From contig JAGWKL010000001.1 in NCBI GenBank assembly GCA_028865345.1, positions 157,489-221,488 on the forward strand: DNA of 64,000 nucleotides, in the 5' to 3' direction. This document shows positions 1-64,000 of the stretch, piece after piece. The position numbers and the translations under genes were made by a program. Each line of letters begins with the position of its first letter. Within the stretch, counting starts at the first letter, position 1. Under the pieces are notes generated by a model. That model worked only from the letters and a program-made list of their open reading frames with translations, was not told the DNA's origin and searched no databases. This DNA is from Candidatus Omnitrophota bacterium (GTDB lineage Bacteria; Omnitrophota; Gorgyraeia; Zapsychrales; Fredricksoniimonadaceae).

Positions 1-940
1 GCCAATAGGCCGCCTGGCCCAACCCTAATCCCAACGCGATGATCCCCATATTCTCGACGCTGGAATACGCCAGCATCCTGCTGAAATCCTTCTGCCTTAA
101 TATAAAAACAGCGGCGACACCCAGAGACAGCACGCCCATGACCATGAGGATGGGCTCTATAAAGGAAGAAAGGTCGGCTCTGTTGCATATCTGGACCACT
201 CTTAAGATAGCCAGGATCGGGCATGCTGTCAAGGCGCCGGAAAGCAACCCTCCGATAGGGGCCGGGGACTGGGCATACGCATCAGGCTTCCAGGTATGCA
301 TAGGGGCCAAACCCATCTTGGTCCCGTAGCCGACAAGCAGGAATATAACACTCAACTTCAACCACGACGGCGTCAATACAGATGCGTGATTGAGAAGATC
401 ATTCAAAAACACGGTCTTAAAGTTGCCTGATGAAATAGCCAGCATAATGGTCCCCAAAAGGGCCAAAGCAATTCCTACCGAGCAGATCAAAACATATTTC
501 CAGGCAGCTTCCGTGTTCTGAGGACTGCGCTCAAAACTGATCAAAGGCGCACTCATCAGGGTTGTCGCCTCCAGGGCGACCCACAGCAACCCCATATGGG
601 CACTGACTGAAACCAGCGTCATGCTGGACAGTAAAAGCAGCAAGCATCCTGTAAAAATCCGGTTGCAAGCTCTTTCATTTTTCAAATAGCCCCACAGGTA
701 AACTGATACCGCGGCAAAAAGGATGCTGATGACAGTTAAAATCAGCTTGCCCAAAACATCCAACCCCAAAAATACCGGGCCGCTGCCGTTGTCCGGCATG
801 CCGCCGCTCCACAAGCCCAGCACTGCTGCCAAATGGATCGAGGCAACGCCTATCAGGAGAATCTTTCGAAGGCTGTTCTTAGGCAACACAAAAGCCAGCA
901 AGCCCCCTGAAAACGGCAGTAGGATCAGAAACAAAAGCAT
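1..940 (-). CDS. Hyf/Nuo antiporter-like membrane subunit (HyfF/NuoN/NuoM-like), 3'-partial and running off the window edge; this ORF is not in the supplied ORF track
   Basis: Manual reverse-complement translation from the ATG at 940-938. That ATG lies 2 nt after the TGA of the upstream gene. The frame reads MLLFLILLPFSGGLLAFVLPKNSL... and is polytopic and hydrophobic. It contains GTKMGLAPMHTWKPDAYAQSPAPIGGLLSG, which resembles the W/LPDA motif of NuoL/M/N. It ends ...AYSSVENMGIIALGLGLGQ, mirroring AYHSIENIGIIALGLGIG in the 659-aa neighbour. I saw no in-frame stop down to position 1. Confidence 0.55.
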   Translation of the reverse strand, partial: MLLFLILLPFSGGLLAFVLPKNSLRKILLIGVASIHLAAVLGLWSGGMPDNGSGPVFLGLDVLGKLILTVISILFAAVSVYLWGYLKNERACNRIFTGCLLLLLSSMTLVSVSAHMGLLWVALEATTLMSAPLISFERSPQNTEAAWKYVLICSVGIALALLGTIMLAISSGNFKTVFLNDLLNHASVLTPSWLKLSVIFLLVGYGTKMGLAPMHTWKPDAYAQSPAPIGGLLSGALTACPILAILRVVQICNRADLSSFIEPILMVMGVLSLGVAAVFILRQKDFSRMLAYSSVENMGIIALGLGLGQAAYW

Positions 941-942
941 TA

Positions 943-1581
943 TCAGTCCCTCAACGTTGTTAAATTAAGCGTATTGGTATCTTCGTAATCCTCGGTGATA
1001 TTATTGATCACGATGGACATCACCAGCACCGCCACAAAAATGTCCAATAATATCCCCATTTCGATCAAAAAAGGTGTTTTATCCAACAGCAACATGGAGA
1101 AAAGAAAAATACCATTCTCCATGACCAGATAACCGATGACCTGGGTAATGGCCTTGACCCTGCTGACCAACAGGAGCAATCCAATGGCAAAAATAGAGAA
1201 TGCCGCCGGTATAAATAAACGGGAAAAATACCGGTCAGGCAGCGTCAGCTTGGATGATATATAAAACGCCATCCCCACCAAAATACCGCCTAAAAGCATG
1301 GTCTTGCCGTATCCCAAAATCGTCGGGGCTTCCCGGCGCAGGCGCACGTGGCGGATGGCCCAGAATAAAAAGTTCGGCATCACAAAAACCTTCACGATCA
1401 AAGTCCCAAAGGCAATTGTCAGGACATGCCAATTAAGGCCGGCCCTGTCTACTTGCAAAGGGATGCTGCTTAGAACAAGAGATTGAAAAGCAAAAAGCTG
1501 GATGATGGTCCCTATACGGCTGCTGCCTAAAAGGACGATCCCTGAAAGAATGATGACAATTAAACTGATGTCCAGCCACAT
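943..1581 (-). CDS. small polytopic membrane subunit of a Hyf-type hydrogenase / complex-I-like module (HyfE-like, 212 aa)
   Basis: Fully hydrophobic 212-aa product of about 6 TM helices. Its size and its position between a NuoH-like and a NuoN-like gene match hyfE in the hyfBCDEF order. It is tightly coupled to the flanking genes. Confidence 0.5.
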   Translation of the reverse strand: MWLDISLIVIILSGIVLLGSSRIGTIIQLFAFQSLVLSSIPLQVDRAGLNWHVLTIAFGTLIVKVFVMPNFLFWAIRHVRLRREAPTILGYGKTMLLGGILVGMAFYISSKLTLPDRYFSRLFIPAAFSIFAIGLLLLVSRVKAITQVIGYLVMENGIFLFSMLLLDKTPFLIEMGILLDIFVAVLVMSIVINNITEDYEDTNTLNLTTLRD

Positions 1582-1582
1582 A

Positions 1583-2497
1583 TCAAGCGCCCTTTAATAA
1601 AATAACAATGAAACCCAGCGTGGCTAAAACAAAGGCCCCTATCAACAGATGCGGGACGCGGTTGAGGCGCAGACGTGCCATGACGGACTCAACCACACCG
1701 ATGGTAATACCAAGAACGCCCATCCCACAAAGAAAAAAAGTGACACCCGTCAAAGGAGATAAATGCGCGGGAACGAACAAACTGACCAAAACACTGCCCA
1801 AAACAAAGAGTTTGATATAACTTCCCCAAAGGATGAGCCCCAGATCATAGCCGCTGTGATCCAGGACCATGACTTCATGGATCATGGTCAATTCCAGATG
1901 GGTATTGGGGTCGTCGATCGGTATACGGGAATTCTCGACCAGCATGACCAGAAAGAAACTGACGGCGACCAGCACCAGCACCGGGCCCATGGAGAGCCAG
2001 GAAGAGAAAAATCCGGTATTCAGCATGTTGCATAAAACCAGGCTCTTGGAAACCATAACCAGCAGGATAAAATCCATGAAAAGGACAATTTCCGACAAGC
2101 AGGAAAAAGCCGCCTCACGGCTGGCGCCCATGCCCTCAAAACTTGATCCTGTATCCAGCGCTCCGATGATCAAAAAAAACCGCATCAATCCATAAAGGTA
2201 AATAAAAAGAAGCGCATCCCCCCAGAAATAAACAGGCGGAGCGATGCTGCCCCAAGGGACAAAAATACAGGAAGCCAGGGCTGTGGCCATAACTACCACA
2301 GGGGTAAGTTTAAAGACCCAGGACGTGGTCGTACTATAAACAACCCCCTTGCGAAAAAGTTTCGCAATATCGTACCATGGCTGCAACAGGGGCGGCCCCC
2401 ACCTGCCGGCAAAAAACGCCTTGGTTTTTCCGATCACTCCTAACAATAACGGAGAAAGGGCCAAAACAAATAATATATGGGAAAAAATGGGGAGCAT
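1583..2497 (-). CDS. NuoH/HyfC/HycD/EchB-family membrane subunit (304 aa)
   Basis: Size and hydrophobicity profile of respiratory complex-I subunit 1 / formate-hydrogenlyase subunit 4. The N-terminus MLPIFSHILFVLALSPLLLGVIGKTKAFFAGRWGPPLLQPWYD is typical. There is a 1-nt gap to the next gene. Confidence 0.7.
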   Translation of the reverse strand: MLPIFSHILFVLALSPLLLGVIGKTKAFFAGRWGPPLLQPWYDIAKLFRKGVVYSTTTSWVFKLTPVVVMATALASCIFVPWGSIAPPVYFWGDALLFIYLYGLMRFFLIIGALDTGSSFEGMGASREAAFSCLSEIVLFMDFILLVMVSKSLVLCNMLNTGFFSSWLSMGPVLVLVAVSFFLVMLVENSRIPIDDPNTHLELTMIHEVMVLDHSGYDLGLILWGSYIKLFVLGSVLVSLFVPAHLSPLTGVTFFLCGMGVLGITIGVVESVMARLRLNRVPHLLIGAFVLATLGFIVILLKGA

Positions 2498-2503
2498 GTC
2501 TTT

Positions 2504-4483
2504 TTAGGTCACCTTCCAGATCAAAATGAGAAACAGAAAAATAAAAATATAAAGCACATATATCTGTGCATAGCCGCACTGGATGCTTTTCATCCGGCCG
2601 CAAACTTCCTGCATCAGACGGTATATCCTGCGCCAAAAAAAATGTTCCGAGGCATCTATGACCTCCGAGGCCACAAGCACCTTTTCAGGAAAAATTTGTT
2701 GGGGGCGTGCCTTCGCGCGGCGCAAACACAGGACCTCGCGGAAGAGTTCCACGATGGGGCTGGCAAATGAAGAGGCCGTATATTGCATACGCGGCGAGGC
2801 GGCGGCATAGCCGCACCCCCATGTCCCGGATTTTGCCACTGACATATTTTTCATGGCCATCCTTCTAAATAAAACCAGAAAAATGGATATCCCGATAAGC
2901 ACAAACAAACTGAGGACCATCCATTGAACGGGACGTAAAATATTTGCCATGTCCGCGGTATTGGTTGCTGTCGGCAAAATACGCATGGCCCCTTGCAGGC
3001 AAAAAGACACCATCGTCTGGGGAAAAATCCCGATCCAAACGCAAACGCCGGCGAGAACGGCCATAGGGGCAATCATTGGGGCGGAATTCTCTTTCAAATC
3101 CGCCGCATGCTGTGACCTTGCCTGCCCCAAAAAGACCGTGCCGAAAGCTTTGGTAAAACACATGAGCGCCAGTCCCCCGATGAGCGCCAGGGCGATGATC
3201 GCAAGCCCTATTAAAATGACCGGCTCCATCGGAAAGCTGAAAACACCTTCAAAAAGGGCCCGGTATACCAGCCATTCGCTGATAAAACCATTGAAAAGAG
3301 GCAGGCCGCATATCGCCAAAGACCCTATTAAGAACAGCGCACCGGTCCAGGGCAGATACTTTAACAACCCGCCCAAATGGTCAATTTCTCCGGTATGCGT
3401 CTGCCGGATGACAGAGCCGGCGCTTAAAAAAAGCAGTCCTTTAAACATGGCGTGATTAAAAACATGTAAAAGGGCCCCGGCATAACCGATGACGGCGATG
3501 GTATGGTATTGGTTCAATTGCCCCCAAAGACCTATCCCCAACCCCAGGGCGATGATCCCGATATTTTCAATGCTGTGGTAGGCCAATAATTTCTTGATTT
3601 CGTGCTGGCCCAGGGCGTACAAAACACCCCCGACACCGGAGACGATGCCGATGGCCGTGAGCACCGCCGGACACCATGGGGGGAAATGCTTGACCATCAT
3701 GATCAAGCGGATGATGCCATAAATACCCATCTTGATCATCACCCCTGAAAGGACAGCGGAGACATGGCTGGGCGCCGCCGGATGGGCATGCGGCAGCCAG
3801 ATATGCAGGGGAATAAACCCGGCCTTGACCCCGAAACCGATCGTCCCTAAAACAAAAACAACGCCTGCCAGCATCAAGGGGAATTGGGCCGCTGACATCC
3901 GGCCAAAATCCATGGACCCGGCCTGGGTCCCCAAAAGAATGAACATCACCCATAAACACAATGTCCCTATATGGGCGGCGATCAAATAAAGCAACCCCGC
4001 TTGCCTTACCTCTTCATTGCCGTCATGATAAGTGATAAGGAAATATGAGGAAACCGACATGCCTTCCCATGCCAGTAAAAAAAGGACGGCGTTCCGGGCG
4101 GTGACGACCAGCATGAGGGACATCAAAAAAACAAGATACAAACAAAAATGGCCGGCAATGTCCTGTTGATGTTCCCCATTCCTTAAATAGCCGATTCCAT
4201 AAACTCCCGCCAGAAAACACAGCAGTGTGACGGCCAGCAAAAATAAGGCGCTGACAAAATCGATGCCGATTGTAACCTCTCCCCAGGGCAATGACCAAGG
4301 CAGCCGGTCGACAAAACTTTCCTGCCTGATGAGGGTATCCACCGCACTGATAAAAGCAGATCCGCAACCCAACGTCAAAAATACAAGAAATACATTTTCT
4401 GCCCAACGTGGCTTATGCCTTAATAAAGCAAGACAGAGAATGCCTGCGGATAAAAGGGCCAAACTGACGGAAAAAAGGATCAT
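2504..4483 (-). CDS. NuoL/HyfB/MrpA-family proton-translocating membrane subunit (659 aa)
   Basis: Large polytopic protein with the antiporter-like core, including ...FIPLHIWLPHAHPAAPSHVSAVLSGVMIKMGIYG... and AYHSIENIGIIALGLG. Its start overlaps the upstream gene in an ATGA arrangement. Confidence 0.7.
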   Translation of the reverse strand: MILFSVSLALLSAGILCLALLRHKPRWAENVFLVFLTLGCGSAFISAVDTLIRQESFVDRLPWSLPWGEVTIGIDFVSALFLLAVTLLCFLAGVYGIGYLRNGEHQQDIAGHFCLYLVFLMSLMLVVTARNAVLFLLAWEGMSVSSYFLITYHDGNEEVRQAGLLYLIAAHIGTLCLWVMFILLGTQAGSMDFGRMSAAQFPLMLAGVVFVLGTIGFGVKAGFIPLHIWLPHAHPAAPSHVSAVLSGVMIKMGIYGIIRLIMMVKHFPPWCPAVLTAIGIVSGVGGVLYALGQHEIKKLLAYHSIENIGIIALGLGIGLWGQLNQYHTIAVIGYAGALLHVFNHAMFKGLLFLSAGSVIRQTHTGEIDHLGGLLKYLPWTGALFLIGSLAICGLPLFNGFISEWLVYRALFEGVFSFPMEPVILIGLAIIALALIGGLALMCFTKAFGTVFLGQARSQHAADLKENSAPMIAPMAVLAGVCVWIGIFPQTMVSFCLQGAMRILPTATNTADMANILRPVQWMVLSLFVLIGISIFLVLFRRMAMKNMSVAKSGTWGCGYAAASPRMQYTASSFASPIVELFREVLCLRRAKARPQQIFPEKVLVASEVIDASEHFFWRRIYRLMQEVCGRMKSIQCGYAQIYVLYIFIFLFLILIWKVT

Positions 4484-5181
4484 GAACTGCTCTTCTCCTT
4501 GGGCCTGTCAGCTAACTTGGACTCCAGGATCCTGATTTCCCCCAATATCTGTTCCGGCGTAGATTTTTGCTGGAGGGATTGCCGCAAAGAACTGTTTTGT
4601 AAACAAAACGCCAGCCTGGCCAGAAGGGAAAGATGCTCTTTGACCGACGAGCTTAACAGCCCGAAAACTATCGAAACCGGATTCCCGTCCAGCGCCTTGA
4701 AATCAACCGGCCCCTTAAGGAAACACAGGGCGACCGCAGACTCCTGGACCTGTACGACCACGGGATTGCGCACATGCGGGATGGCGATCCCGCCGCCGAT
4801 GGCAGTAGACATCAATTCTTCGCGTCGCAACAACAGGCCGCACATCTCTTCCTTATTGATCTTGGCCGGCATAGGAAGGCGGTCCACCAAAGCCTGCAGC
4901 GCCTCTGTCCTGTTGGCGCCGGGAACATCATAGTGAATGCCTCCGTTCTTCAACGCATGATACAAGGTGCCGGGATGGCCGTTCTCTTTTTCCCCCAAAG
5001 CCAATATCTCAGCCGTCAGGTTGATTTTGTGGCCCAAGGTCCATTCCAGAAGTTCTATATAATTAAAATGGTATTGCCCATTAACCTTAACGCAGGGCAT
5101 TTTGTCCCTGGCAATCCATCGGTGGATGGTCGGCTCGGAGACATGAAGGATCTCCACGATATCACGCAGCGATATTTGCAT
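4480..5181 (-). CDS. fusion of an excisionase/MerR-like HTH DNA-binding domain with a PTS EIIA type-2 (PtsN / EIIA-Ntr-like) domain
   Basis: The N-terminus MQISLRDIVEILHVSEPTIHRWIARDKMPCVKVNGQYHF is an HTH_17-type motif. The C-terminal domain carries the EIIA-2 phospho-histidine signature GGGIAIPHVRN. An AGGAAG SD sits 5 nt upstream. The stop overlaps the start of the hyfB-like gene. Confidence 0.7.
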   Translation of the reverse strand: MQISLRDIVEILHVSEPTIHRWIARDKMPCVKVNGQYHFNYIELLEWTLGHKINLTAEILALGEKENGHPGTLYHALKNGGIHYDVPGANRTEALQALVDRLPMPAKINKEEMCGLLLRREELMSTAIGGGIAIPHVRNPVVVQVQESAVALCFLKGPVDFKALDGNPVSIVFGLLSSSVKEHLSLLARLAFCLQNSSLRQSLQQKSTPEQILGEIRILESKLADRPKEKSSS

Positions 5182-5377
5182 ATTTCTTCCTAAATGTTGG
5201 ATGGGTTGGTTGTCTTCTGGCCGGCTAAAGGTAGGCAGATGCGGTCATTACTTTGTGTTCCTCAATTCTATATTCCCCTATATGCGAATATAAGCATATA
5301 TTAACTCGCTTTGGGGACCCTGTCAAGAAAATGGAGGGCCATTGCCTGCCCCAGATTCGGGAGCGAAGCGCCCTTTT

Positions 5378-5704
5378 TTACTCTTTCCCGAGGGTCTTGA
5401 GCATTTTTTCTGAAGCCTTGAATTTTTTGCGCAGCATCACGGCGATGGGGCGTAAAACGTTGAAAATATCATGGTCCGCGATATCGTAGTAAACCGTGGT
5501 CTTTTCCTGGCGGGAGGTCAAAATCCCCGCATGGCGCAGGGCCAAAAGATGGCGGGAGGTGCTCGACTGGCCTATCTTGAATTTGCCGACAAGATCCCCG
5601 ACGCTCTTTTCCCCTGTTTTAAGCTCTTCGATCAGCTTCAGGCGGACCGGATGCCCCAACACTTTCAGGAAATCCGCCTTGATCTTATACACCATGTCCT
5701 GCAT
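5378..5704 (-). CDS. ArsR/SmtB-family transcriptional regulator
   Basis: 108 aa with the HTH region VGDLVGKFKIGQSSTSRHLLALRHAGIL, which is typical of ArsR. The start overlaps the 3' end of glgB by about 20 nt. Confidence 0.8.
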   Translation of the reverse strand: MQDMVYKIKADFLKVLGHPVRLKLIEELKTGEKSVGDLVGKFKIGQSSTSRHLLALRHAGILTSRQEKTTVYYDIADHDIFNVLRPIAVMLRKKFKASEKMLKTLGKE

Positions 5705-7679
5705 CGGGATCTTCTTTCACAGGTTCTTGAAGAAGCTGCAAAGCTTGTGCAGGGTCCGGATCGGGCACCGCAGGGCCTTTTAAAAATAAAACGCCCAAAG
5801 GCGGGATCGTCAACGGCAGCGAAAATGGCTTGCCGTGCATGGGTTTTTTCTGGGCATCGACACCGCCGCCGTTACCCTGGCCGCTGCCGCCGTAAGGCTT
5901 GGCATCCGAGTTCAACACTTCCAGCCAATGCCCTGCCTGCGGCACGCCGATACTGTAATTTTTAAGCGTCTGGGGCGTAAAATTGCATACGGCGAGGATG
6001 CGGGATTTTCCGTCGGCGGACTTGCGGATAAAACTGATGATGCTGTTATTGTAATCGCTGAAATCGACGTATTCAAACCCTTCCGGAGAAAAGTCCCTTT
6101 CATACAAGGCCGGCTCCTGACGGTAAAAACGGTTCAGGTCCTTGACCCATTGCTGGATGCCCTGGTGCGGGGCGTATTGAAGCAGGTGCCATTCAATGCT
6201 GTGCTCATATCTCCATTCAGCCCATTGGGCGAATTCCGATCCCATAAAATGGAGTTTCTTGCCCGGGTGCGCGAACATATACCCGAAAAGCAGGCGCAGG
6301 TTGGCCAATTTCTGCCACTGGTCCCCGGGCATTTTACCCGCCAAAGCTCCTTTGCCATGGGTGACCTCATCGTGAGAAAGGGACAGCAAAAAATTCTCGG
6401 AAAAAGCGTATAAAAATGAAAACGTCAAATCATTATGATGGTATTTGCGGTAAATGGGGTCCTTGCACATGTACACCAAGGTGTCGTGCATCCAACCCAT
6501 GTTCCATTTCATACCGAAGCCTAAACCCCCCACGAAGGTGGGGCGCGACACCCCGCCCCAGGCCGTCGACTCCTCTGCGATCATCTGCGTGTCGGGGAAA
6601 TTACCGTAGATCATTTCATTGAGCCTGCGCAGGAAAAAAATGGCTTCCAGGTTCTCCCGGCCGCCGTACTCATTGGGCACCCAGGCGTTCCCCCGGGAAT
6701 AATCCAGATATAACATGGAAGCAACGCCGTCGACACGCAAGCCGTCCGCGTGGTACTTGTCCATCCAGATCATGGCTGAAGAAATCAAAAATTCCCTGAC
6801 CTCATTGCGGCCGTAATTAAAAATCGCACTTTTCCAGTCGGGATGATAGCCTTTCCTGGTATCCGCATGCTCATACAGGTGCGTGCCGTCAAAATAGACC
6901 AGCCCATGCTCGTCGGTGGGGAAATGCGACGGCACCCAGTCCAGGATGACGCCAATACCCCGCTGGTGAAGGCAGTCCACCAGGTACATGAAATCCTGCG
7001 GCGTGCCGAAACGGCTGGTGGGGGAGAAATAGCCCAGGGTCTGGTATCCCCAGGAGCCGTCAAAAGGATGTTCCATGACCGGACAAAACTCGACATGGGT
7101 ATAGCCCATGTATTCCAAATAATCAGGCAGCTGTGCTGCCATCTCCCTGTAGGTCAACGGGCGCAGATTTTCTTCCACCACCCTTTTCCAGGAAGCCATA
7201 TGCAGCTCATAAATGGACATCGGCGCTTCCAAACTGTTCTGGCGATGCCGCTCTTTCATCCATTGCGTGTCCTTCCATTCATAATCATGGTCCCAGACAA
7301 TGGAGCCGAAATGGGGGGCCACTTCATTATAAAAAGCAAAAGGATCCGATTTTTCCACCTGATAATTCCGGGCATTGGAGACGATAAAATATTTATAGAC
7401 CTCGCCGCGGGCCAAGCCCGGAATGAAGCCTTCCCAAATGCCTGAAGAATCCAAACGGCGTTTTAAAGGGTGCGTGTGCCGTTGCCACTGGTTAAAATTG
7501 CCGACCACGGAGACGCTTTTAGCATTAGGCGCCCACACGGCAAAGTGCACGCCGGTCTTGCCGTCGACAACCGCAAGGTGCGCTCCTAACTTGTCGTAAA
7601 GCCTGAAATGGTTGCCTTCTTTAAATAAATAAACGTCGTGGTCCGTAATGAAAGATTCCGTCAATGGCTCTGTTTCCAT
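5685..7679 (-). CDS. glgB: 1,4-alpha-glucan branching enzyme (GH13)
   Basis: 664 aa with an N-terminal CBM48-like region (VHFAVWAPNAKSVSVVGNFNQW). It has GH13 catalytic motifs (GIGVILDWVPSHF, HADGLRVDGVASMLYLDY, EESTAWGGV, FMGSEFAQ). Confidence 0.9.
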   Translation of the reverse strand: METEPLTESFITDHDVYLFKEGNHFRLYDKLGAHLAVVDGKTGVHFAVWAPNAKSVSVVGNFNQWQRHTHPLKRRLDSSGIWEGFIPGLARGEVYKYFIVSNARNYQVEKSDPFAFYNEVAPHFGSIVWDHDYEWKDTQWMKERHRQNSLEAPMSIYELHMASWKRVVEENLRPLTYREMAAQLPDYLEYMGYTHVEFCPVMEHPFDGSWGYQTLGYFSPTSRFGTPQDFMYLVDCLHQRGIGVILDWVPSHFPTDEHGLVYFDGTHLYEHADTRKGYHPDWKSAIFNYGRNEVREFLISSAMIWMDKYHADGLRVDGVASMLYLDYSRGNAWVPNEYGGRENLEAIFFLRRLNEMIYGNFPDTQMIAEESTAWGGVSRPTFVGGLGFGMKWNMGWMHDTLVYMCKDPIYRKYHHNDLTFSFLYAFSENFLLSLSHDEVTHGKGALAGKMPGDQWQKLANLRLLFGYMFAHPGKKLHFMGSEFAQWAEWRYEHSIEWHLLQYAPHQGIQQWVKDLNRFYRQEPALYERDFSPEGFEYVDFSDYNNSIISFIRKSADGKSRILAVCNFTPQTLKNYSIGVPQAGHWLEVLNSDAKPYGGSGQGNGGGVDAQKKPMHGKPFSLPLTIPPLGVLFLKGPAVPDPDPAQALQLLQEPVKEDPDAGHGV

Positions 7680-9331
7680 ATTTCTCCGTATTGTTTAATC
7701 CAGTCTTCCTTGGCCCATTCATAACCCACATCACGGCCGGCTTTCTCGCTTTCATACCATTTGTGTTTTTCGATTTCCTGAACGACTTGAGGATCGTTGC
7801 ACAGGTCCTTGCTCAAACGATTTTGTGCCTGCGGCGCCATCGCGGGCTCTTTTTTACGCTCGAATGAAGACACATGCGGCTGAGAAGAGGTAAACGTTTT
7901 TCCTTTTCCAATGATCTCCATGCCCCGGCGGCAGAGCTCCTTGGCATAATCCGTCCATATCCCCTGGCCCCAATAACGGAAACAGCTCGTTTGGGACAAC
8001 AGAACATACAACAAGGCTTCTCGATAGGCCCTTGAATTTTTGTCGGCATCTTTTTGGTCGAACTTTTCATGGAACGCCGCGCTTAAATGGTTGATGGGAT
8101 CAAGCACGTCACTGTAGCCCTTGACCCAATTACGGTCATTGGTCCATGAGCCTTTATCAAGGTTGAACGAATGGTCTTGGGCCTGGAGTTGCGTGATGGC
8201 TTTATTGACAGCCTCCGGCTCGAATTTCTTGATCTTCTCCCAAATGCGGTGCTGGGAAATAGGCTGCAGGGGCGCATAGGCGCCGGGATTTAACCCCGAA
8301 TCCTCCAGAAATTCCAGGTATTCCGACCCGTTCAAAGCGACCGTGCCCTCTGTGGAAAGGCCCTGGATGCACTGCATGTACATGGGCGGAAACTCATTCA
8401 TCATGACCCCGCCGTTCTCACCGTCACCGATCTGGACGACAAAAGGCGGGACTTCTTTACCGCAATACTCCCGTCTGGACAATCCCCGCGCCTCAGGCAA
8501 CGGTTGCATCTGGGCCACCAGCTTGGTGTCGGAGCCCTGCGTCTTGATAAGACAGGTGATTTCCTGGGTCTCTCCCATCGAATTCTTGGCAACCAGTTTA
8601 TGCGGCAGATGAGGATTGCTGATCCCGCGGCCGTTGAGGTCTTCGACGGTGTGCTCCTGCACCATGAGCCACTCGTACCCGCACTCTTTCAAAGCTTTGA
8701 CATACTCATAGCAGACATCCGGATGGATGGGCAAATGCATCTCAGGCGCGGAAAATCCTTTGATGCGCTCTTCGGCTTCCTTGCCGAAAATGGAGGCAAA
8801 ATGCCGGCGGAAAGCCATCATATGCAGTTTGATGTCCGGTACCGGCGTCGAAGTGACGACGGAATGCGACCACATGGTCCCCATCCATTCCACATAAGGC
8901 CAATAGGTCTTGTCGCAAGTAATCCTCTTTAAATTCTCCAGTGCTTGGCCTCCATTGATCTGCCGCAGCCCCCAGAGCAGGTTGCCGGAATAATCCAGCA
9001 TGATACGGGGACTTTTGCCTGCGGCCACCAACTCCGGTATAAACCGGGACATGCGCTGATAACAGTCAAAAAACACGCCGGCATTATAATTGTCGCCGAT
9101 CCCCTGGTTCTCAAACATGTACTGAAGATTGGAAATCAGGCCGGCACGGTACAGGTCCCCTCCGCCCGCCGGAATCGTCGGCTGGTGCATATGTAAGGCG
9201 ATGCCGAACGCAGACCTGACTTTCTTAAAATCAATATTGGAACAGTTGCTGTACAGTTTTCTTTTTTTAGGAAGGACCGCTGCGCCGGTCTGAGAAAAAA
9301 TATTAGGTAAATTGTCGATGATGTCGTTCAT
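7661..9331 (-). CDS. GH57-family alpha-glucan-active enzyme (amylase / 4-alpha-glucanotransferase-like)
   Basis: 556 aa. The N-terminal GH57 signature HMHQP (...FGIALHMHQPTIPAGG...) is present. Its size and context are consistent with the GH57 family. Confidence 0.7.
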   Translation of the reverse strand: MNDIIDNLPNIFSQTGAAVLPKKRKLYSNCSNIDFKKVRSAFGIALHMHQPTIPAGGGDLYRAGLISNLQYMFENQGIGDNYNAGVFFDCYQRMSRFIPELVAAGKSPRIMLDYSGNLLWGLRQINGGQALENLKRITCDKTYWPYVEWMGTMWSHSVVTSTPVPDIKLHMMAFRRHFASIFGKEAEERIKGFSAPEMHLPIHPDVCYEYVKALKECGYEWLMVQEHTVEDLNGRGISNPHLPHKLVAKNSMGETQEITCLIKTQGSDTKLVAQMQPLPEARGLSRREYCGKEVPPFVVQIGDGENGGVMMNEFPPMYMQCIQGLSTEGTVALNGSEYLEFLEDSGLNPGAYAPLQPISQHRIWEKIKKFEPEAVNKAITQLQAQDHSFNLDKGSWTNDRNWVKGYSDVLDPINHLSAAFHEKFDQKDADKNSRAYREALLYVLLSQTSCFRYWGQGIWTDYAKELCRRGMEIIGKGKTFTSSQPHVSSFERKKEPAMAPQAQNRLSKDLCNDPQVVQEIEKHKWYESEKAGRDVGYEWAKEDWIKQYGEIWKQSH

Positions 9332-9334
9332 CGT

Positions 9335-11029
9335 CTACCTCCTTGTCTTCAAAAGTCTTTTGAGAGGCCCGGCTTTTTTCAAAGGCGTTTGTGCCTGATG
9401 ATCATCGAGATAATATTTGACGCAATTCATGTCCCCGAAAATATTGTCCCTGGATTCAACCTCTTTAAGCCAGGACTCGTTGATAGAATCCTCTTTTAAA
9501 TCATTGCATAACCTGTAAAACCGGTGCAGGTGCGTCTTGATCCTTTTTTCCGCGTAAGCCACGACGGTTTGTGCCTTCATGATAAACGGCCAGTCGCTGG
9601 CTTCCGCCAGAAGAAGTTCGCGCGCGGCCTGATTAAGGGCGCGGTAACGAAGAGCGGATTTGAGAGGTTTGCGGCCGAAATGGCCCCGGATCAAACCGGC
9701 ATTTTCCGATGCCACCTCTTTCATAAGCCTTCCGGCATCATGTAAATAAGGATATATCCAATCGTTGCAGTCTTCAAGCCAAAACTCGCTGAAGCCCTTA
9801 TACCCCCAACTCGAAAAGCCGGGCATGGCCACCTGATTGGTGGAATACTCTTTCAAATATTGCGACGGGGTCGCCATCTCAATGGTGTCCTGGTCATAAA
9901 AAATCTTCCGGGCCAGAAAGTCGATCCATTGAGGCCCCTCAAACCACCAATGACCGAATAATTCCGCGTCGTAGGGGGCCACGACGATCGGCTTGCGGCC
10001 CATCCTGGAAAAATAATGTTCGATCTGTTTCTGGCGGTTAAACATAAAGTTCCCGGCGTGAACAGCGGCCTTGTCGGCGGCCCTTTGCGGATTGTACGGA
10101 GCTTTTTCTTCCGTATCGCCGGTGATCCGCCAATACTTGATGCCGGTGTTGACACGGATGCCGTCGGGGTGGACATAGGGTTTGATATATTCAAAATCCA
10201 GCGCAAAGCCGATATCACGGTAATATTCCCGGTAGTCAGGATCGCCGGGATATCCCTCCTTGGCGCTCCAGACCTGCTTGGAACTTTCCCAGTCCCGCCC
10301 GAACGCGGCCACCCCGCTGGGGCAATAAACAGGGGCAAAAACACCGAACTGCGGCTGCGGGTCCGCGTTCATTATGCCGTGGGAATCGCAAAAGAAATAC
10401 GTGATGCCGGCTTCTTTTAACAGGCGATCCAGCCCCGGGTAAAAGCCGCATTCCGCAAGCCACATCCCTTTGGGGGCGACCCCGAAACAACGTCGGTATT
10501 GATCGATGCCGACGGCGATCTGGGCCTTGACAGATGACTCGTTGATGTTCAAATTGGGCAAAAAACCATGGGTGGCGCAGGAAGCAATGATCTCCAGGCA
10601 GCCGGCCTCCTGGAATTTCTTGAAAGCGTTAATGAGATTTTTATGGTAGCGGTTCACGAAGATGTCCCGGGCCTCGACAAACCGGTTGTAATACATAAGC
10701 GCGAGGCCCCGGAATTGCGGGTCATACGCTGTACGGTCCGACTCTTTAGCCGCCAGCTCAATAAGTTTATTGATGTGGCGCACGTAGCGTCCCTGCAGTA
10801 ACGGATCCATGAACATGGCCAACAGGGTCGGGCTGATCGACATGGTCAGGCGGAAATCGACCTCATCGCGCACAAGCAGCTCAAAGACCCGTAGTAAGGG
10901 GATATAGGTTTCGGTAATGGCCTCGAACAGCCAGTTCTCCTCCAGGAAATAATTTTCCTCCGGGTGGCGGACAAACGGCAGATGGGCATGAAGGACAAGG
11001 CTCAAATAGCCCCGGGGTTTTTTATTCAT
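9335..11029 (-). CDS. GH57-family glycogen branching enzyme (Thermus/Thermococcus GBE type)
   Basis: 564 aa. LVLHAHLPFVRHPE, TYIPLLRVFE, APYDAELFGHWWFEG and ELLLAEASDWPF align along the full length with what I recall of GH57 branching enzymes. I cannot verify that recollection. Confidence 0.8.
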   Translation of the reverse strand: MNKKPRGYLSLVLHAHLPFVRHPEENYFLEENWLFEAITETYIPLLRVFELLVRDEVDFRLTMSISPTLLAMFMDPLLQGRYVRHINKLIELAAKESDRTAYDPQFRGLALMYYNRFVEARDIFVNRYHKNLINAFKKFQEAGCLEIIASCATHGFLPNLNINESSVKAQIAVGIDQYRRCFGVAPKGMWLAECGFYPGLDRLLKEAGITYFFCDSHGIMNADPQPQFGVFAPVYCPSGVAAFGRDWESSKQVWSAKEGYPGDPDYREYYRDIGFALDFEYIKPYVHPDGIRVNTGIKYWRITGDTEEKAPYNPQRAADKAAVHAGNFMFNRQKQIEHYFSRMGRKPIVVAPYDAELFGHWWFEGPQWIDFLARKIFYDQDTIEMATPSQYLKEYSTNQVAMPGFSSWGYKGFSEFWLEDCNDWIYPYLHDAGRLMKEVASENAGLIRGHFGRKPLKSALRYRALNQAARELLLAEASDWPFIMKAQTVVAYAEKRIKTHLHRFYRLCNDLKEDSINESWLKEVESRDNIFGDMNCVKYYLDDHQAQTPLKKAGPLKRLLKTRR

Positions 11030-12111
11030 AGGATGTTTTTAAGTATTTTGGGAAAATAAACTGTTTTCTCCCGTTCGACACGCGTGTTGATATGCCGCTG
11101 TTCAACTCCATCCGATGATTGGGCGACAAATTTCAAAGGGACCTCGCCGTCAGGCAGCGCATACCGCAGGGAAAATGTCCCGTCCGGGTTTAATTTGATC
11201 CCTTGCTGGTTGAGCCAGACAGCGGCATCAGGTTCCGTCCTGCCATGCACAATCAATTCCGTGGCAATTTCAAAGAAAAACTTCCTTTTATTCAAACGGC
11301 CTTCGCTGCCCTGGAGCCCAAGGAATTTTTCACTGGCGCCCTGTTTTTCCGTCAGGGTCCTCTCTGAAGCGCCGGGATGGGTGCGCCGGATCAATTCGAT
11401 ACAGGTGACCAGAGGCAGGACCTTTTGCCACGGTATGCCGGCCGGTATCCCTTTGACAAGACCCGCCAGCGAAGTCCTGGGGACACCTCTTCGCCCTTTT
11501 GACTTGCTATGAAATAATTTTAAATAATAGGCGCGGATGTCGTGGGCGGTCAGGTGATAGATCCTCGGGTACTTAACGCCTTTGACCCGGCGGCCCTTTC
11601 CCGACGGCCCCTGCGTTAAAACCTGCTGAAATTCACCGGCCTGCCCCTGCATCAAACCTCGGCCGGGGTCTTCTTTGATGTCTTCCTGAATGTAGGGTTG
11701 GGATTCCCTGGACAATTTGATGTCCTGCCATATCAGGTCGTTTCTCTTCGAGGCGGTCTTGGCAGGGGTTTGCACCGTATTGGAACGCGTCAGGGCCGTA
11801 AAATGATTTTTGCCGCCGGCCACCCCCACTTCAACGCAATAACCGGCGTTGTCCTGCCCGACATTAATGTAAGCATCTTTAGTGGTCGGCCCCACTTCGA
11901 TGTCCCGCGCGGGGCTCACAGTCGAATGGACACGGAGGACGAACTTCAGGTCCTTTGTTTTCGATTTAAACTGTTGGTGCAACCGCTCCATGTCCTTGGG
12001 CGAATAATCCCAATACGCGTAAATGACATTGGGGTCGCGCGGCATAAGGACGCAGCGGGTACGCTGGCTTAAGGTCGGAAGCTCGGTTGAGTCAATTACA
12101 GACGGCGGCAT
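11026..12111 (-). CDS. conserved hypothetical protein, possibly a DUF4912-like protein often adjacent to GH57 genes
   Basis: 361 aa, soluble. The N-terminus ...DPNVIYAYWDYSPKDMERLHQQ... resembles DUF4912. It overlaps the start of the downstream GH57 gene by 4 nt, which suggests translational coupling. The family call is from memory only. Confidence 0.35.
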   Translation of the reverse strand: MPPSVIDSTELPTLSQRTRCVLMPRDPNVIYAYWDYSPKDMERLHQQFKSKTKDLKFVLRVHSTVSPARDIEVGPTTKDAYINVGQDNAGYCVEVGVAGGKNHFTALTRSNTVQTPAKTASKRNDLIWQDIKLSRESQPYIQEDIKEDPGRGLMQGQAGEFQQVLTQGPSGKGRRVKGVKYPRIYHLTAHDIRAYYLKLFHSKSKGRRGVPRTSLAGLVKGIPAGIPWQKVLPLVTCIELIRRTHPGASERTLTEKQGASEKFLGLQGSEGRLNKRKFFFEIATELIVHGRTEPDAAVWLNQQGIKLNPDGTFSLRYALPDGEVPLKFVAQSSDGVEQRHINTRVEREKTVYFPKILKNIL

Positions 12112-12122
12112 AAAGATACCCG

Positions 12123-13310
12123 TTATTGGTAAACATGCAAGGTTTCATCGGCAATAACATCCCAGGAAAAGGCCGTTTCCACCGTCAGGCGGCCGTTATG
12201 CCCCATCCAGCGGGCATGATCAAAATCATTAAAAAGGGTCCCGATGCCCCAGGCAATGGATTGGGGATTGTCCTGTATTTTGAGGCCGTTGACATCATGC
12301 CAGATGATTTCATTTGGGCCGCCGTTGACGGTGGCCACCACCGGCTTGCCGGCGCTCCAGGCTTCCAAAATGACAATGCCGAAGGGCTCATTGCGGCTGG
12401 GCACGCACACGCAGTCCGTGGATTTAAAAAGATCCCTTAAAGCCTCAGGGCTTTGCTTGCCTAAAAACCGGGTGGCATGGGCCACGCCCATCCTGGCGGC
12501 CTGGCCCTCTGTCTCGGCGCGCATCTCCCCGTCGCCTGCAAAGACAAACTTGGCGTTGGCATAATAATGTAAAATGTAAGGTATGGCGGAGACAAGCAGG
12601 TCCGGGCCTTTTTGATAAACCATGCGCCCGACGATGAGCACCATCGGGTCTAGGGGGCCAATGCCGTACTGGCGCTTGACGTCCCCGCAATCGATCCAGC
12701 TGTCAAAATCCGAGCAGCGGATGCCGTTATAAACAACATCCGTTTTGTCTTCGGGAATGTTATAGATCCACGTCACCTCATTTTTCAAGGCATTGGACAC
12801 GGTAATAACGCGGTCGCTGGAGTAGGATCCCCTCCATTCCAGGTGCCGGACACGCCTGGAATTGCCTTCAAAGAAATTATTTCCGCAGCGGCCGTACTCG
12901 GTTGAATGGATGGTAAAAACGGTCTTGTGGCGCCTGGCCTTATTGATCCATTCCAGGGCCAAGGCCGTCAGCCAGTCATGCCCATGGATCACGTCAAAAT
13001 GACCGATGTAATTTTCCGTGGCCAGAAAGGCATCCGTAAAAGAACGGCACATGTTAGCGACTTCTTCTATGAAATCAGGATGGGGGGAAAACGGGCAACG
13101 GTGATAATGAACGCCATGGATGCATTCGTACTGAGGATGGTCTTGGCGCGCCATGCGCGTAAATATATGAACCTCATGGCCTTTGCGCTCTAAGGCACAG
13201 GCAAGCTCCGTGACATGCAAACCGATGCCACCGACAAATACCGAGTGAACAGCCTCCCAGGAAAACAACCCGATCCTCATATCTAACCCTTTGTTACTAA
13301 AAGAGTTCAA
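12123..13310 (-). CDS. GT4 (GT-B fold) glycosyltransferase, likely the alpha-glucan / glycogen synthase of the cluster
   Basis: 395 aa. The N-terminal GT4 signature is RIGLFSWEAVHSVFVGGIGLHVTELACALERKGHEVHIFT. The C-terminal retaining-GT motif is ...NEPFGIVILEAWSAGKPVVAT... . Confidence 0.75.
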   Translation of the reverse strand: MNSFSNKGLDMRIGLFSWEAVHSVFVGGIGLHVTELACALERKGHEVHIFTRMARQDHPQYECIHGVHYHRCPFSPHPDFIEEVANMCRSFTDAFLATENYIGHFDVIHGHDWLTALALEWINKARRHKTVFTIHSTEYGRCGNNFFEGNSRRVRHLEWRGSYSSDRVITVSNALKNEVTWIYNIPEDKTDVVYNGIRCSDFDSWIDCGDVKRQYGIGPLDPMVLIVGRMVYQKGPDLLVSAIPYILHYYANAKFVFAGDGEMRAETEGQAARMGVAHATRFLGKQSPEALRDLFKSTDCVCVPSRNEPFGIVILEAWSAGKPVVATVNGGPNEIIWHDVNGLKIQDNPQSIAWGIGTLFNDFDHARWMGHNGRLTVETAFSWDVIADETLHVYQ

Positions 13311-13399
13311 GGGAAAATGATTATATCAAATCTTATTAATATTACAATTTATTTTAAGGACGGGGCCCCAGTCTGGGGACAGGCAGCGGGAAAATCCTA

Positions 13400-14542
13400 T
13401 TATTGCCAGAGCACGGAGTCAAAGCCAAGAGTGCCTGTGCATAAAATCCTGGCGATCCCTATGGAGGTAATGGCTAAAAACACTACAAAAGCTGCCTGAA
13501 GGACCGCTCCCAACCTTTTATTAAAACCTTTCAGACGCTCTATGGCCATCACTGCCAGCATCAACAGCACAGGGCAAAAGAACAACGAAGTCCGGGGGCA
13601 AACAAAGGGATATTTATGTATAGCCCCGAATATCAAATGCAGCCAAAATACGGCAAAAGCGGCCGGAACAACCGATTTAAATTCAAATCCATCCTTTTTA
13701 AACCTGCCCCAAAAAGCGGCCAGCATGTATACCAGACCCATTCCCATAAAAAGCCGGGACGGGCCCCTCATCCAATGGGGCCTTTCGGCAAACCAACGGG
13801 AGATCAAATTATTCAAATTTTTCCCTAAACTGCCGAAAAAGGCCCTCGGGGAATCAAAAGAAATAAAATAATCGTGCCAATAAACACTCAGATTATTTCT
13901 GGTAACGCTGACGTCAAAACAATAAAACACCAAAAGGGCCGATACGGCAACGCACGTATAAAGGACCAGCGGCCGCCATTGCCCTGTCCTCTTGCCGCAC
14001 AACCATAAATTCCATAAAAATAAAGGTATCCAGAACACGGATGGGTAGGAAACAAAACAAAGAAACGGCAGGACGTACCACCAGCGGCTTAAACCCCGGT
14101 ACAAACACCATAAACACAAGGCCGCAGCCAGGACATCCATGGAATATTGCTTTAATTCGGACGCATAATATACCAGCATGACCGATGCCGGCCAGCACAG
14201 GATATAAAGGCCAAGAGCGGCGCGGTCTTTGAATTCCCTGGAGGCAATGCCAAGCCACACCCCGAAAGCCGTCACCATGCAGGCAAAGGGCAGAAACCTC
14301 AAGGCCCAAAGTTGAAAATGAAAATATCCGGAAAACCGCTGGATCATCCAAAGATAAAAACGCGGAAAGGCCTGAAGATCAAGTAATGGTTTTGAGAATA
14401 AATCAACGGTGGAATAATTTTTAATGTTAAGAAAAATGCAATATTCATCGTTCCATAAAGGGCGCCGGTTGAAATAATGGAGGGTGATGAGAAAAAGATA
14501 CCAGCCGGCCAGGGACAAGCTGACATAGCGTAAAGTTTTCAT
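13400..14542 (-). CDS. polytopic membrane protein, possibly a GT-C-fold glycosyltransferase (ArnT/PMT-like)
   Basis: 380 aa with about 10 TM helices. An acidic motif RRPLWNDEYCIF in the first predicted periplasmic loop resembles the DE / DExRY motifs of GT-C enzymes. This is a weak call. Confidence 0.35.
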   Translation of the reverse strand: MKTLRYVSLSLAGWYLFLITLHYFNRRPLWNDEYCIFLNIKNYSTVDLFSKPLLDLQAFPRFYLWMIQRFSGYFHFQLWALRFLPFACMVTAFGVWLGIASREFKDRAALGLYILCWPASVMLVYYASELKQYSMDVLAAALCLWCLYRGLSRWWYVLPFLCFVSYPSVFWIPLFLWNLWLCGKRTGQWRPLVLYTCVAVSALLVFYCFDVSVTRNNLSVYWHDYFISFDSPRAFFGSLGKNLNNLISRWFAERPHWMRGPSRLFMGMGLVYMLAAFWGRFKKDGFEFKSVVPAAFAVFWLHLIFGAIHKYPFVCPRTSLFFCPVLLMLAVMAIERLKGFNKRLGAVLQAAFVVFLAITSIGIARILCTGTLGFDSVLWQ

Positions 14543-15013
14543 TTAATGATGGCAGCCGCCCGCGCCATGCACATGGCCGTGGGCCAGTTCTTCGGGCGTG
14601 GCCGGCCTTTTGGCGACGATCTCGACGGCAAAGGTCAAATCCTGCCCTGCCAGAGGATGGTTGCCGTCCAGGGTGATCTCATCGCCGTTGATGGCGGTGA
14701 TGGTGACCGGTGAGAAATCTTGCGCACGCCCCACTTCGAACATATCCCCGACTTTTATTTCGCGGTTGGGCAGGCGTGAACGGTCGACCTTATAAACGAG
14801 GCCTGCGTCATAAAGGCCGTAAGCGTCCTTGGCGGCAATGGTCACTGTTTTTTTCTCAAGAGGCTGCATGGCAAGCAATATCGTCTCCAAACCGGGGATG
14901 ATCTGGCCCTGGCCGGAAATAAAAATCAGCGGTTTGCCTTTGGCTGAGGCATCGACAACCTCGCCTGCCTTGGCCGTCAATACATAATCAAATGAAATCA
15001 CCTGGCTTTCCAT
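14543..15013 (-). CDS. slyD: FKBP-type peptidyl-prolyl isomerase SlyD with a metal-binding His/Cys tail
   Basis: 156 aa with an FKBP domain and an IF insert. The C-terminal tail ELAHGHVHGAGGCHH resembles E. coli SlyD. Confidence 0.85.
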   Translation of the reverse strand: MESQVISFDYVLTAKAGEVVDASAKGKPLIFISGQGQIIPGLETILLAMQPLEKKTVTIAAKDAYGLYDAGLVYKVDRSRLPNREIKVGDMFEVGRAQDFSPVTITAINGDEITLDGNHPLAGQDLTFAVEIVAKRPATPEELAHGHVHGAGGCHH

Positions 15014-15070
15014 GGGAAAGCATTATAACCTTCTCTTGCGCGTTGGCAAGCGATGATTTAATATGAGACG

Positions 15071-15964
15071 ATGGTTTCTCGAAACCCCAGAGTCCCGAGC
15101 CGCTTTGACCGGGGGGTGCGAACGGTCCTGGTCGGGCTTTCATCCAACATCGTCCTGGCCGCCGTCAAGGTCGCCGCCGGCATCCTGGGAAATTCTTACG
15201 CTTTGACCGCCGACGGCATTGAATCCACCCTTGATATTTTCTCCTCGGCGGTGGTCTTGGGAGGCATCAAGATCTCCGAGCTGCCCGCCGATGAAAACCA
15301 TCCTTACGGGCACGGCAAGGCCGAATCCCTGGCCGCGATGACCGCCTCCTCGGTCCTCATGATGGTAGGCCTCGGTATTGCGGTCAGAAGCTCGCTTGAT
15401 ATCCTTGAACCCCACCATACCCCCGCGGTGTTCACCCTCATCATCCTGGCCGCGGTCATCATTATCAAGAACGGGCTCTTTAAGAGGATATTTTCCGTCG
15501 GAGAATCGATCAACAGCCTGTCCATCAAGACGGAAGCCTGGCACCACCGGTCCGACGCCTGGTCATCGGCGGCCGCCTTTATCGGCATATCCATCGCCAT
15601 CCTGGGAGGCAAGGCTTATCAAAGCGCGGATGATTGGGCCGCACTGGCGGCCAGCGGGATCATTATTTTTAACGGCCTTCACATGCTTAAGGCAGCGGTT
15701 GCGGAAATCATGGACCAGGCGCCCGATCCCCAAACTGAGGAAACGATCCGCACGATCGCCGGAAAGGTGGCAGGGGTGGCCGCCATCGAGAAATGCAAGG
15801 TGCGCAAAAGCGGACTCGATTTATTTGTAGACATCCATGTGGAAGTGGCCGGTACCATGCAGGTCCACGAAGCCCACCTGATCGGTCATAACGTCAAGGA
15901 CGCGCTTATGGCATCAACTCTTGGTATCGCCGACGTACTGGTGCACATCGAACCGGCAAAATAA
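15071..15964 (+). CDS. cation diffusion facilitator (CDF) family divalent-metal efflux transporter
   Basis: 297 aa with a 6-TM N-terminal domain and a cytoplasmic C-terminal domain. It has typical CzcD/FieF features, including HPYGHGKAESLAA and WHHRSDAWSS. Confidence 0.9.
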   Translation: MVSRNPRVPSRFDRGVRTVLVGLSSNIVLAAVKVAAGILGNSYALTADGIESTLDIFSSAVVLGGIKISELPADENHPYGHGKAESLAAMTASSVLMMVGLGIAVRSSLDILEPHHTPAVFTLIILAAVIIIKNGLFKRIFSVGESINSLSIKTEAWHHRSDAWSSAAAFIGISIAILGGKAYQSADDWAALAASGIIIFNGLHMLKAAVAEIMDQAPDPQTEETIRTIAGKVAGVAAIEKCKVRKSGLDLFVDIHVEVAGTMQVHEAHLIGHNVKDALMASTLGIADVLVHIEPAK

Positions 15965-15996
15965 ACAGGGACGTCTCTCCAAAAAGGCAAAAAGAT

Positions 15997-16039
15997 GACG
16001 GACACTTTTATTAAAATAAAAGTGTCCGTCACTTTTCTT
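15997..16039. terminator. bidirectional intrinsic terminator between the convergent CDF gene (+) and the Cys-rich small gene (-)
   Basis: Perfect 16-bp inverted repeat GACGGACACTTTTATT-aa-AATAAAAGTGTCCGTC at 15997-16030. It is followed by ACTTTTCTTATTTT on the plus strand and preceded by a T-rich stretch as read on the minus strand. Confidence 0.6.
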
Positions 16040-16241
16040 ATTTTACCGCTTTAGGCGCGCTGAAGGGGCAATATTGATGGTGCCCGTACGCACAAGAACC
16101 GCCGCAATGAGACCAGGCAAACCACATACCGGCGGCAAAAATAAAAGCCCCGATGATGAGCCCGGCCAGCAGTTTCATGCCGCAACAGCAACCGCAGCCT
16201 TTTTTGGTTGAACAGCTTTCTTCTTTCTTTTCTTCGGCCAT
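16038..16241 (-). CDS. small Cys-rich membrane protein (67 aa); last gene of the efflux operon
   Basis: A strong SD (AAGGAGG) lies 5 nt upstream of the ATG. The product has an N-terminal CSTKKGCGCCCG cluster, one TM helix (LLAGLIIGAFIFAAGMWFAW) and a C-terminal HCGGSCAYGHHQYC. No family was recognised. Confidence 0.5.
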   Translation of the reverse strand: MAEEKKEESCSTKKGCGCCCGMKLLAGLIIGAFIFAAGMWFAWSHCGGSCAYGHHQYCPFSAPKAVK

Positions 16242-16270
16242 AATATCCTCCTTGGAATGGTATGGATTTA

Positions 16271-17374
16271 TTATGTCATTCTTTTGCTGAAACGTCGAAT
16301 ACTAAAAACCAGGACCAGCACCGCCATCAACAGCAAAGGCCAGACCTGGCCGATCAAATCAAAAAATCCCAGGCCTTTAAGGATAATCCCGCGCACGATG
16401 ATCAGAAAATAGGTCATGGGGATAAAATAACCGATATGGTGCACCCACAAGGGCATCGCTTCCCGGGGGAATATGAAACCCGAAAGCAAAATCGAGGGCA
16501 TGGCAAAAAACATGACGATTTGCGAGGCCTGCTGCTGGTTGTCCGCCACCGTCGAGGCCCATAACCCTATCCCTAAGCACACGATCAAAAAAATTAAGGT
16601 CATCACAAACAAGGTCACCACACTGCCGTGGATGGGAACGGCGAACAACACATGCATGACCGTGATGATGCTCGCGGCGATGATGACCCCGATGGCGATA
16701 TAGGGAAGTATTTTGCCCAGGATGAGCTCATAAGGCTTGATCGGAGTCACCAAAAGCTGCTCGATATTGCCCCTCTCTTTCTCGCGCACGATGGCCGAGG
16801 CCGTGATCATGGGGACCAAAAACTGCAGGACCAGGCCGACCAGGCCCGGAAGCATGAAATAGGTGCTTTTCAAATCAGGGTTGTACCAAAGCCGCGGCCG
16901 GAAATCGATGGGCAAGACCTGCACGGGGATCAAATGTTCATCCTGCATAAAGGCATTGACGATCGCCTGGCTGGAATTGAGCGCAACGGAAGCCGGTGTG
17001 TTGTCCGTTCCGTCGATGATCATTTGCAGTTGGGCGCCCTTTTTCTTTAATAAATCACCGGCAAAATTAGGGGGAATGACAAGAACCGCCTTGGCCATGC
17101 CTTTGTCCAAAGCCGTGTAGCACTGGCGTATGGAATTGGCGTTGACCTTGACGGTAAAATACTGGCTTTGCGTGAAAGCATCCACCAGGCGGCGGCTTAA
17201 ATACGTGCGGTCCTGGTCATAGACGTAGGTGGACAAATGCTTGACATCGGTATTAATGCCGTAGCCGTAGATCATCAGCTGCATGATCGGCATTATGACA
17301 ATCAGCATGAGCGTGCGCCGGTCACGCAAAATATGGATGAATTCTTTGAAGGCAATGGCCTTGATGTTACGCAC
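16271..17374 (-). CDS. ABC-2-type transporter permease
   Basis: 367 aa with an N-terminal cytoplasmic/periplasmic domain and 6 C-terminal TM helices, typical of ABC-2 exporter permeases. It overlaps the ATPase gene by 8 nt. Confidence 0.8.
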   Translation of the reverse strand: MRNIKAIAFKEFIHILRDRRTLMLIVIMPIMQLMIYGYGINTDVKHLSTYVYDQDRTYLSRRLVDAFTQSQYFTVKVNANSIRQCYTALDKGMAKAVLVIPPNFAGDLLKKKGAQLQMIIDGTDNTPASVALNSSQAIVNAFMQDEHLIPVQVLPIDFRPRLWYNPDLKSTYFMLPGLVGLVLQFLVPMITASAIVREKERGNIEQLLVTPIKPYELILGKILPYIAIGVIIAASIITVMHVLFAVPIHGSVVTLFVMTLIFLIVCLGIGLWASTVADNQQQASQIVMFFAMPSILLSGFIFPREAMPLWVHHIGYFIPMTYFLIIVRGIILKGLGFFDLIGQVWPLLLMAVLVLVFSIRRFSKRMT

Positions 17375-18344
17375 GATTCCCTCTTTCTTGCTCGGCGGCC
17401 GGTGGATTGAAATTGCCTCGCTTTATCCCTTGAGACAAATCGGAAAACACGTCTTCCAGCGACGCGGGGATGGATTTTATGACGGCGATCTCGATACCTT
17501 CTTTGTCGGCAGCGGCCCTGACGCGCTCTTCAACCGCCTGGCGGTCCGTCACATTCAAATTCAACGTTGTCCCGTACACCGTGACCCCGGCAACCCCTTC
17601 CAGGGACGAGAAAAAATGCGAGGCTTTCATCAAAGGACGGCACGTTACTTCCAGGATCTGGCCCTGCAGCGCCTCCTTGAGGTCCGACGGGCGCCCGATC
17701 TTCAGTATCTTCCCCTGACTAATAAAAGCAATGTTGTTGCAGCGCTCGGCCTCCTCCATATAATGGGTGGTCACAAACAGGGATGTGCCGCCTTCCGCCA
17801 GCTGGTAAAGAAGCTCCCAGATCGCCCGCCGGGACAAAGGGTCAAGGCCGGCTGTGGGTTCGTCCAGAAAAATGATCTTGGGCCGGTGTAAAATGGCATT
17901 GGCCACGGCCAGTTTTTGTTTCATACCGCCGGAAAGGTCTCCGGCCAGCCGCCTTTGGAAAGGGTCCAGTCCCGTAAGCTCCAAGACCTCTTTAATGCGA
18001 CCCAGGAGCGCCGCGCCTTCCAATCCGTAGATCCGGCCGTAAAAATTGAGGTTCTCGACGACATTCAAATCCGAATAAAGGCTGAAGCGCTGAGACACAT
18101 AGCCGATGACGGTCTTGATCTGCTCCGGCTGGGTCTCGACGTCGAAGCCGCCCACCTGCCCCCCGCCGCTGGTAGGCGCCAGAATGCCGCAGAGCATGCG
18201 GATGGTGGTGCTCTTGCCCGCGCCGTTGGCCCCTAAAAATCCGAAGATGGCTCCATAAGGAATGGCAAAAGAAATTTCATCGACGGCGGTGAACTTCCCG
18301 AATTTCCTGGTCAATTTGTCCGCGCTGATGGCGATATCCGGCAT
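17367..18344 (-). CDS. ABC transporter ATP-binding protein
   Basis: Walker A GANGAGKST, signature LSGGMKQKL and Walker B IIFLDEPTAGLD are present. It has a C-terminal extension domain. Confidence 0.9.
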   Translation of the reverse strand: MPDIAISADKLTRKFGKFTAVDEISFAIPYGAIFGFLGANGAGKSTTIRMLCGILAPTSGGGQVGGFDVETQPEQIKTVIGYVSQRFSLYSDLNVVENLNFYGRIYGLEGAALLGRIKEVLELTGLDPFQRRLAGDLSGGMKQKLAVANAILHRPKIIFLDEPTAGLDPLSRRAIWELLYQLAEGGTSLFVTTHYMEEAERCNNIAFISQGKILKIGRPSDLKEALQGQILEVTCRPLMKASHFFSSLEGVAGVTVYGTTLNLNVTDRQAVEERVRAAADKEGIEIAVIKSIPASLEDVFSDLSQGIKRGNFNPPAAEQERGNRA

Positions 18345-18353
18345 AAAATTCCT

Positions 18354-19031
18354 TTAATCAAATCTTACATCCGCGAAGGTTCCGGCATGAAGATATTGAT
18401 CGGGATGATCGACGGTGACTTTTACGGCGATGGTCTGGGTGGCGCGCTCTTCAGGGGTCTGCACGTTGCGCGGCGTGAATTCAGCCTTGTCGGCGATAAA
18501 GGTGATATGCCCCCTGTAAGGCTTCCCGGCGCCGTCTACCATAATGGAGGCGCTCTGGCCGAGGCTCAACTGGTGCACCAGGGCCTCGGACACATAGACC
18601 TTGATCCACTGATCCCTGATGTCTCCGATAACAACCACCCCTCCGCCTTGGGGGACGATCTCGCCGGTCTCAACGTCTTTGACCAAAACAACGCCGTCGA
18701 CCGGGGCAATGATCTGCTGGTCTTCCATGGTCAGCCGGTCATGTTCCACCGACTGCTGGTCAGCGCCGCCGTTTTTATAAAGCACTTCGGCGCGGTCATA
18801 ATCTTTTTTATCCTGATCAAATCGGTCGAGGGTCGCCAGAAGCTCACCCTTTTTAACATAATCTCCTTCGTCAACGTTGAGGGTCGTCAGGCGGCCGGCC
18901 ACCTTGGCGCCCAACACATGCTCGGTCAATTCCATGGTCCCGGAAAAGGTCATATGCTTGATGTCTTTAGGCTGGCTGCAGCCGCATATCAAAACGGCCG
19001 CCAATATCCCGATGAGCATGCGCACGGTCAT
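18354..19031 (-). CDS. HlyD/RND-adaptor-like periplasmic membrane-fusion lipoprotein (short form)
   Basis: 225 aa. The lipobox LICGCS is present. Biotinyl-lipoyl-like and beta-barrel hairpin segments are present (GELLATLD, APVDGVVL). Confidence 0.7.
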   Translation of the reverse strand: MTVRMLIGILAAVLICGCSQPKDIKHMTFSGTMELTEHVLGAKVAGRLTTLNVDEGDYVKKGELLATLDRFDQDKKDYDRAEVLYKNGGADQQSVEHDRLTMEDQQIIAPVDGVVLVKDVETGEIVPQGGGVVVIGDIRDQWIKVYVSEALVHQLSLGQSASIMVDGAGKPYRGHITFIADKAEFTPRNVQTPEERATQTIAVKVTVDHPDQYLHAGTFADVRFD

Positions 19032-20359
19032 TCTTCCTCCTTAAAATTAACCAACTTTCTTAAACCCCCTTGGGCATGAAGCAGATCGATGTAGGCCATG
19101 ATCCATGCGGCCCGGGCCTCATGATCATCATCTTCAGCCAAAGCCAATTGTGCTTTGGCTTGCACCACCGCCAACACCGTCCCGCTGCCCACCTGCCGGG
19201 CCTGCAAGGCTATCAACAAAGACCGTTGGGCTGTCCGTCGCTGTTGAGCCTTTGCCTGCCTTAAGTCATCGGCCTCTTCAATGGCCGCACGGGCCTTGGC
19301 GATATTGACCTCCTGCTGCTGGGTGGCATCCTCAAGATTTTCCCGGGCCTCTTTGACCTGGGCCCTGGCTTCCTTTAACCGGGCTTGGGTTCTCCCGCCT
19401 TCCCAAATGGGGACAGAGACAGTCAAGCCAACATCGTAGGTATTGCTCCCGCGTTCGGGGGAAGCTCCCGCACGGCCGTATTCGGCGCTGCCTGATATTT
19501 TGGGCAAGAAATCCGCATAGGCGGTTTTCTGGTCGGCCTTAAGCGACTCAAGCTGCCAGGTAGCCATGACCACATCGGCATTCGCCCGGGCCCCGGAATT
19601 GCCCTGTGCGTTTTTTTCCATGGCCTTTAAAAAATCGTTATCGTCGACGAATACCAAAGCTCTGCCCAACGGTATTTGCAGGGCCGCCTCCAGGTCCAGA
19701 CAGGCATCTTGCGCCTGCTGCCCGGCCTGGGCCAATAAATATTGAGTTTGCTCTAAATCTGATCTGTCCTTACTGGTATCCAGCTGCGTTCCTGTGCCCT
19801 GGCTGAGACTCTCCTGGCTTAACCCATAGGCCATGCGGTCCCTTGCCAAAAGGGCTTGCAGGAGCTTGACGGTCTGCTGCTTGCGTTGGGCATCAATAAA
19901 CAGGTCCGCTACCAGGGCCAAAACATCCTCACGTGTTTTTCCCGATTCTGCTTCGGAGAGCTTTTCTCCCTTTCGGGCCGCTTGAAATCTTGCAAGAGCG
20001 GAAAAATCGAAAATCGCCATGGTCACACGGGGCCTGGCATCAAAATTGTTATATGGCCCTACGTGGGGGTGCAAACCGGGGAGGGATAAGCCTTCCGAGC
20101 GCAAGTCCGCGGTCTGGCGTCCGCCGCTGACCGTGCCGTCAAAGTGCGGCAGTAAATCCGCCTGCGACTCAGCAATGCGGGCAATGGCCTGCTCAACGCG
20201 GGCATTGGCCATCAGCACCTGCAGATTGATGGTATCCGCGCTTTGCAAAGCTTTTTCCAAGGTCAACCGGAGAGGGGCCGCAGGGCCCTGCCGGGCCATC
20301 AGGGGCCCGGCGAAGCATCCGGACAAAAAAACCAAAGTAAAAATTTTGGTCTTATTCAT
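19028..20359 (-). CDS. TolC-family outer-membrane efflux protein
   Basis: 443 aa with a signal peptide and two repeated coiled-coil / beta-barrel TolC halves. It is the first gene of the four-gene exporter operon. Confidence 0.8.
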   Translation of the reverse strand: MNKTKIFTLVFLSGCFAGPLMARQGPAAPLRLTLEKALQSADTINLQVLMANARVEQAIARIAESQADLLPHFDGTVSGGRQTADLRSEGLSLPGLHPHVGPYNNFDARPRVTMAIFDFSALARFQAARKGEKLSEAESGKTREDVLALVADLFIDAQRKQQTVKLLQALLARDRMAYGLSQESLSQGTGTQLDTSKDRSDLEQTQYLLAQAGQQAQDACLDLEAALQIPLGRALVFVDDNDFLKAMEKNAQGNSGARANADVVMATWQLESLKADQKTAYADFLPKISGSAEYGRAGASPERGSNTYDVGLTVSVPIWEGGRTQARLKEARAQVKEARENLEDATQQQEVNIAKARAAIEEADDLRQAKAQQRRTAQRSLLIALQARQVGSGTVLAVVQAKAQLALAEDDDHEARAAWIMAYIDLLHAQGGLRKLVNFKEEE

Positions 20360-20433
20360 GGATTTTATTCTAATCTTTTAAACAGTACAATTCAACCAAC
20401 CCGGTCAGAAGTTTTTCTTTGGGAATTACGGCC

Positions 20434-20761
20434 CTACCTTGCGATCCCGACTGTTTCCTGGAAATATTTTTTAAATTCAACAGCGTCAAGCATAAATTCC
20501 GCGACAGCCTTACGTGAAAGAGAAAGTCCGCCCCGGGGAAGGCCCTCCTCTTGACTGCGGTACTTGGTCATGGCCCCGCAGGCAATGGATCAATTGCCCT
20601 TCATCCGTAAGGTCCCCTTTTTCGACCCTAAGCCTTTTATGCCGCTCAAAGGCCTTCTCAGGAGAGCGTACGAACGCGGTGACGTGGTTCCCTCTTTCTA
20701 ATCCCTGCAAAACGACTTCGCGGCCGGTGCGGCCGGTGGCGCCGATAACCAATAGTTTCAT
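20434..20761 (-). pseudogene. remnant of an NmrA-like / NAD(P)H-binding SDR-family gene with an internal deletion and frameshift
   Basis: The 83-aa ORF begins with a Rossmann motif MKLLVIGATGRTGREVVLQGLERGNHVTAFVRSPEK... and degenerates after GHD. The conserved C-terminus ...EEGLPRGGLSLSRKAVAEFMLDAVEFKKYFQETVGIAR* is read in a different frame, ending at 20434. The whole remnant spans about 330 nt, against about 630 nt expected. Confidence 0.55.
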
Positions 20762-20780
20762 GGCTGCCTCCTGTCCTGAA

Positions 20781-21332
20781 TTACTTCTTGCCGCCGACTG
20801 CGCAAAGCATGTCCGAATGGATGTTAAGCCCGATGTTGGTCATATTGTAAAGGTGTTCACTGGCCACCAGCCAGACGATCTCGCAGATCTGGCGTTCGGA
20901 ATAATGTCGGGCCATGCGCGCAAATACCTCCGGGGCCGCTTTTTTATCCATGGTCAAGCGGGTCGCATAGTCCAGGGCCGAACGTTCGGCATCGGAAAAG
21001 AGAACGCTTGTGGCATACTGGTCCAAAGCATCGAATTTGGCCCGGTCCATCGAAGTCTGGATCACGAACGACCGGGCTATGTCGACGCAAAAAGAACAGA
21101 CATTCATGCGTGCCACCTGGGTACGGATGAGCATGGCCGTCTCCGGCGGTAGTGACAATTGCTTATCCAACTCGCTGATCTTGGAGTAGAAAAGGCCGAA
21201 AGCCGGCGGCAGGCGCGCGCTGAACACCATAAGCGGGGTGAGCACCTTGCCGAACCGTTTACGCGTGAAATGATAGGCCAGCTTCAACATCAGGCCCGGG
21301 GGATTTTCGACAGGGGGAAGAAATGCTTGCAT
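20781..21332 (-). CDS. carboxymuconolactone decarboxylase (CMD / AhpD-like) family protein
   Basis: 183 aa, soluble. The CxxC-type region (VCSFCVDIA) and its length fit the AhpD/CMD superfamily. Confidence 0.6.
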   Translation of the reverse strand: MQAFLPPVENPPGLMLKLAYHFTRKRFGKVLTPLMVFSARLPPAFGLFYSKISELDKQLSLPPETAMLIRTQVARMNVCSFCVDIARSFVIQTSMDRAKFDALDQYATSVLFSDAERSALDYATRLTMDKKAAPEVFARMARHYSERQICEIVWLVASEHLYNMTNIGLNIHSDMLCAVGGKK

Positions 21333-21374
21333 ATAACCATCTCCTTGCTTGTATCATTAGTTACATATATGAAC

Positions 21375-21391
21375 AATTCACTATGTGAATT
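21375..21391. promoter_or_regulatory. perfect palindrome in the divergent MarR/CMD promoter region (candidate MarR operator)
   Basis: AATTCACtatGTGAATT at 21375-21391, within the 111-nt divergent intergenic region. Confidence 0.45.
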
Positions 21392-21443
21392 ATACATCGA
21401 TAAATCCTATGCGCAAAGTGTATTTTTATGGTATGATGAATCC

Positions 21444-21944
21444 ATGCCGCTTCATAGCAACCTGAAAAATGACCTGAAAGGCCGGGGACAAATCGCTTTT
21501 CTTCTGTCCCAAATCGGCGCCCATGTGGCGTATAAATTCGCGGAAAAAATCCGGCCGCTGGGCCTTTCCCCGGCCCACGGGGGGATCATCAGGTTCTTGG
21601 GCCGATCCGGCGGCATCAGCCAGAAAAAACTCTGTACAGGGCTTGCCATTCTTCCCAGCCGCCTGGTCGTGTTGATGGATGAACTCGAAGAAAAAAAGAT
21701 TGTAGAGAGGCGTAAAGACCCGAAGGACCGGAGAAACTATGCCCTTTATTTGACCAAAAAAGGCGCGCATCTGCTGGGCGGGTTGAAAAAAATCGCCGGT
21801 GAGCATGGCGATCAGGTGTGCAAAGGTCTCAAGAAATCAGAACAAAAAATATTGGGAGAGATCCTTTCCAAAATTATCGAAGCCCAAGGCCTTACGCCGG
21901 GTATCCATCCTGGGTTTAAACGCCTGGGAAAGCCCGAATGTTGA
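21444..21944 (+). CDS. MarR-family transcriptional regulator
   Basis: The 167-aa product starts at the ATG at 21444; the ORF-track start at 21159 lies inside the divergent gene. The MarR winged-helix is recognisable (LSPAHGGIIRFLGRSGGISQKKLCTGLAILPSRLVVLMDELEEKKIVERRKDPKDRR). Confidence 0.8.
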   Translation: MPLHSNLKNDLKGRGQIAFLLSQIGAHVAYKFAEKIRPLGLSPAHGGIIRFLGRSGGISQKKLCTGLAILPSRLVVLMDELEEKKIVERRKDPKDRRNYALYLTKKGAHLLGGLKKIAGEHGDQVCKGLKKSEQKILGEILSKIIEAQGLTPGIHPGFKRLGKPEC

Positions 21945-21965
21945 CAGGGCTCAGCGATCTAAGAT

Positions 21966-24773
21966 CTACAAGCTATTTCCTTCCATGTTGTTCTTGAGAA
22001 AGGCCAGGGCCTGTTCTTCCGGCATAGGCTTGCCGAAAAGGAACCCCTGGAAATAATCACATTGCTTGCGGGCCAGGTTCTTGAGTTGATGGTCATGCTC
22101 CACCCCTTCGGCGATCACGCCGAGGTTGAGGTGATGGGCAAGCTCAATAATGGTAGCTGTCATGGCCATCTCAACCCCTTCGTTCATCAGTTCTTTAATG
22201 AAAAACCGGTCGATCTTCAAGGTCGTGATGGGCAGGCGCTGAAGATGACTTAAAGAAGAATACCCCGTGCCAAAATCGTCCAGGGCGACCCTGACCCCCA
22301 TGTCCCTGATCTTTTGAAGGATCTCGATGGAAGCATCGAAAGAACCGATAAAGATGCTTTCCGTGACCTCGATTTCAAGAAACTCCGGCGGAAATCCCGA
22401 TTCCAGCAGGGCATTGCTGATAACAGGGATGATGGCGTCCGTCCTCAGCTGGACGACAGAAATATTGACGGACATGACGATCTCATCAAATCCCATAGTG
22501 TGCAATTTTTGACCCGTGCGGCAGGCCTCTTTCAAGACCCATTCCCCGATCGCCACGATCAATCCCGTCTCTTCGGCAATGCCGATAAAATCATTGGGGT
22601 ACACCAGGGTGCCGTCGGACTTAAACCATCGCAGCAGCACTTCGAAGCCCCTCACCGCCCCGTCCGCCACAGCGACGATCGGTTGATAATAAAGCTTGAA
22701 TTCGTTCTTGGCCAGGGCTCCTCTTAAGCCTCTTTCTATCTGCATCCTGGCCACGGCCCGGTCATTCATTGTCCCGTTAAAGAAACAAAAAGCGTTGCGG
22801 CCCGCGTCCTTGGCCGCATTCATGGCGGTGTCCGCGTTCTTCAAAAGCTCCTCCAGGTTATCGCCATCCTCAGGGAAGGTGGCTATACCGACGGAAGCCG
22901 TAATAAAGAGGTCGTGGTCCAATATCATGCGCGAACAATTCATTTTTTCGCGGATCCGCTCGGCGATGTGCTGGGAGCTCTGGGCATCTTCAAGGCCGTT
23001 TAGAAATACGATAAACTTGTCCGCCCCGAGGCGGGCGATGGTGTCCACCTCGCGGACGCACTCCGCAAGCCTGACAGCCGTGTCCTTGAGCAATTCGTCC
23101 CCCACCGAATGCCCCAAGGTGTCATTCACATTCTTAAAATGGTCAAGGTCGACAAAAAGGATGGCGCAGGAAATGTTGCCGCGCCTGGCGTGGGAAAGCC
23201 CCAGGTTGGCCCGTTCAAAAAACAGCGTGCGGTTGGGGAAGGTGGTCACCGCATCATAATAGGAAAGGGTCCAAAATTTATTTTCGAGCTGTTTATGCTC
23301 AGTGACATCTTCCGCGGAACCTAAAATCTGCCAGGGCTTCCCCGAAGGGGTGCGCGAAAACACCACATCGCGGCTCCTGAGCCAATGCCAGGCACCCTGC
23401 GCATCCTTCATCCGGTATTCGATCTCGCGGACCCTCCCGTCCTGGGCCAGCAGTTGATGGTGTTCCATAACGGCGGCATAATCATCGGGGTGCAAAATAT
23501 TGTCAAAAAGCTCTTTTTCCATTTCTTCGATCGCCTGCTGGGTATATCCCAGCAAATCGGTGAGGCCCCGGTTGCAATAAATGTTTTTCTTCTCAAGGAG
23601 ATCGTAAACATAAATCAAACTGGGAGTGGCGTTCAAAACACTTTCGATGAAATGCCTGCCTTGGGCAAGGGCCTCCTGCGCCTGTTGATATTCCGTAATA
23701 TCGACGGCGACCCCCAAAACGCAGGGGGAGTCGATCCCTGAAGCCGTAAACGGGACCTTGGTGGTCGCCAAAAACCTCGTCCGGCCCTCGGTATCGGTAA
23801 TGGGTTCCAGCGGAATGAATTTGGATTTCCCGGAGCGCATGACTTCCAGGTCGTCTTTAAGAAAATGCCGGACCTGTGTCCTGGATTTGATGAAATCCTC
23901 GTCTTTTTTGCCGACCAGGCCTTCCACCGTGGTCCCGTAAGCATCGGCAATGGCTTTATTGCCCAGGACAAAGCGGCCCTCGATGTTCTTGGCAAAAATA
24001 AAATGAGGGACAAGGTCGATGATCTGCCGAAGGCGCTGTTCATTGAGCTCGATGGTCTTGGCATCCTTTCTACGGTCGGTGATATCGAGAAGGGAAACCA
24101 GGACTCTGGAAAGGTCTTCTTCATGGCCGGGCATGACAGTCATCCGGAGGATAAATTCCCTGGGCTCACCGCTGATCGAAGCTATTGAACGCTCGCCATC
24201 CCAATGGGTGGTGCCGTTGGCCAAGGCAATCAGCTGCTCTTTAAACGATTCATAAGAGGTTTCAGTAAAATAACAATCCAACGTTTTACTCATTTCGTCC
24301 TTACTTTTACGGTCTGTCAGACGTAAGGCCTCTTGGTTGCAGTCCCTTATTGTCACCCATGATGCACATTGCCTGACCGCTTGGGGGTTTTTCTGGAAAT
24401 ATTCTCTCCAATCGATGTCGCCAATCTCCCTCTGCCGGTCAAAGAACTCTTTGACCTTTGAAAAATCCTCTTCTACGATCGATACGGCGGCATTATCGAA
24501 AAGGTGGCGGTACTTGCGTTCGCTGTCCCTCAGCCTGTAGGTGGCTGTACGGAATAACAGGTATAAAATGACCGAAGTGACTAATACGTACAGGAGGGCC
24601 TTTAAGTCTTCGGCCCCTTTAAAAGAACTGCTGTCCTTAAACAAAAGGGCCAGGATGTTATTGGAAGTATATATCCATAAAAGGGTAAGGATGGCATAAG
24701 GAAAAATGATCTTGATGGGGACCAACCGCGAACCGGCTTGACGAGCATCTTCTGTCTTCATCCACATAGGCAT
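21966..24773 (-). CDS. membrane-anchored multi-PAS sensor with a degenerate GGDEF domain and an EAL phosphodiesterase domain
   Basis: 935 aa with N-terminal TM helices and several PAS/PAC modules. The GGDEF domain has a degenerate GG(D/E)EF position (RLGADKF). The EAL domain has FEVLLRW, DDFGTGYSS, AEGVE and QGFLFGKP. Confidence 0.8.
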   Translation of the reverse strand: MPMWMKTEDARQAGSRLVPIKIIFPYAILTLLWIYTSNNILALLFKDSSSFKGAEDLKALLYVLVTSVILYLLFRTATYRLRDSERKYRHLFDNAAVSIVEEDFSKVKEFFDRQREIGDIDWREYFQKNPQAVRQCASWVTIRDCNQEALRLTDRKSKDEMSKTLDCYFTETSYESFKEQLIALANGTTHWDGERSIASISGEPREFILRMTVMPGHEEDLSRVLVSLLDITDRRKDAKTIELNEQRLRQIIDLVPHFIFAKNIEGRFVLGNKAIADAYGTTVEGLVGKKDEDFIKSRTQVRHFLKDDLEVMRSGKSKFIPLEPITDTEGRTRFLATTKVPFTASGIDSPCVLGVAVDITEYQQAQEALAQGRHFIESVLNATPSLIYVYDLLEKKNIYCNRGLTDLLGYTQQAIEEMEKELFDNILHPDDYAAVMEHHQLLAQDGRVREIEYRMKDAQGAWHWLRSRDVVFSRTPSGKPWQILGSAEDVTEHKQLENKFWTLSYYDAVTTFPNRTLFFERANLGLSHARRGNISCAILFVDLDHFKNVNDTLGHSVGDELLKDTAVRLAECVREVDTIARLGADKFIVFLNGLEDAQSSQHIAERIREKMNCSRMILDHDLFITASVGIATFPEDGDNLEELLKNADTAMNAAKDAGRNAFCFFNGTMNDRAVARMQIERGLRGALAKNEFKLYYQPIVAVADGAVRGFEVLLRWFKSDGTLVYPNDFIGIAEETGLIVAIGEWVLKEACRTGQKLHTMGFDEIVMSVNISVVQLRTDAIIPVISNALLESGFPPEFLEIEVTESIFIGSFDASIEILQKIRDMGVRVALDDFGTGYSSLSHLQRLPITTLKIDRFFIKELMNEGVEMAMTATIIELAHHLNLGVIAEGVEHDHQLKNLARKQCDYFQGFLFGKPMPEEQALAFLKNNMEGNSL

Positions 24774-24902
24774 GCGCCGTTCTAAAGAACCACTTAAATA
24801 TCTCTTATGAAGTAATAAAGTATACCCTTTTCGTCGCTAAATGTCCAGCGGTCTGACATATTCCTATTGCCTGGCGGGGCAACCTGAGTTATGATTTGAA
24901 CC

Positions 24903-25946
24903 ATGCTCTGGCTTAGAAAGGTCACCTTCTATATTTTTGCCCTGATCTACCTTGTGCTATGCCCATTGATCGTGGCCCGCATGCTGGGCTTCGTCATCAA
25001 TCCGCTGACCCACCGGCTCGTGAAAACCGGCCTCATCTATGTGTCCACAAACCCGCCCGGCGCCGCCGTTTATGCCGATGGGCGCAGGGCCCGCCAAAGA
25101 ACACCGATGGCCCTGAGAGACCTGACCCCGGGAGAGCATTTTATCCGCCTCGAGCTGGCCGGTTATAATGATTGGAAACGGCACATTCCCGTCAAGGGCA
25201 ACAAAGCAACAGTCGCCTCCGGCATCCTGCTTATACCGCAGGAATGGTCCATTCAAACGATCTCAGAAGGGCCTTATCAAAACATCTTTCCGACCGGCCG
25301 GGACATTCTGGTTGCCGCCAATCCCCTTCTGAAAGATATCAGTATAATTTATACCGCCCCAAGCCTTCAGGGGACGCCTCTATTTCTTGCCCATTCTATT
25401 TACGCCGGCGGAAAGCTGGTATGCTTGTATAATGCGCCCCCCAGCCCGTTTATCCTGTTACAGGCGGACATCAAAGACAAATCCAAATTTTTATGGATCA
25501 ACCTGAATGAAAAGCCGCCGGTTATTGAAGACGTAAGCGATCTTTTCCCTGAAATCCCGAGTCGGGTTTCCTGGAACAACGCCGATGATGCCGACCTCTT
25601 TGCCTTTTACCCTTCCTCCATTTACCGTATTAACGTTAATGCCAAAGCCATTTATCCTCAAGACCCCCAAGACCTGCCTGAAAAAATCAACCAACGTCCC
25701 GTTGAAACCCAGCAGGAGGCGTTCCTGATCAATAACAACCATGACCTGATCGTTCGACGGGGCCGTTGGATACGGCTTTACCCCCAAAACGATTTCGGCG
25801 GCTCTCACGTGTATGCGATCGCCCAATCCAAACCGTCGACCAACATATATTTCGAAAGTAAAACCGGAGAATTGTTCTATTTGGATGAAACGGGGCGCTT
25901 ATGCGCTGTGCAGATTTTACCTCATCATTTCAATCAAGGAGGATAG
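24903..25946 (+). CDS. membrane-anchored PEGA-domain protein
   Basis: 347 aa with an N-terminal TM helix. The PEGA-domain pattern is VSTNPPGAAVYADGRRARQRTPMALRDLTPGEHFIRLELAGYNDWKRHIPV. Confidence 0.55.
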   Translation: MLWLRKVTFYIFALIYLVLCPLIVARMLGFVINPLTHRLVKTGLIYVSTNPPGAAVYADGRRARQRTPMALRDLTPGEHFIRLELAGYNDWKRHIPVKGNKATVASGILLIPQEWSIQTISEGPYQNIFPTGRDILVAANPLLKDISIIYTAPSLQGTPLFLAHSIYAGGKLVCLYNAPPSPFILLQADIKDKSKFLWINLNEKPPVIEDVSDLFPEIPSRVSWNNADDADLFAFYPSSIYRINVNAKAIYPQDPQDLPEKINQRPVETQQEAFLINNNHDLIVRRGRWIRLYPQNDFGGSHVYAIAQSKPSTNIYFESKTGELFYLDETGRLCAVQILPHHFNQGG

Positions 25947-26030
25947 TGTCCGCCTGCCCCCGGCAGCTTATATATCAACAGCCAGGCTTCCTTCAGCGGC
26001 AGCGGGGAAGATAACGGACAGAAAAATAAT

Positions 26031-27677
26031 ATGAAATTTCATTATTCCAAAGAGAACCTGAATCGGCACGAAGCAAAACTGCAAAGGTTCCTGGAGATAT
26101 TGCCGGGCGCCGCCAGCTGGACGACCCTGCTGGGGCTGGTTTTTCTCTCCATCAGTTTCCCCTTTACGGCGGCTTGCCTGATCGTGGCTTTTTACCTGTC
26201 CTGGATCTTAAGGCTTTTGTATTCCACCATTTTCCTGGTGCTTTCCTACACCCTGCTCAACATCGAGAAGGATACCGATTGGATGCGGCGCATCCATGGC
26301 ATTGACAACCTGTCTGCTTATCTGAGAGGAATTTCCACCCGGAAATTCGGGTCTCACTGGCAAAAACAACTGTCTCATAAAATCCACCTGCGCCAATTGG
26401 ACCGGCTGCTGATGAGCAAGAACATGCCGCCCCAATCCGGCGACATTCACCATCTGGTCATCTTCCCGGTCATCAAGGAAGGCCTTGACATCCTGGGACC
26501 TGCCATAGACGCCGTCAGCCTCCAGCACTTTCCCCTCAAACGGATGGTCGTTGTCCTGGCCCTGGAAGAACGCGCCAGCCCGACGGTCCAGGCCGCGGTG
26601 TACGAACTGGAGAAAAAATATAAAAATGTCTTCCTGGATTGTGTCACCGTCGTGCACCCCGCCGCTGTCCCGGGCGAAGCCAGGGTCAAGGGGGCCAACA
26701 TCACCTGCGCGGCCAAACAGGCCGCAAGGTTCTTCGATGAGCGCCGGATTCCTTTTGAGAACGTGATCGTCTCCTGTTTTGACGCGGACACCGTCGTAAG
26801 CCCCAATTATTTCGTCTGCCTGACCTATCACTTCATGGTCTGCCCAGAGCGTTTGCGCGCCAGCTTCCAGCCCATCCCGGTCTACCACAACAATATATGG
26901 AACGTGCCCGGCTTTGCCCGGGTGGTGGAAACGGGCTCCTCATTTTATCAATTGATCGAATCTACTAATCCTGAAAAATTAGTCACCTTCTCCAGCCACA
27001 GCATGAGCTTCGAAGCTTTGGTCGACGTGGATTACTGGCCAGTGGACATGATCTCCGACGATTCGGCTATTTTCTGGAAAGCCTACATCCACTACGACGG
27101 GCAATACCGGGTGGTTCCCATGTACGTGACCTTGTCCATGGATGTGGCCTCTTCGGACAACTGGTGGAAAACGATGAAGAGCATCTATAAACAGAAGCAG
27201 CGCTGGGCCTGGGGGGTGGAAAATTTCCCCATCGTCACGCGGGCCTTCCTGAAATCAAAGAAAATACCCCTCTATGACAGGCTGCGCCTGGGTTTCAAAC
27301 TTTTTGAAGGGCACATGTCCTGGTCCACTTCCGGCTTTATTCTCTCCTTCATCGGCTGGCTGCCTCTTGTTTTTGCCCGCCGTGAATTTGCCTCGTCGGT
27401 GGCTTATTATAACGTGCCTGATATTACCACCACGATCTTTTCCCTGGCTTTTTTTGCGATATGCGTCAGCATCATACTCTCTCTGTCTCTGTTGCCAAAA
27501 ACAAAAATACGCTACCGGTGGCTCATCAAATTAGGCCATGCTTTTGAATGGCTGATGGTGCCTTTCATCCTGCTTTTTTTCAGCGCCATGCCGGCCCTGC
27601 ACGCCCAGACGAGGCTGATGTTAGGCAAATACCTGGAATTTTGGGTGACGGACAAAAAAAGAATCCCCCGTCCATAA
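26031..27677 (+). CDS. processive GT2-family membrane glycosyltransferase (cellulose/hyaluronan-synthase-like)
   Basis: 548 aa. There are N-terminal TM helices and a GT-A core with the DxD motif CFDADTVV. The processive-GT2 motif is QKQRWAWG. Four or five C-terminal TM helices follow. Confidence 0.65.
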   Translation: MKFHYSKENLNRHEAKLQRFLEILPGAASWTTLLGLVFLSISFPFTAACLIVAFYLSWILRLLYSTIFLVLSYTLLNIEKDTDWMRRIHGIDNLSAYLRGISTRKFGSHWQKQLSHKIHLRQLDRLLMSKNMPPQSGDIHHLVIFPVIKEGLDILGPAIDAVSLQHFPLKRMVVVLALEERASPTVQAAVYELEKKYKNVFLDCVTVVHPAAVPGEARVKGANITCAAKQAARFFDERRIPFENVIVSCFDADTVVSPNYFVCLTYHFMVCPERLRASFQPIPVYHNNIWNVPGFARVVETGSSFYQLIESTNPEKLVTFSSHSMSFEALVDVDYWPVDMISDDSAIFWKAYIHYDGQYRVVPMYVTLSMDVASSDNWWKTMKSIYKQKQRWAWGVENFPIVTRAFLKSKKIPLYDRLRLGFKLFEGHMSWSTSGFILSFIGWLPLVFARREFASSVAYYNVPDITTTIFSLAFFAICVSIILSLSLLPKTKIRYRWLIKLGHAFEWLMVPFILLFFSAMPALHAQTRLMLGKYLEFWVTDKKRIPRP

Positions 27678-27723
27678 GTTTGACGAGAGATTCGGGAAGG
27701 AAGACAGCGACACTTTTCGGTTC

Positions 27724-28113
27724 CTAGGCCATCGTCACGGTCTTCTTGGGAGATACGTTTTTAAGCCAGTGCAAATTGATCCTCAATGTATGGCAATATG
27801 CCACCTGCATCAGACGGCGGCAGTGGTTCACGTACAGGACCCCCTTGACCCGGAAAAAGAATTTCTCATCGCGGGTGGCGCTGTCAAAAGATTTTTTGAT
27901 ATAGACCCGCGGGATGGATTGTTTTTCTTCACGTTGGACTTCGGCGGCCACATAAATGAAATTCTTGCGCACGTCCGTGACGCACTCTTTTTCCTCGGCA
28001 TGCTCGCGCAGGGTGATGACCTTGCCCCGGCCCTCCAAAATTGCGGTCGTTTTATGAAAAATATCGCGCATAGGCGATTCCTTTGTGCCTGATACCATTT
28101 CGTTAAAATCCAT
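27724..28113 (-). CDS. hypothetical small soluble protein (129 aa)
   Basis: Clean ORF convergent with the GT2 gene. No family was recognised with confidence. Confidence 0.3.
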   Translation of the reverse strand: MDFNEMVSGTKESPMRDIFHKTTAILEGRGKVITLREHAEEKECVTDVRKNFIYVAAEVQREEKQSIPRVYIKKSFDSATRDEKFFFRVKGVLYVNHCRRLMQVAYCHTLRINLHWLKNVSPKKTVTMA

Positions 28114-28295
28114 CTGAAAAGCTCCCTCAATCCCTGCTGTTTATGGCCTCTAAACGAAGTGTAGCATGTCCATTGATGAAAACAAGGCCCCGGAGCCTTC
28201 TTTAAGAAAGCGCTTTCCTGATTTGTTGCCGACGGGAAATAAAACGAGAAGTTTGTTGGATCAAGAAATTATCAAGAAAATAAGAACGGCGGAGC

Positions 28296-28315
28296 CAAAA
28301 GGCCTGATGCCCAGG
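28296..28315 (-). terminator. possible weak intrinsic terminator after plsY
   Basis: The minus-strand RNA would form CCUGACGccugggCAUCAGG followed by CCUUUUGG, immediately after the plsY stop. The stem has a mismatch and the U-run is short. Confidence 0.25.
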
Positions 28316-28317
28316 CG

Positions 28318-28950
28318 TCAGGTTTTTGGGCGGAAGAGAGAGACCCTGTTTTCCTGGCCTTTGACCAGGCGCCTGATGTTGGGACGGTGCCGGAAAACGA
28401 TCAAAATGCACAGGATGATGGCCAGGAGTTTCAAGACAAAAGGCGCTTCAAAAACCACCATCAAAACGGGCAGCGCCACCGCGGCGGTGATCGATGCCAG
28501 GGAAACAAAACCTGAGGCCAGAAATATGACCGCCCATATCAAGGTTGCCAACCCTAAAATGATCCTCAAGCCGGGCAATTGGACGGCCAGTCCGGTCAAA
28601 ACCCCGAGGCTCGTGGCCATGCCTTTGCCGCCTTTGAAGCCCAAAAACACCGTCCAGTTGTGTCCCGCCACTGCGGCCACGGCGATAAGGACCAGGGACA
28701 CCGGATCATTCAAGCCAAAAGCATCGGCCAAAAGAGTGACAGGGATGATCCCCTTGATGATGTCCAGGAGCAAAACCGCCGTCCCCGGCCCTTTGCCCAG
28801 GACCCGGAAGGCATTGGTGGCCCCCATATTACCGGAGCCGTGCTCGCGGATGTCGATTTTCTTAAGCACCCGGCCGAAAATATACGCCACCGGAATAGAA
28901 CCGATCAAATAAGCAAGCACGACATTAACGGCCAGAAATAGCGGATTCAT
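28318..28950 (-). CDS. plsY: glycerol-3-phosphate acyltransferase PlsY
   Basis: MNPLFLAVNVVLAYLIGSIPVAYIFGR... with the GSGNMGATNAFR motif. I take the ATG at 28950 as the start because the longer ORF-track N-terminus overlaps pgsA. The start is uncertain. Confidence 0.8.
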   Translation of the reverse strand: MNPLFLAVNVVLAYLIGSIPVAYIFGRVLKKIDIREHGSGNMGATNAFRVLGKGPGTAVLLLDIIKGIIPVTLLADAFGLNDPVSLVLIAVAAVAGHNWTVFLGFKGGKGMATSLGVLTGLAVQLPGLRIILGLATLIWAVIFLASGFVSLASITAAVALPVLMVVFEAPFVLKLLAIILCILIVFRHRPNIRRLVKGQENRVSLFRPKT

Positions 28951-29494
28951 TGATGGCTTTGATCCCTTCCTTGATATAAACCACGCCGGAAATAAACGTG
29001 ACCACGAGGGCCACATACCAAAACACAAAGGTGAATTTCATCTGCAGCAATACCCCCAATACGCACACGATCTGCAAAAACGCCGTAAGCTTGCCTGCCC
29101 GGTTGGCCTCGATTTCCAGTTTCCCGGTCGTCAACTGGATGATCATCGACCCCAGCAATAATATCACATCGCGGCTGATGATGCCTACGACAAACCATAA
29201 GGGGAAATCGATTTGGGAAAAATATGCCCTTTTGATATACAGGCAGATGAAGGCGCTGATCAAAAGCATCTTGTCCGCCAGGGGGTCAAGAATGGCCCCG
29301 GCCCTGGTTTTCTGCCCGCGGGTCCTGGCGATATAACCGTCGATGATATCGGAGGCGACCGCCAGCAAAAACAGCCCCAGAGCCACCCAGCGCAGGATTG
29401 GATGGCGGGACGAAATATACATGACCGTGGCGATAAAGAAAGGGACGATCAGGATGCGGCCGACGGTCACTTTATTTGCGAACGTTAACGCCAT
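28925..29494 (-). CDS. pgsA: CDP-diacylglycerol--glycerol-3-phosphate 3-phosphatidyltransferase (CDP-alcohol phosphatidyltransferase family)
   Basis: 189 aa with the CDP-OH phosphatidyltransferase signature DIIDGYIARTRGQKTRAGAILDPLADK. Confidence 0.85.
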   Translation of the reverse strand: MALTFANKVTVGRILIVPFFIATVMYISSRHPILRWVALGLFLLAVASDIIDGYIARTRGQKTRAGAILDPLADKMLLISAFICLYIKRAYFSQIDFPLWFVVGIISRDVILLLGSMIIQLTTGKLEIEANRAGKLTAFLQIVCVLGVLLQMKFTFVFWYVALVVTFISGVVYIKEGIKAINESAISGR

Positions 29495-29584
29495 ACTAAA
29501 AACCTTTCGACGAGCGAGAAATAGGGCCTTTTACTAAAAACCTTTCGACGAGCAAGAAATAGGGCCTTTTACTAAAAACCTTTC
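29495..29584. repeat. tandem direct repeat, 2.4 copies of a 38-nt unit, filling the whole intergenic space
   Basis: Units at 29495-29532 and 29533-29570 (ACTAAAAACCTTTCGACGAGC[G/A]AGAAATAGGGCCTTTT, one mismatch) plus a partial third copy at 29571-29584. A related motif CCTTTCGACAAGCAAGAAACAGGG recurs at 32420-32443 upstream of lepA. Confidence 0.8.
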
Positions 29585-29935
29585 TTAATTGACCCATTCC
29601 AGTTTGACCTTATGGTCCGGACACCAGACCATGTCAGGGCTGAAACGCTCTCCGTTCTCGGGGCAATATTTAACCGAATGCTCCGGCGCCAACGCCGTAT
29701 TGATCGAACGCAGGGCCGACCGGGCATCGGGGTTCCTCTCCACTTGTTGCTCCAGGTTTTTCAACTGCGACGCCGATACCGGTTTATTGGTCAACCCCTC
29801 AGTCACCGTCGTTAAAGCTGAAATGGTTTCGGCGCGGGACGGACCAGGTTTCGGTTTGGGCGGGGCTGTCTGACAACCGGATAGGAATATGAGCGCCATG
29901 CCTGTGAATACCTGTATCCGGAAAAATTTCTTCAT
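29585..29935 (-). CDS. hypothetical lipoprotein (116 aa)
   Basis: Signal peptide with lipobox IFLSGC, a Pro/Lys-rich linker, and C-terminal Cys residues (KYCPENGERFSPDMVWCPDH). Its stop overlaps the lepB start. Confidence 0.5.
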   Translation of the reverse strand: MKKFFRIQVFTGMALIFLSGCQTAPPKPKPGPSRAETISALTTVTEGLTNKPVSASQLKNLEQQVERNPDARSALRSINTALAPEHSVKYCPENGERFSPDMVWCPDHKVKLEWVN

Positions 29936-30597
29936 CGTAAAATTCCGATGCGGTTCAAGGGCCAGAAGATGACGTCTGCTTTGCCGATGATGTTCGTTAC
30001 GGGAACAAATCCCCAGTAGCGGCTGTCATAGCTGGAGGCGCTGTTGTCCCCCATTACGTACACATATCCCTTGGGCACGTGAACGACCTCGCCTTCGGCG
30101 CCGTAATCGCCGCGGTTAAAATAATACGTTTTTGTCAGGCGCGGGTCGGTGTCCTTTTTGCCGTTGATGTAAACAAACCCGTTTTTGATCTCGACCGTCT
30201 CGCCGCCGACGGCAATAAGGCGTTTGATGAAATCCTTGGTGGGGTCCATCGGATAAACAAAAACAATGATGTCGCCTGTTTGGGGTTCTCTAAATCCGGG
30301 CAGGCGCATCCTGGTCAAAGGCAACAGGGCCTTGGGCCAGCGGACCGACAACAGCGGCCTGCTTCCCGCCAATCCGATATCCCAAAACATGGGGGGCAGG
30401 ATCTGCGGCCCGTAGGTCCATTTGTCGACGAAAAGATGGTCCCCTACAATAAGGGTGGGGATCATGGACCCGCTGGGGATCTTAAAAGGCTGCAGGATAT
30501 AACTGCGGATCAACACCGCCAGGACGAAGGCAATAAGAATAGACTCCACCCATTCACGCACGGCTGATTTCGGTTTTCGGTTTTTGGGCATATGCAC
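29932..30597 (-). CDS. lepB: signal peptidase I
   Basis: 221 aa with an N-terminal TM, the catalytic Ser box IPSGSMIPTL, and Lys-box and GDN motifs (VMGDNSASSYDSRYWG). Confidence 0.9.
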   Translation of the reverse strand: MHMPKNRKPKSAVREWVESILIAFVLAVLIRSYILQPFKIPSGSMIPTLIVGDHLFVDKWTYGPQILPPMFWDIGLAGSRPLLSVRWPKALLPLTRMRLPGFREPQTGDIIVFVYPMDPTKDFIKRLIAVGGETVEIKNGFVYINGKKDTDPRLTKTYYFNRGDYGAEGEVVHVPKGYVYVMGDNSASSYDSRYWGFVPVTNIIGKADVIFWPLNRIGILR

Positions 30598-30616
30598 CTT
30601 TCCTGAGAAAATGCGG

Positions 30617-32401
30617 TTAAATTTTTAACGCGGCCAGGAACGCCTCCTGGGGCACTTCCACGCGGCCGATCGTCTTGAGCTTCTTCTTGCCTTCCTTCTG
30701 TTTCTCCCATAACTTGCGTTTGCGGGTGATGTCTCCGCCGTAGCATTTGGCCGTGACATTTTTACCTGCCGGTTTGACGCGGGCCGAGGCAATGATCCTG
30801 CCGTCGGCCGCCGCCTGGATGCGCACCTCGAACAATTGCTGGGGAATGAGTTCTTTGAGCTTGGTGACTAAGGCCGACCCTTTTTCATACGCGCGCTCTT
30901 TGTGCACCATACACGAGAATGCATCGCAAGGCTCGTCGTTGATCAGGACCTCCAGGCGCGTGATCGCCGCGGGGGCATAGTCCTTAAACTCATAATCGAT
31001 GGACCCATAGCCGCGGGTGGCGGATTTGATCATGTCATTGAAATCCACGATCACTTCGGAAAGCGGGATATCAAAGGTGATCTTCATGCGGTCACCCACG
31101 AATTCGCTTTTTTGAAACACCCCGCGCTTCCTTTTGGAAAGCTCCATGACCGCGTCCATATAGGTGACCGGCGTAAAGATAGACACGGCCAAAACCGGCT
31201 CCTCCATGCGGGCGATCTCCGATCCGTTGGGCAAATCCGACGGGTTCTCCAGATCCATGGCACAACCGTCGCGCTTGATGACTTTATAACCGACATTGGG
31301 CGTCGTTAAAATCAAATTCAGGTTGTATTCGCGTTCGAGGCGCTCCTGCACGATCTCCATGTGCAGAAGCCCTAAAAAACCGCAGCGAAAACCATAACCG
31401 AAGGACTGCGAATTCTCATGCTCGTAAACAAAACTGGGGTCGGATAAGCGCAATTTATCGATGGCCTCGCGCAGCGGCGCGTAGTCAGAAGCATTCACCG
31501 GGTAAACTCCGCAAAACACCAACGGCTTTAATTGGCGGTAACCTTCCAAAGGCTTAGGCGTCGGCCGCGCCGGCTGGGTGATGGTGTCGCCGACACGCAC
31601 TTCCTTGGGGTCATGCAAATTGCAGGTCATATACCCGACTTCCCCGGCGGAAAGCCCTTTGACCGGTTGGATGCCGGGACCGAAGATGCCTACCTCCTGC
31701 ACGTCAAATTCTCTTGCCACGTTCATGAAACGGATGCGCGCGCCCGGGGTGATCGAACCTTCAAACACACGGATATAAATGATGATGCCCTTGTAAATAT
31801 CGTACTTCATGTCAAAGATAAGGGCCTTCAGGGGCGCCTGAGGGTCGCCTTCCGGCGGCGGGATGAATTCCACGATTTTCTCAAAAAGTCCGTCGATGTT
31901 CAGTCCCTCCTTGGCGGAAACCAATTGGATGTCCTGGGCCTTGAACTTGAGGATTTCGGTAAACTGCCGCCTGGCCTCATCGATGTCGGCGTTGGCGATA
32001 TCGATCTTGTTGATGACCGGCAGGATCTCCAGGTTATTGTCGATGGCCAGATAATAATTGGCGATGGTCTGCGATTCCACCCCCTGGGTCACATCGACCA
32101 ACAAGAGCGCCCCCTCACAGGCGCGCAGGGACTTTTCCACCTCGTATGAAAAATCCACGTGGCCGGGCGTGTCGATCAGGTTAAAGATGTAGTCCTGGCC
32201 GTCTTTGGCCTTATAATTCAGGCGGACCGCCGAGGCCTTGATGGTGATCCCGCGTTCGCGCTCCAGGTCCATGTCGTCCAGCATTTGGTTATGGAACTTG
32301 CGCTCGTCGATGGCGCCGGCAAACAACAAGAACCTGTCCGCCAGGGTGGACTTGCCGTGATCGATATGGGCAATTATAGAGAAATTCCTGATATTTTTCA
32401 T
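30617..32401 (-). CDS. lepA: translation elongation factor 4 (LepA)
   Basis: 594 aa. The GTPase G1 motif is AHIDHGKST. DTPGHVDF and NKID are present. The LepA-specific C-terminal domain ends ...GRVEVPQEAFLAALKI. Confidence 0.95.
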   Translation of the reverse strand: MKNIRNFSIIAHIDHGKSTLADRFLLFAGAIDERKFHNQMLDDMDLERERGITIKASAVRLNYKAKDGQDYIFNLIDTPGHVDFSYEVEKSLRACEGALLLVDVTQGVESQTIANYYLAIDNNLEILPVINKIDIANADIDEARRQFTEILKFKAQDIQLVSAKEGLNIDGLFEKIVEFIPPPEGDPQAPLKALIFDMKYDIYKGIIIYIRVFEGSITPGARIRFMNVAREFDVQEVGIFGPGIQPVKGLSAGEVGYMTCNLHDPKEVRVGDTITQPARPTPKPLEGYRQLKPLVFCGVYPVNASDYAPLREAIDKLRLSDPSFVYEHENSQSFGYGFRCGFLGLLHMEIVQERLEREYNLNLILTTPNVGYKVIKRDGCAMDLENPSDLPNGSEIARMEEPVLAVSIFTPVTYMDAVMELSKRKRGVFQKSEFVGDRMKITFDIPLSEVIVDFNDMIKSATRGYGSIDYEFKDYAPAAITRLEVLINDEPCDAFSCMVHKERAYEKGSALVTKLKELIPQQLFEVRIQAAADGRIIASARVKPAGKNVTAKCYGGDITRKRKLWEKQKEGKKKLKTIGRVEVPQEAFLAALKI

Positions 32402-32742
32402 ACGTTCGCTTTAAAGCACCCTTTCGACAAGCAAGAAACAGGGAATATTGATGGAAAAATTGCGGATATTCTTCATTGGTCATTCCAGGATTCGCGGCGG
32501 GTCCTGGCTCGGCCCTGACGTTTCGCTGCTCCTTAGGCGGGTTCGGTGCCAATAGCCATATAGAACCGGGGGTTCCCTGGTTCGCCGCCTTGTGCAGGTA
32601 CCGTGCGCTGCGAAACATCAATGCCTCGCCACCCGACGAATAAAATAGTCATAAAAAATAAATTTATCTTTGAAATCCATGCGTTGAGACGAAGCAGCTA
32701 TTCATCGTCACGCGCGAACAAAAAGAACAAATTCCTATCGTC

Positions 32743-33414
32743 TTACAATTGGATCAATCGCATGATCTTGTCAACGGTACCTTCGACCGTCAGGCCGGTC
32801 GAATCAACGGTGACGGCGTCGGGCGCTTTTTTCAGGGGGCCGACGGCGCGGTTGAAATCCTTGTGGTCGCGTTCCTTCATGTCCACGCGCAACTGGTCCA
32901 AATCGACGTCCTTGCCGGCCGCGACAAGCTCCCGCCAGCGGCGCTGCACGCGCTCTTCCACATCCGCGTCCACATAAAATTTATAACGGGCATCCGTAAA
33001 AACCACCGTGCCCTGGTCGCGCCCGTCGGTGACTACCGAACGCGCCAGACCTATGGCCCTCTGCCAGGTCACCATCAGGCTCCTTACTCCCGGGGTCTTA
33101 GCGGCATAATGGGTATTGTTGGTCACCTCCACCTCGCGGATCTGTTTGGAAACATCCTCGCCGTCCAAGGTGACATTCAATGAGCCGTCGGGCATTTCTT
33201 TAAAATCAATTTTGGTATTGCGGGCCAGGGCCGTCAGGGCTTCCTCGTCGGAAAGGTCCATTTTCAGGCGCAGGGCCTTGACGGTCAGCGCCCGGTACAT
33301 GGCCCCGGTATCAAGATAGGAAATGCCCAACCGCCTGGCCAGGGCCTTGGCCACGGTACTTTTGCCCGCACCGGCGGGACCGTCTAAGGTGATTACGAGA
33401 TGTTGTGCCGGCAT
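32743..33414 (-). CDS. cmk: cytidylate kinase
   Basis: 223 aa with the P-loop ITLDGPAGAGKSTVAKALARRLGISYLDTGAMYR, which is typical of Cmk. Confidence 0.9.
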   Translation of the reverse strand: MPAQHLVITLDGPAGAGKSTVAKALARRLGISYLDTGAMYRALTVKALRLKMDLSDEEALTALARNTKIDFKEMPDGSLNVTLDGEDVSKQIREVEVTNNTHYAAKTPGVRSLMVTWQRAIGLARSVVTDGRDQGTVVFTDARYKFYVDADVEERVQRRWRELVAAGKDVDLDQLRVDMKERDHKDFNRAVGPLKKAPDAVTVDSTGLTVEGTVDKIMRLIQL

Positions 33415-33417
33415 AAT

Positions 33418-34272
33418 TTAACCCAAACGTCTGCGTTTCTCCTTGGCTGTTTTAAAAATGTCCGTCAGCGCCTCAGCGTCACGACCCACGATGGCCTTGC
33501 GCATGGAGGCCAGGACCTTGACCGCCTCATCCAGCGCTCTCAGCACCGGTTTATGGTTGGTCAATGCAATGTCCCGCCATACCACGGGGTCCGAAGCGGC
33601 AATTCTGGTGGCATCTTTAAGTCCTTGAGGGGCACAGTCTAAAAAATTGTCCGGGATGGCCTTCATGAGGGCAAAGGCCATCAAATGCGGCAGATGGCTG
33701 ACATGGGCAAGGACTTGGTCGTGTTCCTCAGGACTCATGATTTTGACCGAAGAGCCCAATTGCGTCCAGAACTGCTTGACCTTCTCGCGGGCCAAGCGAT
33801 TGGTCCTTTCGGTCGGGGTCATTACGCACACGCCCCCTTCATAAAGCTGGGCATTGGCGGCCCCGGGCCCTCTCTTCTCGGAGCCGACCAAGGGGTGGGA
33901 CCCCACAAAAAGCAGCGAATGCGGCAATACTTTTTCCGCACGCTCGACAACGGCGCTCTTGGTCGATCCCAAATCCGTGATGATGCAACCGCGCCGGTGT
34001 TCATGCCCCAAAGTTTCGATCAAATCCAGGATCGTATTGACGGGAGTGGCCAAAACAATCAGGTCCGCGCCGACCGTCCCTTTATTGAAATCCAGGCTCC
34101 CCTCATCAATGGCCCCTAAAGCCTTGGCCTCTTTGAGTGACGCCTCCTGCCTGCCGATACCGACGACCTCGCGGGCCAGGCCTTTCTTTTTGACGGCAAG
34201 CCCCAGGGAAGCGCCCATCAGCCCCACCCCCACGATCGCCACTTTTCTAAAAAGCTCTTTGCGGTTAAACAT
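33418..34272 (-). CDS. tyrA: prephenate (arogenate) dehydrogenase
   Basis: Rossmann motif VAIVGVGLMGASLGLA with a TyrA-family core. I take the start at MFNRKEL, where an AAGGA SD lies 7 nt upstream; the longer ORF-track start overlaps aroF. Confidence 0.85.
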   Translation of the reverse strand: MFNRKELFRKVAIVGVGLMGASLGLAVKKKGLAREVVGIGRQEASLKEAKALGAIDEGSLDFNKGTVGADLIVLATPVNTILDLIETLGHEHRRGCIITDLGSTKSAVVERAEKVLPHSLLFVGSHPLVGSEKRGPGAANAQLYEGGVCVMTPTERTNRLAREKVKQFWTQLGSSVKIMSPEEHDQVLAHVSHLPHLMAFALMKAIPDNFLDCAPQGLKDATRIAASDPVVWRDIALTNHKPVLRALDEAVKVLASMRKAIVGRDAEALTDIFKTAKEKRRRLG

Positions 34273-34282
34273 AATTTTGTCC

Positions 34283-35299
34283 TTAAATATCCCGGTCCAC
34301 GGCCTTGGCCACACGCTTGGCAGAAGCCATCAGTTCCTGGAATTTGTCCGGCATGAGCGATTGCGCACCGTCGGACAGAGCCTCTTCAGGGTTATCATGC
34401 ACTTCGACCATCAGGGCATCGCAACCGGCGGCGACACCGGCGCGGGCGCCGGCAGCCACATACTCCCACGATCCTGTGCCATGGCTGGGATCGACCACCA
34501 CCGGCAAGTGGGACAGGCGTTTGGCCACGGCGACCGCGTTGATGTCCAGCGTATTACGGGTGGCGGTCTCAAAGGTGCGGATGCCGCGCTCGCAAAGCAT
34601 GACATCGAAGTTGCCGTTGGCCAAAAGATACTCGGCGGACATGAGCCACTCCTTGACGGTGGCGCTCATCCCACGCTTGAGCATCACGGGTTTTTTGGTG
34701 CTGCCCACCTCTTTGAGCAAAGAAAAGTTCTGCATGTTGCGCGCGCCTATCTGCAATATGTCGACGTATTTAGCGACCAGCTCCACCTGCCGGGTGTCCA
34801 TGACTTCAGAAATCGTGCAAATGCCCACCTCCTTGCCCACGGCCTGAAGGATCTTCAGACCTTCCTCGCCCAGGCCCTGGAAATCATAAGGGGACGTACG
34901 CGGCTTAAAAGCCCCTCCGCGCAAAATATCGGCGCCCAGGACCTTGACGAGTTTGGCAATGGCGGCCATCCCTTTATAATTTTCGATCGAGCAGGGTCCG
35001 GCCATCACCGCGATCTTTTTGCCACCGACGGTGACATTGTACGGCAATTTAATGACCGTATTTTCACTTTTAAATTCGCGGGACACCAGTTTGTAAGGAG
35101 CAAGAACCTGCAAGACCTGGTCCACACCGGGAAAAACCTCCAGGGGAATGACCCGCAAAGCGTCTTCCGGCCCGATAAATCCGATCACCGTCCGCTCCAC
35201 CCCGCGTGAGATATTGGCCTTCAGGCCCAGCTTGCCGGCGCGCTCGATGATATGTTGAACATTGGCCTCGGTGGCATCCGGGCGCAGAATGACGATCAT
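34283..35299 (-). CDS. aroF: 3-deoxy-7-phosphoheptulonate (DAHP) synthase, type I-beta with N-terminal regulatory domain
   Basis: 338 aa. An N-terminal ACT/FL-like domain ([21 protein letters not shown]...) is followed by a KDO8P/DAHP-synthase TIM barrel ([20 protein letters not shown]). Confidence 0.9.
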
Positions 35300-36378
35300 A
35301 ATATTTCTCCCAGTGTTTTGATAAAACGCTTGTTTTCCGCGGGCGTGCCGATGGAGGTGCGTATGTAGCCTTTCAGCCCCCAGACGGCCATGTCGCGGAC
35401 AATGACGCCCTTGTTAAGCAAAGCATCGGCTATGACGCTGCTGTCGGCCCCTGCCCGGACCAGGATAAAATTGGTAAAACTTTCTTCAAAAGCGATGTTC
35501 ATGGCCTTCAGGCTCCGGTAAAGGTAAAGCCGTTGAGCGTGAATCTCCTGGGCGATCTTACGGTAATACGGCTCGTCGGCAAGGACCGCCGCGGCCGCAG
35601 CCTGGGCCATGCTGTTGACGTTAAACGGTTCCCGCAGGCGGTTTAAAATATCAATGATGTCCCGACGGGCTATCCCGTAACCGATGCGCAACCCCGCCAA
35701 ACCGTACATTTTGGAAAAAGTGCGGGCCACCATCAGGTTGGGATATTTTTTCATTAACCCTAACGTATCCGGATAGTCGTCGGCGTGCACGTATTCAAAA
35801 TAAGCCTCGTCGAAAAATACCAAAATATTTTTGGGCACCGAGCGCAGGAAGTCCTCTGCCTGACGCTGAGTGATATACGTCCCGGCCGGATTGTCGGGAT
35901 TGCCGATAAAGATGATCCTGGTGCGGCCGTTGACTTTTGCCCTCATGGCTTGGAGGTCATAGCGGAAGCTTTGAAGCGGCACTTGATGCAGCCTTGCGCC
36001 GGAAAGGATGGATGCGATCTCATAGACCAAAAACGAGGGCTTGGCGATAATGACCTCACCGCCTTTGGCCGCAAAAGCCCTGACCGCCAAACAAATAATC
36101 TCATCCGAACCGTTGCCGAAAAGCAACTGGTCATCATCGACATTAAACTTCCTGGCCAGGCCGCGTCGCAATATAAAACACCCTCCGTCCGGATAACGGT
36201 TGACTTCGCGGGCAGCACGGGCCATTGCCGCCAAAACCTTTGGGGAAGGCGGATAGGGATTCTCATTGGAAGCGAGCTTGATGACGCTTTTAAGGCCAAG
36301 CTCGCGCCTGACCTCATCAATGGGTTTTCCAGGGACATACGGTTTAGTCTTAAAAATATATGGGTTTGCCGCCTGCAT
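35296..36378 (-). CDS. hisC: histidinol-phosphate / aromatic aminotransferase (class II)
   Basis: 360 aa with [14 protein letters not shown], the PLP-Lys region [15 protein letters not shown], and HisC-family length. Confidence 0.9.
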
Positions 36379-36506
36379 CTTCTTGGGCCTTCTTTTAAGT
36401 TAAAACAAGACAGAGCATTATAAAGGCATCAAAAGAGGCTGTCAACCCTTGCCGAAGGACTTAACCGTCTTTTAATATTCTCTTAATTGTATCGGAGTAT
36501 AAGTAT

Positions 36507-37568
36507 GTGTTACACTTACTCTATATGGACTATACAAAGGTTATTCCTCTTCTTAACAAGGCCATCGAATGCCGTGCCACTGATATCCATCTGGTGGTGG
36601 AAAGGCCCCCGGTCTTCAGGATCAACGGAAGCTTAAGCGCGTCTGATCTGCCGCCCTTAAAATCCGAAGACATCCAAAATCTGTTGTTCGATATGATGAC
36701 CGAGGCCCAGCGTAAAACTTTTATGGAAATTCAGGACATCGATCTTTCGTATATCGGCATTAAGAATTTTAATTTCCGCGTGAACGGCCACTTTGAAAAA
36801 GGCCGCCCCGCGGCCAACATCCGCATCCTGCCGACAGTCATCCCAACAGCCGAGCAATTAGGCCTGCCGGCCATCGTCGAAAGACTGGCGCATAAACGTA
36901 AAGGGTTTATCATCATCTGCGGGTCGGCCGGCAGCGGAAAAACCACGACCATGAATTATATGGTGGATTGTATCAACCGGGCCAGGCCTTTTAAGATCGT
37001 GATGATCGAGGACCCCATTGAACACGTGCATGAGTCCCGCAAGAGCCTGATCATCCAGCGCGAGGTCGGCACCAACACCCGGTCTTTTGCCAGCGCGCTC
37101 AAGCATGCCCTGCGCCAGGACCCGGATGTCGTGGTGGTGGGTGAGATCCGTGATGCCGAGTCCATTTCCATGGCGTTGACCACGGCGGAAACCGGACACC
37201 TGGTATTGACCACCCTGCACGCGCCGGACACCGTAGAATCCATCAACCGTATCCTGGATGTCTACCCGCCGGGCAAGCAGGACCAGATCCGCTCCCAACT
37301 GGCTGAAAACCTTACCGCCGTTATCGGCCAAATCTTGATCCCGCTCCCCGGGAAGGAAGGGAGGATTTTAGCCACGGAGGTCCTTGTCCCCACCCTTTCC
37401 ATACGCAATATCATCCGCCGGGGGGCATTGCTCGAGATCCGCGGGCAGATGGCGACGGCGGACGAAGGCATGTACACCTTCGAACAATGCCTGTCGCAAA
37501 TGATAAAAACCGGCATCATCACCAAGGAATACGCCAAAGAATTCAGCAAATTCCCTAATTATTTGTAA
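36507..37568 (+). CDS. pilT: type IV pilus retraction ATPase PilT
   Basis: Walker A GSAGSGKTT, Asp/His boxes, and the PilT-specific AIRNLIREG-like motif (SIRNIIRRGALLEIRGQM). The start may be the downstream MDYTKV ATG at 36525. Confidence 0.9.
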   Translation: MLHLLYMDYTKVIPLLNKAIECRATDIHLVVERPPVFRINGSLSASDLPPLKSEDIQNLLFDMMTEAQRKTFMEIQDIDLSYIGIKNFNFRVNGHFEKGRPAANIRILPTVIPTAEQLGLPAIVERLAHKRKGFIIICGSAGSGKTTTMNYMVDCINRARPFKIVMIEDPIEHVHESRKSLIIQREVGTNTRSFASALKHALRQDPDVVVVGEIRDAESISMALTTAETGHLVLTTLHAPDTVESINRILDVYPPGKQDQIRSQLAENLTAVIGQILIPLPGKEGRILATEVLVPTLSIRNIIRRGALLEIRGQMATADEGMYTFEQCLSQMIKTGIITKEYAKEFSKFPNYL

Positions 37569-37574
37569 CCCCTA

Positions 37575-38447
37575 TCAAACTTTCAAAATAAGAGGATTAA
37601 AGGCCTTGGCCGCCACGATCACCCTGCTGCCGACGGCCAGACCGGAAATTTCTTCATCACCGGCCACGACCTTGGTCAAGTGGTTGCCGACGCACAAAGT
37701 CAGAATATTGACGACCCCGTCCCTTTGGATGTCAATAATCTGTCCCGTGAACCTGAATTTCCCGCTGAGTTCGCGGTTTATGAAAACATCCTGGGGAGAG
37801 CCGCTTGCGGTGATCCTGCCCTGTTCAATGACAAAGATTTTTTGCGACATTTTGAACACTTCCGACAGATCATGACTCACCAGGATGGTCGTGATCCCGG
37901 TTTTCCGCCAGGCCTTGATGATTTCATCCTGCACATCTAAACGCGCATGAAGATCCAGGCCCGACAAAGGCTCATCCAAAAGCATCATCTTAGGCTTGCT
38001 TAACAAGGCCCGGGCCAGGGCCACCCGCCGCTTTTGTCCGCCGGACAGTTGGCTTGGCTTGCGGTCTTCCATGCCTTTTAGGCCCATGACGGCCGTCCAC
38101 TCATAGATCATGTCGTGGTCTGCTTTATCGCCGCAGGCATACTCCAAATTCCGACGCACCGTCATGTGGGGAAAAAGACCGTCGTCCTGAAAAACGAAGC
38201 CCGTTCTTCTCTGCTGGACGGGAAGGTCGATCTTCCGGCGGCTGTCGAACCAGATTTCACCGTCGACCTCTATATACCCCTCCTGCGGCCGGGTCAATCC
38301 TGCCAGCATCCGCAGGAGTGTGGTCTTGCCGGCTGCGGATTTGCCGAAAAGGGCTACAAACTCGCCCCTGTCGATGTTCAAATCCACATCGATCCATTCC
38401 TGTCCTTGCGGCGTATGCATCCGCCTTTTTAAACGCAGCCTGATCAT
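37575..38447 (-). CDS. modC: molybdate ABC transporter ATP-binding protein with C-terminal TOBE/Mop domain
   Basis: ABC motifs GKSAAGKTT, LSGGQKRRVALARAL and LLDEP, plus a C-terminal molybdate-binding TOBE domain. Confidence 0.85.
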   Translation of the reverse strand: MIRLRLKRRMHTPQGQEWIDVDLNIDRGEFVALFGKSAAGKTTLLRMLAGLTRPQEGYIEVDGEIWFDSRRKIDLPVQQRRTGFVFQDDGLFPHMTVRRNLEYACGDKADHDMIYEWTAVMGLKGMEDRKPSQLSGGQKRRVALARALLSKPKMMLLDEPLSGLDLHARLDVQDEIIKAWRKTGITTILVSHDLSEVFKMSQKIFVIEQGRITASGSPQDVFINRELSGKFRFTGQIIDIQRDGVVNILTLCVGNHLTKVVAGDEEISGLAVGSRVIVAAKAFNPLILKV

Positions 38448-38449
38448 GG

Positions 38450-39121
38450 TCAGAAAATTTTGAGAGTACGGCGGTTTAAATAATAAAATAAAAACAGGAC
38501 GACAAAAGAAATCATCACCAGGACCAGGGCATACATCCCTGCGGTGCCGTAATTCAGCGCCTCGACCTCATTGTAAATGGCGATGGACGCAAGCCTGGTC
38601 TGTCCGGGGATATTGCCGCCGATCATCAGCACCACCCCGAATTCGCCGATGGTGTGAGCAAAGGCCATGACAACGCCTGTCAGCAGGGCCGGCCTGATAT
38701 TGGGCAAAATCACGCGATACAATGTCTCCCAAGGTCCTTTGCCCAAACAATACGATGATTCAATTAATGCCGACGGGAAATTCTGAAAGCCCGCCTTGAT
38801 CGGATTGACCATAAAGGGAAGGCTGAAAAGCAGGGAAGCGATGACAAGTCCGGTAAAACTGAAAACCACCCTTAGCCCAAAGGCGGACTGCAGGAAATGC
38901 CCCAGGAAATATTGGGGACTGAAGGCGACCAAAAGGTAAAAACCCACCACCGTGGGCGGCAGGACCAGCGGCATGCTGACCAGGGTCTCTACGATGTATC
39001 TGAATCTATTCGGAGAAAAGGCGATCCAATAAGCCAATGGGATACCGATGACAAAAAGGATGGCGGTGACAACAAGGGCCAATTGAAAGGTCAATAATAA
39101 AGGCTGTAAATCGTAGTGCAT
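38450..39121 (-). CDS. modB: molybdate ABC transporter permease
   Basis: 223 aa, 5-6 TM, with an EAA-like loop (ALIESSYCLGKGPWETLYRVILP). Confidence 0.85.
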   Translation of the reverse strand: MHYDLQPLLLTFQLALVVTAILFVIGIPLAYWIAFSPNRFRYIVETLVSMPLVLPPTVVGFYLLVAFSPQYFLGHFLQSAFGLRVVFSFTGLVIASLLFSLPFMVNPIKAGFQNFPSALIESSYCLGKGPWETLYRVILPNIRPALLTGVVMAFAHTIGEFGVVLMIGGNIPGQTRLASIAIYNEVEALNYGTAGMYALVLVMISFVVLFLFYYLNRRTLKIF

Positions 39122-39526
39122 CTATGCCTCTTTATAAAGAGATACCTCGTTGGTCTTGACCAGCCATTCCACCAGGTCCCCCTCGGCCAGCCCCAACTTT
39201 TTGGTCGAACGCGTGGTGATGACAGAAACTATTTCTTTGTTTTTATAATCAAGAAAGATCTTGGAGAGGATATCGGACACGTCGATCTTTTTGACCGTTG
39301 CCTGGAATCTGTTGCGCAGGCTGATCAACCCACAGAGGCCCTTGGCGATGGAAACTTCCGTTTCCTTGAACAGCAGAGCAACCTGTCCGCCTTCCTTTAA
39401 ATACCCGGCCGTGGCCGGCGTCTCCAGGACAATGGAAGAAAAAAGATCCCCGTCTACGTCGATGGTAACCAACGACATATGCGGGGAGGTCTCGATTGCA
39501 ACGATCTTGCCGGTCAGTTTATTCAC
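39122..39526 (-). CDS. molybdopterin/molybdate-binding Mop (tandem TOBE) protein
   Basis: 134 aa made of two TOBE repeats (SARNRFQATV-like segment), similar to the ModE C-terminus or molbindin. It lies between modA and modB. Confidence 0.65.
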   Translation of the reverse strand: MNKLTGKIVAIETSPHMSLVTIDVDGDLFSSIVLETPATAGYLKEGGQVALLFKETEVSIAKGLCGLISLRNRFQATVKKIDVSDILSKIFLDYKNKEIVSVITTRSTKKLGLAEGDLVEWLVKTNEVSLYKEA

Positions 39527-40305
39527 TTGGGCAAACTATAGCCGTATTTTTTAAATGTCGCCCGCGCCGGGGCTGAAAACAAAAAATCGTAAAATTTTTT
39601 GGCCTCCGGGGCATGCGGGGCGTATTTTAGCACAACAGCCCCCTGCGCGATAGGCTTATAGCTTCGCGGATCCACTTCAACCCAACGGCCTTTGCCCTTC
39701 ATATTGGGAGAAAGAACAATAGACTCGGCGGTAAAACCGACATCCGCGGCGCCTGTCGTAATAAATTCGTTGGTTTGAGCAATGCTTTCCCCGTAAACCA
39801 GCTTGGGAATGATCCCCGGATACAGATGGGCGTATTTCATGGCGTTGACCGCTTGACGGCCGTACGGCGCCAGTCGGGGATCGGCAAGGGCGATCTTCTT
39901 GACCCCGGCTTCGCCTAAGCCACCCAGGCCCTTGGAGAGGTCCTCATTCCTCATGGTCCAAAGGACCAGGACACCGTACGCATACACCTTGGGCGGCCGC
40001 AAGGACAATCCTTCTTTGAAAACCGCTTCTGGATACTTCATGTCCGCGGATAGAAACACATCAAAGGGTGCTCCGTTGGCAATTTGGGAGGTCAGCTTTC
40101 CTGATGACGCGATCACTGTTTTGACATCGATCCCGGTTTCCCTGGTGAATTGGGCTTTCAGATCATCCAGCGTAAATTGCAGGTTGGCCGCAGCGGCCAC
40201 CGTGATCCCTCCTGCCGCCCTTGCCGGCATGGGCAAAAATCCTAAAAACAACCCTACGATTAATAATTTTTTCATCATCTTCATAAACGGGTCCTTCCTT
40301 TCCAT
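39523..40305 (-). CDS. modA: molybdate ABC transporter periplasmic substrate-binding protein
   Basis: 260 aa with a signal peptide and the ModA fold signature (ITVAAAANLQF..., FDVFLSADMKYPE). Confidence 0.85.
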   Translation of the reverse strand: MERKDPFMKMMKKLLIVGLFLGFLPMPARAAGGITVAAAANLQFTLDDLKAQFTRETGIDVKTVIASSGKLTSQIANGAPFDVFLSADMKYPEAVFKEGLSLRPPKVYAYGVLVLWTMRNEDLSKGLGGLGEAGVKKIALADPRLAPYGRQAVNAMKYAHLYPGIIPKLVYGESIAQTNEFITTGAADVGFTAESIVLSPNMKGKGRWVEVDPRSYKPIAQGAVVLKYAPHAPEAKKFYDFLFSAPARATFKKYGYSLPK

Positions 40306-40308
40306 AAA

Positions 40309-41616
40309 CTAAAATTTAAAGGTCAATTGGGAGTATACCCAGTCGGCATCATCGTCGGCACCGGTATCTCTGACATAACCGCCGCAGAAGAAATGCGCAT
40401 AGCCGGTCTCGAATTTGAGGTTTTTGGTGAAATCATAAAAGAATCTCAGTGACGTTTCTGACCCCACATAATAACTGCGGTGCCCGCTGGTCATTGTTCT
40501 TAGCGCCGTACCGGACGAATCGTACCAAGAATCATTCTTACTTTGCAGCCAGAAAAAATCGATCTGCGGCTTAAAACGAAGCTTCTTCGTCGGTGAAAAT
40601 ACAACATTCAATTCCGGGTTGCGCATATTTTCCCAGCGGAAAAAATCCATCTCCCCGTAAGGCTCATGGACGGTCTGGTAAAGAGGGACAAACGTGTTGC
40701 TGACATTCCCATGGGGGGACTTGTTCCCGGACGCTTCATCATAGGAAAGATTGACCCTGGGGCTCCAGGCCCAACTATGAAGGTCCTTTTCGATATTGGC
40801 ATGAAACGCATAAGCCTTGATTTCTTTTGTGCCGGTGATGGCGCTGCCCGTACGTCCCCATTGATAAGGGACCTCCACATCCAAACTGGTCGTGGGCGTC
40901 AATTTCAACTTGATACGAGCTCCGGCTGTCTCGCGATGGATATCGTTGGTGCCCCTGGTGTCATCCTGGTTGAGAAAATACCATTCGATCAAAGGGGAAA
41001 CAGCATTCTTCTGCCATCCGCTGTAAATCCCGGAAAGGAGCTCATGGCCGTTGGAAATATTAAATTTCTCATTGCGGTATTGGACGTTCTGTCCGTAAAG
41101 AAGGTCCGAATATAATCCGTCGTGATGGTAATGGATGACCGCCCCGTCCCAGGAACGGACCGCGTTCGACCAGGTCGGCGAGGCGATCAACCGCTTTGCC
41201 CCGTAATTCATTTCCTGACGGCCCATCTTCACATCAAAATCCGAACCTGCCAATTTGTAAAAGTCCACGAAAGCCTGGTGCAGGTCAAAACTGTCGGTCT
41301 GGCCTGAAACAGCCTTGGTCAAATAAGGCCAGTCCCTGGCATCCAGCCCTTCCACGAAAACTCGGGCGATCTTGTTCAAATATTCATCTTCCAGATCAGC
41401 GGCAGCGTTGAGTTTAAGACGGTTGAAAAATTGCGTGGCGTTGTCTTTCCTGCTTTCATTAAAATTAAAGTTATACCGGTATTCATACCGTAACCTCTCT
41501 TGGCCCCCAATCTTATAATCCCAATGCAGATATTGCCCCCCGTCGTCGGCCAATGCGGGTATTGCCAGCGGCACCAGGACGATCAATACTGCTAAAACCT
41601 GATGAAAGCCCCTCAT
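40309..41616 (-). CDS. outer-membrane beta-barrel porin encoded directly upstream of modA (possible oxyanion-specific porin)
   Basis: 435 aa with a signal peptide MRGFHQVLAVLIVLVPLAIPALA and alternating amphipathic beta-strands. The C-terminal ...YSQLTFKF ends in the aromatic residue typical of OMPs. An AGGGAGGAG SD is present. Confidence 0.5.
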   Translation of the reverse strand: MRGFHQVLAVLIVLVPLAIPALADDGGQYLHWDYKIGGQERLRYEYRYNFNFNESRKDNATQFFNRLKLNAAADLEDEYLNKIARVFVEGLDARDWPYLTKAVSGQTDSFDLHQAFVDFYKLAGSDFDVKMGRQEMNYGAKRLIASPTWSNAVRSWDGAVIHYHHDGLYSDLLYGQNVQYRNEKFNISNGHELLSGIYSGWQKNAVSPLIEWYFLNQDDTRGTNDIHRETAGARIKLKLTPTTSLDVEVPYQWGRTGSAITGTKEIKAYAFHANIEKDLHSWAWSPRVNLSYDEASGNKSPHGNVSNTFVPLYQTVHEPYGEMDFFRWENMRNPELNVVFSPTKKLRFKPQIDFFWLQSKNDSWYDSSGTALRTMTSGHRSYYVGSETSLRFFYDFTKNLKFETGYAHFFCGGYVRDTGADDDADWVYSQLTFKF

Positions 41617-41705
41617 TCGAGAACTCCTCCCTGACCGCTTTTTTAAGGTCGGTCTTTTGCTTGGGCTTCCAGGTTTGTCCGGTCAGCTTTAGCCGCGAAA
41701 TCGTT

Positions 41706-41864
41706 TCATGCAGTTTGTCTGCTTTGTATTCCTACGCGGATCTTTTCCTTCTTTTCTATTTGAATGATCTGGCCGTTATGGACAATGATTTCGACCGAGC
41801 CATATCTGATCTTTTTTAAATCTTTCAAAATATCTTTTATTTGTTTAATTTTGGACGGCAGCAT
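41706..41864 (-). CDS. DUF2292 (YezD-like) small protein
   Basis: The core RYGSVEIIVHNGQIIQIEKKEKIRV matches the DUF2292 signature as I recall it. I take the start at MLPSK, where an AAGGGTGA SD lies upstream; the longer ORF-track N-terminus overlaps tetR. Confidence 0.45.
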   Translation of the reverse strand: MLPSKIKQIKDILKDLKKIRYGSVEIIVHNGQIIQIEKKEKIRVGIQSRQTA

Positions 41865-42444
41865 GATCACCCTTGGGCTTGACGATTCCATTCGACCATA
41901 TGTCCAAAACCGCATCCAACGCCTGTTCAAAGGTAAGGCCCTCCTGCTCCAGGAACCGTGGGTTGGTCACGGCTTTCACGGCCCCTAAGTAGGCCTCCGT
42001 GGCGATGGAAGCATTGACTTGGCGGAAGACCCGGTTTTTGCTGCCTTTCCTGACCAGCAAATGGATGCTCAAAATTTTCTCATTTCTAAAATGCAGGAAC
42101 TCTTCCCAAAGCAAAGGCAACTCAACGGGAATTTCCCTGAAAAAATGTTCAAACCAGGGGCCCAGCTGTTTACGCAAAAGTAAGACGCTGTCGGAAAAAA
42201 TCCGTAAAGGGTCATGGTCGGCTTTCTCTATATTACTAAAGCCCTTATCCAATTGCTGCCGCAGGCGTTGGACCAAAGCCCTGGCAATTTCGTCTTTGCC
42301 GTCAAACAGCTTATAGATCGTGTTCTTGCTCACATGCAGATCGCCGGCAATCTCGTCCATGGTCACCTTACGGTAACCGAACGCGATCATCCGTTTTTCG
42401 GCGGCATTAAGGACTTTGTCTTTCAAGGGATCGTTTATACGCAT
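41845..42444 (-). CDS. TetR/AcrR-family transcriptional regulator
   Basis: TetR HTH MDEIAGDLHVSKNTIYKLF. I use the ATG start at 42444 (MRINDPLKDKVL...). The ORF-track start at 42492 is a TTG lying inside the operator palindrome. Confidence 0.8.
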   Translation of the reverse strand: MRINDPLKDKVLNAAEKRMIAFGYRKVTMDEIAGDLHVSKNTIYKLFDGKDEIARALVQRLRQQLDKGFSNIEKADHDPLRIFSDSVLLLRKQLGPWFEHFFREIPVELPLLWEEFLHFRNEKILSIHLLVRKGSKNRVFRQVNASIATEAYLGAVKAVTNPRFLEQEGLTFEQALDAVLDIWSNGIVKPKGDHAAVQN

Positions 42445-42454
42445 AAGCACATAT

Positions 42455-42481
42455 AATACTAATTTAGTATTTTTAGTATTA
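42455..42481. promoter_or_regulatory. candidate TetR operator: 17-bp perfect palindrome plus a third half-site, overlapping a TATAAT box
   Basis: AATACTAAtTTAGTATT at 42455-42471 and a repeated TTAGTATT at 42473-42480. They lie 11-37 nt upstream of the tetR ATG, and a TATAAT overlaps as read on the minus strand. Confidence 0.5.
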
Positions 42482-42525
42482 TATCTGAACAAATTCCATT
42501 GTCAAATAAAAAAGGAGCTGCCCAA

Positions 42526-43584
42526 TTAAATGTCGGGATAAGAACCAAGTATCTTGAGGAATTTACACATGCCCTCAAGCTGGTCCAGAGCGCGGGCCAC
42601 GCGGGGATCATCCTGATGGCCTTCGCAGTCGACGAAGAAATAGTAATCCCAGGCCTTCCTTTTGGAAGGCCTCGATTCTATCTTGGTGAGATTGATCTTA
42701 TGTTTCATAAAGGGGGTGAGCATGGCATGCAAAGCGCCCACCCTGTCCTTGATGGAAAAAACCAGCGATGTGCGGTCGTGTCCGGTCGGCGCCACTTCCA
42801 TGGTCGAAATCACCAGGAAACGCGTGATATTATGGGCGCTGTCCTGGATATTTTTCTTTAGAATGGTCAGGCCGTACAGCGAGGCCGCGACCAGTGAGGC
42901 GATGCAGGCGGCATTTTTCTTTTTAGCCACCAGTTGGGCCGCCCTCGTGCTTGACTCAACGGGGATGATATGGGCCTTGGGCATGTTGTGCATGAGCCAT
43001 TGGCGGCATTGCCCTAAAATTTGGGGATGGGAATAAATTTCCTTGATTTGGGTTAAAGTACCTTTGGACATCAGATAGTGCGTGACATCCAGTAAAACCT
43101 GAGAACAGATCTTGAGCTCGGAATCAACCAGCAAATCCATGGTATGGGTGACGACCCCCTCGATGGAATTCTCGATGGGAACGACCCCATAATCACAATC
43201 CGCATTTTCGACCCTGCTGAAGACCTCGGCCACATTGCCGCAGGCCACATGCTCGACGGACGAGCCGAACTTCTTTAAGGACGCCAGGTGCGAAAAAGTG
43301 GCTTCAGGCCCCATGTACGCGATGCGCAAAGGCTTCTCCAGGGCGAGAGACGCCGACATGACCTCGCGGTAGATCGCCTCCACAGCCTCGTCCTTGATAG
43401 GGCCGGCGTTGAGCTTCTTGATGCGTTTAAGCACATCCTGTTCACGGTCAGGCGCGTAGATGTGCCTGCCGTTCTTGATCTTCTCTTGGCCTATGGACAA
43501 AGTAATGGCCGCACGGTCATTTAATAGCCGGATGATCCTGCCGTCCAACTCGTCTATTTTCTTACGCAAATGACTTAGGTCCAT
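42526..43584 (-). CDS. pheA: bifunctional chorismate mutase / prephenate dehydratase (P-protein)
   Basis: 352 aa. An N-terminal CM_2 domain (LRKKIDELDGRIIRLLNDRA) is followed by a PDT domain and a C-terminal ACT domain (TSLVFSIKDRVGALHAML). Confidence 0.9.
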   Translation of the reverse strand: MDLSHLRKKIDELDGRIIRLLNDRAAITLSIGQEKIKNGRHIYAPDREQDVLKRIKKLNAGPIKDEAVEAIYREVMSASLALEKPLRIAYMGPEATFSHLASLKKFGSSVEHVACGNVAEVFSRVENADCDYGVVPIENSIEGVVTHTMDLLVDSELKICSQVLLDVTHYLMSKGTLTQIKEIYSHPQILGQCRQWLMHNMPKAHIIPVESSTRAAQLVAKKKNAACIASLVAASLYGLTILKKNIQDSAHNITRFLVISTMEVAPTGHDRTSLVFSIKDRVGALHAMLTPFMKHKINLTKIESRPSKRKAWDYYFFVDCEGHQDDPRVARALDQLEGMCKFLKILGSYPDI

Positions 43585-43604
43585 ATTCTCCCTGGGTACT
43601 GATT

Positions 43605-44285
43605 TTATTCTTCGCCGCCCGATGAGGCGCGTGACTGGCCGCTGGTTTCCTGACTGACCGTTTGTTCCTGCATCTGTTCAACAGCCCCACCGGCCCCGTC
43701 TGCCGCCGGCAACTGTTGGGGCGCCTGCCCCTCCTGCGCCTTCGGCGCATCGATACCCAACTGGTTGAACTCCTCGATCTTGGGCAGGTCTTCGAGGGAC
43801 CTCAGACCGAAATATTCCAGAAACTCCTTGGTGGTACCGAATAAAAACGGCCTGCCGGGGACTTCCTTGCGGCCCACGATTTTAATGAGCCCCTTGTTGA
43901 GCAAATGCGCGATGGTGCCGTCGGAGTTGACCCCGCGGATGATCTCCACCTCGGCGCGGCCCACCGGCTGCTTATAGGCAATGATCGCCAGGCTTTCAAG
44001 TGCCGGTCTGGAAAGTTTTTCCTTGGTCTTGGTCTTATAAAATTCGCGGATATAGGGCGCCGCGTGGCTGTTGGACAACATCTGAAAGCCGCCGGCGATC
44101 TCCACGATCACCATGCCGGCCTCGCGATTGACATATTCTTCCTGCAACTGTTTGATCAAATCCTGTATCTGGGGCCTTTGAAGCTCAGGAAACACTTCCT
44201 TAAATTGGTCCAGCAGCACGGGCTTTTCGCTGACAAACAGCAACGCCTCAATGGCGCTTTTATAATTTTTTATGTGCTCGTCCAT
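43605..44285 (-). CDS. scpB: segregation and condensation protein B
   Basis: Tandem winged-helix ScpB core (IEALLFVSEKPV..., ESLAIIAYKQPVGRAEVEIIRGV) with an acidic Gln-rich tail. The start is taken at MDEHIK; the ORF-track start at 44339 is also possible. Confidence 0.8.
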   Translation of the reverse strand: MDEHIKNYKSAIEALLFVSEKPVLLDQFKEVFPELQRPQIQDLIKQLQEEYVNREAGMVIVEIAGGFQMLSNSHAAPYIREFYKTKTKEKLSRPALESLAIIAYKQPVGRAEVEIIRGVNSDGTIAHLLNKGLIKIVGRKEVPGRPFLFGTTKEFLEYFGLRSLEDLPKIEEFNQLGIDAPKAQEGQAPQQLPAADGAGGAVEQMQEQTVSQETSGQSRASSGGEE

Positions 44286-44343
44286 CTTGCTCCTTATATC
44301 CTGATTATCCGGCCCCGCCCTCGGCCACCCGATAATCATCTAT

Positions 44344-44970
44344 CTAAGCGGTCTTCCTTTGCTTATAGATTTCGTTCAGCAATTCCCCGGAGGTTGTCAA
44401 TTGGCCGCAACGCTCCAGGGCCTTCTTGATCATCTCCTGGGCTTCCGCCTTTTTATACTGCAGCTGCAACAAAATATGCAACGCCTCCTCTTCGATGTCG
44501 CTAAGCGCCGCCGGCGTTTCTGTCACCACGCGGTCCTGCATCAGGATGAACTTGCCCATCTTACCCTGCAGTTTGGCGACGATCTCACGGGCTTTCTGCT
44601 CCCCGATGCCGGGCAGGCCCTTCAAATATTTGGTGTCCCCCTTGTCAATGGCCTGGGCGATCTCGCCGATGGCGCGGTTGAGGGCCTTGACCGCCGCCCG
44701 AGGGCCTATGCCGGAAACCTTGATGAATTCCAGAAAAAAATCGCGCTCAACTTCATTCAAGAACCCGACCAGTACAGGCATACCGCTCGCCGGGGTCATC
44801 TGATAATAATGATACGTGATCAAACGGACATTGCCATCGCTATCTTGATTTTCTTTGACGCGTTGCAGTACGGAGACGGGCGTCAGGATCTCATAACTTA
44901 AGCCCCCGGCCTCAAGGGTCACGGATGCCTGCCCTTGACGGGCTATTTTGCCTTTGACTGCCGTGATCAT
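44344..44970 (-). CDS. ruvA: Holliday junction branch-migration complex subunit RuvA
   Basis: 208 aa with an OB domain, two HhH motifs (GIGPRAAVKAL, LPGIGEQKAREI) and a C-terminal domain III. Confidence 0.9.
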   Translation of the reverse strand: MITAVKGKIARQGQASVTLEAGGLSYEILTPVSVLQRVKENQDSDGNVRLITYHYYQMTPASGMPVLVGFLNEVERDFFLEFIKVSGIGPRAAVKALNRAIGEIAQAIDKGDTKYLKGLPGIGEQKAREIVAKLQGKMGKFILMQDRVVTETPAALSDIEEEALHILLQLQYKKAEAQEMIKKALERCGQLTTSGELLNEIYKQRKTA

Positions 44971-45452
44971 ATCAATTTATACCGCATCATGTGCGCCTGT
45001 CCCAGGGCCAGGCTCAACGCGTCGCTGGCATCTAATTTAAACGATGGCGATTTGATATTCAATACTCTTTTGACAAATTCCTGGGCCTGGGCCTTGGTGG
45101 CATTGCCGTTGCCCATCAAGGCCTGCCGGATGCGCTTGGCGCTTTGCTCGACAAGTTGGATCTTCTGCTGGGCGACGCTTAGGCAAATCACCCCGCGCAC
45201 ATGTCCCAAGACCGGGGCCGTGGCAGGATGTTTATAATGGGCATATAATTTTTCCAGGACCACGACATCAGGATGGTGCGCCTTAAGGATGGCCGTTATG
45301 TGCAGGTGCACTTTCAAAAGCCTGCGTTCAAAAAGGTCTTTGGACTCAGGCTCAATGGTGCCCGCCTCCAGGACCCTGACGCCGCCGTTTTCCAGGTCGA
45401 CGACGCCGTAGCCCGTGGTGACAAGACCGGGATCAACGCCCAAGATACGCAT
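44967..45452 (-). CDS. ruvC: crossover junction endodeoxyribonuclease RuvC
   Basis: 161 aa beginning MRILGVDPGLVTTGYGVV, with the RNase H-like catalytic acidic residues. Confidence 0.9.
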   Translation of the reverse strand: MRILGVDPGLVTTGYGVVDLENGGVRVLEAGTIEPESKDLFERRLLKVHLHITAILKAHHPDVVVLEKLYAHYKHPATAPVLGHVRGVICLSVAQQKIQLVEQSAKRIRQALMGNGNATKAQAQEFVKRVLNIKSPSFKLDASDALSLALGQAHMMRYKLI

Positions 45453-45455
45453 ACA

Positions 45456-46208
45456 TTATCCGGCGGATATTTTGGCCATTTCCTCGTTGGAAATATCGAA
45501 ATTGGCATGCACGTTCTGGATGTCCTCGTGCTCTTCCAGGGCTTCCATTAATTCCAGGATGTTACGGGCGTCATTGCCTTGGACCTTGACCGTGGAACTG
45601 GGGATCATGGTCACCTCGGCCGAAGCCAGTTCTATTTTCTTGGCTGTCATGGCGTTCTTGACCGCCTCAAAAACGCCCGGGTCGCAATACACATCAAACG
45701 TGTCGTCCTCGGCCTTGATATCGTCGGCGCCGGCTTCCAGGGCAGCTTCCATCACGGCATCCTCGCCGGCCTTGGATTTTTCTACGGAAATCAACCCTTT
45801 TTTACTGAACAGCCATGCGGTGGAACCGGCACCTGCCATGGAGCCGCCCTTCTTGCTTAAAAGATTTCGGATCTCGGAGGTGGTACGGTTTTTATTGTCC
45901 GTCAGGCCTTCGATGAGCATGGCCACCCCGCCCGGGCCATAAGCATCAAAGACCACCGTCTCAAAAACGATACCCGGCAATTCTCCGGTACCTTTTTTGA
46001 TGGCGTTTTCCACATTACTGGAAGGCATGTTGTATTCACGCGCCCGCGCCACGGCCGCGCGCAGACGGATATTGCTTTCCGTATTGCCGCCGCCGTCCTT
46101 GGCCGCCGCGGTGATCTCTTTGCTGATCTTGGTAAAAACCGCTCCGCGCTTGGCGTCTTCCGCGCCTTTTTTATGTTTGATCTTTGCCCATTTTGAATGA
46201 CCTGACAT
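45456..46208 (-). CDS. yebC: YebC/PmpR-family DNA-binding regulator
   Basis: 250 aa beginning MSGHSKWAKIKHKKGAEDAKRG..., the canonical YebC N-terminus. Confidence 0.9.
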   Translation of the reverse strand: MSGHSKWAKIKHKKGAEDAKRGAVFTKISKEITAAAKDGGGNTESNIRLRAAVARAREYNMPSSNVENAIKKGTGELPGIVFETVVFDAYGPGGVAMLIEGLTDNKNRTTSEIRNLLSKKGGSMAGAGSTAWLFSKKGLISVEKSKAGEDAVMEAALEAGADDIKAEDDTFDVYCDPGVFEAVKNAMTAKKIELASAEVTMIPSSTVKVQGNDARNILELMEALEEHEDIQNVHANFDISNEEMAKISAG

Positions 46209-46285
46209 TATACCCCCTATTGCTTCGACTTCGTTAAGTTAGTTCATATTCGATGACTTAACACCCTAGCGTAGTAAATATAAAA

Positions 46286-46620
46286 AAGCAGTTCAATAAG
46301 CCGAGTTCTGTAACCCTTATGAAGGGCGATGGCCATTTGACTCACATCCGCCCATTAAAAGCGGATATCTTGCAGCCTACCCGAGACTATGACGGAACGG
46401 ACCACCCCGTGCCGTTTAACGGCTTGTCTCCTATTTGGCATTGCTCCATGCAGAGATTGCTCGTTTCACTCTCCCTAAAAGGGAGCATCGTCACTGTAGC
46501 TCTGATCCTCATCGGAATTGCTTCCGACGGTCCCGCATTACCGGGATGCATTATCCTTTGGAGCTCGGACTTTCCTCTGCGACGCCATGGGCATCGCAGC
46601 AGCCATCTTGACCTGCTTTT
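46286..46620 (-). ncRNA. rnpB: RNase P RNA (bacterial type A)
   Basis: The minus-strand transcript contains the universally conserved P4 strands GAGGAAAGUCCGAGCUCC (near the 5' end) and ACAGAACUCGGCUUA (near the 3' end). The P3 hairpin is CUGCGAUGCC-CAUG-GCGUCGCAG. P1 pairing is AAGCAGGUCAAG / CUUAUUGAACUGCUU. Length is about 335 nt. The two plus-strand ORFs called over this region are spurious. Confidence 0.85.
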
Positions 46621-47006
46621 TTAAGAACTTGACGGACCAGCGCATCCGCCTCTTTATTCAATTCACGAGGCACATGCATGATTTGAAACGACCTAAAGCC
46701 CGCAACCAGATGCTTGATCTGGTCAAAAAGCGGCCTTATGTTTTCATGCTTGACCTTATACTCCCCGCCCAACTGCCTGCACATCAATTCACTGTCGCTT
46801 TTAACGCTGACGTCATCCGCCTTTAAGATCAACGCCTCCTGCAGGGCATAGATCAGGGCCGTGTATTCCGCGACATTATTAGTCCCCCGGCCGATGGCGC
46901 GGCCAAAAGTTTTGACGGTCCGCCCGTCTTCTTTGATGACCACCCCGACGGCCGCCGGCCCCGGGTTCCCCGAAGCGCCGCCGTCGGTAAAAATTTCCAG
47001 TTTCAT
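46551..47006 (-). CDS. rnhA: ribonuclease HI
   Basis: 151 aa with an RNase H fold and catalytic DEDD residues (MKLEIFTDGGASGNPGPAAVGVV..., NNVAEYTAL, MHVPRELNKEADALV). The last ~21 codons overlap the 5' end of rnpB on the same strand. Confidence 0.8.
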   Translation of the reverse strand: MKLEIFTDGGASGNPGPAAVGVVIKEDGRTVKTFGRAIGRGTNNVAEYTALIYALQEALILKADDVSVKSDSELMCRQLGGEYKVKHENIRPLFDQIKHLVAGFRSFQIMHVPRELNKEADALVRQVLKKAGQDGCCDAHGVAEESPSSKG

Positions 47007-47734
47007 AATTCATCGGCCAGATACAGCATCCTGGCGCACTGGTCACAGGTGACGATCTCTTCGTATTTCTTCAACTCATTGATGACCTGCTCGGTCAGGT
47101 GCATGAAGCACCCGCCGCAGGCATGATCAACGACTTTAACAATGCCCAGACCGTCTTTGTTGTTTAAAATGCGCTCGTAGCGGCTCAAATAGTCCGGCCT
47201 GACTGAAGGCAGGATGCGGTCACGCTGGGAGACCTTGACCTTCAACTGGTCGGCGATGACCAGCATCTCATCATCGAACTTCTTTTTGGCGGCCGCAAAA
47301 TCTTTCTCGTATTGAGCGACCAGGGCCTTTTCCGCTTCCACGGACCTTTTGGCGGCGTCCACTTCGTCGTAGCCCAGGAGTATCTTTTCTTCGACGAGAG
47401 ATTTATCGGCCTTCAAATTTTCGATTTCAAGCAACCGGGCCTGGTATTCCTTGTTGGTCTTCAGAAGGTTTAATGAAGCGTCCGCCTTGGCGATCCCCTC
47501 TTCCTTGGCCTTCAGGTCCAGCTCCAGTTCTTTCTGGCTGACCTGTATCGTCTTTAGTTTATCTTCCAGGCCCTTGAGCCTGTTCTTTTTGGATTCGAAT
47601 TCGGTCTTTAACACATCCAGCTCGGCGGGTTTATCCCGTAATTCGCGTTTGAAACGGAAAATCTCTTCGTCCACCACCTGCAGCTCGACGAGTTTTCTGA
47701 TCTGGTCCTTCAAATTTTGGCCGGCCACCGCCAT
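47003..47734 (-). CDS. COG1579-type coiled-coil protein with C-terminal C4 zinc ribbon
   Basis: 243 aa with a long coiled-coil and a terminal CGGCFMHL...CDQCARMLY. This arrangement next to rnhA/rnpB is common for this family. Confidence 0.65.
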   Translation of the reverse strand: MAVAGQNLKDQIRKLVELQVVDEEIFRFKRELRDKPAELDVLKTEFESKKNRLKGLEDKLKTIQVSQKELELDLKAKEEGIAKADASLNLLKTNKEYQARLLEIENLKADKSLVEEKILLGYDEVDAAKRSVEAEKALVAQYEKDFAAAKKKFDDEMLVIADQLKVKVSQRDRILPSVRPDYLSRYERILNNKDGLGIVKVVDHACGGCFMHLTEQVINELKKYEEIVTCDQCARMLYLADEL

Positions 47735-47767
47735 ATATGTCCCTCAAACGTTAGGGGAAAATCATAT

Positions 47768-47844
47768 TGGTGGACTCAGAAGGACTTGAACCTTCGACCT
47801 TCGCCATGTGAGGGCGACGCTCTAACCAGCTGAGCCATGAGTCC
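47768..47844 (-). tRNA. tRNA-Val (anticodon CAC)
   Basis: The minus-strand 77-nt sequence GGACUCAUGGCUCAGCUGGUUAGAGCGUCGCCCUCACAUGGCGAAGGUCGAAGGUUCAAGUCCUUCUGAGUCCACCA folds as a cloverleaf. It has a 7-bp acceptor, a D arm, an anticodon stem UCGCC/GGCGA with loop CUCACAU, a T arm GAAGG-UUCAAGU-CCUUC, and an encoded CCA. Confidence 0.85.
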
Positions 47845-47873
47845 ATAAAATATTTTTTCAGACTAAGTTTTTC

Positions 47874-47901
47874 ATTATAGTATATTTATCATTATACTCA
47901 A
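47874..47901 (-). promoter_or_regulatory. candidate sigma70-type promoter for tRNA-Val
   Basis: Read on the minus strand there is TTGAGT, then 16 nt, then TATAAT, placed about 30 nt upstream of the mature tRNA 5' end. Confidence 0.35.
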
Positions 47902-47954
47902 TGAATTTCTTCTTCGAGGGCCTGTGGCTGGGGCCCGTCCCCAGGCTCGAAGAC

Positions 47955-48629
47955 CTAGAAGCCCCTTTGGAACAGCAGCCGCAAATGCTGCACTTCATTG
48001 AGCGTATACTGCGGCTGGGCCAAGAGACTTTGATCAATAATTTTAGAGGAAGGCATGAACAATTGCAGCACGTACTGGCGTGAGGCGCCGATAAGATTCT
48101 GGATCTCTTTTAAGTCCTCTTCGGAACATAAGGGCCTGACCAGCGTTGTCCTGAACTGATGGCGCAGGCCGCTGTTGATGATCAAATCAATGCTGGATTT
48201 GATGCGGTCGAAGTCAATCTTGATACCGACGGCCTTTCCATAATTGGCCGGAGAAGTCTTTAAGTCCATGGCAATAAAATCCACCAGCTTGCGTTCAATG
48301 ACAGAGGCCAGAACATCAGGATTGCTGCCGTTGGTGTCCAGCTTGACCGCGTAGTGCATGGATTTTAATTGCCTAAGGAAATCCGCCAACCCCTGCTGGA
48401 TGGTAGGCTCCCCGCCGGTGACCACCACTCCTTCCAGGCGGCCTTTGCGTGATTCCAGGAACTCCAGGACCATCGATTCATCAAGCGGTTCCTCAAAGAG
48501 CTTAGGGCATGCCAGCTGGGAATTATAGCAGTAGCCGCAGCGGAAATTACAACCCTGCGTAAAAACAATGGCCGCCATTTTCCCCGGATAATCGATGAGA
48601 GAAAATTGCTGGAATCCCCCTATGCGCAT
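47955..48629 (-). CDS. nrdG: anaerobic ribonucleoside-triphosphate reductase activating protein (radical SAM)
   Basis: Radical-SAM cluster motif CNFRCGYCYN and the NrdG-family core. I take the start at MRIGGFQQF, which overlaps the nrdD stop by about 10 nt. Confidence 0.8.
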   Translation of the reverse strand: MRIGGFQQFSLIDYPGKMAAIVFTQGCNFRCGYCYNSQLACPKLFEEPLDESMVLEFLESRKGRLEGVVVTGGEPTIQQGLADFLRQLKSMHYAVKLDTNGSNPDVLASVIERKLVDFIAMDLKTSPANYGKAVGIKIDFDRIKSSIDLIINSGLRHQFRTTLVRPLCSEEDLKEIQNLIGASRQYVLQLFMPSSKIIDQSLLAQPQYTLNEVQHLRLLFQRGF

Positions 48630-50722
48630 AAATGGTAGGTCGCGCGCTTCTTGAACTCCTCCTTCTTGCCCTTGTTCCATTGCTTGACCGGCCGCAAATA
48701 CCCCACAACACGGGAATAGACCTCACATTCGCAACCGCACGTCCCGCACTCCGGATGTTCCCCGGCCAGATAGCCGCAGCTCGGGCAGACACTGAAGGTG
48801 GGCGTGATGGTAAAGTACGGCAAACGGTATTGCTGGCAAATACAACGCACCAGGCTCTTTAACGCCGTCGCATCAATGATGCGCTCTCCCACAAAACCAT
48901 GCAATACCGTGCCGCCGGTATAAAGCGTTTGCAGGGCATCCTGATGGTCCAATGCCTCGAAAATATCGTCGGTATGCTCCACCGGCAAATGGGTGGAGTT
49001 GGAATAAAACGGCTCATGCCCCTGTGTATAACGCTCTTCGTTGGCGCAGATGATATCAGGAAACATCCCCTTGTCCAATTTCGCCAGACTGTAGGAGGTC
49101 CCTTCGGCCGGTGTGGCCTCCAAGTTATAAATATTACCCGTCTCCTTCTGGTAATCCAATAATTTGTTTCTCATGAATTCCAGCACGCGCACGGCGAAAT
49201 CTTTGCCCTGGGGGCCGGAGATATTCTGGCCCAACAAATTCAAGCAGGCCTCATTCATCCCCAAAAGACCGATGGTCGAAAAGTGGTTTTTCCAATACTG
49301 GTCAAAACGTTTCTTGATATTGCGCAGATAGAACTTGATATACGGATATAAATTCTCCTCGGTAAACTGCTCCAGCACCTTGCGCTTGATCTCCAGGCTT
49401 TGCCTGGCCAGGTCCATTTTCTCTGCCAGCATCGCTAAAAATTCAGTTTCGTCCTTTGCCAAGTACCCGAGACGCGGCAGGTTGATGGTGACGACTCCTA
49501 TGGAGCCGGTCAACGGTGAGGCCCCGAACAGCCCCCCGCCCCGGCTGCGCAGCTCGCGGTTGTCCAGACGCAGGCGGCAGCACATGCTGCGCGCGTCCTC
49601 GGGGCTCATATCGGAATTGATAAAATTCGAAAAATACGGAATACCGTATTTGGCCGTCATCTCCCAGAGCAGGCCCAGGTTGGGGTTGTCCCAGTCAAAA
49701 TCCTTGGTCATATTATACGTCGGGATGGGAAAGGTGAACACGCGGCCTTTGGCATCCCCGGCAAGCATTGCCTCAAGAAAAGCCTTATTGAACATGTCGA
49801 GCTCTTTTTGGAATTCACCGTAGGTCTCTTTTTGTACCTGGCCGCCGATGATGACGCCCTGATGGACGAAATAGCTGGGAACGGTCAAATCCATGGTGAT
49901 ATTGGTAAACGGCGTCTGGAAACCGACGCGGGTGGGCACATTGATATTGAATACGAATTCCTGCAGGACCTGCTTGACGCCTTCATAAGAAAGCCCATCG
50001 TAACGGATGAAGGGGGCCAAGAGCGTGTCAAAATTCGAAAAGGCCTGGGCGCCGGCGGCTTCCCCTTGCAACGTATAGAAAAAATTGATGATCTGCCCCA
50101 GTGCCGTGCGCAAATGCTTGGCCGGTTTGCTTTCCATTTTCCCTGAAACGCCCTTGAAGCCCTGGATCAACAGATCCTGCAAATCCCAACCCACGCAATA
50201 AACACTGAGCAGCCCCAGATCATGGATATGAAAATCGCCGTTTTGGTGCGCTTCCTTGACAGGAACAGGATAGATTTTGTTCAACCAGTAAATTTTGCTG
50301 ACCTCGGATGAGATATAGTGATTTAACCCCTGAAGGGAGTAGGCCATATTGCTGTTCTCATTGACGCGCCAGTCGTTCTGCCGCAGGTATTGGTCCACGA
50401 GGTCGGTGTTGAATTTTGAGGCGATGGCGCGCATCTCGGCATGCTGCTGGCGGTAAAGGATATAGGCCTTGGTGGTTTTGCGGTAGGGGGAAGAAATCAG
50501 GACATCCTCGACAATGTCCTGGATATTTTCCACCGTCGGACTCTCGGGGAACATCTGCTGGGCGATGTTGACCACCCTGACCGCGAGCTTTTGGGCGACT
50601 TCCAGATCAAATTCTCCGGTGGCCTGTCCGGCTTTGGCGATCGCCCGGACGATCTTCTGAGGGTCAAAATTTTCTGATTTCCCATTGCGTTTGACAATCG
50701 TGGTAAACAAGCTGACAGCCAT
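48620..50722 (-). CDS. nrdD: anaerobic ribonucleoside-triphosphate reductase (class III), glycyl-radical enzyme
   Basis: 700 aa. The N-terminal ATP-cone is MAVSLFTTIVKRNGKSENFDPQKIVRAI. The C-terminal Zn-ribbon is CPSCGY...CGTCGCEC. The glycyl-radical motif is SRVVGYLRPV. Confidence 0.9.
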   Translation of the reverse strand: MAVSLFTTIVKRNGKSENFDPQKIVRAIAKAGQATGEFDLEVAQKLAVRVVNIAQQMFPESPTVENIQDIVEDVLISSPYRKTTKAYILYRQQHAEMRAIASKFNTDLVDQYLRQNDWRVNENSNMAYSLQGLNHYISSEVSKIYWLNKIYPVPVKEAHQNGDFHIHDLGLLSVYCVGWDLQDLLIQGFKGVSGKMESKPAKHLRTALGQIINFFYTLQGEAAGAQAFSNFDTLLAPFIRYDGLSYEGVKQVLQEFVFNINVPTRVGFQTPFTNITMDLTVPSYFVHQGVIIGGQVQKETYGEFQKELDMFNKAFLEAMLAGDAKGRVFTFPIPTYNMTKDFDWDNPNLGLLWEMTAKYGIPYFSNFINSDMSPEDARSMCCRLRLDNRELRSRGGGLFGASPLTGSIGVVTINLPRLGYLAKDETEFLAMLAEKMDLARQSLEIKRKVLEQFTEENLYPYIKFYLRNIKKRFDQYWKNHFSTIGLLGMNEACLNLLGQNISGPQGKDFAVRVLEFMRNKLLDYQKETGNIYNLEATPAEGTSYSLAKLDKGMFPDIICANEERYTQGHEPFYSNSTHLPVEHTDDIFEALDHQDALQTLYTGGTVLHGFVGERIIDATALKSLVRCICQQYRLPYFTITPTFSVCPSCGYLAGEHPECGTCGCECEVYSRVVGYLRPVKQWNKGKKEEFKKRATYHLCA

Positions 50723-50774
50723 CTTTTACCCTCCTTAGTAAATAAAGCAGTTTGCCTCTTGGCCTTAATCCCGC

Positions 50775-51008
50775 CTAAATCTCAAAAACTTCGTTTCCTT
50801 TGCATAATTCGTCTTCCACCAGTTTCTTGGCTTGCTGCCAGTCCTCCTGGTCATGCCCGTGCTGGCCGCCCCGATTCTCATAAAGCTCGTACGCCTTCTT
50901 TTCTATCATTTTGATGTAGGTCTCAAAATTGAGGATGGAACTTTTAGTCTGCGGCTTGGGCTTAACGCTCTCGATGGCTTTTTTGACTCTCTTGTCGATG
51001 ACCTTCAT
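50775..51008 (-). CDS. DUF2934-like small protein (77 aa)
   Basis: The C-terminal half IEKKAYELYENRGGQHGHDQEDWQQAKKLVE matches the DUF2934 signature as I recall it. An AAAAAGGAG SD lies upstream. It sits between the candidate NrdR boxes and nrdD. Confidence 0.45.
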   Translation of the reverse strand: MKVIDKRVKKAIESVKPKPQTKSSILNFETYIKMIEKKAYELYENRGGQHGHDQEDWQQAKKLVEDELCKGNEVFEI

Positions 51009-51062
51009 GACCGTTCTCCTTTTTTAATAAAGCACTACCTGTTGATAATAGGAGATGGTATG

Positions 51063-51108
51063 ACCACTACATATTGTGGTTAATCTTAATACCACCCCTT
51101 GACGTGGT
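51063..51108 (-). promoter_or_regulatory. candidate tandem NrdR boxes upstream of the DUF2934-nrdD-nrdG unit
   Basis: Read on the minus strand there are two ACCAC-N8-GTGGT palindromes 28 bp apart. ACCACAATATGTAGTGGT is a close match to the NrdR-box consensus acaCwAtATaTwGtgt. ACCACGTCAAGGGGTGGT is more degenerate. Confidence 0.45.
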
Positions 51109-51120
51109 AAATCAGTACAA

Positions 51121-51140
51121 CTACGTAGAAAACTACGTAG
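51121..51140 (-). terminator. possible intrinsic terminator of the cytochrome operon
   Basis: Two copies of the self-complementary octamer CTACGTAG separated by AAAA, 3 nt after the TAA of the 19-haem gene. The transcript would form an 8-bp hairpin (CUACGUAG-UUUU-CUACGUAG) followed by UUGUACUGAUUU. Confidence 0.4.
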
Positions 51141-51143
51141 GCC

Positions 51144-53933
51144 TTATTTGTACCCGAAGATCATGGTAAAAATAATGCACACGACCAAAACGAGCCCAAG
51201 GCTCAGGGCCGTCCAGCCGAAGATCCGGATGGCCAGAATTTTCCCCGGCGACAAAGGCTCTGCCAAATTCTTTTCGAGTTCGCCGCGGGCGACCAAGGCT
51301 TCATATTCCTTGGGCCGTTCGCGCTTTAAATCCTCGATGGACATGCGTCCGGTAAAGATCACCGTGTCCATAGGAAATTTCTCCGGCCTGAAATGGGTGT
51401 TGAAGAAATGCACCGTAAAAATAAACCCGGCAGCCAGCAAAGCCTCATCGCTGTGGACGATGGTGGCCACATTGATGACCCATCCGGGCAATACATGCGT
51501 GAAGGCTTCGGGAAACCAAAGCATCAATCCCGAGGTACCGATGACCATGACCCCCCAAAGCACGGCAAAATAATCAAATTTTTCCCAATATGTCCACCGC
51601 CCGTATTGCGGATATGGCCCTTTGCCCATGTACCATTTCACTGTGACTAAGAATTCACGCCAGTCTTTTTTTGTAAAAAGAATGGTATCGGGTCCGAAAA
51701 GCATCTCTTTGAAACTTCTTTTCTCAAGTCGTTTTTGGAGAAAGACCTGCCTCAAATGCGCAAAGAAGATGCCCAAAAGGGTCACCGCGGCACAACGGTG
51801 CAGGAACCCTGAAACCGCATAGCCGCCCAAAAGCTTCGAGATGAACAGCGCCCACGGCGTGTACGAAAATTTCAGCGTCATACCGGTGATCGTCAAGGTC
51901 AGGAAGCTGCAGATCATGATGATATGGAGGACCCGGTAAAATACAGGGAAACGCACATATTGTTTTTCCGTCGAGACAATATGTTTTTGAGGATAAAGCC
52001 TTCTCATTTCCAGGGATTTGGGCAGCCACAAAAGCGTATGGAAAAGGCTGACGCTGAATGTCCCCACCAGTAAAGCGGTCATGGCCCAAAAAGTCCAGAA
52101 TATCCAAGGGTATTTCTTGGGGTCATGGTGGGTGGCGTGGGTCAAATAACCGGCAAAACGCCTGTTGGCGCCCGCGTGGCACTTTTGACATGTATGGACG
52201 ATGTTCCAGTAACTCAAGGTCGATCGGGGATCTGTCACAGGAAAGATCTCATGGGACCCGTGGCAATCCTGGCATTTAGCGGCTTTCGCATACCCGAGTT
52301 TAGAAATTTTTCCATGCACAGTCTGGAAATAGGTCGAGGCGATCGCCTGATGGCATTTGCCGCACGTATTCATAATATCGAATCTAAAGGCGTTCTCGTC
52401 CGTCCTTTTAATGGTGTGCGCGGTATGACAATCATTGCAGGCAGGCAGTCGGGCCGAATCCTTGTGCCGGCCTATGGCATGGACGCTTTTCATGTACTTT
52501 TCATAAACGCCCTGATGGCATTGGGAGCAGGTCCTGGCAATGTTCCTGCGGTTCACGGTGGACCGCGGATCAGCGGCGGGCAGTTGTTCGTGGGCGGTGT
52601 GACAGCTGACACAGGTGGCGGCCACGACCAGCCCGCTTTCCAAAAGCCCCTGGCCATGGATGCTTTCAATGTAATTCGTGGTGATATTATGTTCCGGGCC
52701 TTTGTAAAGTACCGCCGCCTTATGACCTTCCCTGTGGCAGCGGGCGCAAAGAGCAGGGATATTGGTCGGATAGGTGGGCGACCTGATGTCCTTGTGGGAC
52801 AAAATTCCGTGGGTGCCGTGGCATACCCTGCACGACGGGGCATTAGGATTTCCCTGGCTCCATAATTTCCCGTGCGTCCCTCGCCGGTACGCCGCCACTT
52901 GTTGGCTGTGGCAGATGGAACAATCCACTCTTTTAGTGATCGTCTCACAGGGCCGGGTGTGGGAGGCAGAGACCTGGGTATGGCACTGGGCGCAGGCGAC
53001 CTTGGCATGGACTGAACCGTTGAATTGCTGTTCGTCGATGAAAAGCGACCGGTGGTCTTTGGAAGAGACGATTGTTTTCTTGCCGTGGCAGGTCAGGCAA
53101 TCTTGGTTGGCTTCTCCCATTGGATAATAGACCCGGCGTATCTTGTGGGGCTGGTGGCAATCCACGCACACAGGGATGACCTGCGGGTTCTTTTCCCATA
53201 ACTTGCCGTTGATGATCTTGCGATGGACACGCTCAATCTGGCTGTGGCATTGCAGGCAGGTCTTGACGATGTTGGCACGGGCAATGGACGAACGCGGGTC
53301 GGTGAAAGGAAGAATATCATGGGCCCGATGACAGGAGGCGCAGGTAGCGGTGACGTTGAGCCCTTTTTTAAGAAGAGCCTCCCCGTGCATGCTGTCGGAG
53401 TAATTTTCCAATATATGCTTCTCGGGGATCTGCCTTTGTTGCGAAACCGGCTTGCCCTCGCTATGGCAGGAACCGCAGACAAAAGGAATGTGAAACGGCG
53501 CCACCGTCGAATTTGGGTCTTTTACGGGAAGAATATAGTGGTTGCCGTGGCAATTGAAGCATTCCGGGGCCAGTTTGTCCCCGCGTGCCCGTGCCCGGCC
53601 GTGAATGCTGTCGGAAAACAGCGCCTCCTGCCGTGTGTGGCAGCGCCCGCAATCCACCAGGGCCACTGCCGTCTTATGCGGGAAATCACTGCCGACTAAA
53701 TCCGTATGACAATCCGTACAAAGTTGTTTGCCGTGAACAGACGCCTGGAATTTATCCTGGTCAACGAACGGCGCCTGGGTCGCATCTCCATGGCAGGCCA
53801 GACAATCGTCATTGGTCGCAGCGCTTTTGACGGCCGCAGGAGGACTTGCGGGGGCGCTCTGGGCATGAACGGTCCATGGTACGGTCAGCAGTACCAGTAT
53901 AAGAATAAAAGATTTTGGAATTCGGACGCCCAT
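51144..53933 (-). CDS. fusion of a periplasmic 19-haem cytochrome c domain with a C-terminal polytopic dihaem cytochrome-b-type membrane domain (CbcL-like architecture)
   Basis: The start is taken at MGVRIPKSFILILVLLTVPWTVHA, the signal-peptide Met at 53933; the ORF-track N-terminus overlaps the upstream gene. There are 19 CxxCH motifs, from CLACH to CQKCH. About 6 C-terminal TM helices carry intramembrane His (FHTLL, LHII, FLHRC, FAHL, IVHSD, TVHFF), as in HydC/FdnI/PhsC-type cytochrome b. Confidence 0.8.
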   Translation of the reverse strand: MGVRIPKSFILILVLLTVPWTVHAQSAPASPPAAVKSAATNDDCLACHGDATQAPFVDQDKFQASVHGKQLCTDCHTDLVGSDFPHKTAVALVDCGRCHTRQEALFSDSIHGRARARGDKLAPECFNCHGNHYILPVKDPNSTVAPFHIPFVCGSCHSEGKPVSQQRQIPEKHILENYSDSMHGEALLKKGLNVTATCASCHRAHDILPFTDPRSSIARANIVKTCLQCHSQIERVHRKIINGKLWEKNPQVIPVCVDCHQPHKIRRVYYPMGEANQDCLTCHGKKTIVSSKDHRSLFIDEQQFNGSVHAKVACAQCHTQVSASHTRPCETITKRVDCSICHSQQVAAYRRGTHGKLWSQGNPNAPSCRVCHGTHGILSHKDIRSPTYPTNIPALCARCHREGHKAAVLYKGPEHNITTNYIESIHGQGLLESGLVVAATCVSCHTAHEQLPAADPRSTVNRRNIARTCSQCHQGVYEKYMKSVHAIGRHKDSARLPACNDCHTAHTIKRTDENAFRFDIMNTCGKCHQAIASTYFQTVHGKISKLGYAKAAKCQDCHGSHEIFPVTDPRSTLSYWNIVHTCQKCHAGANRRFAGYLTHATHHDPKKYPWIFWTFWAMTALLVGTFSVSLFHTLLWLPKSLEMRRLYPQKHIVSTEKQYVRFPVFYRVLHIIMICSFLTLTITGMTLKFSYTPWALFISKLLGGYAVSGFLHRCAAVTLLGIFFAHLRQVFLQKRLEKRSFKEMLFGPDTILFTKKDWREFLVTVKWYMGKGPYPQYGRWTYWEKFDYFAVLWGVMVIGTSGLMLWFPEAFTHVLPGWVINVATIVHSDEALLAAGFIFTVHFFNTHFRPEKFPMDTVIFTGRMSIEDLKRERPKEYEALVARGELEKNLAEPLSPGKILAIRIFGWTALSLGLVLVVCIIFTMIFGYK

Positions 53934-53935
53934 AC

Positions 53936-55759
53936 CTAATCTCTGCTGCGGCCATGAAGCCACGACCAATTGCCCGGATAAACATCGGGATCGAAAATGA
54001 CGAAATATCCGTGCCAGATGATAATGGTGACACAGGCCAGAATGGCCTCGTACAAATGGACCGTCCTGACCACATCATAAAACCATTTGGGAAACATCCT
54101 TAAAAACCAAACTTCACTGAACATCAATACACCGGTCGCCACCATCACCAGGGAACCCCACAGCAGGGCCCAGTACTCTAATTTCTGCACATAACTATAA
54201 ACACCGTCGGGCTTTGGCTTGTCTTTACACCGGCCGAAATAATATTGGAAGCCCTGAAAAAGCTGTGTAAAATCCTCTTTTCTGATGCTTAAAGCTTTTA
54301 ACTGCCAGAGGCCTTTTTTCGTGAAAAACAAATAATAGAGGTGATAGAGTGCCAGGGCACAAAATACAAGGCCTGTGCCGCGATGCCCCCATCTCAACCA
54401 GTCATTGTGCCCGAAAAACATGAAGGACCACCAGGTTTGCGGGTACTTCAGGGAAAACCCGGTGTAGGCCAAAATGATAAAGGTCGCCGTTAAAATAAAA
54501 TGCTGACATCGTTCATTGAAACCCATGCACTCCCTGCCCTGCTGCAGAGAATGGCGGTAATGCGCCGCAGCTTTCTTGGAAAAATCAAGAACGTTATGCA
54601 ATAAGAGAATGCCCGAGACAAAAAAGATCAGGAAAACATAAAAGCACCGCACCCAATCGTTGACAGGATTGCCTCCGTTCTTAAGCCCCCCATGGACCAA
54701 ACCTTGCGCCACCCGCGCCCCGATGCCCGGGTGGCATTGACCGCAGGTCTTCTCCAGGTTCCTGGGGTTGATCGTCGAACGCGGATCCGATGACGGAAGG
54801 ATCTCATGCGCCCCGTGGCAGGACGCGCAATTGGCCGCGGTCAGCGTCCCCTGCTGCATCGCAAGACCGTGATAGCTTTGCATATAGCTACCCAATACAT
54901 TGCCGGGAAGGCCGTAGGCGGCATTGATGCGTTGGGCTGCATGGCATTGACCGCAGGTCTGCGGGATGTTCGCCGAGGAGACCATCGACGATGCCCTTTG
55001 GACCGCTTCGATGTTGTGCTCTCCATGGCAATCGGTACAGACAGGGGTGTCCCTGCTGCCCGCGGCCAATGCCTGCCCGTGGATTCCGCGAGCATACTGC
55101 TTGTATTCTTCCTTATGGCACTTACCGCAAGTCTCGGGGATATTGACCCAGTATAAGCGGGACAATCTATTGGCGGGCTTATTAATGTCGTGCGCCCCAT
55201 GGCAATCGCTGCACACGGCGGCCTTCATGTCCGTCCCTTTTTGAAACTCAAGCCCGTGAACGCTCTTCAAATAGGTCTTGCCTTCCTTGGTCAAAAGAGC
55301 GCTGTGTAGTTTCTGATGGCATCCCGAGCACGTGAGAGGGATGTTCTTGCGGTTGACCGGTGAACGAGGGTCATCGGCCTCTAATATCGCGTGAGGGTCC
55401 CCGTGGCAGGCCGTGCAGGAAGTCTCCGACGAAAAGACTGCGGCCATGCCCCTGGCATGGTCGCTGCGGCTAACGCCCAAGGCTTCTTTCTCATGACAAA
55501 CGGCGCAATCGACTTTTCGGAGTTTGTCAGCGTGAGGAAGCCCCTTGATGTCCTTATGGCAATCGATGCAGTCTAACGTTTGATGGACAGAATTGTTAAA
55601 GGCCTTTGGGTCAATAGCCGGGGCATTGTCCGCATGGCAGCTAAGGCAATCCTGGTTGGTCAGCTTAACTGGCGCTTGGGGAGCTTGCTGGGCCGTGGCA
55701 CAAACGCTCACCAGAACCGATAAAAAAAAGGTCCCTGAAAGACCTATGGTGTTTTTCAT
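53936..55759 (-). CDS. paralogous fusion of an 11-haem cytochrome c with a cytochrome-b-type membrane domain
   Basis: Signal peptide MKNTIGLSGTFFLSVLVSVCATAQQ; the start is taken there, and the ORF-track start at 55843 overlaps the upstream gene. There are 11 CxxCH motifs, then a C-terminal 5-6 TM domain homologous in pattern to that of the 19-haem protein (WVRCFYVFLIFFVSG..., His in TMs). Confidence 0.8.
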   Translation of the reverse strand: MKNTIGLSGTFFLSVLVSVCATAQQAPQAPVKLTNQDCLSCHADNAPAIDPKAFNNSVHQTLDCIDCHKDIKGLPHADKLRKVDCAVCHEKEALGVSRSDHARGMAAVFSSETSCTACHGDPHAILEADDPRSPVNRKNIPLTCSGCHQKLHSALLTKEGKTYLKSVHGLEFQKGTDMKAAVCSDCHGAHDINKPANRLSRLYWVNIPETCGKCHKEEYKQYARGIHGQALAAGSRDTPVCTDCHGEHNIEAVQRASSMVSSANIPQTCGQCHAAQRINAAYGLPGNVLGSYMQSYHGLAMQQGTLTAANCASCHGAHEILPSSDPRSTINPRNLEKTCGQCHPGIGARVAQGLVHGGLKNGGNPVNDWVRCFYVFLIFFVSGILLLHNVLDFSKKAAAHYRHSLQQGRECMGFNERCQHFILTATFIILAYTGFSLKYPQTWWSFMFFGHNDWLRWGHRGTGLVFCALALYHLYYLFFTKKGLWQLKALSIRKEDFTQLFQGFQYYFGRCKDKPKPDGVYSYVQKLEYWALLWGSLVMVATGVLMFSEVWFLRMFPKWFYDVVRTVHLYEAILACVTIIIWHGYFVIFDPDVYPGNWSWLHGRSRD

Positions 55760-55815
55760 CAAACCGCTAACCGTCATATGCGCCCGTAAATAATCCCAGA
55801 CGTATGCCGCCTGTT

Positions 55816-57324
55816 TCATCCCCCCGTATGACAGTCCGAGCAATTGGTCGTCTTCCAGGAATCGTCATCATAAAACGGATGCTGGAATTCCAGGCCGTTG
55901 ATGCTCTTTTGCACGGCGGTGCCGCTGCCCTGTTCGACGATGATATGGCAAAGAGTGCATTTGCGCTCAATGACTTTTCCATCGGCGGACTTATGCTCAT
56001 TGTCGTGGCACCGGAAACACCCCCGTGAAATCATGTGCCCGATGTTGTCCGGATAATCGTCCCAACGCGATTTCATTTCCGGAAAGAAATTTTGTTCGTA
56101 CAGCAGGGTGATTTCTTCAACAGCCTGCTCAACGGCAGGGCGGTTCTTGGTGTAATAAGCAAAGTACTTTTGTTTGTAATAGTCCGTTAATTTCGAACGG
56201 ATCTGCTTTTCGGCCTGACTTGTAGAATTATATTTATCGCCGAGAACTTCGACCCCCTCCGACTTTATCATGGGAATTGATGGACTGATCTTCCCCTGGG
56301 CCAGGGCCCGGTTCATCAAGACATCAGGCGCTTCAAAGCGGTGGGCGGCGCGGTTATGGCAATCGATGCAATCCATTCTCCTGATCTTGTCCTGAGGGGG
56401 ATTGACTTTTTTGTAAGGAGAGTTCTTGGACGTATAGATCGTGACCTTCCCCGATTTGTCCACCGTCTTGACCCAGCTGATATGCTGGCGTTTGGCGTCG
56501 TCGGCGACGTAGAAGATCTCATTATTGAAATACATGTGCGCGTGAATGCCGGCCTCGCCGTTTTTCCCGTTCCCGACACGCATCAACAGGTTGATTCTCC
56601 AAGGCGGGGTTTGGCTGGGATCATCCGCGTAATAAACCTTGTTGAGCAAAATGGCGCTGAAAGGCTTACCCGGCCAATGGCACTGTTCACAGATCTCCTT
56701 GGCCGGTCTCAAGGTGTTCAGGGGAGCCGGGGTCGGACGCTGATATCTGCCGTCAAAAGTCTTAACGAGCATTTTGGTCCCCGCCACTTTATAACGCAGG
56801 TACCAGTTGGCACCGGAACCCACATGGCACTCAACACACCTGACCCGTTCGTGGGGAGAATGGTTGTGCGTGTCATATTCGGGCTTCATGATCTGATGGC
56901 AGGTGAGCCCGCAAAATTGGGTCGATTCCGTATAATTAAAAGCCCTATAGGAACCGATGGCGGTCATGACCAGCAGGGTGACCGTGCCGATCATGAAGAT
57001 AACAACAGCGTTTTGGTGGGTCGCTAAAGAAAGATCGATGACGATGGGCTTGGGCTTTCCTTCTTTCGAGCCGCGCAAAAGCCGCCCGCGTTTCAAGGAG
57101 GCCCCTATCGGGATCAGTATAAGCCCGACAATGAGAAATGGCGGCAAGAAGACATAGGTGAGCAGCCCTAAATAAATGCTGGACTTAGGGGAAGCAAAAT
57201 CGATCGCGAACAAAAAGAGCTCGCAAAGAAGCACGAACAAAGACAGCCCCACACCGATATAGGTAATGTTGTTGTAAAAGCTATCGGAGAACCGCTGTTT
57301 CTTCTTTTTGAGCTCATTGTCCAT
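55816..57324 (-). CDS. inner-membrane multihaem cytochrome c with 3 N-terminal TM helices and 7 haem motifs (ImcH / NapC-NirT-CymA-like role)
   Basis: 502 aa with three hydrophobic helices in the first 130 aa. There are six CxxCH motifs (CVECH, CEQCH, CIDCH, CFRCH, CTLCH, CSDCH) and one CX3CH (FCGLTCH). Confidence 0.7.
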   Translation of the reverse strand: MDNELKKKKQRFSDSFYNNITYIGVGLSLFVLLCELFLFAIDFASPKSSIYLGLLTYVFLPPFLIVGLILIPIGASLKRGRLLRGSKEGKPKPIVIDLSLATHQNAVVIFMIGTVTLLVMTAIGSYRAFNYTESTQFCGLTCHQIMKPEYDTHNHSPHERVRCVECHVGSGANWYLRYKVAGTKMLVKTFDGRYQRPTPAPLNTLRPAKEICEQCHWPGKPFSAILLNKVYYADDPSQTPPWRINLLMRVGNGKNGEAGIHAHMYFNNEIFYVADDAKRQHISWVKTVDKSGKVTIYTSKNSPYKKVNPPQDKIRRMDCIDCHNRAAHRFEAPDVLMNRALAQGKISPSIPMIKSEGVEVLGDKYNSTSQAEKQIRSKLTDYYKQKYFAYYTKNRPAVEQAVEEITLLYEQNFFPEMKSRWDDYPDNIGHMISRGCFRCHDNEHKSADGKVIERKCTLCHIIVEQGSGTAVQKSINGLEFQHPFYDDDSWKTTNCSDCHTGG

Positions 57325-57329
57325 TCGCC

Positions 57330-59495
57330 CTACCAGTTAAAGCCTAATTTCATCAAAAAGATATTGGCTGAATAATTCCCCGACCCCACCGTGGGATTGT
57401 CCTTATAAGCCGCGTATTCATACTGGGGGCCTATTTTCAACCACTTGTGCCAGGTCCAGTCAAGGCTGGTAGTATAATTGAACATCTTAAAGTCAGACCC
57501 ATAAGGCACGCCTATGCCGGAATCGACATAATTGTTTGAGATCGTATAGGACGCGGTATTGGTCCAAACCCAATTCTCCGTTGGACTATACGTGGTCGAA
57601 AAAAGGAAGCTGTTGTCCCCTGAATTAAAATCGGGGATATAGGAAGGCCCGCCCTCGGCCGATGTCCCTGCCGAAGATGCCGCGATCGTCCTGACATAAT
57701 TTTCCACGTGCGAATACGAGAGCATCAATAAAAGCGTATCGATGGGCTGCAGCGTGATATCGTAGGTGAATGCTGATGTCAGCATATGATTTTCAGAGAT
57801 GTTATAATTCCCGTCTGCAGGGAGAGGATCTGAAGAACCGCCGGCCGATGGATCCAACTGAGGATTATAGACCGTATCGGAGAATTGGTATTTCAATGAG
57901 TTTTGCAGCCAGTGAAACGGTTTCCAGGTCAGTGTCGAAGTTTCGTCCACCCCTTTTTCCCTTAAGGAACTCATCAGAACAAGCCCGCTGGCAGAAGGAT
58001 TTGAAATTGTATCATATCCGCTGTACTGATCATGGACCCTGGCCTGGGTCGAAAAAATAATAAACCGGTTGGGATAAGTCCTGGCTCCCACGGTCCATGA
58101 TTCTTTCTGAGTTCTATTGAGCCTCTCCAAGTTAGAAAAAGTATTACTCGTTGAGCCCCCGGGAAGAGCAGTATAGGACTCATCGACCCAGTTCCTGTCC
58201 TGCTGCCATTCACCGTCCATATACACGCTGGTATGGGGAATGCCATAAAACCGCAGCCCCACATGCTCCCCGGTTTGGTCTTCACGGTTCTTCATACTGG
58301 CGTCATCTTCCCCTGTAGTACCAGCTGCATAATAGGCGGAATCACCCTCACTACCCTTATGCTCATATTTGACGTCGGTAAGAAAATCCACATTTTTCGT
58401 CAAATTGGAATTCAGGTTTCCCACCAAGACATGGTCATCTTCCGAAGCACTTGAATAATTCCATCCGGAGGTGCCAGACGTTACAGGGGTATAAACAACG
58501 CCGTCTGTAGATGAGAATTCCGCCTGCTGCATCAGGTCCGTGTCATGGATATGGTTATAATGGTATCCGACCGCGGCGTAGGTGTTGTCGTTGAGCATCC
58601 ATTTTTCCGCCCTCACCCCTGCGCCGAAGAGCTTGGCATTCGGGGATTCATTATATGTATTAAGTTGATTGGGGGTTGAAGTGGTGTCATTAAGATACTG
58701 CATATACTGGACATCATTATTGTAATCAAATTCCGCTTTTTGATCTGCCTTGATGGTCACTCCCGCGATCTTCTTCTTTTCTTTCAGGGTGATGGTGTCC
58801 ACATAACTATTTAACGACTCCCATGCAGGGCCGATTTTCCTTTCGGCGCCGGATGCGGTCTGTCCGGCCGCATAGACCGGGGTCCATTCTAAAAGCGACT
58901 TATCGCCGTTCTTGGTATTGTGCTCATAGGCTATGTCCAAATAAGGATCGCTGATCGGCCCTAAGCCTGCTTCCAATTTAAAATAACTGATGTCCATCTG
59001 TAAAGCAGGACTGTTAGCCTGGTACCCTTGATATTGAGAGGAAATTGAACCATAATTCGTATAACTGGCGGGAGGAGGATTACCGGCGGTGTTAGTAACG
59101 ACCTGGTTCGGATAAAACCCGCCTGTCCCATCATACCATTTTCTAAAGGCGTTATAGTCTACCCGCAAAAAGCCCACGTCCCCGTCCTGCAGGACCAAAT
59201 GGCCGGTGCCCGTGTCGGTCCCCGGGAATGCACTGCCTTGCACTTCCAAGGATATATTCTTATTAATATCTTTAACAAATGAGATATTGCTTATTCCTCC
59301 ATTGTTGTCCGTATTGGCCTGCATCCAGTTAAGGGCTTCGAACTTGCCCACATTGCCCTTGACGCTGGCATATTGTACCGGTTCAAGAGTGATGCTAAAA
59401 GGCGTGGTATCCGCATCCTGGGCCAATGCCAGATATCCCACCTGCGTCATGTACGCTGCCACCATGATTGAGAGTAAAATACGAAAGATTTTCAT
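57330..59495 (-). CDS. large outer-membrane beta-barrel protein (MtrB/MtoB/PioB-like porin of a porin-cytochrome conduit)
   Basis: 721 aa with signal peptide MKIFRILLSIMVAAYMTQVGYLALAQ. It is rich in Gly/Thr/Asn/Tyr with alternating amphipathic strands. The C-terminal ...LMKLGFNW ends in an aromatic residue. It is flanked by multihaem cytochromes. Confidence 0.6.
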   Translation of the reverse strand: MKIFRILLSIMVAAYMTQVGYLALAQDADTTPFSITLEPVQYASVKGNVGKFEALNWMQANTDNNGGISNISFVKDINKNISLEVQGSAFPGTDTGTGHLVLQDGDVGFLRVDYNAFRKWYDGTGGFYPNQVVTNTAGNPPPASYTNYGSISSQYQGYQANSPALQMDISYFKLEAGLGPISDPYLDIAYEHNTKNGDKSLLEWTPVYAAGQTASGAERKIGPAWESLNSYVDTITLKEKKKIAGVTIKADQKAEFDYNNDVQYMQYLNDTTSTPNQLNTYNESPNAKLFGAGVRAEKWMLNDNTYAAVGYHYNHIHDTDLMQQAEFSSTDGVVYTPVTSGTSGWNYSSASEDDHVLVGNLNSNLTKNVDFLTDVKYEHKGSEGDSAYYAAGTTGEDDASMKNREDQTGEHVGLRFYGIPHTSVYMDGEWQQDRNWVDESYTALPGGSTSNTFSNLERLNRTQKESWTVGARTYPNRFIIFSTQARVHDQYSGYDTISNPSASGLVLMSSLREKGVDETSTLTWKPFHWLQNSLKYQFSDTVYNPQLDPSAGGSSDPLPADGNYNISENHMLTSAFTYDITLQPIDTLLLMLSYSHVENYVRTIAASSAGTSAEGGPSYIPDFNSGDNSFLFSTTYSPTENWVWTNTASYTISNNYVDSGIGVPYGSDFKMFNYTTSLDWTWHKWLKIGPQYEYAAYKDNPTVGSGNYSANIFLMKLGFNW

Positions 59496-59515
59496 GTCTT
59501 GTTCCTCTCTCTAAG

Positions 59516-60298
59516 TTAATAACGAAAATAATGATCAAAATTAGACCCATGAGGCGCAGAATGACAACCCGCGCTCCAGCATGTTCCATAAACAAAATCA
59601 TTATAAATATGCTGAGCACTGGTACCGTTCTGGCCATGGCCATAAGGGAAATTATTCATGGCATGGCAGCGTAAACACAGGTTATAATCCCGCGCGATCA
59701 GCATTTTGTCATTAACCGACCCGTGCACCTGGTGGCAGGACGTACAACCGTCCTTCATGGCATCATGCTCCCAGATATACGGCCCTCGTTTGTCGCTGTG
59801 GCATTTGAAACAGACATCGTTAACACCGTTCTCTGACGTAGCCGTCCAGGGACGGACATCTATCCCATGGGCGTCGTGGCAGTCGGTGCAGCTCATCTTA
59901 CCTTCCAGGACAGGATGATGGTAAGGCAGACGGAATTGCATCTTTTTATCGGTATGGCAGGTAAAACAGACCTCCGGATCATTTTTGGGGTTGATGATAT
60001 TGTTCGTCCCTCCCGAGGCATCCACGTGGATACTGCCCGGACCATGGCAGGTCTCGCAATCCTGGGCGCCGGTGGTTTCGTTCTTGATATGGAGACGCCC
60101 ATGCGTCGAAAGCTTGTATTCACGGCCTTCTTTTTCATGACATGTCACGCAGGTATCCATGCCCACATACGTGGCTTTCTTCAAATACAACATCTCGTTG
60201 ACCTTGTTCTGATCCGCCCGGGCAACTGAAATTCCCCCGGCCCAAAACAATCCCATTGCCAGCCCCAAGAGAACCATCCACGATTTTTGACCGATCAT
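59516..60298 (-). CDS. periplasmic 8-haem cytochrome c (MtrA/MtoA/PioA-like)
   Basis: 260 aa with signal peptide. There are seven CxxCH motifs (CVTCH, CETCH, CFTCH, CTDCH, CFKCH, CTSCH, CLRCH) plus one CX4CH (CWSAGCH). The haem density is about one per 30 aa. Confidence 0.8.
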   Translation of the reverse strand: MIGQKSWMVLLGLAMGLFWAGGISVARADQNKVNEMLYLKKATYVGMDTCVTCHEKEGREYKLSTHGRLHIKNETTGAQDCETCHGPGSIHVDASGGTNNIINPKNDPEVCFTCHTDKKMQFRLPYHHPVLEGKMSCTDCHDAHGIDVRPWTATSENGVNDVCFKCHSDKRGPYIWEHDAMKDGCTSCHQVHGSVNDKMLIARDYNLCLRCHAMNNFPYGHGQNGTSAQHIYNDFVYGTCWSAGCHSAPHGSNFDHYFRY

Positions 60299-60362
60299 AA
60301 GATGCCTTTCTGTTTATCCGTAAGATACTTGCCTTCCCTAAAAATAAGGTTTACACCTGTCC

Positions 60363-60632
60363 TTACTTCTTAATCGGCCCCACTTGTTTATACGTATCAG
60401 CGGTTGGCTTCTGAGCACCTGCCGCTTTGATGACGGCCTTGCCATAATCATTGGGATCATGCTGGCCGTCCGCTTTTTTAGGCATTCTATCCACGTGACA
60501 ATCGATGCACTTGGGCCTTGAATCAGGATAGGCTGCCTTGTAGGCCTTGATCTGCGCAAAATCAGCCCTGGCTGCCGCGCTCCAAAGGACCAGGCCAAAA
60601 GTGAAGCTTAAAACGACCGCTGTTTTCATCAT
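60363..60632 (-). CDS. small periplasmic monohaem cytochrome c (MtoD-like position)
   Basis: Signal peptide MMKTAVVLSFTFGLVLWSAAARA and a single CIDCH. The start is uncertain; the ORF track extends to 60662, which would overlap the hemA stop by 4 nt. Confidence 0.55.
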   Translation of the reverse strand: MMKTAVVLSFTFGLVLWSAAARADFAQIKAYKAAYPDSRPKCIDCHVDRMPKKADGQHDPNDYGKAVIKAAGAQKPTADTYKQVGPIKK

Positions 60633-60658
60633 AGTTCTCATAAGCTCCTCCTTAATGT

Positions 60659-61702
60659 TCACATCTGAGACATTTGATTTATCAAAGAAACCTTTTCCAG
60701 GGCCCCGAAGAATTCACCAATTTTCTGGGCGATCATTTCTTCGACCGTTCCCACCGCCGACAGGCGCTTTCGGGTGTTGCCTTCGACGATCCTGTCCAAA
60801 TCATCCACGGTCACAAGCGTGACATTTGTCATACCGCCCACCTCGGGAGCGACATTGCGGGGCATGGAAATGTCGATCAATACCAACGGCCGCGCTGTCC
60901 TTGTTTTCATGACCGTATCAACCAGGTCACGTTCGATCAAATGGTGAGTGCAGCTGGCCGAGCAAATGCACACATCCGCCTGGGACAAAACTTCCCTCAT
61001 TTCCCAAAAGCCAACGGCTGTACCGCCGCTTTCACGGGCCAGTTCCTGGGCATTTTCCATTGTCCTGTTCATGATATAAATGTCGGCGACACCCTTTTTA
61101 GCCAATTGCTCAACCGCCAGACGTCCCATTTTTCCCGAACCCACGATCAACACGGTCTTGCCTTGCAGCGTGCCCAGGACATTTTGCGCCATCACGACCG
61201 ACGCCCAGCTTACCGATGAGCCGCCGAAATCGATGGACGTCTCATGGCGCGCTTTCTTGCCGGTCTGCACAACAAGATTGGAAAGGATATTGAAAGTTTT
61301 GCCCATCATGCCGTGCGCGCGTGAAAATTCAAACGCTTCCTTGACCTGCCCCAGGATCTGTTTTTCCCCGATGATCAGGGAATCCAGGCCCGTGGTCACG
61401 CGCAACAAATGCTCCACGGCTTGACTGCCGGTGAAGGTATAGAAATGGCCCGTTAAATCTGCCTGCGGAGGGATTTTCTTGATCTTAAAAATTGCATCAA
61501 TGAGCGCTTGAGGCCGGCCCTCAATGCTGTTAGCGTAAATCTCCGTTCGATTACAGGTCGATAAAACAAACGCTTCCGCAATGCGGGGATCATTTTGAAG
61601 CTCGCTTAAAAGCAATTCGCGCTCGATGGGCTGCAGGTAAAATTTCTCTCTGACATCTATTGAGGAAGTTTTATGATTTATACCGACGGCCAGAATATTC
61701 AT
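60659..61702 (-). CDS. hemA: glutamyl-tRNA reductase
   Basis: 347 aa with the catalytic-Cys motif VLSTCNRTEIY, a Rossmann NADPH domain (VLIVGSGKMGRLA) and a C-terminal dimerisation helix. Its start overlaps the stop of the receiver gene (ATGA). Confidence 0.9.
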   Translation of the reverse strand: MNILAVGINHKTSSIDVREKFYLQPIERELLLSELQNDPRIAEAFVLSTCNRTEIYANSIEGRPQALIDAIFKIKKIPPQADLTGHFYTFTGSQAVEHLLRVTTGLDSLIIGEKQILGQVKEAFEFSRAHGMMGKTFNILSNLVVQTGKKARHETSIDFGGSSVSWASVVMAQNVLGTLQGKTVLIVGSGKMGRLAVEQLAKKGVADIYIMNRTMENAQELARESGGTAVGFWEMREVLSQADVCICSASCTHHLIERDLVDTVMKTRTARPLVLIDISMPRNVAPEVGGMTNVTLVTVDDLDRIVEGNTRKRLSAVGTVEEMIAQKIGEFFGALEKVSLINQMSQM

Positions 61703-62079
61703 AGGTTGCCTTTGGGCGACAAAAGACGGTTGATCGTCGGAACAAGGCGGCGATCCAGGTCGCTTTTGTCGATAAAATCCTCCACATCCTTATGCCTTCC
61801 TAAGTCCTTCATGTCCTGCTTGGCATACATGGTCAAAATAATGATGCCGCAGGAATCATCCTGGCGTTTGATAAGGGAGGCCAGCTCCAGGCCGCTGATG
61901 CCCCTCGTTAAATGGATATCGATAATCACAACCTTAGGACGCCGCCTCAGGGCGATATCAATGCCCTCCTGGCCTGTCACGGCTTCCAAAATGTCCGCTT
62001 TGACGCCTTTCATAAGGATGAATCTCTTCATCGCTTCCCGGAACTCTTTGTGATCTTCGACGATCAATATGTTCTCCAT
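61699..62079 (-). CDS. stand-alone CheY-like response-regulator receiver protein
   Basis: 126 aa. The REC fold begins MENILIVEDH, with the phospho-acceptor Asp in VVIIDIHL and the conserved T/K. Confidence 0.85.
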   Translation of the reverse strand: MENILIVEDHKEFREAMKRFILMKGVKADILEAVTGQEGIDIALRRRPKVVIIDIHLTRGISGLELASLIKRQDDSCGIIILTMYAKQDMKDLGRHKDVEDFIDKSDLDRRLVPTINRLLSPKGNL

Positions 62080-62183
62080 AAATTTCTCATCGTTAAGGCA
62101 CGCTTCGCACTAATTAGAAGATACAGGAAGAGGGAAGGAATGAAAATTCGGTGAACTACTTAAGGAGGTACGTAGTATCACTT

Positions 62184-62215
62184 AAAAAGAGAACCTGTCC
62201 CCAGAACCGGGGACA
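62184..62215 (-). terminator. candidate intrinsic terminator after the histidine kinase / LuxR-RR pair
   Basis: The minus-strand transcript would form the hairpin UGUCCCC-gguucu-GGGGACA followed by GGUUCUCUUUUUAAG. It lies 20 nt after the LuxR-RR stop. Confidence 0.45.
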
Positions 62216-62234
62216 AAAGTGCTGCGGATTCGGG

Positions 62235-62879
62235 CTAAATCAACCCTTTGGCAATAGCGTATTTGACAAGGCCGGCGGCAGTCTTAATGCCCAGCTTGTG
62301 GATCAGCCGGCTGCGGTGGGTCTCAACGGTGCGGATGCTGATTTTTAATGAGGAGGCGATGTTCTTATTGGCGGCCCCCTTGACGATCATGGCCAGGACC
62401 TGCTTCTCACGGTTGGTCAATATCTGCAGGGAAGGGACATCGCCTCCTTCAATGGAACGCACATACTGCTCGGTGATGTATTCGGAAATCGCCGGTGAAA
62501 CAAAATTCTTGCCCTTCATAACAAGTTTAATGGCCATCACCAGCTGATCAAAAGCGCCGTCTTTGAGAATGTAGCCGCTGGCGCCGTGGGCCATCGCATA
62601 TTTGAAATGGTCGATGTCTTTTTGCATGGTCAATATCAGGACCTTTAATTTGGGATACCTTTGGCGCAATTCTTTGAGCGTCTCCAGGCCGTCCATTTGA
62701 GGCATGGACAGGTCCAATACCACACAATCGGTTCTGGCGGTTTTCAGCTTTTCCAGAAGGACTTCGCCGTTACCCGCCTCAGCCACCACTTTAAAGTCCT
62801 GGCTTTTGTCCAATAAACCCCTTAAACCCGCACGCAACATGGCATGGTCATCGGCGAGGATCACCCGGATTGCGCTCAT
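62235..62879 (-). CDS. NarL/FixJ-family response regulator (REC + LuxR-type HTH)
   Basis: 214 aa. The REC domain is RVILADDHAMLRAGL...DCVVLDLSMP. The LuxR HTH is LTNREKQVLAMIVKGAANKNIASSLKISIRTVETHRSRLIHKLG. Confidence 0.9.
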   Translation of the reverse strand: MSAIRVILADDHAMLRAGLRGLLDKSQDFKVVAEAGNGEVLLEKLKTARTDCVVLDLSMPQMDGLETLKELRQRYPKLKVLILTMQKDIDHFKYAMAHGASGYILKDGAFDQLVMAIKLVMKGKNFVSPAISEYITEQYVRSIEGGDVPSLQILTNREKQVLAMIVKGAANKNIASSLKISIRTVETHRSRLIHKLGIKTAAGLVKYAIAKGLI

Positions 62880-63943
62880 ATCTTCGTTCCCTTCACTGGA
62901 ATGTTAATAAGGATATCCGTCCCTTTTTTCAATGTCGACTGCAACTCTATGCGACCGCCTAAAAGCATGACCCTTTCCTTCATAGTCACCAGGCCCAGGC
63001 CCGTGGACCGGGAAGTCGCCACAAACCCTTTGCCGTTGTCGGAAATGCGGATCTTCAACTGGTCTTTGGCCACACGGACATCGACTCTGACGAGGCTTGC
63101 GGCGGCATGCTTGATGATATTGCCCATGGCCTCCTGGATGATACGGTATATATTAATGGCTTCGGCGTTAAACTTCAAGCTATCGATCTTATTGTGACGG
63201 AACTCTATCTCCAGGGACTTGGAGCGGTTGATTTCGTTGAACATCAATCTCAAGGCGGTGGTGAGTCCAAGCGTATCCAGCGTTGATGGCCTCATGCGCA
63301 TGGCCAGGTTGCGGGACTTTTCAATGATGCTGCCCAAATAGGCTATGATCTTCTCATGCTCTTTGCGCTCCTGGGAATTTCTTTTGGGATCCGGCAACCA
63401 TGCCGACTGGATCAGGATCTTCAAGGTGGCCAGCGATTGCCCCAGATCGTCATGGATGTCCCGCGCGATGCGGTTGGCTTCGCTCTCCTGCGCCTGGATG
63501 ATGCGCTGGGGGATGGCCTTGATCTCCTCTTCCATCAATTTGCGCGGGGTTATTTCCGTGCGGATGGAAACGTATTGGAACGGCTTGCCTTTATTGTTAA
63601 GAAAGGGAACGATGGTCGTATCCACCCAATAAATCGAGCCGTCCTTGGCCTTGTTGCGGATCTCGCCTTGCCACACCTTGCCATGGGCGATCGTACGCCA
63701 CAAGTCCCGAAAAAATTCCTTAGAATGGTAACCGGAATTGATGATCCGGTGGTCCCGGCCTAAAAGCTCTTGGCGGGTATACTTGGAAATCTCGCAAAAT
63801 TTATCATTGGCGTAGACGATCTTGCCGGTCTGGTCGGTAATGGCCACGATCGATGACACATCCAGGGCAAACTTAATATCCGTCAGTTCCTTGAGGGTCT
63901 TCTCGAGGGCGTATCTTTGGTAAAACGAACCGGGTATTGGCAT
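62876..63943 (-). CDS. cytoplasmic PAS-domain sensor histidine kinase (HisKA_3 / NarX-DegS type)
   Basis: 355 aa. An N-terminal PAS domain (SIVAITDQTGKIVYANDKFCEISKYTRQELLGRDHRII) is followed by a HisKA_3 H-box IARDIHDDLGQSL and HATPase_c motifs (ISDNGKGF, GLGLVTMKER). Its stop overlaps the LuxR-RR start. Confidence 0.85.
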   Translation of the reverse strand: MPIPGSFYQRYALEKTLKELTDIKFALDVSSIVAITDQTGKIVYANDKFCEISKYTRQELLGRDHRIINSGYHSKEFFRDLWRTIAHGKVWQGEIRNKAKDGSIYWVDTTIVPFLNNKGKPFQYVSIRTEITPRKLMEEEIKAIPQRIIQAQESEANRIARDIHDDLGQSLATLKILIQSAWLPDPKRNSQERKEHEKIIAYLGSIIEKSRNLAMRMRPSTLDTLGLTTALRLMFNEINRSKSLEIEFRHNKIDSLKFNAEAINIYRIIQEAMGNIIKHAAASLVRVDVRVAKDQLKIRISDNGKGFVATSRSTGLGLVTMKERVMLLGGRIELQSTLKKGTDILINIPVKGTKI

Positions 63944-64000
63944 AATTTAAAGGCAATTATACCACGACCGTCTTTAAAAACCATACCTAGTTTTGACAAA

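Follow-up and report, generated by a model that had tools for sequence, protein, structure and literature searches.

We showed that two adjacent genes on the minus strand of the analysed window (the whole 64,000-nucleotide stretch of DNA, from a Candidatus Omnitrophota bacterium) encode paralogous fusions of a multihaem cytochrome c with a membrane-embedded dihaem cytochrome b, one with 19 c haems (gene A) and the other with 11 (gene B). Both products are probably bc cytochromes of the CbcL/MtrH/MtoC type, linking the oxidation of menaquinol to a conduit for extracellular electron transfer. Both protein types are common and have been listed in the literature since 2018, and the genes of this window are ordinary members of their family. 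What the present analysis adds is the extra-module layout of A, the invariant distal histidines of the c domains, the five-gene operon, the recurrence of the A-B pair and five split forms of the 19-haem gene.

Architecture of the two fusion proteins

Gene A (51144..53933, minus strand, stop codon included) starts with ATG and encodes a protein of 929 amino acids, in which a 19-haem c domain (exactly 19 CxxCH motifs by ORF and motif scan) is followed by a cytochrome b with six transmembrane (TM) helices. The product is 100% identical to KGJ09_01125 of NCBI (a Candidatus Omnitrophica MAG), matches multihaem families and PF01292 in Pfam, and gave an AF2 model with a pLDDT of 79. Residues 1-24 (MGVRIPKSFILILVLLTVPWTVHA; 53862..53933, minus strand) read as a Sec-type signal peptide, with a basic n-region, a hydrophobic core and a V-H-A cleavage motif (TVHA/QS); the AF2 pLDDT is low over residues 1-35. 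Motif spacing defines a first module of haems 1-8 (residues 44-260; 53154..53804, minus strand), which is absent from B. It is followed by an MtrA/DmsE-like module of haems 9-16 (residues 279-503; 52425..53099, minus strand) and by the membrane-proximal haems 17-19 (residues 524-586; 52176..52364, minus strand), whose motifs are colinear with those of haems 9-11 of B. The cytochrome b domain (51153..52109, minus strand) comprises TM0 (residues 609-646), an FdnI-like bundle of TM1-TM4 (664-847) and an extra C-terminal helix, TM5 (896-927), with the invariant residues A909, G913, I920, F926 and Y928.

Gene B (53936..55777, minus strand, stop codon included) encodes an 11-haem c domain (exactly 11 CxxCH motifs by motif scan) joined to a cytochrome b with five TM helices. 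Its start is uncertain, and lies either at 55777 (the NCBI start, giving 613 amino acids) or at 55759 (a Met six codons further in). A sequence 100% identical to B (P0121) is annotated as a “cytochrome b/b6 domain-containing protein”, the PF01292 match scores 55.1 bits and the AF2 model has a pLDDT of 77. A Sec-type signal peptide (ATA/QQ) could again be read from the sequence. The cytochrome b domain (53996..54667, minus strand), delimited by alignment, Foldseek and AF2 helices, consists of TM0 (residues 371-409) and TM1-TM4 (420-594); its best Foldseek match is FdnI (1kqf_C; probability 1.00, TM-score 0.62 relative to the target).

The initial annotation had described these genes as tandem fusions with 19 and 11 haems, each with a signal peptide and a periplasmic multihaem domain. 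The adjacent ORFs, the exact motif counts and our reading of the sequences agree with this description. Its estimate of about six TM helices per protein holds for A, but B has five and lacks the C-terminal helix of A.

The proposed paralogy was also confirmed: A and B are 29% identical and colinear across all of B, and a second alignment (A residues 10-400 with B residues 17-349) gave 31% identity with an E-value of 2e-45. Judged from these alignments, A is the B layout with one extra MtrA-like 8-haem module at the N-terminus, so that the haem wire of A would be much longer. The 8-haem modules of both proteins match the DmsE-family model and MtrA. Besides the CxxCH motifs, the c domains contain exactly 19 (A) and 11 (B) further invariant histidines. 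Since the number of these candidate distal ligands equals that of the motifs and all of them are invariant, all c haems are predicted to be bis-His ligated. Such an invariant distal histidine on every haem indicates that the c domains probably act as a wire and not as a catalyst.

The predicted haem-b ligands are His670, 712, 827 and 842 in A and His426, 465, 574 and 589 in B, and these pair in the alignment with His18, 57, 155 and 169 of FdnI. The conserved intramembrane histidines that had been noted at the outset therefore align with FdnI at all four ligand positions. In 113 A-type and 104 B-type sequences, and likewise in a set of 348, conservation of these histidines is 100%; across 150 diverse cluster representatives it is 99-100%. 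Just before TM3 lies the most conserved motif, Y-x-E-K-x-x-Y-x-A-x-x-W-G, which aligns with the FdnI loop N110-Q113; we take this loop to line the menaquinone/HQNO site.

A third b haem, held by His632 (TM0) and His726 (TM2) of A, was also considered. All four membrane histidines on the cytoplasmic side lie at similar depth in the AF2 models, and His632 and His726 are 94-100% conserved in close relatives. Among the 150 diverse representatives, however, their conservation falls to 92% and 83%, respectively, and they have been replaced independently of each other by Tyr, Gln, Thr and other residues. A bis-His pair was therefore rejected; more plausibly, the two residues may help to form the quinone site or to transfer protons.

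In another reading, the b domain would belong to a formate dehydrogenase, hydrogenase or thiosulfate reductase as its membrane subunit. Automatic JGI names of homologues (“cytochrome b subunit of formate dehydrogenase”, “thiosulfate reductase cytochrome b subunit”) and partial matches to TIGR01583 and TIGR02125 point to such enzymes. The scores for TIGR01583, TIGR02125 and NF007558 are nevertheless far below the curated cut-offs, and the nearby part of the window has no gene for a catalytic subunit of the molybdopterin, NiFe or FeS kind. An artefact of assembly or gene calling, raised initially as a possible chimera, conflicts with the colinear homologues of both A and B in independent assemblies. 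When the 120 best homologues of each protein are taken, 113 of those of A are full-length and colinear with 19 motifs, and 106 of those of B have 11 motifs; multihaem fusions with identical haem counts recur in hundreds of independent assemblies. Both the enzyme-subunit and the artefact explanation are thus refuted for practical purposes.

Distribution and genomic context of the 19-haem and 11-haem types

The haem counts of A and B, which the initial annotation regarded as unusual, are in fact the most frequent (modal) counts in two large clades of paralogues, and more than 585 species genomes, belonging to about 15 named phyla or candidate phyla, contain the 19-haem type. As early as 2018, Zhong & Shi (PMC6295460) described homologues of CbcL/MtrH/MtoC from 15 phyla, with 3-23 motifs each, and their supplementary table contains 19-haem forms of 906-932 amino acids and 11-haem forms of 649-706 amino acids, Omnitrophica included. 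One of the listed members, OGW82754.1 (locus A3C47_05160; P0039 in our set), is 64% identical to A. The link of A and B to CbcL itself is based on that survey and on the architecture that they share with it. The A-type and B-type clades are ancient; they are older than, and distinct from, the 9-haem CbcL sensu stricto. A literature search for experiments on 19-haem members found none.

We compared the surroundings of A at 51 loci from other species (other phyla). An 11/13-haem (B-type) gene accompanies A at 24 of these, an ImcH-like gene at 18, both together at 12 and an MtrA-like gene at 5 (within 9 kb). The recurrent neighbours of A are of the MtrA/MtrB and ImcH types, or are other large multihaem cytochromes. 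The gene set of one locus (L002) consists of B, A and ImcH, and that of another (L006) of MtrA, MtrB and a B-type gene with A further on. The 19-haem gene of five species is divided between TM0 and TM1 into two genes, one for a c subunit that ends with TM0 as its anchor and one for the b subunit.

The close association of the two genes raises the question of whether A and B, possibly with ImcH, are subunits of one heteromeric inner-membrane complex, made in fixed proportion, and not potential-tuned alternatives. The B stop codon and the A start codon are separated by 2 nt in this window and by 0-40 nt in most other phyla. At the 24 paired loci the median gap is about 40 nt, and in 13 of them the B-type gene lies upstream of A on the same strand. 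A protein of 1566 amino acids with 30 haems (P0023) appears as a B-A read-through, in which the cytoplasmic C-terminus of B runs into the signal sequence of A, a junction that is topologically feasible. In addition, the invariant residues of the C-terminal helix of A suggest a specific helix contact. On the other hand, P0023 is known from one 7-kb contig only, where a stop codon may have been lost, and a B-type neighbour is missing at about half of the A loci.

The two types also occur apart. A stands alone, with no conduit genes, in the closest relative (L087, 81% identity) and in a member of the Elusimicrobia (L003), which implies that A does not depend on the operon. B occurs without A at two loci (L005 and L088), the latter from Omnitrophota with the gene set hemA, ccsBA, an 8-haem cytochrome, a 684-aa protein, ImcH and B. 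We also know of no FdnI-type subunits that form heteromers, which argues in the same direction. Taken together, a single complex of this kind seems unlikely to us. The tight coupling of A and B nonetheless fits joint production and a shared complex just as well as the potential tuning suggested initially.

The five-gene operon

A is the last gene of a five-gene operon on the minus strand, which encodes an 8-haem MtrA-like cytochrome, a 721-aa protein, an ImcH homologue, B and A, with gaps of 20, 5, 38 and 2 nt. The initial annotation had covered the last two of these genes and did not mention the neighbouring ImcH homologue. A promoter and terminator scan revealed no signal above the shuffled background that would define the operon ends.

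The gene directly upstream of B (55816..57324, minus strand; 502 amino acids) can be regarded as a genuine ImcH homologue on the basis of its motifs, one CX3CH (CGLTCH, residue 138) and six CX2CH. Three N-terminal TM helices can be read from the sequence (about residues 20-42, 50-75 and 104-125), and residues 106-216, a NapC/NirT-type region, match PF03264 and TIGR03153 (NrfH). The comparison with NrfH itself (2j7a_C) gave an E-value of 3e-4.

The first gene of the operon (59516..60298, minus strand) encodes a periplasmic cytochrome of 260 amino acids with eight haem motifs (seven CxxCH and one CX4CH). It matches MtrA (6r2q_A) with an E-value of 2.5e-34, and its scores with NF041028 (179.7 bits) and TIGR03508 (163.6 bits) are under the cut-offs of these families (325 and 192.2 bits, respectively). 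By its profile matches it appears as a shorter relative of MtrA/DmsE, with 8 and not 10 haems; its size is presumably comparable to that of 8-haem Pcc cytochromes.

Between these two genes lies that of a secreted 721-aa protein (57330..59495, minus strand), which may be a porin that partners the MtrA-like cytochrome in the outer membrane. It has a signal peptide, contains neither Cys residues nor a TM helix, and ends in GFNW. The searches gave no Pfam, NCBIfam or PDB match, and the hhalign comparison with an MtrB_PioB protein showed no similarity (probability 0.3%). In a crude hydrophobic-moment test for beta-strands the protein did not differ from shuffled sequences. Only 40 homologues were found, all annotated as “hypothetical” and, where an organism is named, all from Omnitrophica; a single distant relative (26% identity) matches PF13505 (OMP_b-brl). 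A gene of this type adjoins the 8-haem gene at two other loci as well (L004 and L088). Its position, signal peptide, lack of Cys and C-terminal aromatic residue make this protein a putative component of the outer membrane.

Upstream of the operon lies hemA (glutamyl-tRNA reductase, haem supply; 60659..61702, minus strand; PF05201 and PF01488), which is a neighbour at three other loci too (L004, L005 and L088). A two-component system is also encoded upstream, and the organism encodes an anaerobic ribonucleotide reductase. The window contains only four multihaem ORFs, and an outer-surface multihaem cytochrome (MtrC/OmcB type) is absent from it.

Proposed function and direction of electron flow

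Considering the operon with its conduit-type genes, hemA, the two-component system and the anaerobic ribonucleotide reductase, extracellular electron transfer is the most likely task of A and B. In each protein, the four-helix FdnI/HydC-like bundle would hold two b haems stacked across the membrane, with TM0 in front of it. At a site close to the cytoplasmic-side b haem, electrons would be exchanged between the bundle and the quinone pool, and the bis-His c haems of the covalently linked periplasmic chain (11 in B and 19 in A) would carry them onwards. We infer that quinone is the substrate, that its site is on the cytoplasmic side, and that electrons flow outwards to an outer-membrane module with which the chain makes contact. 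One conduit may in this way be fed by three alternative or cooperating quinol oxidoreductases (ImcH, B and A).

The direction of flow is ambiguous from the family alone, as MtoC, of the same family, is found in Fe(II) oxidisers. A and/or B might therefore be quinone reductases: their haem wire would take up electrons outside the cell or in the periplasm, from Fe(II), a partner cell or reduced humics, and the b haems would pass them to the cytoplasmic-side quinone site, so that proton-motive force would be generated by half of a redox loop, as in formate dehydrogenase-N. The b domain is indeed nearest to FdnI in both sequence and fold, and FdnI runs in that direction. The survey cited above places MtrH as well as MtoC in Fe(II) oxidisers and offers no sequence feature that separates oxidases from reductases (PMC6295460), and at L006 a gene for the RuBisCO large subunit lies a few genes from A. 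Against this, the ImcH homologue of the same operon belongs to a type so far tied to reducers only (PMC6295460), the Pfam-scanned ORFs of the window include no marker of carbon fixation or Fe(II) oxidation (e.g. Cyc2), and CbcL, the sole characterised member of the family, is a quinol oxidase. Reverse flow is thus a possible explanation, but not a probable one.

If electrons do leave through A and B, they could also serve soluble reductases of a periplasmic metabolism, with the two proteins acting as quinol dehydrogenases in the manner of NrfH, NapC and CymA. Many A loci have no porin-cytochrome genes within 9 kb (an MtrA-like gene being present at only 5 of the 51), and this window has no outer-surface cytochrome. 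There is, however, no periplasmic reductase gene in or beside the operon, a wire of 19 haems far exceeds the reach needed for a soluble partner, and the recurrent neighbours of A are of the conduit kind described above. We regard this periplasmic role as highly unlikely.

A bolder version of the menaquinol-oxidising model is that A, anchored in the inner membrane, forms a hard-wired cable across the periplasm to the MtrA-like cytochrome, which the 721-aa protein would hold in the outer membrane, with B and ImcH docked to it in one supercomplex. The two 8-haem modules and the three further haems of A, if arranged roughly colinearly, would give a wire of about 150 Å, through which electrons would cross the whole envelope without soluble carriers, while the co-produced B and ImcH would provide additional points of quinol entry. 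We consider this arrangement quite unlikely.

Of all steps in extracellular electron transfer, the one carried out by inner-membrane quinol oxidoreductases is the least understood, and to our knowledge only CbcL, ImcH and CbcBA of Geobacter and CymA of Shewanella have been studied so far. The forms that dominate in nature are not of the 9-haem Geobacter type; they are the 19-haem and 11/13-haem pair, which travel together, often with ImcH, through about 15 mostly uncultured phyla. This makes the A-B pair a sensible target for biochemistry. Omnitrophota are mostly viewed as fermentative or host-dependent, and in this phylum the pair may mark respiration with extracellular acceptors or donors. 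Current ideas are not overturned by the genes of this window.

Comparison with known systems

The closest parallel is CbcL of Geobacter sulfurreducens (GSU0274), a 9-haem menaquinol oxidase in which a multihaem c domain is joined to a HydC/FdnI-like cytochrome b. The likeness to CbcL that the initial annotation had pointed out agrees with the published architecture: a signal peptide, a periplasmic multihaem c domain and a C-terminal FdnI/HydC-type dihaem b domain in one polypeptide, with no FeS, flavin or molybdopterin partner, and co-occurrence with ImcH. CbcL is needed for acceptors below about -0.1 V and is off at higher potential, which is known only for Geobacter. A and B differ from it in having 19 and 11 haems instead of 9, and B in having five TM helices instead of six. 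In this window they also share one operon with ImcH and an MtrA-like gene; no mtrAB or mtoAB genes were found adjoining imcH in the earlier survey (PMC6295460).

The b domains resemble FdnI of Escherichia coli formate dehydrogenase-N (1KQF/1KQG), with which all four haem-b histidines align, as does the conserved pre-TM3 loop with the FdnI quinone-site loop. The logic of FdnH with FdnI, or of HyaA with HyaC (hydrogenase-1, 4GD3), is repeated in the five split 19-haem genes. However, the identity to FdnI/HyaC is only 17-20%, the partner of the b domain in A and B is a fused multihaem cytochrome and not an FeS or catalytic subunit, His632 and His726 of A have no counterpart in FdnI, and A has the additional C-terminal helix.

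In the c domains, the 8-haem modules match the decahaem cytochromes MtrA/DmsE (6R2Q chain A), but are tethered to the inner membrane instead of being held in a porin. The gene order, with an MtrA-like cytochrome followed by a large secreted Cys-free protein, recalls porin-cytochrome (Pcc/Mtr) systems, from which this window differs in that the 721-aa protein is unlike MtrB/PioB and the MtrC/OmcB type is absent. Finally, the product of the gene upstream of B resembles ImcH of G. sulfurreducens (GSU3259) in its 502 residues, three N-terminal TM helices, one CX3CH and six CX2CH motifs and NapC/NirT-like region, and its motif positions are nearly those of the 505-aa Omnitrophica homologues (PMC6295460, Table S3). 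What distinguishes it from ImcH is its place in an operon that also contains an MtrA-like gene and two genes of the CbcL type.

Organization of the cytochrome operon

Five minus-strand open reading frames follow one another from 60298 to 51144 with intergenic gaps of 20, 5, 38 and 2 nt. They encode an 8-haem MtrA-like protein (260 aa, 59516-60298), a Cys-free secreted protein (721 aa, 57330-59495), an ImcH homologue (502 aa, 55816-57324) and two cytochrome fusion proteins: B, with 11 haems (613 aa, 53936-55777), and A, with 19 (929 aa, 51144-53933). The product of A matches NCBI protein KGJ09_01125 (uncultured Candidatus Omnitrophica) at 100% identity. Upstream of this operon, on the same strand (60659-63943), are hemA (glutamyl-tRNA reductase) and genes for single-domain and LuxR-type response regulators and a PAS/HisKA_3 histidine kinase. 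Since hemA again lies beside cytochrome genes in the homologue loci L004, L005 and L088, with response regulators also in L004, the arrangement suggests that haem supply and regulation are co-located with the operon. The genes directly downstream of A (47955-50722, minus strand), for NrdD, the anaerobic ribonucleotide reductase, and its radical-SAM activase, fit an anaerobic lifestyle. The window encodes no outer-surface multihaem cytochrome. A glycogen/alpha-glucan metabolism cluster (5685-14542, minus strand) comprises GH13 branching-enzyme-like, GH57 branching enzyme and GT4/GT5 glycogen-synthase-like genes; it also holds a 556-aa ORF (7661-9331) without a Pfam match.

The 502-aa protein, whose gene adjoins B upstream, carries three hydrophobic helices at its N-terminal end and contains six CX2CH motifs, one CX3CH motif and a segment resembling NapC/NirT/NrfH. 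It shares the pattern published for ImcH, with motifs placed nearly as in the 505-aa Omnitrophica homologues listed in a supplementary table by Zhong & Shi (2018, PMC6295460). By these features it is a canonical ImcH homologue, and it shares its operon with an MtrA-like cytochrome; Zhong & Shi found no mtrAB or mtoAB genes adjoining imcH (PMC6295460).

The 260-aa protein, with 8 haems, is related to MtrA (E 2.5e-34). Chain A of PDB entry 6r2q is decahaem MtrA; its name in the sequence table, "Cystathionine beta-synthase", is misleading, and in the fold search the entry appears as "Structure of the Mtr complex". The neighbouring 721-aa protein begins with a signal peptide, ends in ...GFNW, lacks TM helices and matched nothing in Pfam, NCBIfam or the PDB. 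It has just 40 database relatives, all "hypothetical", and all those with a named organism come from Omnitrophica; one distant relative matches an OMP beta-barrel family. Its family adjoins the MtrA-like 8-haem gene here, in L004 and in L088. From this position we infer that it may be an outer-membrane porin, representing an undescribed family of outer-membrane partners in a porin-cytochrome conduit; the reasoning is positional because no relationship to MtrB/PioB was detectable and a crude beta-strand test was not significant.

Architecture of the two fusion proteins

The initial annotation had described A and B as CbcL-like fusions of multihaem c domains to a membrane cytochrome b, and this architecture was confirmed: both proteins carry an N-terminal Sec-type signal peptide, 19 (A) or 11 (B) CxxCH motifs and a hydrophobic C-terminal domain matching PF01292, the Ni-hydrogenase/FdnI cytochrome b family (55.1 bits for B; 29.8 for A, just below the 30.1 cut-off). 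The six or so TM helices attributed to each were found in A, which has six, but B has only five. A profile built from 13 C-terminal domains of both families gave a single match in the PDB, FdnI of E. coli formate dehydrogenase-N (E 1e-6). FdnI was likewise the top structural match of the AlphaFold2 models (mean pLDDT 79 for A and 77 for B), with a Foldseek probability of 1.00 and a TM-score of 0.62 relative to the target for B.

In FdnI, we take His18, His57, His155 and His169 (numbered by counting from the profile alignment) to be the haem-b ligands, roles reportedly described by Jormakka and colleagues in 2002. All four, whose presence the initial annotation had left to be verified, align with histidines of A (His670, His712, His827 and His842) and B (His426, His465, His574 and His589). 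Their conservation is 100% among 113 A-type and 104 B-type sequences, again 100% across 348 b domains from every haem-count class, and 99-100% in 150 diverse cluster representatives. Two further membrane histidines, A His632 (window about 52036-52038) and His726 (about 51754-51756), equivalent to B His394 and His479, are 94-100% conserved among close relatives. A third b haem held by this pair was considered, but diverse representatives, in which each residue has been replaced independently by Tyr, Gln, Thr or others, argue against it; the two may act at the quinone site or in a proton path.

Besides the motif histidines, the periplasmic part contains 19 further invariant His in A and 11 in B. 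Because these numbers equal those of the haems, each haem would have its own distal His, leaving none with an open coordination site, which marks the c domains as wires rather than catalysts. The whole of B is colinear with A residues 271-863 (29% identity, E 1e-81), and a second alignment pairs A residues 10-400 with B residues 17-349 (31% identity). A is therefore an extra N-terminal 8-haem module joined to a B-like body (8 + 3 haems and the b domain). The A model is least confident where the two haem modules meet, at residues 233-274.

Distribution and conservation

The haem counts had been considered unusual, a view that the database searches did not bear out. The 120 best relatives of A (Omnitrophota, Elusimicrobia, Acidobacteria, Ignavibacteria/Bacteroidota, Latescibacteria and Coatesbacteria) are all at least 56% identical to it, and 113 have exactly 19 motifs; exactly 11 occur in 106 of the 120 best relatives of B. 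When one genome per species was scanned, A-type b domains were found in more than 585 genomes, the best 80 of which span about 15 named phyla or candidate phyla. Among the 51 of these 80 with a complete A gene and at least 4 kb of flank on each side, 44 have 19 haems and four have 21; counts of 18, 20 and 23 are each seen in a single locus. A full search across 1.84 billion cluster representatives returned 1087 clusters at E <= 1e-30; the best 150 carry between 0 and 22 haems, most often 11. Zhong & Shi (2018, PMC6295460) had already tabulated both counts among 138 CbcL/MtrH/MtoC homologs from 15 phyla (416-1034 aa, 3-23 motifs; three from Omnitrophica). Their supplementary table includes 19-haem proteins of 906-932 aa, one from cultured Caldithrix abyssi and one being our A relative OGW82754.1, and 11-haem proteins of 649-706 aa, one from Omnitrophica. 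CbcL is a routine label for such proteins in metagenome pipelines. Both A and B are ordinary representatives of large families that a genomic survey had described before.

A B-type neighbour is present in 24 of the 51 well-flanked A loci; 12 of these neighbours have 11 haems, 10 have 13, one has 9 and one has 17. A median of ~40 nt separates them from A, and 13 of the 24 lie upstream on the same strand. An ImcH-like gene occurs in 18 of the 51 loci and accompanies a B-type gene in 12. The order is B-type, A, ImcH-like and further cytochromes in an Ignavibacteriales locus (L002), and MtrA-like, MtrB_PioB, B-type, a cytochrome-FeS-NrfD module and A in Coatesbacteria (L006). In a closer relative (L004), the ImcH-like gene and A are divergent, with an 8-haem and 689-aa pair and hemA 5 kb off. 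Such conserved pairing indicates that the two paralogues are of ancient origin and frequently occur as a pair, rather than being products of recent local duplication.

One database protein (P0023), from a 7-kb Logan contig, is a single 1566-aa ORF with 30 CxxCH, where B-type sequence continues directly into an A-type signal sequence and body; this reflects either a true fusion of B to A or the loss of a stop codon. This read-through protein and the tight coupling of the two genes suggest that A and B may form one heteromeric complex, a reading weakened by the many loci that hold just one of them: A stands alone in Elusimicrobia (L003) and in its closest relative (L087), Pontiellaceae (L005) have an ImcH-like gene followed by B, and another Omnitrophota locus (L088) has hemA, ccsBA, an 8-haem gene, a 684-aa gene, an ImcH-like gene and B without A.

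Proposed role in electron transfer

In the best-supported reading, A and B are probably CbcL-type quinol:cytochrome oxidoreductases. The analysis shows their parts, ligands, fold, paralogy, operon and conservation; the substrate, the side of the quinone site, the direction of flow and the contacts are proposed from these. Menaquinol would give up its electrons at a cytoplasmic-side site; these would traverse the membrane via two b haems, enter the fused bis-His c-haem chain and pass to the MtrA-like cytochrome and its putative outer-membrane partner, with ImcH as a third entry point. Reverse flow is a serious and plausible rival. A and B would then reduce quinone with extracellular electrons, building proton-motive force as Fdn-N does; their relative MtoC is found in organisms that oxidise Fe(II), and the two directions cannot be told apart by any sequence feature (PMC6295460). 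The recurrence of a module of 19-haem, 11/13-haem and ImcH proteins across phyla deserves attention, as do the 19-haem wire, possibly long enough to span the periplasm, and the 721-aa protein, an Omnitrophota-only partner for the MtrA-like cytochrome.

In five species (four Bacteroidota/Ignavibacteria and one Acidobacteriota), the A gene is split exactly between TM0, the extra helix preceding the FdnI-like bundle, and TM1 (L028 7165-10158, L034 7213-10140, L076 7204-10132, L082 7216-10097 and L085 7004-9885), with overlapping or close stop and start codons (TAATG, TGATG and similar). The products of this natural gene fission are a 19-haem subunit with TM0 as its C-terminal anchor and a b subunit of ~283 aa that starts at TM1 and contains TM1-TM5. 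The division mirrors FdnH+FdnI and HyaA+HyaC and identifies TM0 as belonging to the electron-transfer subunit. The most conserved motif of the b domain, Y-x-E-K-x-x-Y-x-A-x-x-W-G, lies just before TM3 and aligns with the FdnI loop around N110-Q113, a loop bordering the menaquinone site next to the haem on the cytoplasmic side. This alignment would place the quinone site of A and B on the cytoplasmic side, as has likewise been proposed for CbcL.

Follow-up and report, generated by a model that had tools for sequence, protein, structure and literature searches.

The closest described relatives of the locus considered here are MtrCAB of Shewanella (PDB 6R2Q), the MtoAB-MtoD systems that work with CymA or MtoC (Sideroxydans ES-1, Gallionella ES-2), and PioAB of Rhodopseudomonas palustris TIE-1. 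MtrAB-type conduits, as well as inner-membrane cytochromes of the CbcL/MtoC family, operate in both directions, and the one role linked to ImcH so far is the oxidation of quinol in Fe(III)-reducing organisms (PMC6295460). Zhong & Shi found neither mtrAB nor mtoAB beside imcH. In addition, outward electron transfer to peat organic matter has been proposed for porin-multihaem clusters of the Verrucomicrobiota in a preprint whose EET3/EET4 clusters are found in peat and are transcribed, and which makes no mention of Omnitrophota or ImcH (bioRxiv 10.64898/2026.05.27.727921). The window, which is the whole 64-kb stretch of DNA that was analysed, comes from an uncultured member of the Omnitrophota, in which the quinone pool is probably wired to the cell exterior by a six-gene operon.

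Organization of the operon and its inner-membrane cytochromes

A preliminary description of the locus recognized three genes, which encode a monohaem cytochrome c, an 8-haem cytochrome and a porin, and treated positions 57330-60662 as the unit. All three open reading frames are present on the minus strand as described, but this extent is too small, since three further cytochrome genes follow downstream to position 51144 and hemA lies upstream; taken as the whole module, the interval leaves out an ImcH-type and two CbcL/MtoC-type inner-membrane cytochromes. The genes are arranged on the minus strand in the order hemA-c99-mh260-porin-imcH-cbcL-cbcL (Table 1), with successive intergenic gaps of 17, 64, 20, 5, -4 and 2 nt. 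The first of these separates the hemA stop codon from the ATG of the monohaem gene, the ImcH-type start codon lies 5 nt past the porin stop, the 11-haem gene overlaps the ImcH-type stop codon in an ATGA, and the 19-haem gene starts 2 nt past the preceding stop. Similarly, hemA stands directly 5' of the module in four other loci (L001, L003, L004, L005). The window contains five c-type cytochrome genes, every one within the operon, and a gene for an MtrC/OmcA-type surface cytochrome is found neither in the operon, as already claimed, nor elsewhere across the 64 kb. The genes of the strictly anaerobic ribonucleotide reductase, nrdDG, adjoin the operon.

Table 1. Genes of the cytochrome-porin operon, with positions in the window.
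Feature	Position	Strand	Remarks
hemA (glutamyl-tRNA reductase)	60659..61702	-	Either opens the transcription unit or lies immediately upstream of it; Pfam GlutR_N E 4.7e-44, Shikimate_DH E 7.8e-38
c99, small periplasmic monohaem cytochrome c, 92 aa	60363..60641	-	CXXCH, signal peptide, Shine-Dalgarno and ATG
mh260, 8-haem MtrA-homologous cytochrome c, 260 aa	59516..60298	-	Predicted trans-outer-membrane haem wire
Porin, 721-aa outer-membrane beta-barrel, remote MtrB/PioB superfamily	57330..59495	-	Predicted to ensheathe mh260
ImcH-type inner-membrane cytochrome, 502 aa	55816..57324	-	Three N-terminal TM helices, CX3CH and six CXXCH
CbcL/MtoC/MtrH-type fusion, 11-haem periplasmic domain and C-terminal dihaem cytochrome b membrane domain	53936..55819	-	
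Second CbcL/MtoC/MtrH-type fusion, 19-haem domain and cytochrome b membrane domain	51144..53933	-	

The ImcH-type protein has hydrophobic segments at residues 19-47, 48-78 and 94-126, matches Pfam Cytochrom_NNT (E 9.6e-9) and is 48% identical to the product of the gene in the same position of an Eisenbacteria locus. Omnitrophica ImcH homologues reported by Zhong & Shi are identical to it in length, TM segments and motif spacing. The open reading frame of the first CbcL-type fusion extends up to a TTG at 55843, with a probable ATG at 55819; the protein has 11 CXXCH motifs, matches Pfam Ni_hydr_CYTB over residues 444-618 (E 1e-14), and also matches the formate dehydrogenase gamma and hydrogenase cytochrome b families of NCBIfam. 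The second fusion (open reading frame up to TTG 53969, probable ATG 53933) has 19 CXXCH motifs and hydrophobic segments between residues 629 and 941; its Ni_hydr_CYTB match (E 6.5e-7, 29.7 bits) falls slightly below the cut-off, and its motif spacing agrees with that of the Omnitrophica CbcL homologue OGW82754 (Zhong & Shi, supplement). Together, the three quinone-pool cytochromes have 37 c-type haems.

The 8-haem cytochrome, the porin and the monohaem cytochrome

The mh260 protein has seven CXXCH motifs and a terminal CWSAGCH (CX4CH), and all eight haem motifs are invariant among 25 homologues. Eight additional histidines are conserved in the same set (seven are invariant and H127 is present in 90% or more), a number sufficient to give each haem bis-His ligation. 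The protein matches MtrA of PDB 6R2Q_A with an E of 2.5e-34 and is 25% identical to Photobacterium MtrA (E 9e-30), in an alignment with a single 47-residue query gap by which two haem motifs are lost. It scores 180 bits against NF041028 and 164 bits against TIGR03508, both below the cut-off, and matches NrfB-like and c7 or c3 families more weakly. More than 1100 homologues exist, of about 250-270 aa; the AlphaFold model (pLDDT 37) is too low in confidence for use. To judge from these matches, mh260 is clearly a true member of the MtrA/MtoA superfamily without two central haems, which upholds the MtrA/MtoA-like assignment of the preliminary description; it is matched best by MtrA and by decahaem families, and not by the NrfB or c7-polymer type that would have spoken against it.

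The 721-aa porin, which has a signal peptide but lacks haem motifs, is not recognized in Pfam or NCBIfam searches, MtrB_PioB (PF11854) included. Nevertheless, profile-profile alignment with hhalign matches it end to end to the MtrB/PioB family (99.3% probability, E 3.7e-20, 606 columns), while control comparisons fail at a probability of at most 4.5%. Its AlphaFold model (mean pLDDT 74.9) has 26 strands that are at least 7 residues long, the number found in MtrB, whereas TonB-dependent receptors have 22. In Foldseek searches with the model, MtrB is the best match (TM 0.59/0.65), compared to at most TM 0.46 for TonB-dependent receptors, and neither a plug domain nor a TonB-receptor Pfam match was found in the protein. 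Profile and predicted fold both indicate that the porin is a remote homologue of the MtrB/PioB superfamily, in accordance with the barrel of MtrB size that had been noted and against a TonB-dependent barrel. Porins of different phyla are mutually homologous (25-29% identity, E 1e-58 to 1e-84), and in some relatives one or two copies of a PSCyt1 monohaem domain are fused to the N-terminus (P0242, P0251, P0258, P0271).

The open reading frame of c99 runs from 60662 to 60363 and encodes 99 aa when counted from the GTG at 60662; the probable start is the ATG at 60641, which is preceded by AAGGAGG, coincides with the start of the homologues and yields 92 aa. The protein has a signal peptide and one CXXCH (CIDCH), and has no relatives in Pfam, NCBIfam or PDB. 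It had been thought to mirror MtoD, and position and size are indeed alike, but homology to MtoD or class I cytochrome c was rejected because sequence similarity is not detectable. Its family comprises 31 sequences with the common motif K.YK.A[YF]P...KC..CH....PKK..G.H..N.YG, c99-like domains are fused to the 8-haem protein in two relatives (P0160, L022), and c99-like genes stand immediately upstream of imcH in others (L009, L011, L042, L043, L045). On this sequence comparison, c99 is a member of a small, conserved family with occasional fusions to the 8-haem protein.

The 8-haem cytochrome and the porin are adjacent in 77 of 87 loci, which come from Omnitrophota, Verrucomicrobiota, Eisenbacteria and Binatia. 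A small monohaem gene is a frequent but not universal partner (26 loci by sequence, 33 by generic criteria), and an ImcH-type gene is near the pair in 40, often in the order porin, small monohaem, ImcH. The Verrucomicrobiota loci, among which a Limisphaerales locus (L086) shares the 8-haem and porin families with the window, contain an extra upstream 9-haem protein of 570-945 aa.

Proposed conduit and the direction of electron flow

The operon probably encodes a complete, envelope-spanning conduit of the MtrAB type that is tied to the quinone pool. By homology, its outer-membrane module is a shortened and very divergent MtrAB pair, made up of an all-bis-His 8-haem MtrA homologue and a 26-strand barrel of the MtrB superfamily. 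To judge from the MtrCAB structure, mh260 would run through the barrel and present its last haem on the outer side. As two central haems are missing, this wire would be roughly 15 A shorter than MtrA, with little periplasmic protrusion. Gene order, the fusion to the 8-haem protein and the PSCyt1-porin fusion of other relatives suggest that c99, as an adaptor or shuttle in the periplasm, connects the wire with the quinol:cytochrome c oxidoreductases of the ImcH and CbcL types. Since a surface cytochrome is absent, a soluble or colloidal redox partner is the most likely, and candidate acceptors include Fe(III) chelates, humic or peat quinones, and shuttles.

The least certain step is the direction: the sequence does not reveal it, given that conduits of the MtrAB type and members of the CbcL/MtoC family can run either way (PMC6295460). 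Outward flow, in an anaerobic respiration, is the most likely: quinol oxidation by Fe(III) reducers is the one activity to which ImcH has been tied (PMC6295460), nrdDG adjoins the operon, an NrfCD-like module of NetBCD type is present in one relative, and the Verrucomicrobiota clusters for which outward transfer was proposed in 2026 may include this cytochrome-porin family (bioRxiv 10.64898/2026.05.27.727921). The proposal as a whole, outward flow included, seems slightly better than an even bet, and we prefer outward flow to an oxidation of Fe(II) or an uptake of electrons, which we regard as possible yet unlikely.

In the latter case, which the preliminary description raised as a possibility, the operon would be a Mto/Pio-like module, in which electrons from Fe(II), a mineral, a cathode or a partner cell enter the exposed haem of the wire and pass through c99 and a CbcL/MtoC-type cytochrome to quinone. 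The absence of a surface multihaem cytochrome from the operon and the 64 kb fits this analogy to MtoAB and PioAB (PMC5566968), a small periplasmic monohaem cytochrome takes the position of MtoD, and two genes of the CbcL/MtoC family are present, as in the mto clusters of Gallionella ES-2 and Dechloromonas; the Gallionella layout is alike in all three respects (PMC5566968). Furthermore, genes for a multicopper oxidase and for functions related to iron or oxygen (VIT1, hemerythrin) adjoin the pair in distant relatives, and several close relatives are magnetosome-bearing Omnitrophota of redox gradients. However, the step from a missing MtrC to an oxidising module is weakened by ImcH, which lies directly 3' of the porin and is so far known only from reducers, and c99 has no MtoD homology. 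The nrdDG neighbourhood points to anaerobiosis, genes for an oxidase, a nitrate reductase or carbon fixation are not seen within the window, and the uphill flow from Fe(II) to quinone requires a high-potential acceptor branch, none of which is visible there. An inward conduit is considered rather improbable.

Less probable still is a conduit that is not primarily respiratory and serves either the redox control of surface iron for uptake or detoxification, for example by reducing Fe(III) complexes to supply the synthesis of magnetite or greigite magnetosomes, or direct electron exchange with a partner or host cell. Many Omnitrophota have been inferred to be host-associated. Genes for VIT1, rubrerythrin and a heavy-metal ATPase lie close to some loci, and a magnetotactic-bacteria genome set in which every genome has magnetosome genes is the source of four loci (L014, L039, L041, L043) and of the HQL12-15-tagged proteins (Lin et al. 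2020). On the other hand, the module is spread over at least 361 species-level genomes, many of them Verrucomicrobiota and most not known to be magnetotactic, the window has no magnetosome gene, and three quinone-pool cytochromes with so many haems exceed the need of an uptake reductase. Finally, a coincidental neighbourhood of an NrfB- or c3-type periplasmic carrier and a separate substrate channel or TonB-dependent-like barrel, which could be read from the failure of Pfam and NCBIfam to place the barrel and from the weaker matches of the cytochrome, is very improbable and largely refuted by the fold, the profile match, the MtrA homology and the adjacency across phyla.

Comparison with known conduits

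The cytochrome-porin pair is a shortened, very divergent MtrAB variant and not a regular Mto, Pio or Mtr member, because both proteins fall under the curated cut-offs and mh260 has 8 haems where those systems have 10. With Shewanella MtrCAB it shares the MtrA homology at about equal density of residues per haem, a homologous barrel of about 26 strands for which MtrB is the best structural match, and the gene order of cytochrome then porin. It differs in the two deleted central haems and the last CX4CH motif, in the barrel being invisible to PF11854, in the lack of a surface decahaem gene, and in inner-membrane partners of the ImcH and CbcL types in place of CymA.

The Mto and Pio systems share the cytochrome and porin superfamilies, the lack of a surface cytochrome and an operon with a small periplasmic monohaem cytochrome, and the Gallionella ES-2 mto operon also includes CbcL/MtoC-family inner-membrane cytochromes. 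In contrast to these systems, the monohaem protein of the window resembles neither class I cytochrome c nor any solved structure, the wire is 8-haem, an ImcH-type gene, unreported for mto or pio clusters, comes right after the porin, and the host is an anaerobic-looking member of the Omnitrophota and not a proteobacterial iron oxidiser.

Geobacter sulfurreducens ImcH has the same three TM helices, CX3CH and six CXXCH motifs and length of about 500 aa, and CbcL is likewise a multihaem-cytochrome b fusion, but the genes are scattered there and form one operon in the window. In the Pcc conduit (OmaB-OmbB-OmcB), OmaB has 8 haems, as does mh260, while OmbB is a smaller barrel of about 20 strands, and an OmcB-type lipoprotein cytochrome has no counterpart in the window. 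Cyc2, as a cytochrome-porin fusion, resembles the PSCyt1-barrel fusions of relatives in outline; the porin of the window has no fused haem domain, is MtrB-like and is paired with a separate 8-haem gene. The Verrucomicrobiota EET3/EET4 clusters similarly combine a porin and an MtrA-like cytochrome of low identity to Mtr components, and they differ in their predicted extracellular multihaem cytochromes (bioRxiv 10.64898/2026.05.27.727921), to which the upstream 9-haem protein of the Verrucomicrobiota loci would correspond and in place of which the Omnitrophota operon has c99 and the ImcH and CbcL types.

Organization of the cytochrome operon

The three genes listed in the preliminary description, which encode a monohaem cytochrome, an eight-haem cytochrome and a 721-aa barrel, are all found on the minus strand in the places assigned to them, but the unit to which they belong extends beyond the proposed 57330-60662 span on both sides. 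Between the eight-haem gene and the porin gene there are 20 nt, and the porin stop is separated by a gap of 5 nt from the gene of a 502-aa ImcH-type cytochrome, which is followed by two CbcL-type genes. The ATG of the first of these overlaps the ImcH-type stop as ATGA (55816-55819), and the second starts 2 nt past the preceding stop (53933-53938), an arrangement that suggests translational coupling of the three inner membrane cytochromes. Altogether, the operon products contain 46 c-type haem sites and probably four b-type haems. All five c-type cytochrome genes of the 64 kb are members of this one cluster and none of them is of the surface type, which bears out the earlier statement that the operon is devoid of a surface cytochrome.

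Coordinates of the operon genes and of other gene groups in the window
Feature	Position	Strand	Remarks
NuoK-like, NuoH-like and NuoL/Mrp-like membrane subunit genes	943-4483	-	window edge; adjoin a PTS EIIA-HTH protein
Glycogen block: GH13 branching or amylase-type enzyme, GH57 branching enzyme, DUF4912, glycogen synthase-like GT4/GT5	5685-13310	-	
ABC transporter (ATPase, permease, SBP_bac_11), 134-aa protein, then 435-aa Alginate_exp-type outer membrane barrel	37575-41616	-	
CbcL-type cytochrome, 941 aa	51144-53933	-	
CbcL-type cytochrome, 635 aa	53936-55819	-	
ImcH-type cytochrome, 502 aa	55816-57324	-	
Porin, 721 aa	57330-59495	-	
Eight-haem cytochrome, 260 aa	59516-60298	-	
Monohaem cytochrome (c99)	60363-60641	-	
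hemA (glutamyl-tRNA reductase)	60659-61702	-	stop 17 nt before the monohaem gene start; same place in the related loci L001, L003, L004 and L005
PAS-HisKA_3 histidine kinase, GerE/LuxR-type response regulator, single-domain response regulator	61699-63943	-	directly upstream of hemA

The hemA product carries out the first committed step of haem synthesis, and its co-transcription with the cytochromes looks like a built-in cofactor supply. The histidine kinase and the two response regulators, the order of which is kept in three related loci (L001, L004 and L005), may regulate the cytochrome operon. In addition, anaerobic ribonucleotide reductase genes adjoin the cluster on its downstream side, and the order around the cluster, including these genes and the regulators, recurs in related genomes.

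Elsewhere in the window, the NuoK-, NuoH- and NuoL-like genes represent a complex I or energy-converting hydrogenase-type module, which might provide the conduit with reduced quinone. The glycogen block suggests a self-sufficient, storage-forming cell and not a minimal symbiont, and the ABC transporter set with its Alginate_exp-type barrel resembles, by eye, a system for the uptake of molybdate or tungstate that has a porin of its own. Oxidases, nitrate reductases and carbon fixation genes were not found in the rest of the 64-kb window.

The outer membrane pair and its monohaem partner

The 260-aa cytochrome carries seven CXXCH motifs and a terminal CWSAGCH (CX4CH) motif, which amounts to eight haem sites. 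Among 25 homologues all eight motifs are invariant, and eight extra histidines are conserved as well, seven of them invariantly and H127 in at least 90% of the sequences, a pattern that points to eight bis-His ligated electron transfer haems without an open catalytic site. MtrA of the solved Mtr complex (PDB 6R2Q_A) matches the protein with an E-value of 2.5e-34, residues 101-254 aligning with MtrA residues 173-325. In the structure table, 6R2Q chain A carries the label 'Cystathionine beta-synthase', while the entry itself is titled 'Structure of the Mtr complex'; this label is apparently an error of the depositor or the database, and the chain is treated as MtrA because of the entry title and because the aligned sequence is that of a decahaem cytochrome. 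Similarly, the protein is 25% identical (E 9e-30) to MtrA from the reference mtrCAB cluster, a genuine one on a Photobacterium replicon (its MtrB matches PF11854 at E 9e-153), and a single 47-residue gap in this alignment corresponds to the loss of two central haem motifs. The MtrA matches and the gap that takes out two motifs mark the 260-aa protein as a shortened homologue of MtrA, in agreement with the MtrA/MtoA kinship proposed earlier, and not as one of the NrfB or c7 type.

The protein scores under the cut-offs of both decahaem models, with 163.6 bits (E 5.8e-48; cut-off 192.2 bits) for TIGR03508, which covers DmsE, MtrA, MtoA and PioA, and 179.7 bits (cut-off 325) for its sister model NF041028 (GSU2203 decahaem family). 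The ten CXXCH motifs expected of the TIGR03508 family are not present in the protein with its eight sites, and the eight-haem family would be placed outside the decahaem clade. Similar proteins of 250-270 aa form more than 1100 clusters. An AlphaFold2 model from the 25-sequence alignment has a pLDDT of 37, which is too poor for use.

A signal peptide is present in the 721-aa protein, and haem motifs are absent. Pfam and NCBIfam do not place it; PF11854 matches neither the protein itself at E-values up to 0.1 nor five scanned porin relatives at E-values up to 0.01, and PDB searches with phmmer and with a 57-sequence family HMM returned no match. Its homology to MtrB becomes visible only with the MtrB/PioB family profile: hhalign of the barrel family against a single MtrB sequence gives only an out-of-register local match (36.6%), while 57 family members and 27 PF11854 proteins align end to end over 606 columns (37-694 versus 43-703) with a probability of 99.3%, an E-value of 3.7e-20 and a score of 176, and reversed and block-shuffled controls reach at most a probability of 4.5% and a score of 33. 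Furthermore, the AlphaFold model (mean pLDDT 74.9) contains 26 long strands in a barrel of sufficient width for a haem wire, and its top Foldseek match is MtrB (E 1.8e-10, TM 0.59/0.65). The barrel therefore belongs, as a distant member, to the MtrB/PioB superfamily and lies outside the Pfam model, as the preliminary description had supposed from its size and position. A TonB-dependent receptor was considered and rejected, as there is no Plug or TonB_dep_Rec match in Pfam and no plug in the model, the strands number 26 versus 22, and receptors score a TM of at most 0.46. Among 1.84 billion representatives searched by profile, 731 belong to the barrel family.

The small gene that precedes the pair encodes one CXXCH motif. 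Its open reading frame reaches a GTG at 60662, and an AAGGAGG box is followed by an ATG at 60641, the position at which the homologues start, giving a 92-aa monohaem product that carries a signal peptide. The suggested likeness to MtoD stands insofar as a small secreted monohaem protein is encoded with the pair, but sequence likeness to MtoD or to class I cytochromes was not detected: the protein matches no Pfam family at E-values up to 0.1, NCBIfam yields one noise-level match only (E 0.049, 13 bits), and a PDB search returns no class I cytochrome c at E-values up to 10, and an MtoD/class I identity was accordingly rejected. The protein belongs to a small, conserved family of 31 sequences, in which a histidine following the CXXCH is kept in at least 80%, so that bis-His ligation of the haem is likely.

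Genes of this family lie either upstream of the eight-haem gene or directly upstream of imcH. In the homologous protein P0160 (382 aa) and at the related locus L022 (7452-8648), a c99-like domain is found on the N-terminus of the eight-haem protein, with an Omnitrophica WOR_2 genome among the hosts of such fusions, which constitute a Rosetta-stone link between two separate genes of the window. In addition, some relatives of the porin (P0258, P0251, P0271 and P0242; 790-994 aa) carry one or two N-terminal PSCyt1 ('Planctomycete cytochrome C', PF07635) monohaem domains and are cytochrome-porin fusions on an MtrB-like barrel. At the loci with PSCyt1-porin fusions (L060, L066, L069, L077 and L081), a separate eight-haem gene still precedes in five of five. 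These two kinds of fusion, to the eight-haem protein and to the porin, support a physical contact of the monohaem protein.

Inner membrane cytochromes and occurrence among genomes

ImcH proteins are described as having three N-terminal TM helices, an adjoining CX3CH, six CXXCH motifs, a length of about 495-519 aa and a NapC/NirT-like segment (Zhong & Shi 2018, PMC6295460). The 502-aa protein is predicted to have this architecture in every respect, with three hydrophobic segments before residue 126, a CX3CH (CGLTCH at 138), six CXXCH motifs and a Cytochrom_NNT (NapC/NirT-like) match at E 9.6e-9, and its motif and TM positions agree with those of the Omnitrophica ImcH homologue OGX39360 (PMC6295460 supplement). 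Quinol oxidase activity of ImcH is putative even in Geobacter (PMC6295460). The CbcL/MtoC/MtrH group combines an N-terminal multihaem c domain (3-23 motifs) with a C-terminal HydC/FdnI-like dihaem b domain of about six TM helices in proteins of 416-1034 aa (PMC6295460). The 635-aa protein has 11 CXXCH motifs and a Ni_hydr_CYTB match at E 1e-14, and the 941-aa protein 19 CXXCH motifs and a Ni_hydr_CYTB score of 29.7 bits (cut-off 30.1); the spacing in both agrees with Omnitrophica entries of the same survey (PMC6295460 supplement). Judged by sequence, both are of the CbcL/MtoC/MtrH architecture, in which a HydC/FdnI-type cytochrome b is fused to a c-haem domain.

At the related Omnitrophota locus L001 (12099-15194), the genes after the porin encode a tetrahaem NapC-like cytochrome, an NrfC-like Fe-S protein, an NrfD-like membrane protein and another cytochrome with four haems, and ImcH-type and CbcL-type genes are located further along. 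This set recalls the link of Aeromonas NetBCD to Mtr, and its position after the porin indicates that the inner membrane module is interchangeable.

The eight-haem protein is encoded in at least 361 species-level genomes, the best 80 of which belong to Omnitrophota, Verrucomicrobiota and a few others, and it is currently annotated as a generic c3-family cytochrome, a CXXCH cytochrome or a hypothetical protein. In 77 of the 87 loci compared the porin lies directly after it, and contig ends or ORF-calling overlaps account for most of the other cases. Of these 87 loci, 40 have an ImcH-type gene, 26 a c99-type gene and 11 a CbcL-type gene. The identity of the porin to those from other phyla amounts to 25-29% (E 1e-58 to 1e-84), and an ImcH-type protein from Eisenbacteria shares 48% identity with that of the window. 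Verrucomicrobiota loci often contain an extra large nine-haem protein upstream, whereas the Omnitrophota operon of the window is without such a candidate surface cytochrome. Nine-haem proteins of about 410 aa, encoded 3' of the porin in some Omnitrophota loci and absent from the window, were also considered as surface cytochromes and rejected, as, with a C-terminal TM helix, they seem to be anchored to the membrane within the periplasm and not to be extracellular.

Two loci, L002 and L007, represent a distant cytochrome-porin branch without ImcH, in which the porin is 27-29% identical. Here an Aq_1264_TM membrane protein of 173-174 aa is encoded ahead of the pair, and a multicopper oxidase, a CarboxypepD_reg-like protein, a hemerythrin and a Crp-type regulator are encoded nearby, a context that is different from that of the window and may relate to oxidation. 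Several closer relatives, namely loci L014, L039, L041 and L043 and the HQL12-HQL15-tagged proteins, belong to the genomes assembled in the set of Lin et al. 2020, which has magnetosome genes in every genome and includes 20 Omnitrophota, dominant in acidic peat. Magnetosome genes were not seen in the 64-kb window.

Direction of electron flow and relation to known systems

Homology shows that an outer membrane pair of the MtrAB type and three putative quinone-pool cytochromes of known types are encoded in one tight operon. In the proposed mechanism, the eight-haem chain would sit inside the barrel and, two haems shorter than MtrA, would barely enter the periplasm, and the monohaem cytochrome would link this chain with the ImcH-type and CbcL-type proteins. 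Given the lack of a surface cytochrome, the terminal haem, exposed to the outside, may serve soluble or colloidal partners.

Outward flow of electrons is the reading we somewhat favour, since ImcH is so far known only from reducers (PMC6295460), the gene neighbourhood looks anaerobic, and a peat preprint proposes outward flow for Verrucomicrobiota porin-multihaem clusters, which may be of this family (bioRxiv 10.64898/2026.05.27.727921). The oxidising or electron uptake role put forward in the preliminary description would imply inward flow, and the Mto/Pio-like layout on which it drew is indeed seen, in that a monohaem protein and MtoC-family genes are encoded and a surface cytochrome is lacking; inward flow appears less likely than outward flow. 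We regard as doubtful the wider proposition that an unrecognised, phylum-spanning minimal MtrAB lineage, made up of an eight-haem wire, a barrel unseen by family models and a monohaem adaptor, and tied to ImcH in Omnitrophota without a surface cytochrome, runs inward or reversibly and constitutes the first ImcH-linked electron uptake or iron oxidation. If flow were inward or reversible, magnetosome-bearing and peat or groundwater Omnitrophota would acquire a previously unassigned lithotrophic or iron-cycling role.

Omnitrophota, almost entirely uncultured, abound in peat, groundwater and lake sediments. A complete path from quinone to surface would give part of the phylum a testable role, by respiration, in the cycling of iron or humics. 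Since the barrel is unseen by family models and the cytochrome is annotated generically, surveys for MtrAB, MtoAB and PioAB will undercount extracellular electron transfer. Furthermore, the module offers a three- or four-protein system for probing electron hand-off from ImcH and its reversibility, and the natural eight-haem wire, together with the monohaem fusions to wire or porin, bears on the minimum length of a trans-outer-membrane haem wire.

Zhong & Shi 2018 counted three ImcH and three CbcL homologues in Omnitrophota and stated that imcH occurs without adjoining mtrAB or mtoAB (PMC6295460); here imcH adjoins an outer membrane conduit and a candidate periplasmic partner, a linkage absent from that survey. 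Divergent porin-cytochrome clusters are described for Verrucomicrobiota, not Omnitrophota, in a 2026 preprint (bioRxiv 10.64898/2026.05.27.727921), and literature searches on Omnitrophota electron transfer cytochromes turned up nothing further of relevance beyond the counts in PMC6295460. In the literature we found no description of an eight-haem/remote-MtrB module with a monohaem partner and ImcH linkage, and none was found in a search on magnetotactic Omnitrophica.

The Pcc system of Geobacter (OmaB-OmbB-OmcB) combines in one cluster an eight-haem periplasmic cytochrome, a porin of about 20 strands and a multihaem lipoprotein cytochrome at the cell surface. When the two are compared by description only, the haem number agrees, but the porin of the window is MtrB-like with about 26 strands, and there is no lipoprotein cytochrome. 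The module is a variant of the known MtrAB system and not a new kind of system.

Follow-up and report, generated by a model that had tools for sequence, protein, structure and literature searches.

The signalling genes and the conduit operon

A 64,000-nucleotide stretch of DNA from a Candidatus Omnitrophota bacterium (GCA_028865345.1, contig JAGWKL010000001.1, positions 157,489 to 221,488 of the forward strand), which we call the window, carries on its minus strand genes for a sensor histidine kinase, a response regulator and a receiver-only protein, as well as a hairpin and hemA (Table 1). The kinase, the regulator and the receiver are a conserved three-protein signalling module in this uncultured organism, and the module is a system of an already known kind. 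Judged from the gene layout, the promoter of the receiver gene here also appears to drive hemA and an MtrAB-like outer-membrane conduit, and the module is a useful lead on the regulation of haem synthesis and of this electron conduit. A preliminary description of the DNA had named the kinase, the regulator, the terminator and the receiver; each of these elements was found where it had been placed, on the minus strand.

Table 1. Features of the locus, with positions in the window
Feature	Position	Strand	Basis
Sensor histidine kinase, cytoplasmic, 355 aa: PAS, HisKA_3 DHp and HATPase_c	63943..62876	-	Pfam
NarL/FixJ-type response regulator, 214 aa: REC and GerE helix-turn-helix	62879..62235	-	Pfam
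Intrinsic-terminator-like hairpin and U-run	62217..62184	-	Stem 62217..62194, 10 pairs, loop of 4
Operator, three TACGTA-like hexamers and extension	62184..62145	-	Footprint alignment, site scans
Putative promoter of the receiver-hemA operon, activator-dependent	62146..62118	-	Inference
Single-domain response regulator, receiver only, 126 aa	62079..61699	-	Pfam, alignments
hemA, short glutamyl-tRNA reductase, 347 aa	61702..60659	-	TIGR01035, Pfam
Monohaem cytochrome	60641..60363	-	Pfam
MtrA-family multihaem cytochrome	60298..59516	-	Pfam; MtrA chain 6R2Q_A, 122 bits
Putative porin, 721 aa	59495..57330	-	Conduit gene
NapC/NirT-like cytochrome	57324..55816	-	Pfam
Second operator copy, TACGTA-N6-TACGTA-N4-TACTGA	51139..51112	-	Upstream of DUF2934-nrdD-nrdG

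The Pfam domains of the kinase (PAS_9, 64.8 bits; HisKA_3, 36.6 bits; HATPase_c, 54.5 bits) and the absence of a membrane helix from it (maximum Kyte-Doolittle 19-residue mean of 1.01) confirm that it is a cytoplasmic PAS and HisKA_3 kinase. Its H-box reads RDIH164DDLGQ, with H164 lying in the HisKA_3 DHp domain. The PAS domain spans residues ~28-135 and is of the FAD type: when compared to the PDB, it matches best the FAD-binding PAS-A domain of MmoS (3EWK; 60% identity, 155 bits), followed by Aer (8DIK; 82 bits, 39% identity) and PAS1 of NifL (2GJ3; 61 bits). MmoS is a larger multi-domain kinase, Aer a chemoreceptor and NifL an anti-activator, and their output modules differ from that of the kinase studied here, in which a single PAS domain is joined directly to HisKA_3/HATPase_c, whereas the MmoS chain in 3EWK has two PAS domains. 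Besides overall identity, the likeness lies in the flavin-pocket His, Asn and Arg of Aer and MmoS (PMC9668731): H65, N97 and R128 of the kinase are the equivalents of H53, N85 and R115 of Aer, and all three are invariant across 11 kinase orthologues. Binding of a redox cofactor by this domain had been suggested, with haem- or FAD-binding residues to be sought in it; both the identity to MmoS PAS-A and the retained pocket support this, and the predicted cofactor is FAD.

The start of the regulator gene overlaps the stop of the kinase gene by 4 nt, in the same orientation. Matches to Response_reg (102 bits) and GerE (64.8 bits) bear out its NarL-type identity, and the best NCBIfam matches are MctR and NarL, both below cut-off (144 bits for the NarL model). 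The receiver domain of the regulator has D10/D11, D56, T84 and K106, and its GerE recognition helix is SIRTVETHRSRLIHKLG. The hairpin, which closes the radical-SAM/kinase/regulator transcription unit, has five G-C among its ten pairs and a folding energy of -13 to -15 kcal/mol, and its stem is followed by TTCTCTTTTT. Eight terminator-like hits were found in 59400-64000 compared to 4.5 +/- 1.9 expected, which is a mild enrichment, and this stem is the longest among them. With its 10-bp stem, its intergenic position on the coding strand and its U-run, the hairpin is the kind of terminator that had been described. A hairpin and T-run are present also in L004, one of the related loci described below, and a hairpin terminator is not evident in L003, L005 and L008.

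The receiver-only protein scores 63.1 bits for Response_reg, against a cut-off of 30.2, over residues 4-113, and Pfam finds no other domain in it. It has E8 and D9 of the acidic pocket, the phospho-acceptor D54, T83, F102 and K105 and a conserved alpha-1 motif, DHK(D/E)FRE; its orthologues are 122-139 aa long. The conserved Asp, Thr and Lys are intact on alignment: all of 13 receiver orthologues have D54 and K105, with either T or S at position 83. The metal-binding D9, however, is replaced by N in L004, L017 and P0004, which suggests that phosphorylation could be dispensable and argues against a pure phosphate sink. Identity is only 20% to the REC domain of the regulator encoded next to it and 37% to a receiver-only gene that precedes cydAB, and the subfamily scores lie close together (NarL 38.7, ActR 37 and BtsR 36 bits). 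The receiver alignment has one near-invariant cysteine, C77, and the four-cysteine Fe-S motif of the Caulobacter FixT type is absent from the receiver.

The metabolic genes of the conduit operon begin with hemA, whose product scores 346.8 bits for TIGR01035 over profile positions 1-341 of 416; Pfam finds only GlutR_N and Shikimate_DH in it, and the C-terminal dimerisation domain is missing. HemA is similarly short (346-348 aa) in L003, L004, L005 and L033, which also share the order of the conduit genes. The receiver had been described as translationally coupled to hemA and the cytochromes. The first of these junctions does show an overlap, receiver stop and hemA start forming ATGA (61702..61699), but the others have gaps: the ATG of the small cytochrome at 60641 lies 17 nt past the hemA stop and has its own AAGGAGG, and the later conduit genes are separated by 64, 20 and 5 nt. 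The receiver, hemA and the conduit genes are an operon-like cluster and not a chain of coupled genes.

Related loci, operator and promoter

The triad of kinase, regulator and receiver is found in 12 of 13 distinct Omnitrophota loci (window/L001, L003, L004, L005/L011, L008, L013, L014, L016, L017, L031, L032 and L033), and kinase and regulator are adjacent in 12 loci. The gene 3' of the receiver varies and can be the hemA-conduit cassette, nrdD, moaA, a hemerythrin gene, a second kinase, LigT or GGDEF; where the cassette is present, it is always directly behind the receiver. The receiver is therefore the constant third gene of the triad rather than the conduit-specific leader it had been taken for. 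Receiver and hemA join tightly in the window and, with a gap of 8 nt, in L033. In L003, L004 and L005, hemA is set apart from the receiver, by 118-197 nt in L004 and L005, and has its own weaker operator. In L003, genes for a second HisKA_3 kinase and a NarL-type regulator begin 15 nt past the receiver; L032 has a CRP-family regulator gene beside the kinase.

The operator before the receiver gene consists of the hexamers TAAGTG (62184..62179), TACGTA (62174..62169) and TAAGTA (62162..62157), spaced by 10 and 12 bp, and of a conserved extension, GTTCACCGAATT (62156..62145). Site scans find two operators in the 64-kb window, compared to 0.04 expected, none in 8 unrelated 20-kb control loci (160 kb), and none in the ~50 kb that the window contains beyond the island around the regulator gene. 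The second copy in the window, before DUF2934-nrdD-nrdG, shows that the element is regulon-wide, and nrdD in L004 and L008 has an upstream operator of the same arrangement. In the related loci and the window, the operator is also found upstream of the kinase operon (L001, L004, L005, L008 and L031), resB/ccsA (ccsBA), cydAB and hemA. It lies 5' of the receiver in 10 triad loci, namely those whose regulator has a recognition helix of the TVETHRSR type. In L007, whose 6.8-kb contig has no kinase or regulator, it is upstream of a radical-SAM gene that in turn lies before the receiver.

Loci with TACGTA operators share a conserved recognition helix; it differs in L016/L017, where it reads TVEHHRANL and the same spacer holds another conserved block, GGTAG-N3-CTACCTAATTT. 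The regulator is also the sole DNA-binding protein called in the ~20-kb island of L001. From this linkage, and from one covariation contrast between two groups, we infer that the regulator binds the TACGTA operator. A NarL-type site had been expected in 62080-62234; this segment does contain a conserved operator that co-varies with the recognition helix, but neither a TACYYMT heptamer nor a 7-2-7 inverted site with up to 3 mismatches was found in it, and the window-wide counts of both are at or below chance. With hexamers spaced by 10/12 bp and no heptamers in the spacer, an operator of the E. coli NarL regulon type is ruled out.

The putative promoter consists of a weak -35 element, TTTTCA (62146..62141), a 17-nt spacer and a -10-like TATCTT (62123..62118). 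An invariant TAT..T is found 31-35 nt 3' of hexamer 3 in every aligned locus. The promoter scores 8/12 and thus falls below the threshold of the consensus scanner; its assignment to the receiver-hemA operon is a prediction from this arrangement.

A predicted redox-sensing module and its relatives

We propose a redox-sensing three-component module working in five steps, a scheme to which we give an even chance of being right. The soluble kinase would sense the cellular redox or oxygen state through its FAD-type PAS domain, with FAD as the predicted cofactor, and would phosphorylate the NarL/FixJ-type regulator encoded beside it. The phosphorylated regulator would bind arrays of two or three TACGTA-like hexamers with 10/12-bp spacing, centred near -48, -60 and -70 of promoters with a weak -35 element, and would probably activate them. 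The predicted regulon comprises the kinase operon, the receiver-only gene, hemA with the MtrAB-like conduit, resB/ccsA, which would contribute cytochrome c maturation, cydAB and nrdDG. The best reading of the receiver makes it a third component added to a redox two-component system; it would be transcribed from its own operator-controlled promoter just beyond the terminator of the regulator. Most likely it would act back on the kinase of the triad, as a competitor for phosphoryl groups or as a direct inhibitor, and, by analogy to FixT in FixLJ, it is probably a feedback modulator. The phosphate sink of the preliminary description is plausible, and a FixT-like direct kinase inhibitor would fit equally well. 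Because hemA in this genome lacks a separate operator and its start overlaps the stop of the receiver gene, redox control is predicted to enter through the promoter of the receiver gene and would here extend to haem synthesis and the conduit; the putative feedback receiver would be produced in step with both.

FixL-FixJ-FixT of Caulobacter crescentus and Sinorhizobium meliloti likewise combines a PAS kinase that senses oxygen or redox state with a GerE regulator of the FixJ/LuxR type and a single-domain receiver: once induced by FixLJ, FixT inhibits FixL and adjusts haem homeostasis (PMC7078487). FixT thus acts back on the kinase of the system that induces it, and the receiver gene studied here carries the operator of the putative regulon; the FixLJ regulon includes high-affinity oxidases and haem biosynthesis, the putative regulon here cydAB and hemA. 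However, FixL senses via haem, whereas the present kinase joins a HisKA_3 DHp domain to a PAS domain of the FAD type, and the induction of FixT goes through FixK, whereas here the operator is directly upstream of the receiver gene. Caulobacter FixT has its four-cysteine Fe-S motif and the present receiver one conserved cysteine; the likeness drawn here is one of system design.

NreB-NreC of Staphylococcus also combines a small cytoplasmic single-PAS HisKA_3 kinase with a NarL-type regulator for anaerobic respiration genes, and JGI names several orthologues of the present kinase 'NreB'. NreB, however, senses oxygen via a [4Fe-4S] cluster held by four PAS cysteines, unlike the PAS domain of the MmoS/Aer/NifL FAD type found here; moreover, NreA is no receiver but a GAF nitrate receptor, and the sites of NreC are palindromes rich in G and C. 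NarX/NarQ-NarL/NarP of E. coli likewise pairs HisKA_3 kinases with REC-GerE regulators of anaerobic respiration, and its sites too begin with TAC, but they are of the TACYYMT and 7-2-7 kinds that the spacer here lacks. The Nar kinases sense nitrate at the membrane, and the Nar system is not known to have a receiver-only partner. The phosphate sink CheY1 of S. meliloti and the modulator DivK resemble the present receiver in having no output domain, an intact phosphorylation site and a presumed kinase beside them; receivers of this type, however, serve chemotaxis or the cell cycle, where they work with CheA or HisKA/hybrid kinases.

Alternative readings of the receiver and the operator

The preliminary description had also considered partner-switch control, in which the receiver would switch transcription of the conduit by capturing or freeing a partner of the anti-sigma type. 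The one feature in its favour is a receiver without output domain. The promoter has a sigma-70-like -10 box, and no genes for anti-sigma factors, STAS anti-anti-sigma factors, PhyR-like sigma mimics or ECF sigma factors were found in the window cluster or the loci examined, so that we regard this proposal as unsupported and extremely improbable. It is very unlikely that the receiver belongs to a different kinase, be it an orphan, a hybrid or the HAMP-HisKA_3 kinase of L003, and acts as a connector bringing in a second signal. The second kinase and regulator that follow the receiver in L003 and the ambiguous subfamily assignment of the receiver are consistent with this, but the second kinase is found in one lineage only, the PAS kinase and the regulator flank the receiver in 12 of 13 distinct loci, and there is no further kinase near the receiver in the window.

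Instead of feeding back, the receiver might form an output branch, being phosphorylated by the kinase and binding a non-signalling target post-translationally, like CheY, CpdR and DivK; the target could be the adjacent short glutamyl-tRNA reductase or another downstream product. The ATGA overlap in the window and the 8-nt gap in the distant L033 suggest co-production in fixed proportion. The invariable place of the hemA-conduit cassette behind the receiver, the 37% paralogue 25-26 nt before cydAB and the members of the receiver family that precede PAS-GGDEF genes point in the same direction. We nevertheless consider such an output branch unlikely, since the downstream neighbour is highly variable, the constant neighbour is the kinase-regulator pair, and hemA in L004 and L005 is set apart behind its own operator. 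At a still lower probability, the receiver family might consist of promoter-proximal, module-specific regulators that take phosphate from the flavin-sensing kinase and each act directly on their own respiratory module, one paralogue being made with cydAB and another with hemA and the Mtr-like conduit, where the glutamyl-tRNA reductase without dimerisation domain would be an example of a target; if true, this would be a post-translational two-component branch gating haem supply and conduit assembly.

Finally, a global regulator of anaerobic or redox responses, unlinked to this locus, might bind the TACGTA arrays. The local two-component system would then have other targets, and the receiver gene would be just one among the members of that global regulon. 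Global oxygen regulators typically have targets such as nrdDG, cydAB and the biogenesis of haem and cytochromes, and because each hexamer is palindromic the arrays would suit many dimeric factors; the L007 operator without kinase or regulator on its contig and the CRP-family gene in the L032 cluster also speak for such a regulator. We consider it unlikely, since all sites seen are inside the island around the regulator gene, the site before the kinase-regulator operon looks like autoregulation, and the operator block changes together with the recognition helix. Moreover, a variable 10/12-bp spacing and arrays of two or three units suit response regulators more than rigid palindrome binders.

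Conserved order of the kinase, regulator and receiver genes

All genes between 55.8 and 64 kb of the window are on the minus strand. ORF, domain and terminator scans bear out the gene order proposed previously, in which a PAS kinase and its regulator are followed by a terminator and a receiver-only gene. The terminator hairpin has a folding energy of -13 to -15 kcal/mol, and a hairpin with a T-run is found at this position only in the window/L001/L002 and in L004 (L001-L033 are the related Omnitrophota loci compared with the window). The preliminary description also had the receiver translationally coupled to hemA and the cytochromes. This holds for hemA, since the receiver stop and the hemA start share the sequence ATGA (61699-61702), but not for the cytochromes, as the small cytochrome, with a Shine-Dalgarno sequence of its own, starts 17 nt past the hemA stop.

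Positions of the signalling genes, transcription signals and neighbouring genes in the window
Feature	Position	Strand	Description
Kinase ORF	63943..62876	minus	355 aa; one PAS domain, HisKA_3 and HATPase_c
Regulator ORF	62879..62235	minus	214 aa; receiver and GerE helix-turn-helix; 4-nt overlap with kinase stop
Terminator hairpin	62217..62194	minus	10 pairs, then TTCTCTTTTT (terminator scan)
Operator	62184..62145	minus	TAAGTG-ATAC-TACGTA-CCTCCT-TAAGTA-GTTCACCGAATT
TATCTT	62123..62118		match to invariant TAT..T
Receiver ORF	62079..61699	minus	126 aa; Response_reg 63.1 bits, sole domain match
hemA	60659-61702	minus	347 aa; directly 3' of receiver
Conduit genes after hemA			in order: monohaem cytochrome, MtrA-family multihaem cytochrome, 721-aa putative porin, NapC/NirT-like cytochrome
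721-aa putative outer-membrane protein	57330-59495	minus	adjoins MtrA-like cytochrome
Two large proteins	51144-55843	minus	635 and 941 aa
Second operator and palindromes behind it	51040-51139	minus	TACGTA-N6-TACGTA; just past last cytochrome gene
Site match of second operator, before DUF2934-nrdD-nrdG	51122-51139		
nrdD	50722..48620	minus	
nrdG	48680..47955	minus	

Receiver orthologues, a one-genome-per-species scan and kinase orthologues together yielded 13 distinct Omnitrophota loci, of which 12 have the order kinase-regulator-receiver (window/L001, L003, L004, L005/L011, L008, L013, L014, L016, L017, L031, L032 and L033), with one inserted gene in L014 and an inserted IS element in L032. 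L007, on a 6.8-kb contig, has a radical-SAM-receiver pair without the kinase-regulator pair. The gene 3' of the receiver differs: it is hemA with the conduit (the MtrAB-like cytochrome and porin genes) in the window, L004, L005 and L033, a second HisKA_3 kinase and regulator followed by hemA and the conduit in L003, nrdD in L008, hemerythrin in L013, moaA in L031, LigT in L032 and PAS-GGDEF in L007. Thus, with a constant order of the three genes and a variable next gene, the receiver is a component of the signalling module rather than one peculiar to the cytochrome operon. The hemA-conduit cassette, wherever present, sits behind the receiver. Receiver and hemA overlap in the window; they are 8 nt apart in the distant L033 and 118-197 nt apart in L005 and L004, and in L003 the second kinase-regulator pair and a spacer of 271 nt come between them. 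The 8-nt gap in L033 led us to reject the idea that a tight junction is unique to the window genome.

Several loci show further variations. In the sister lineage L003 (10394-12057), the pair between receiver and hemA consists of a HAMP-HisKA_3 kinase and a NarL-type regulator with a different recognition helix, and begins 15 nt past the receiver stop. L016 and L017 are more distant, their kinases being ~51% and their receivers ~37% identical. In L032 (6626-7952 and 11017-11880), a CRP/FNR-family regulator and hemerythrin are directly 5' of the kinase, and an IS1595 transposase lies between regulator and receiver; the receiver operator is nevertheless kept.

The conserved Asp, Lys and Thr residues, on which the preliminary description hinged, are retained in the receiver, which has E8, D9, D54, T83, F102 and K105. 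Each of 13 aligned orthologues keeps D54 and K105 and has T or S at position 83; the alpha-1 motif DHK(D/E)FR is nearly invariant, and D9 is replaced by Asn in L004, L017 and P0004, another receiver homologue. A recent origin by duplication of the regulator's receiver domain was ruled out (20% identity, E = 0.02). Subfamily scores (NCBIfam, PDB) for NarL, ActR, BtsR, Spo0F, NtrC1 and DesR are too close to be separated. Comparison of the kinase DHp helix with alpha-1 of both receivers gave two sequence groups only, between which all three partners change together.

With a Kyte-Doolittle mean of at most 1.01 over 19 residues, the kinase is free of hydrophobic segments and therefore soluble; its H-box reads RDIH164DDLGQ. 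Its PAS domain matches PAS-A of Methylococcus MmoS (3EWK) with 60% identity over 103 residues (155 bits), and the next-best solved relatives are the PAS domain of Aer (8DIK) and PAS1 of NifL (2GJ3). All three bind FAD, and H53, N85 and R115 in Aer (H132, N164 and R195 in MmoS) are highlighted as residues of the flavin pocket (PMC9668731). The alignment to the PDB matches places H65, N97 and R128 of the kinase at these positions, and they are unchanged across 11 orthologous kinases. The suggestion of a cofactor pocket in the PAS domain is thereby strengthened, and the cofactor predicted from these similarities is FAD, not haem.

An identical receiver protein is encoded on two Candidatus Omnitrophica MAG contigs (GCA_028866185.1 and GCA_028870875.1) that run beyond the window end. 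In transcription order, the region 5' of the kinase comprises a second receiver-only gene with cydA and cydB, a 254-aa gene, resB-ccsA and, directly preceding the kinase on both contigs, a radical-SAM gene. Since cydA, cydB, resB and ccsA precede the kinase, the three genes lie centrally in an island for respiration and cytochrome biogenesis. In L001 (529-3442, outside the window), the paralogous receiver gene heads a receiver-cydA-cydB unit; it encodes 122 aa, is 37% identical to the window receiver and is separated from cydA by 26 nt. TACGTA arrays are present in the divergent upstream region of this unit, and L003 shows the same arrangement. Related receivers also precede PAS-GGDEF genes in L015 and L017. 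The radical-SAM protein (228-262 aa; L001 7420-8106, L004 7277-8065, L031 4362-5150, L033 4191-4979) gives weak MoaA, PflA and NrdG-like scores only. Its gene, short of which the window stops, is almost always just 5' of the kinase or nrdD with an operator in front. Its assignment as NrdG was dropped, because a separate nrdG comes after nrdD.

Operator and predicted regulon

The spacers between regulator and receiver are otherwise unalignable and share one block in the footprint alignment, an operator of three TACGTA-like hexamers with start-to-start distances of 10 and 12 bp. The block is present 5' of the receiver in the window and in L003, L004, L005, L008, L013, L014, L031, L032 and L033, and 5' of the radical-SAM-receiver pair in L007. 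An invariant TAT..T lies 31-35 nt past it, so that the hexamers come to lie near -48, -60 and -70 relative to a putative promoter with a poor -35 (TTTTCA), a geometry typical of activator-dependent promoters. This promoter derives from the phylogenetic footprint; the sigma-70 consensus scanner found none in the spacer. NarL heptamer inverted repeats, proposed for 62080-62234, did not turn up: the spacer has neither E. coli TACYYMT heptamers nor 7-2-7 sites, whose counts in the window are at chance. That the same spacer holds a different operator is well supported. An Rfam search of 50500-64000 (E<=1) returned only two chance-level eukaryotic or archaeal matches, and thus the conserved block is not a known RNA element.

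Hexamer arrays are also found 5' of the radical-SAM-kinase-regulator operon, the resB-ccsA unit, the cydAB unit and nrdD, and separate hemA genes have weaker sites of their own (YSCGTG-TTAC-TACGTA). With at most one mismatch, the 64-kb window has two sites against 0.04 expected (0.09 for a stricter pattern), one before the receiver and one before DUF2934-nrdD-nrdG; the remaining ~50 kb of the window and eight unrelated 20-kb loci have none. Judged from this placement, the anaerobic ribonucleotide reductase appears to be in the operator's regulon. The second operator is followed by palindromes (ACCACAATATGTAGTGGT) that, we presume, resemble NrdR boxes, and then by the small DUF2934 gene, nrdD and nrdG.

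Proposed redox circuit and its alternatives

We propose that the flavin-PAS kinase would signal the redox state to the NarL/FixJ-type regulator, which would switch on promoters with hexamer arrays. The receiver gene would be its most constant target, and the receiver would probably feed back on the kinase, as a rival phosphoryl acceptor or a direct inhibitor. Since hemA in the window lacks a separate operator and overlaps the receiver, the receiver promoter is the predicted single redox-control point for haem synthesis and the conduit.

The adjacent regulator is the leading candidate for the operator's binder. No other DNA-binding protein was called in the L001 island, and the operator sites in front of the regulator's own operon look like autoregulation. 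Moreover, its recognition helix is TVEHHRANL, not TVETHRSRL, in L016 and L017, and the spacers of L016 (6405-6558) and L017 (4047-4345) have no TACGTA arrays and share the block GGTAG-N3-CTACCTAATTT, followed by a TATAAA box; as a single contrast, this covariation is suggestive and not proof. Binding by an unlinked global regulator is rather unlikely; in favour of it are L007, with its operator but no kinase-regulator pair on the contig, and the CRP-family gene in L032. As to the receiver, a role as effector on GluTR or other neighbours would fit its tight junction with hemA in two lineages and its cydAB-linked paralogue, but its downstream neighbours vary, and we regard such a role as unlikely. 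Service by a foreign kinase partner, for which the second kinase of L003 is the only support, is quite improbable, and the partner switch considered in the preliminary description, of which no component was found, is highly improbable. Overall, the original observation is confirmed, and its interpretation is partly supported and has been refined to a redox two-component system with an auxiliary single-domain receiver. This kind of system is already known; the operator sequence with its predicted regulon, the predicted FAD-type sensor and the recurrent hemA-conduit cassette behind the receiver are new.

In kinase architecture, NreB-NreC is nearest, and several kinase orthologues are named 'NreB' by JGI. 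NreB senses through an Fe-S cluster, and the third component of that system is not a receiver. Among documented designs, FixL-FixJ-FixT is the closest. There, the FixL-FixJ system induces the single-domain receiver FixT, which inhibits the autophosphorylation of FixL and is required for haem homeostasis (PMC7078487). In contrast to this system, the kinase described here has a HisKA_3 DHp domain and a predicted FAD-type sensor instead of the haem of FixL, the receiver lacks the four-cysteine motif of FixT, and the operator is directly at the receiver gene. In a distant phylum, the module appears to repeat the FixLJ-FixT design of sensor kinase, LuxR-type regulator and induced receiver with different sensor and kinase domains.

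Omnitrophota are uncultured, and to our knowledge nothing is known about how they control respiration or extracellular electron transfer; a literature search combining Omnitrophota, multihaem and porin gave no Omnitrophota paper among the top-ranked matches. The main value of the circuit is that it offers a testable starting point for studying how this phylum regulates extracellular electron transfer. It combines a predicted flavin redox sensor with a defined operator that can be used to predict regulon members across other Omnitrophota genomes. The predicted regulon joins cytochrome bd oxidase, cytochrome c maturation, haem synthesis, the MtrAB-like conduit and anaerobic ribonucleotide reductase.

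Short hemA and conduit proteins

The hemA product, which has the catalytic motif STCNRTE, aligns only to positions 1-341 of the 416-position model TIGR01035 and is without the C-terminal dimerisation domain. Its shortness is not a truncation artefact, since a length of 346-348 aa is kept in L003, L004, L005 and L033. The 721-aa putative outer-membrane protein has no Pfam or NCBIfam match, the MtrB/PioB model included. In the two large downstream proteins, multihaem c-type regions are fused to a cytochrome b561-type membrane domain. Finally, the MtrA-family multihaem cytochrome matches PDB chain 6R2Q_A with 122 bits. The PDB name table calls this chain 'Cystathionine beta-synthase', which looks like an error in the table: we take the entry to be the Shewanella MtrCAB complex with MtrA as chain A, and a match of this score to a 333-residue multihaem chain fits MtrA.
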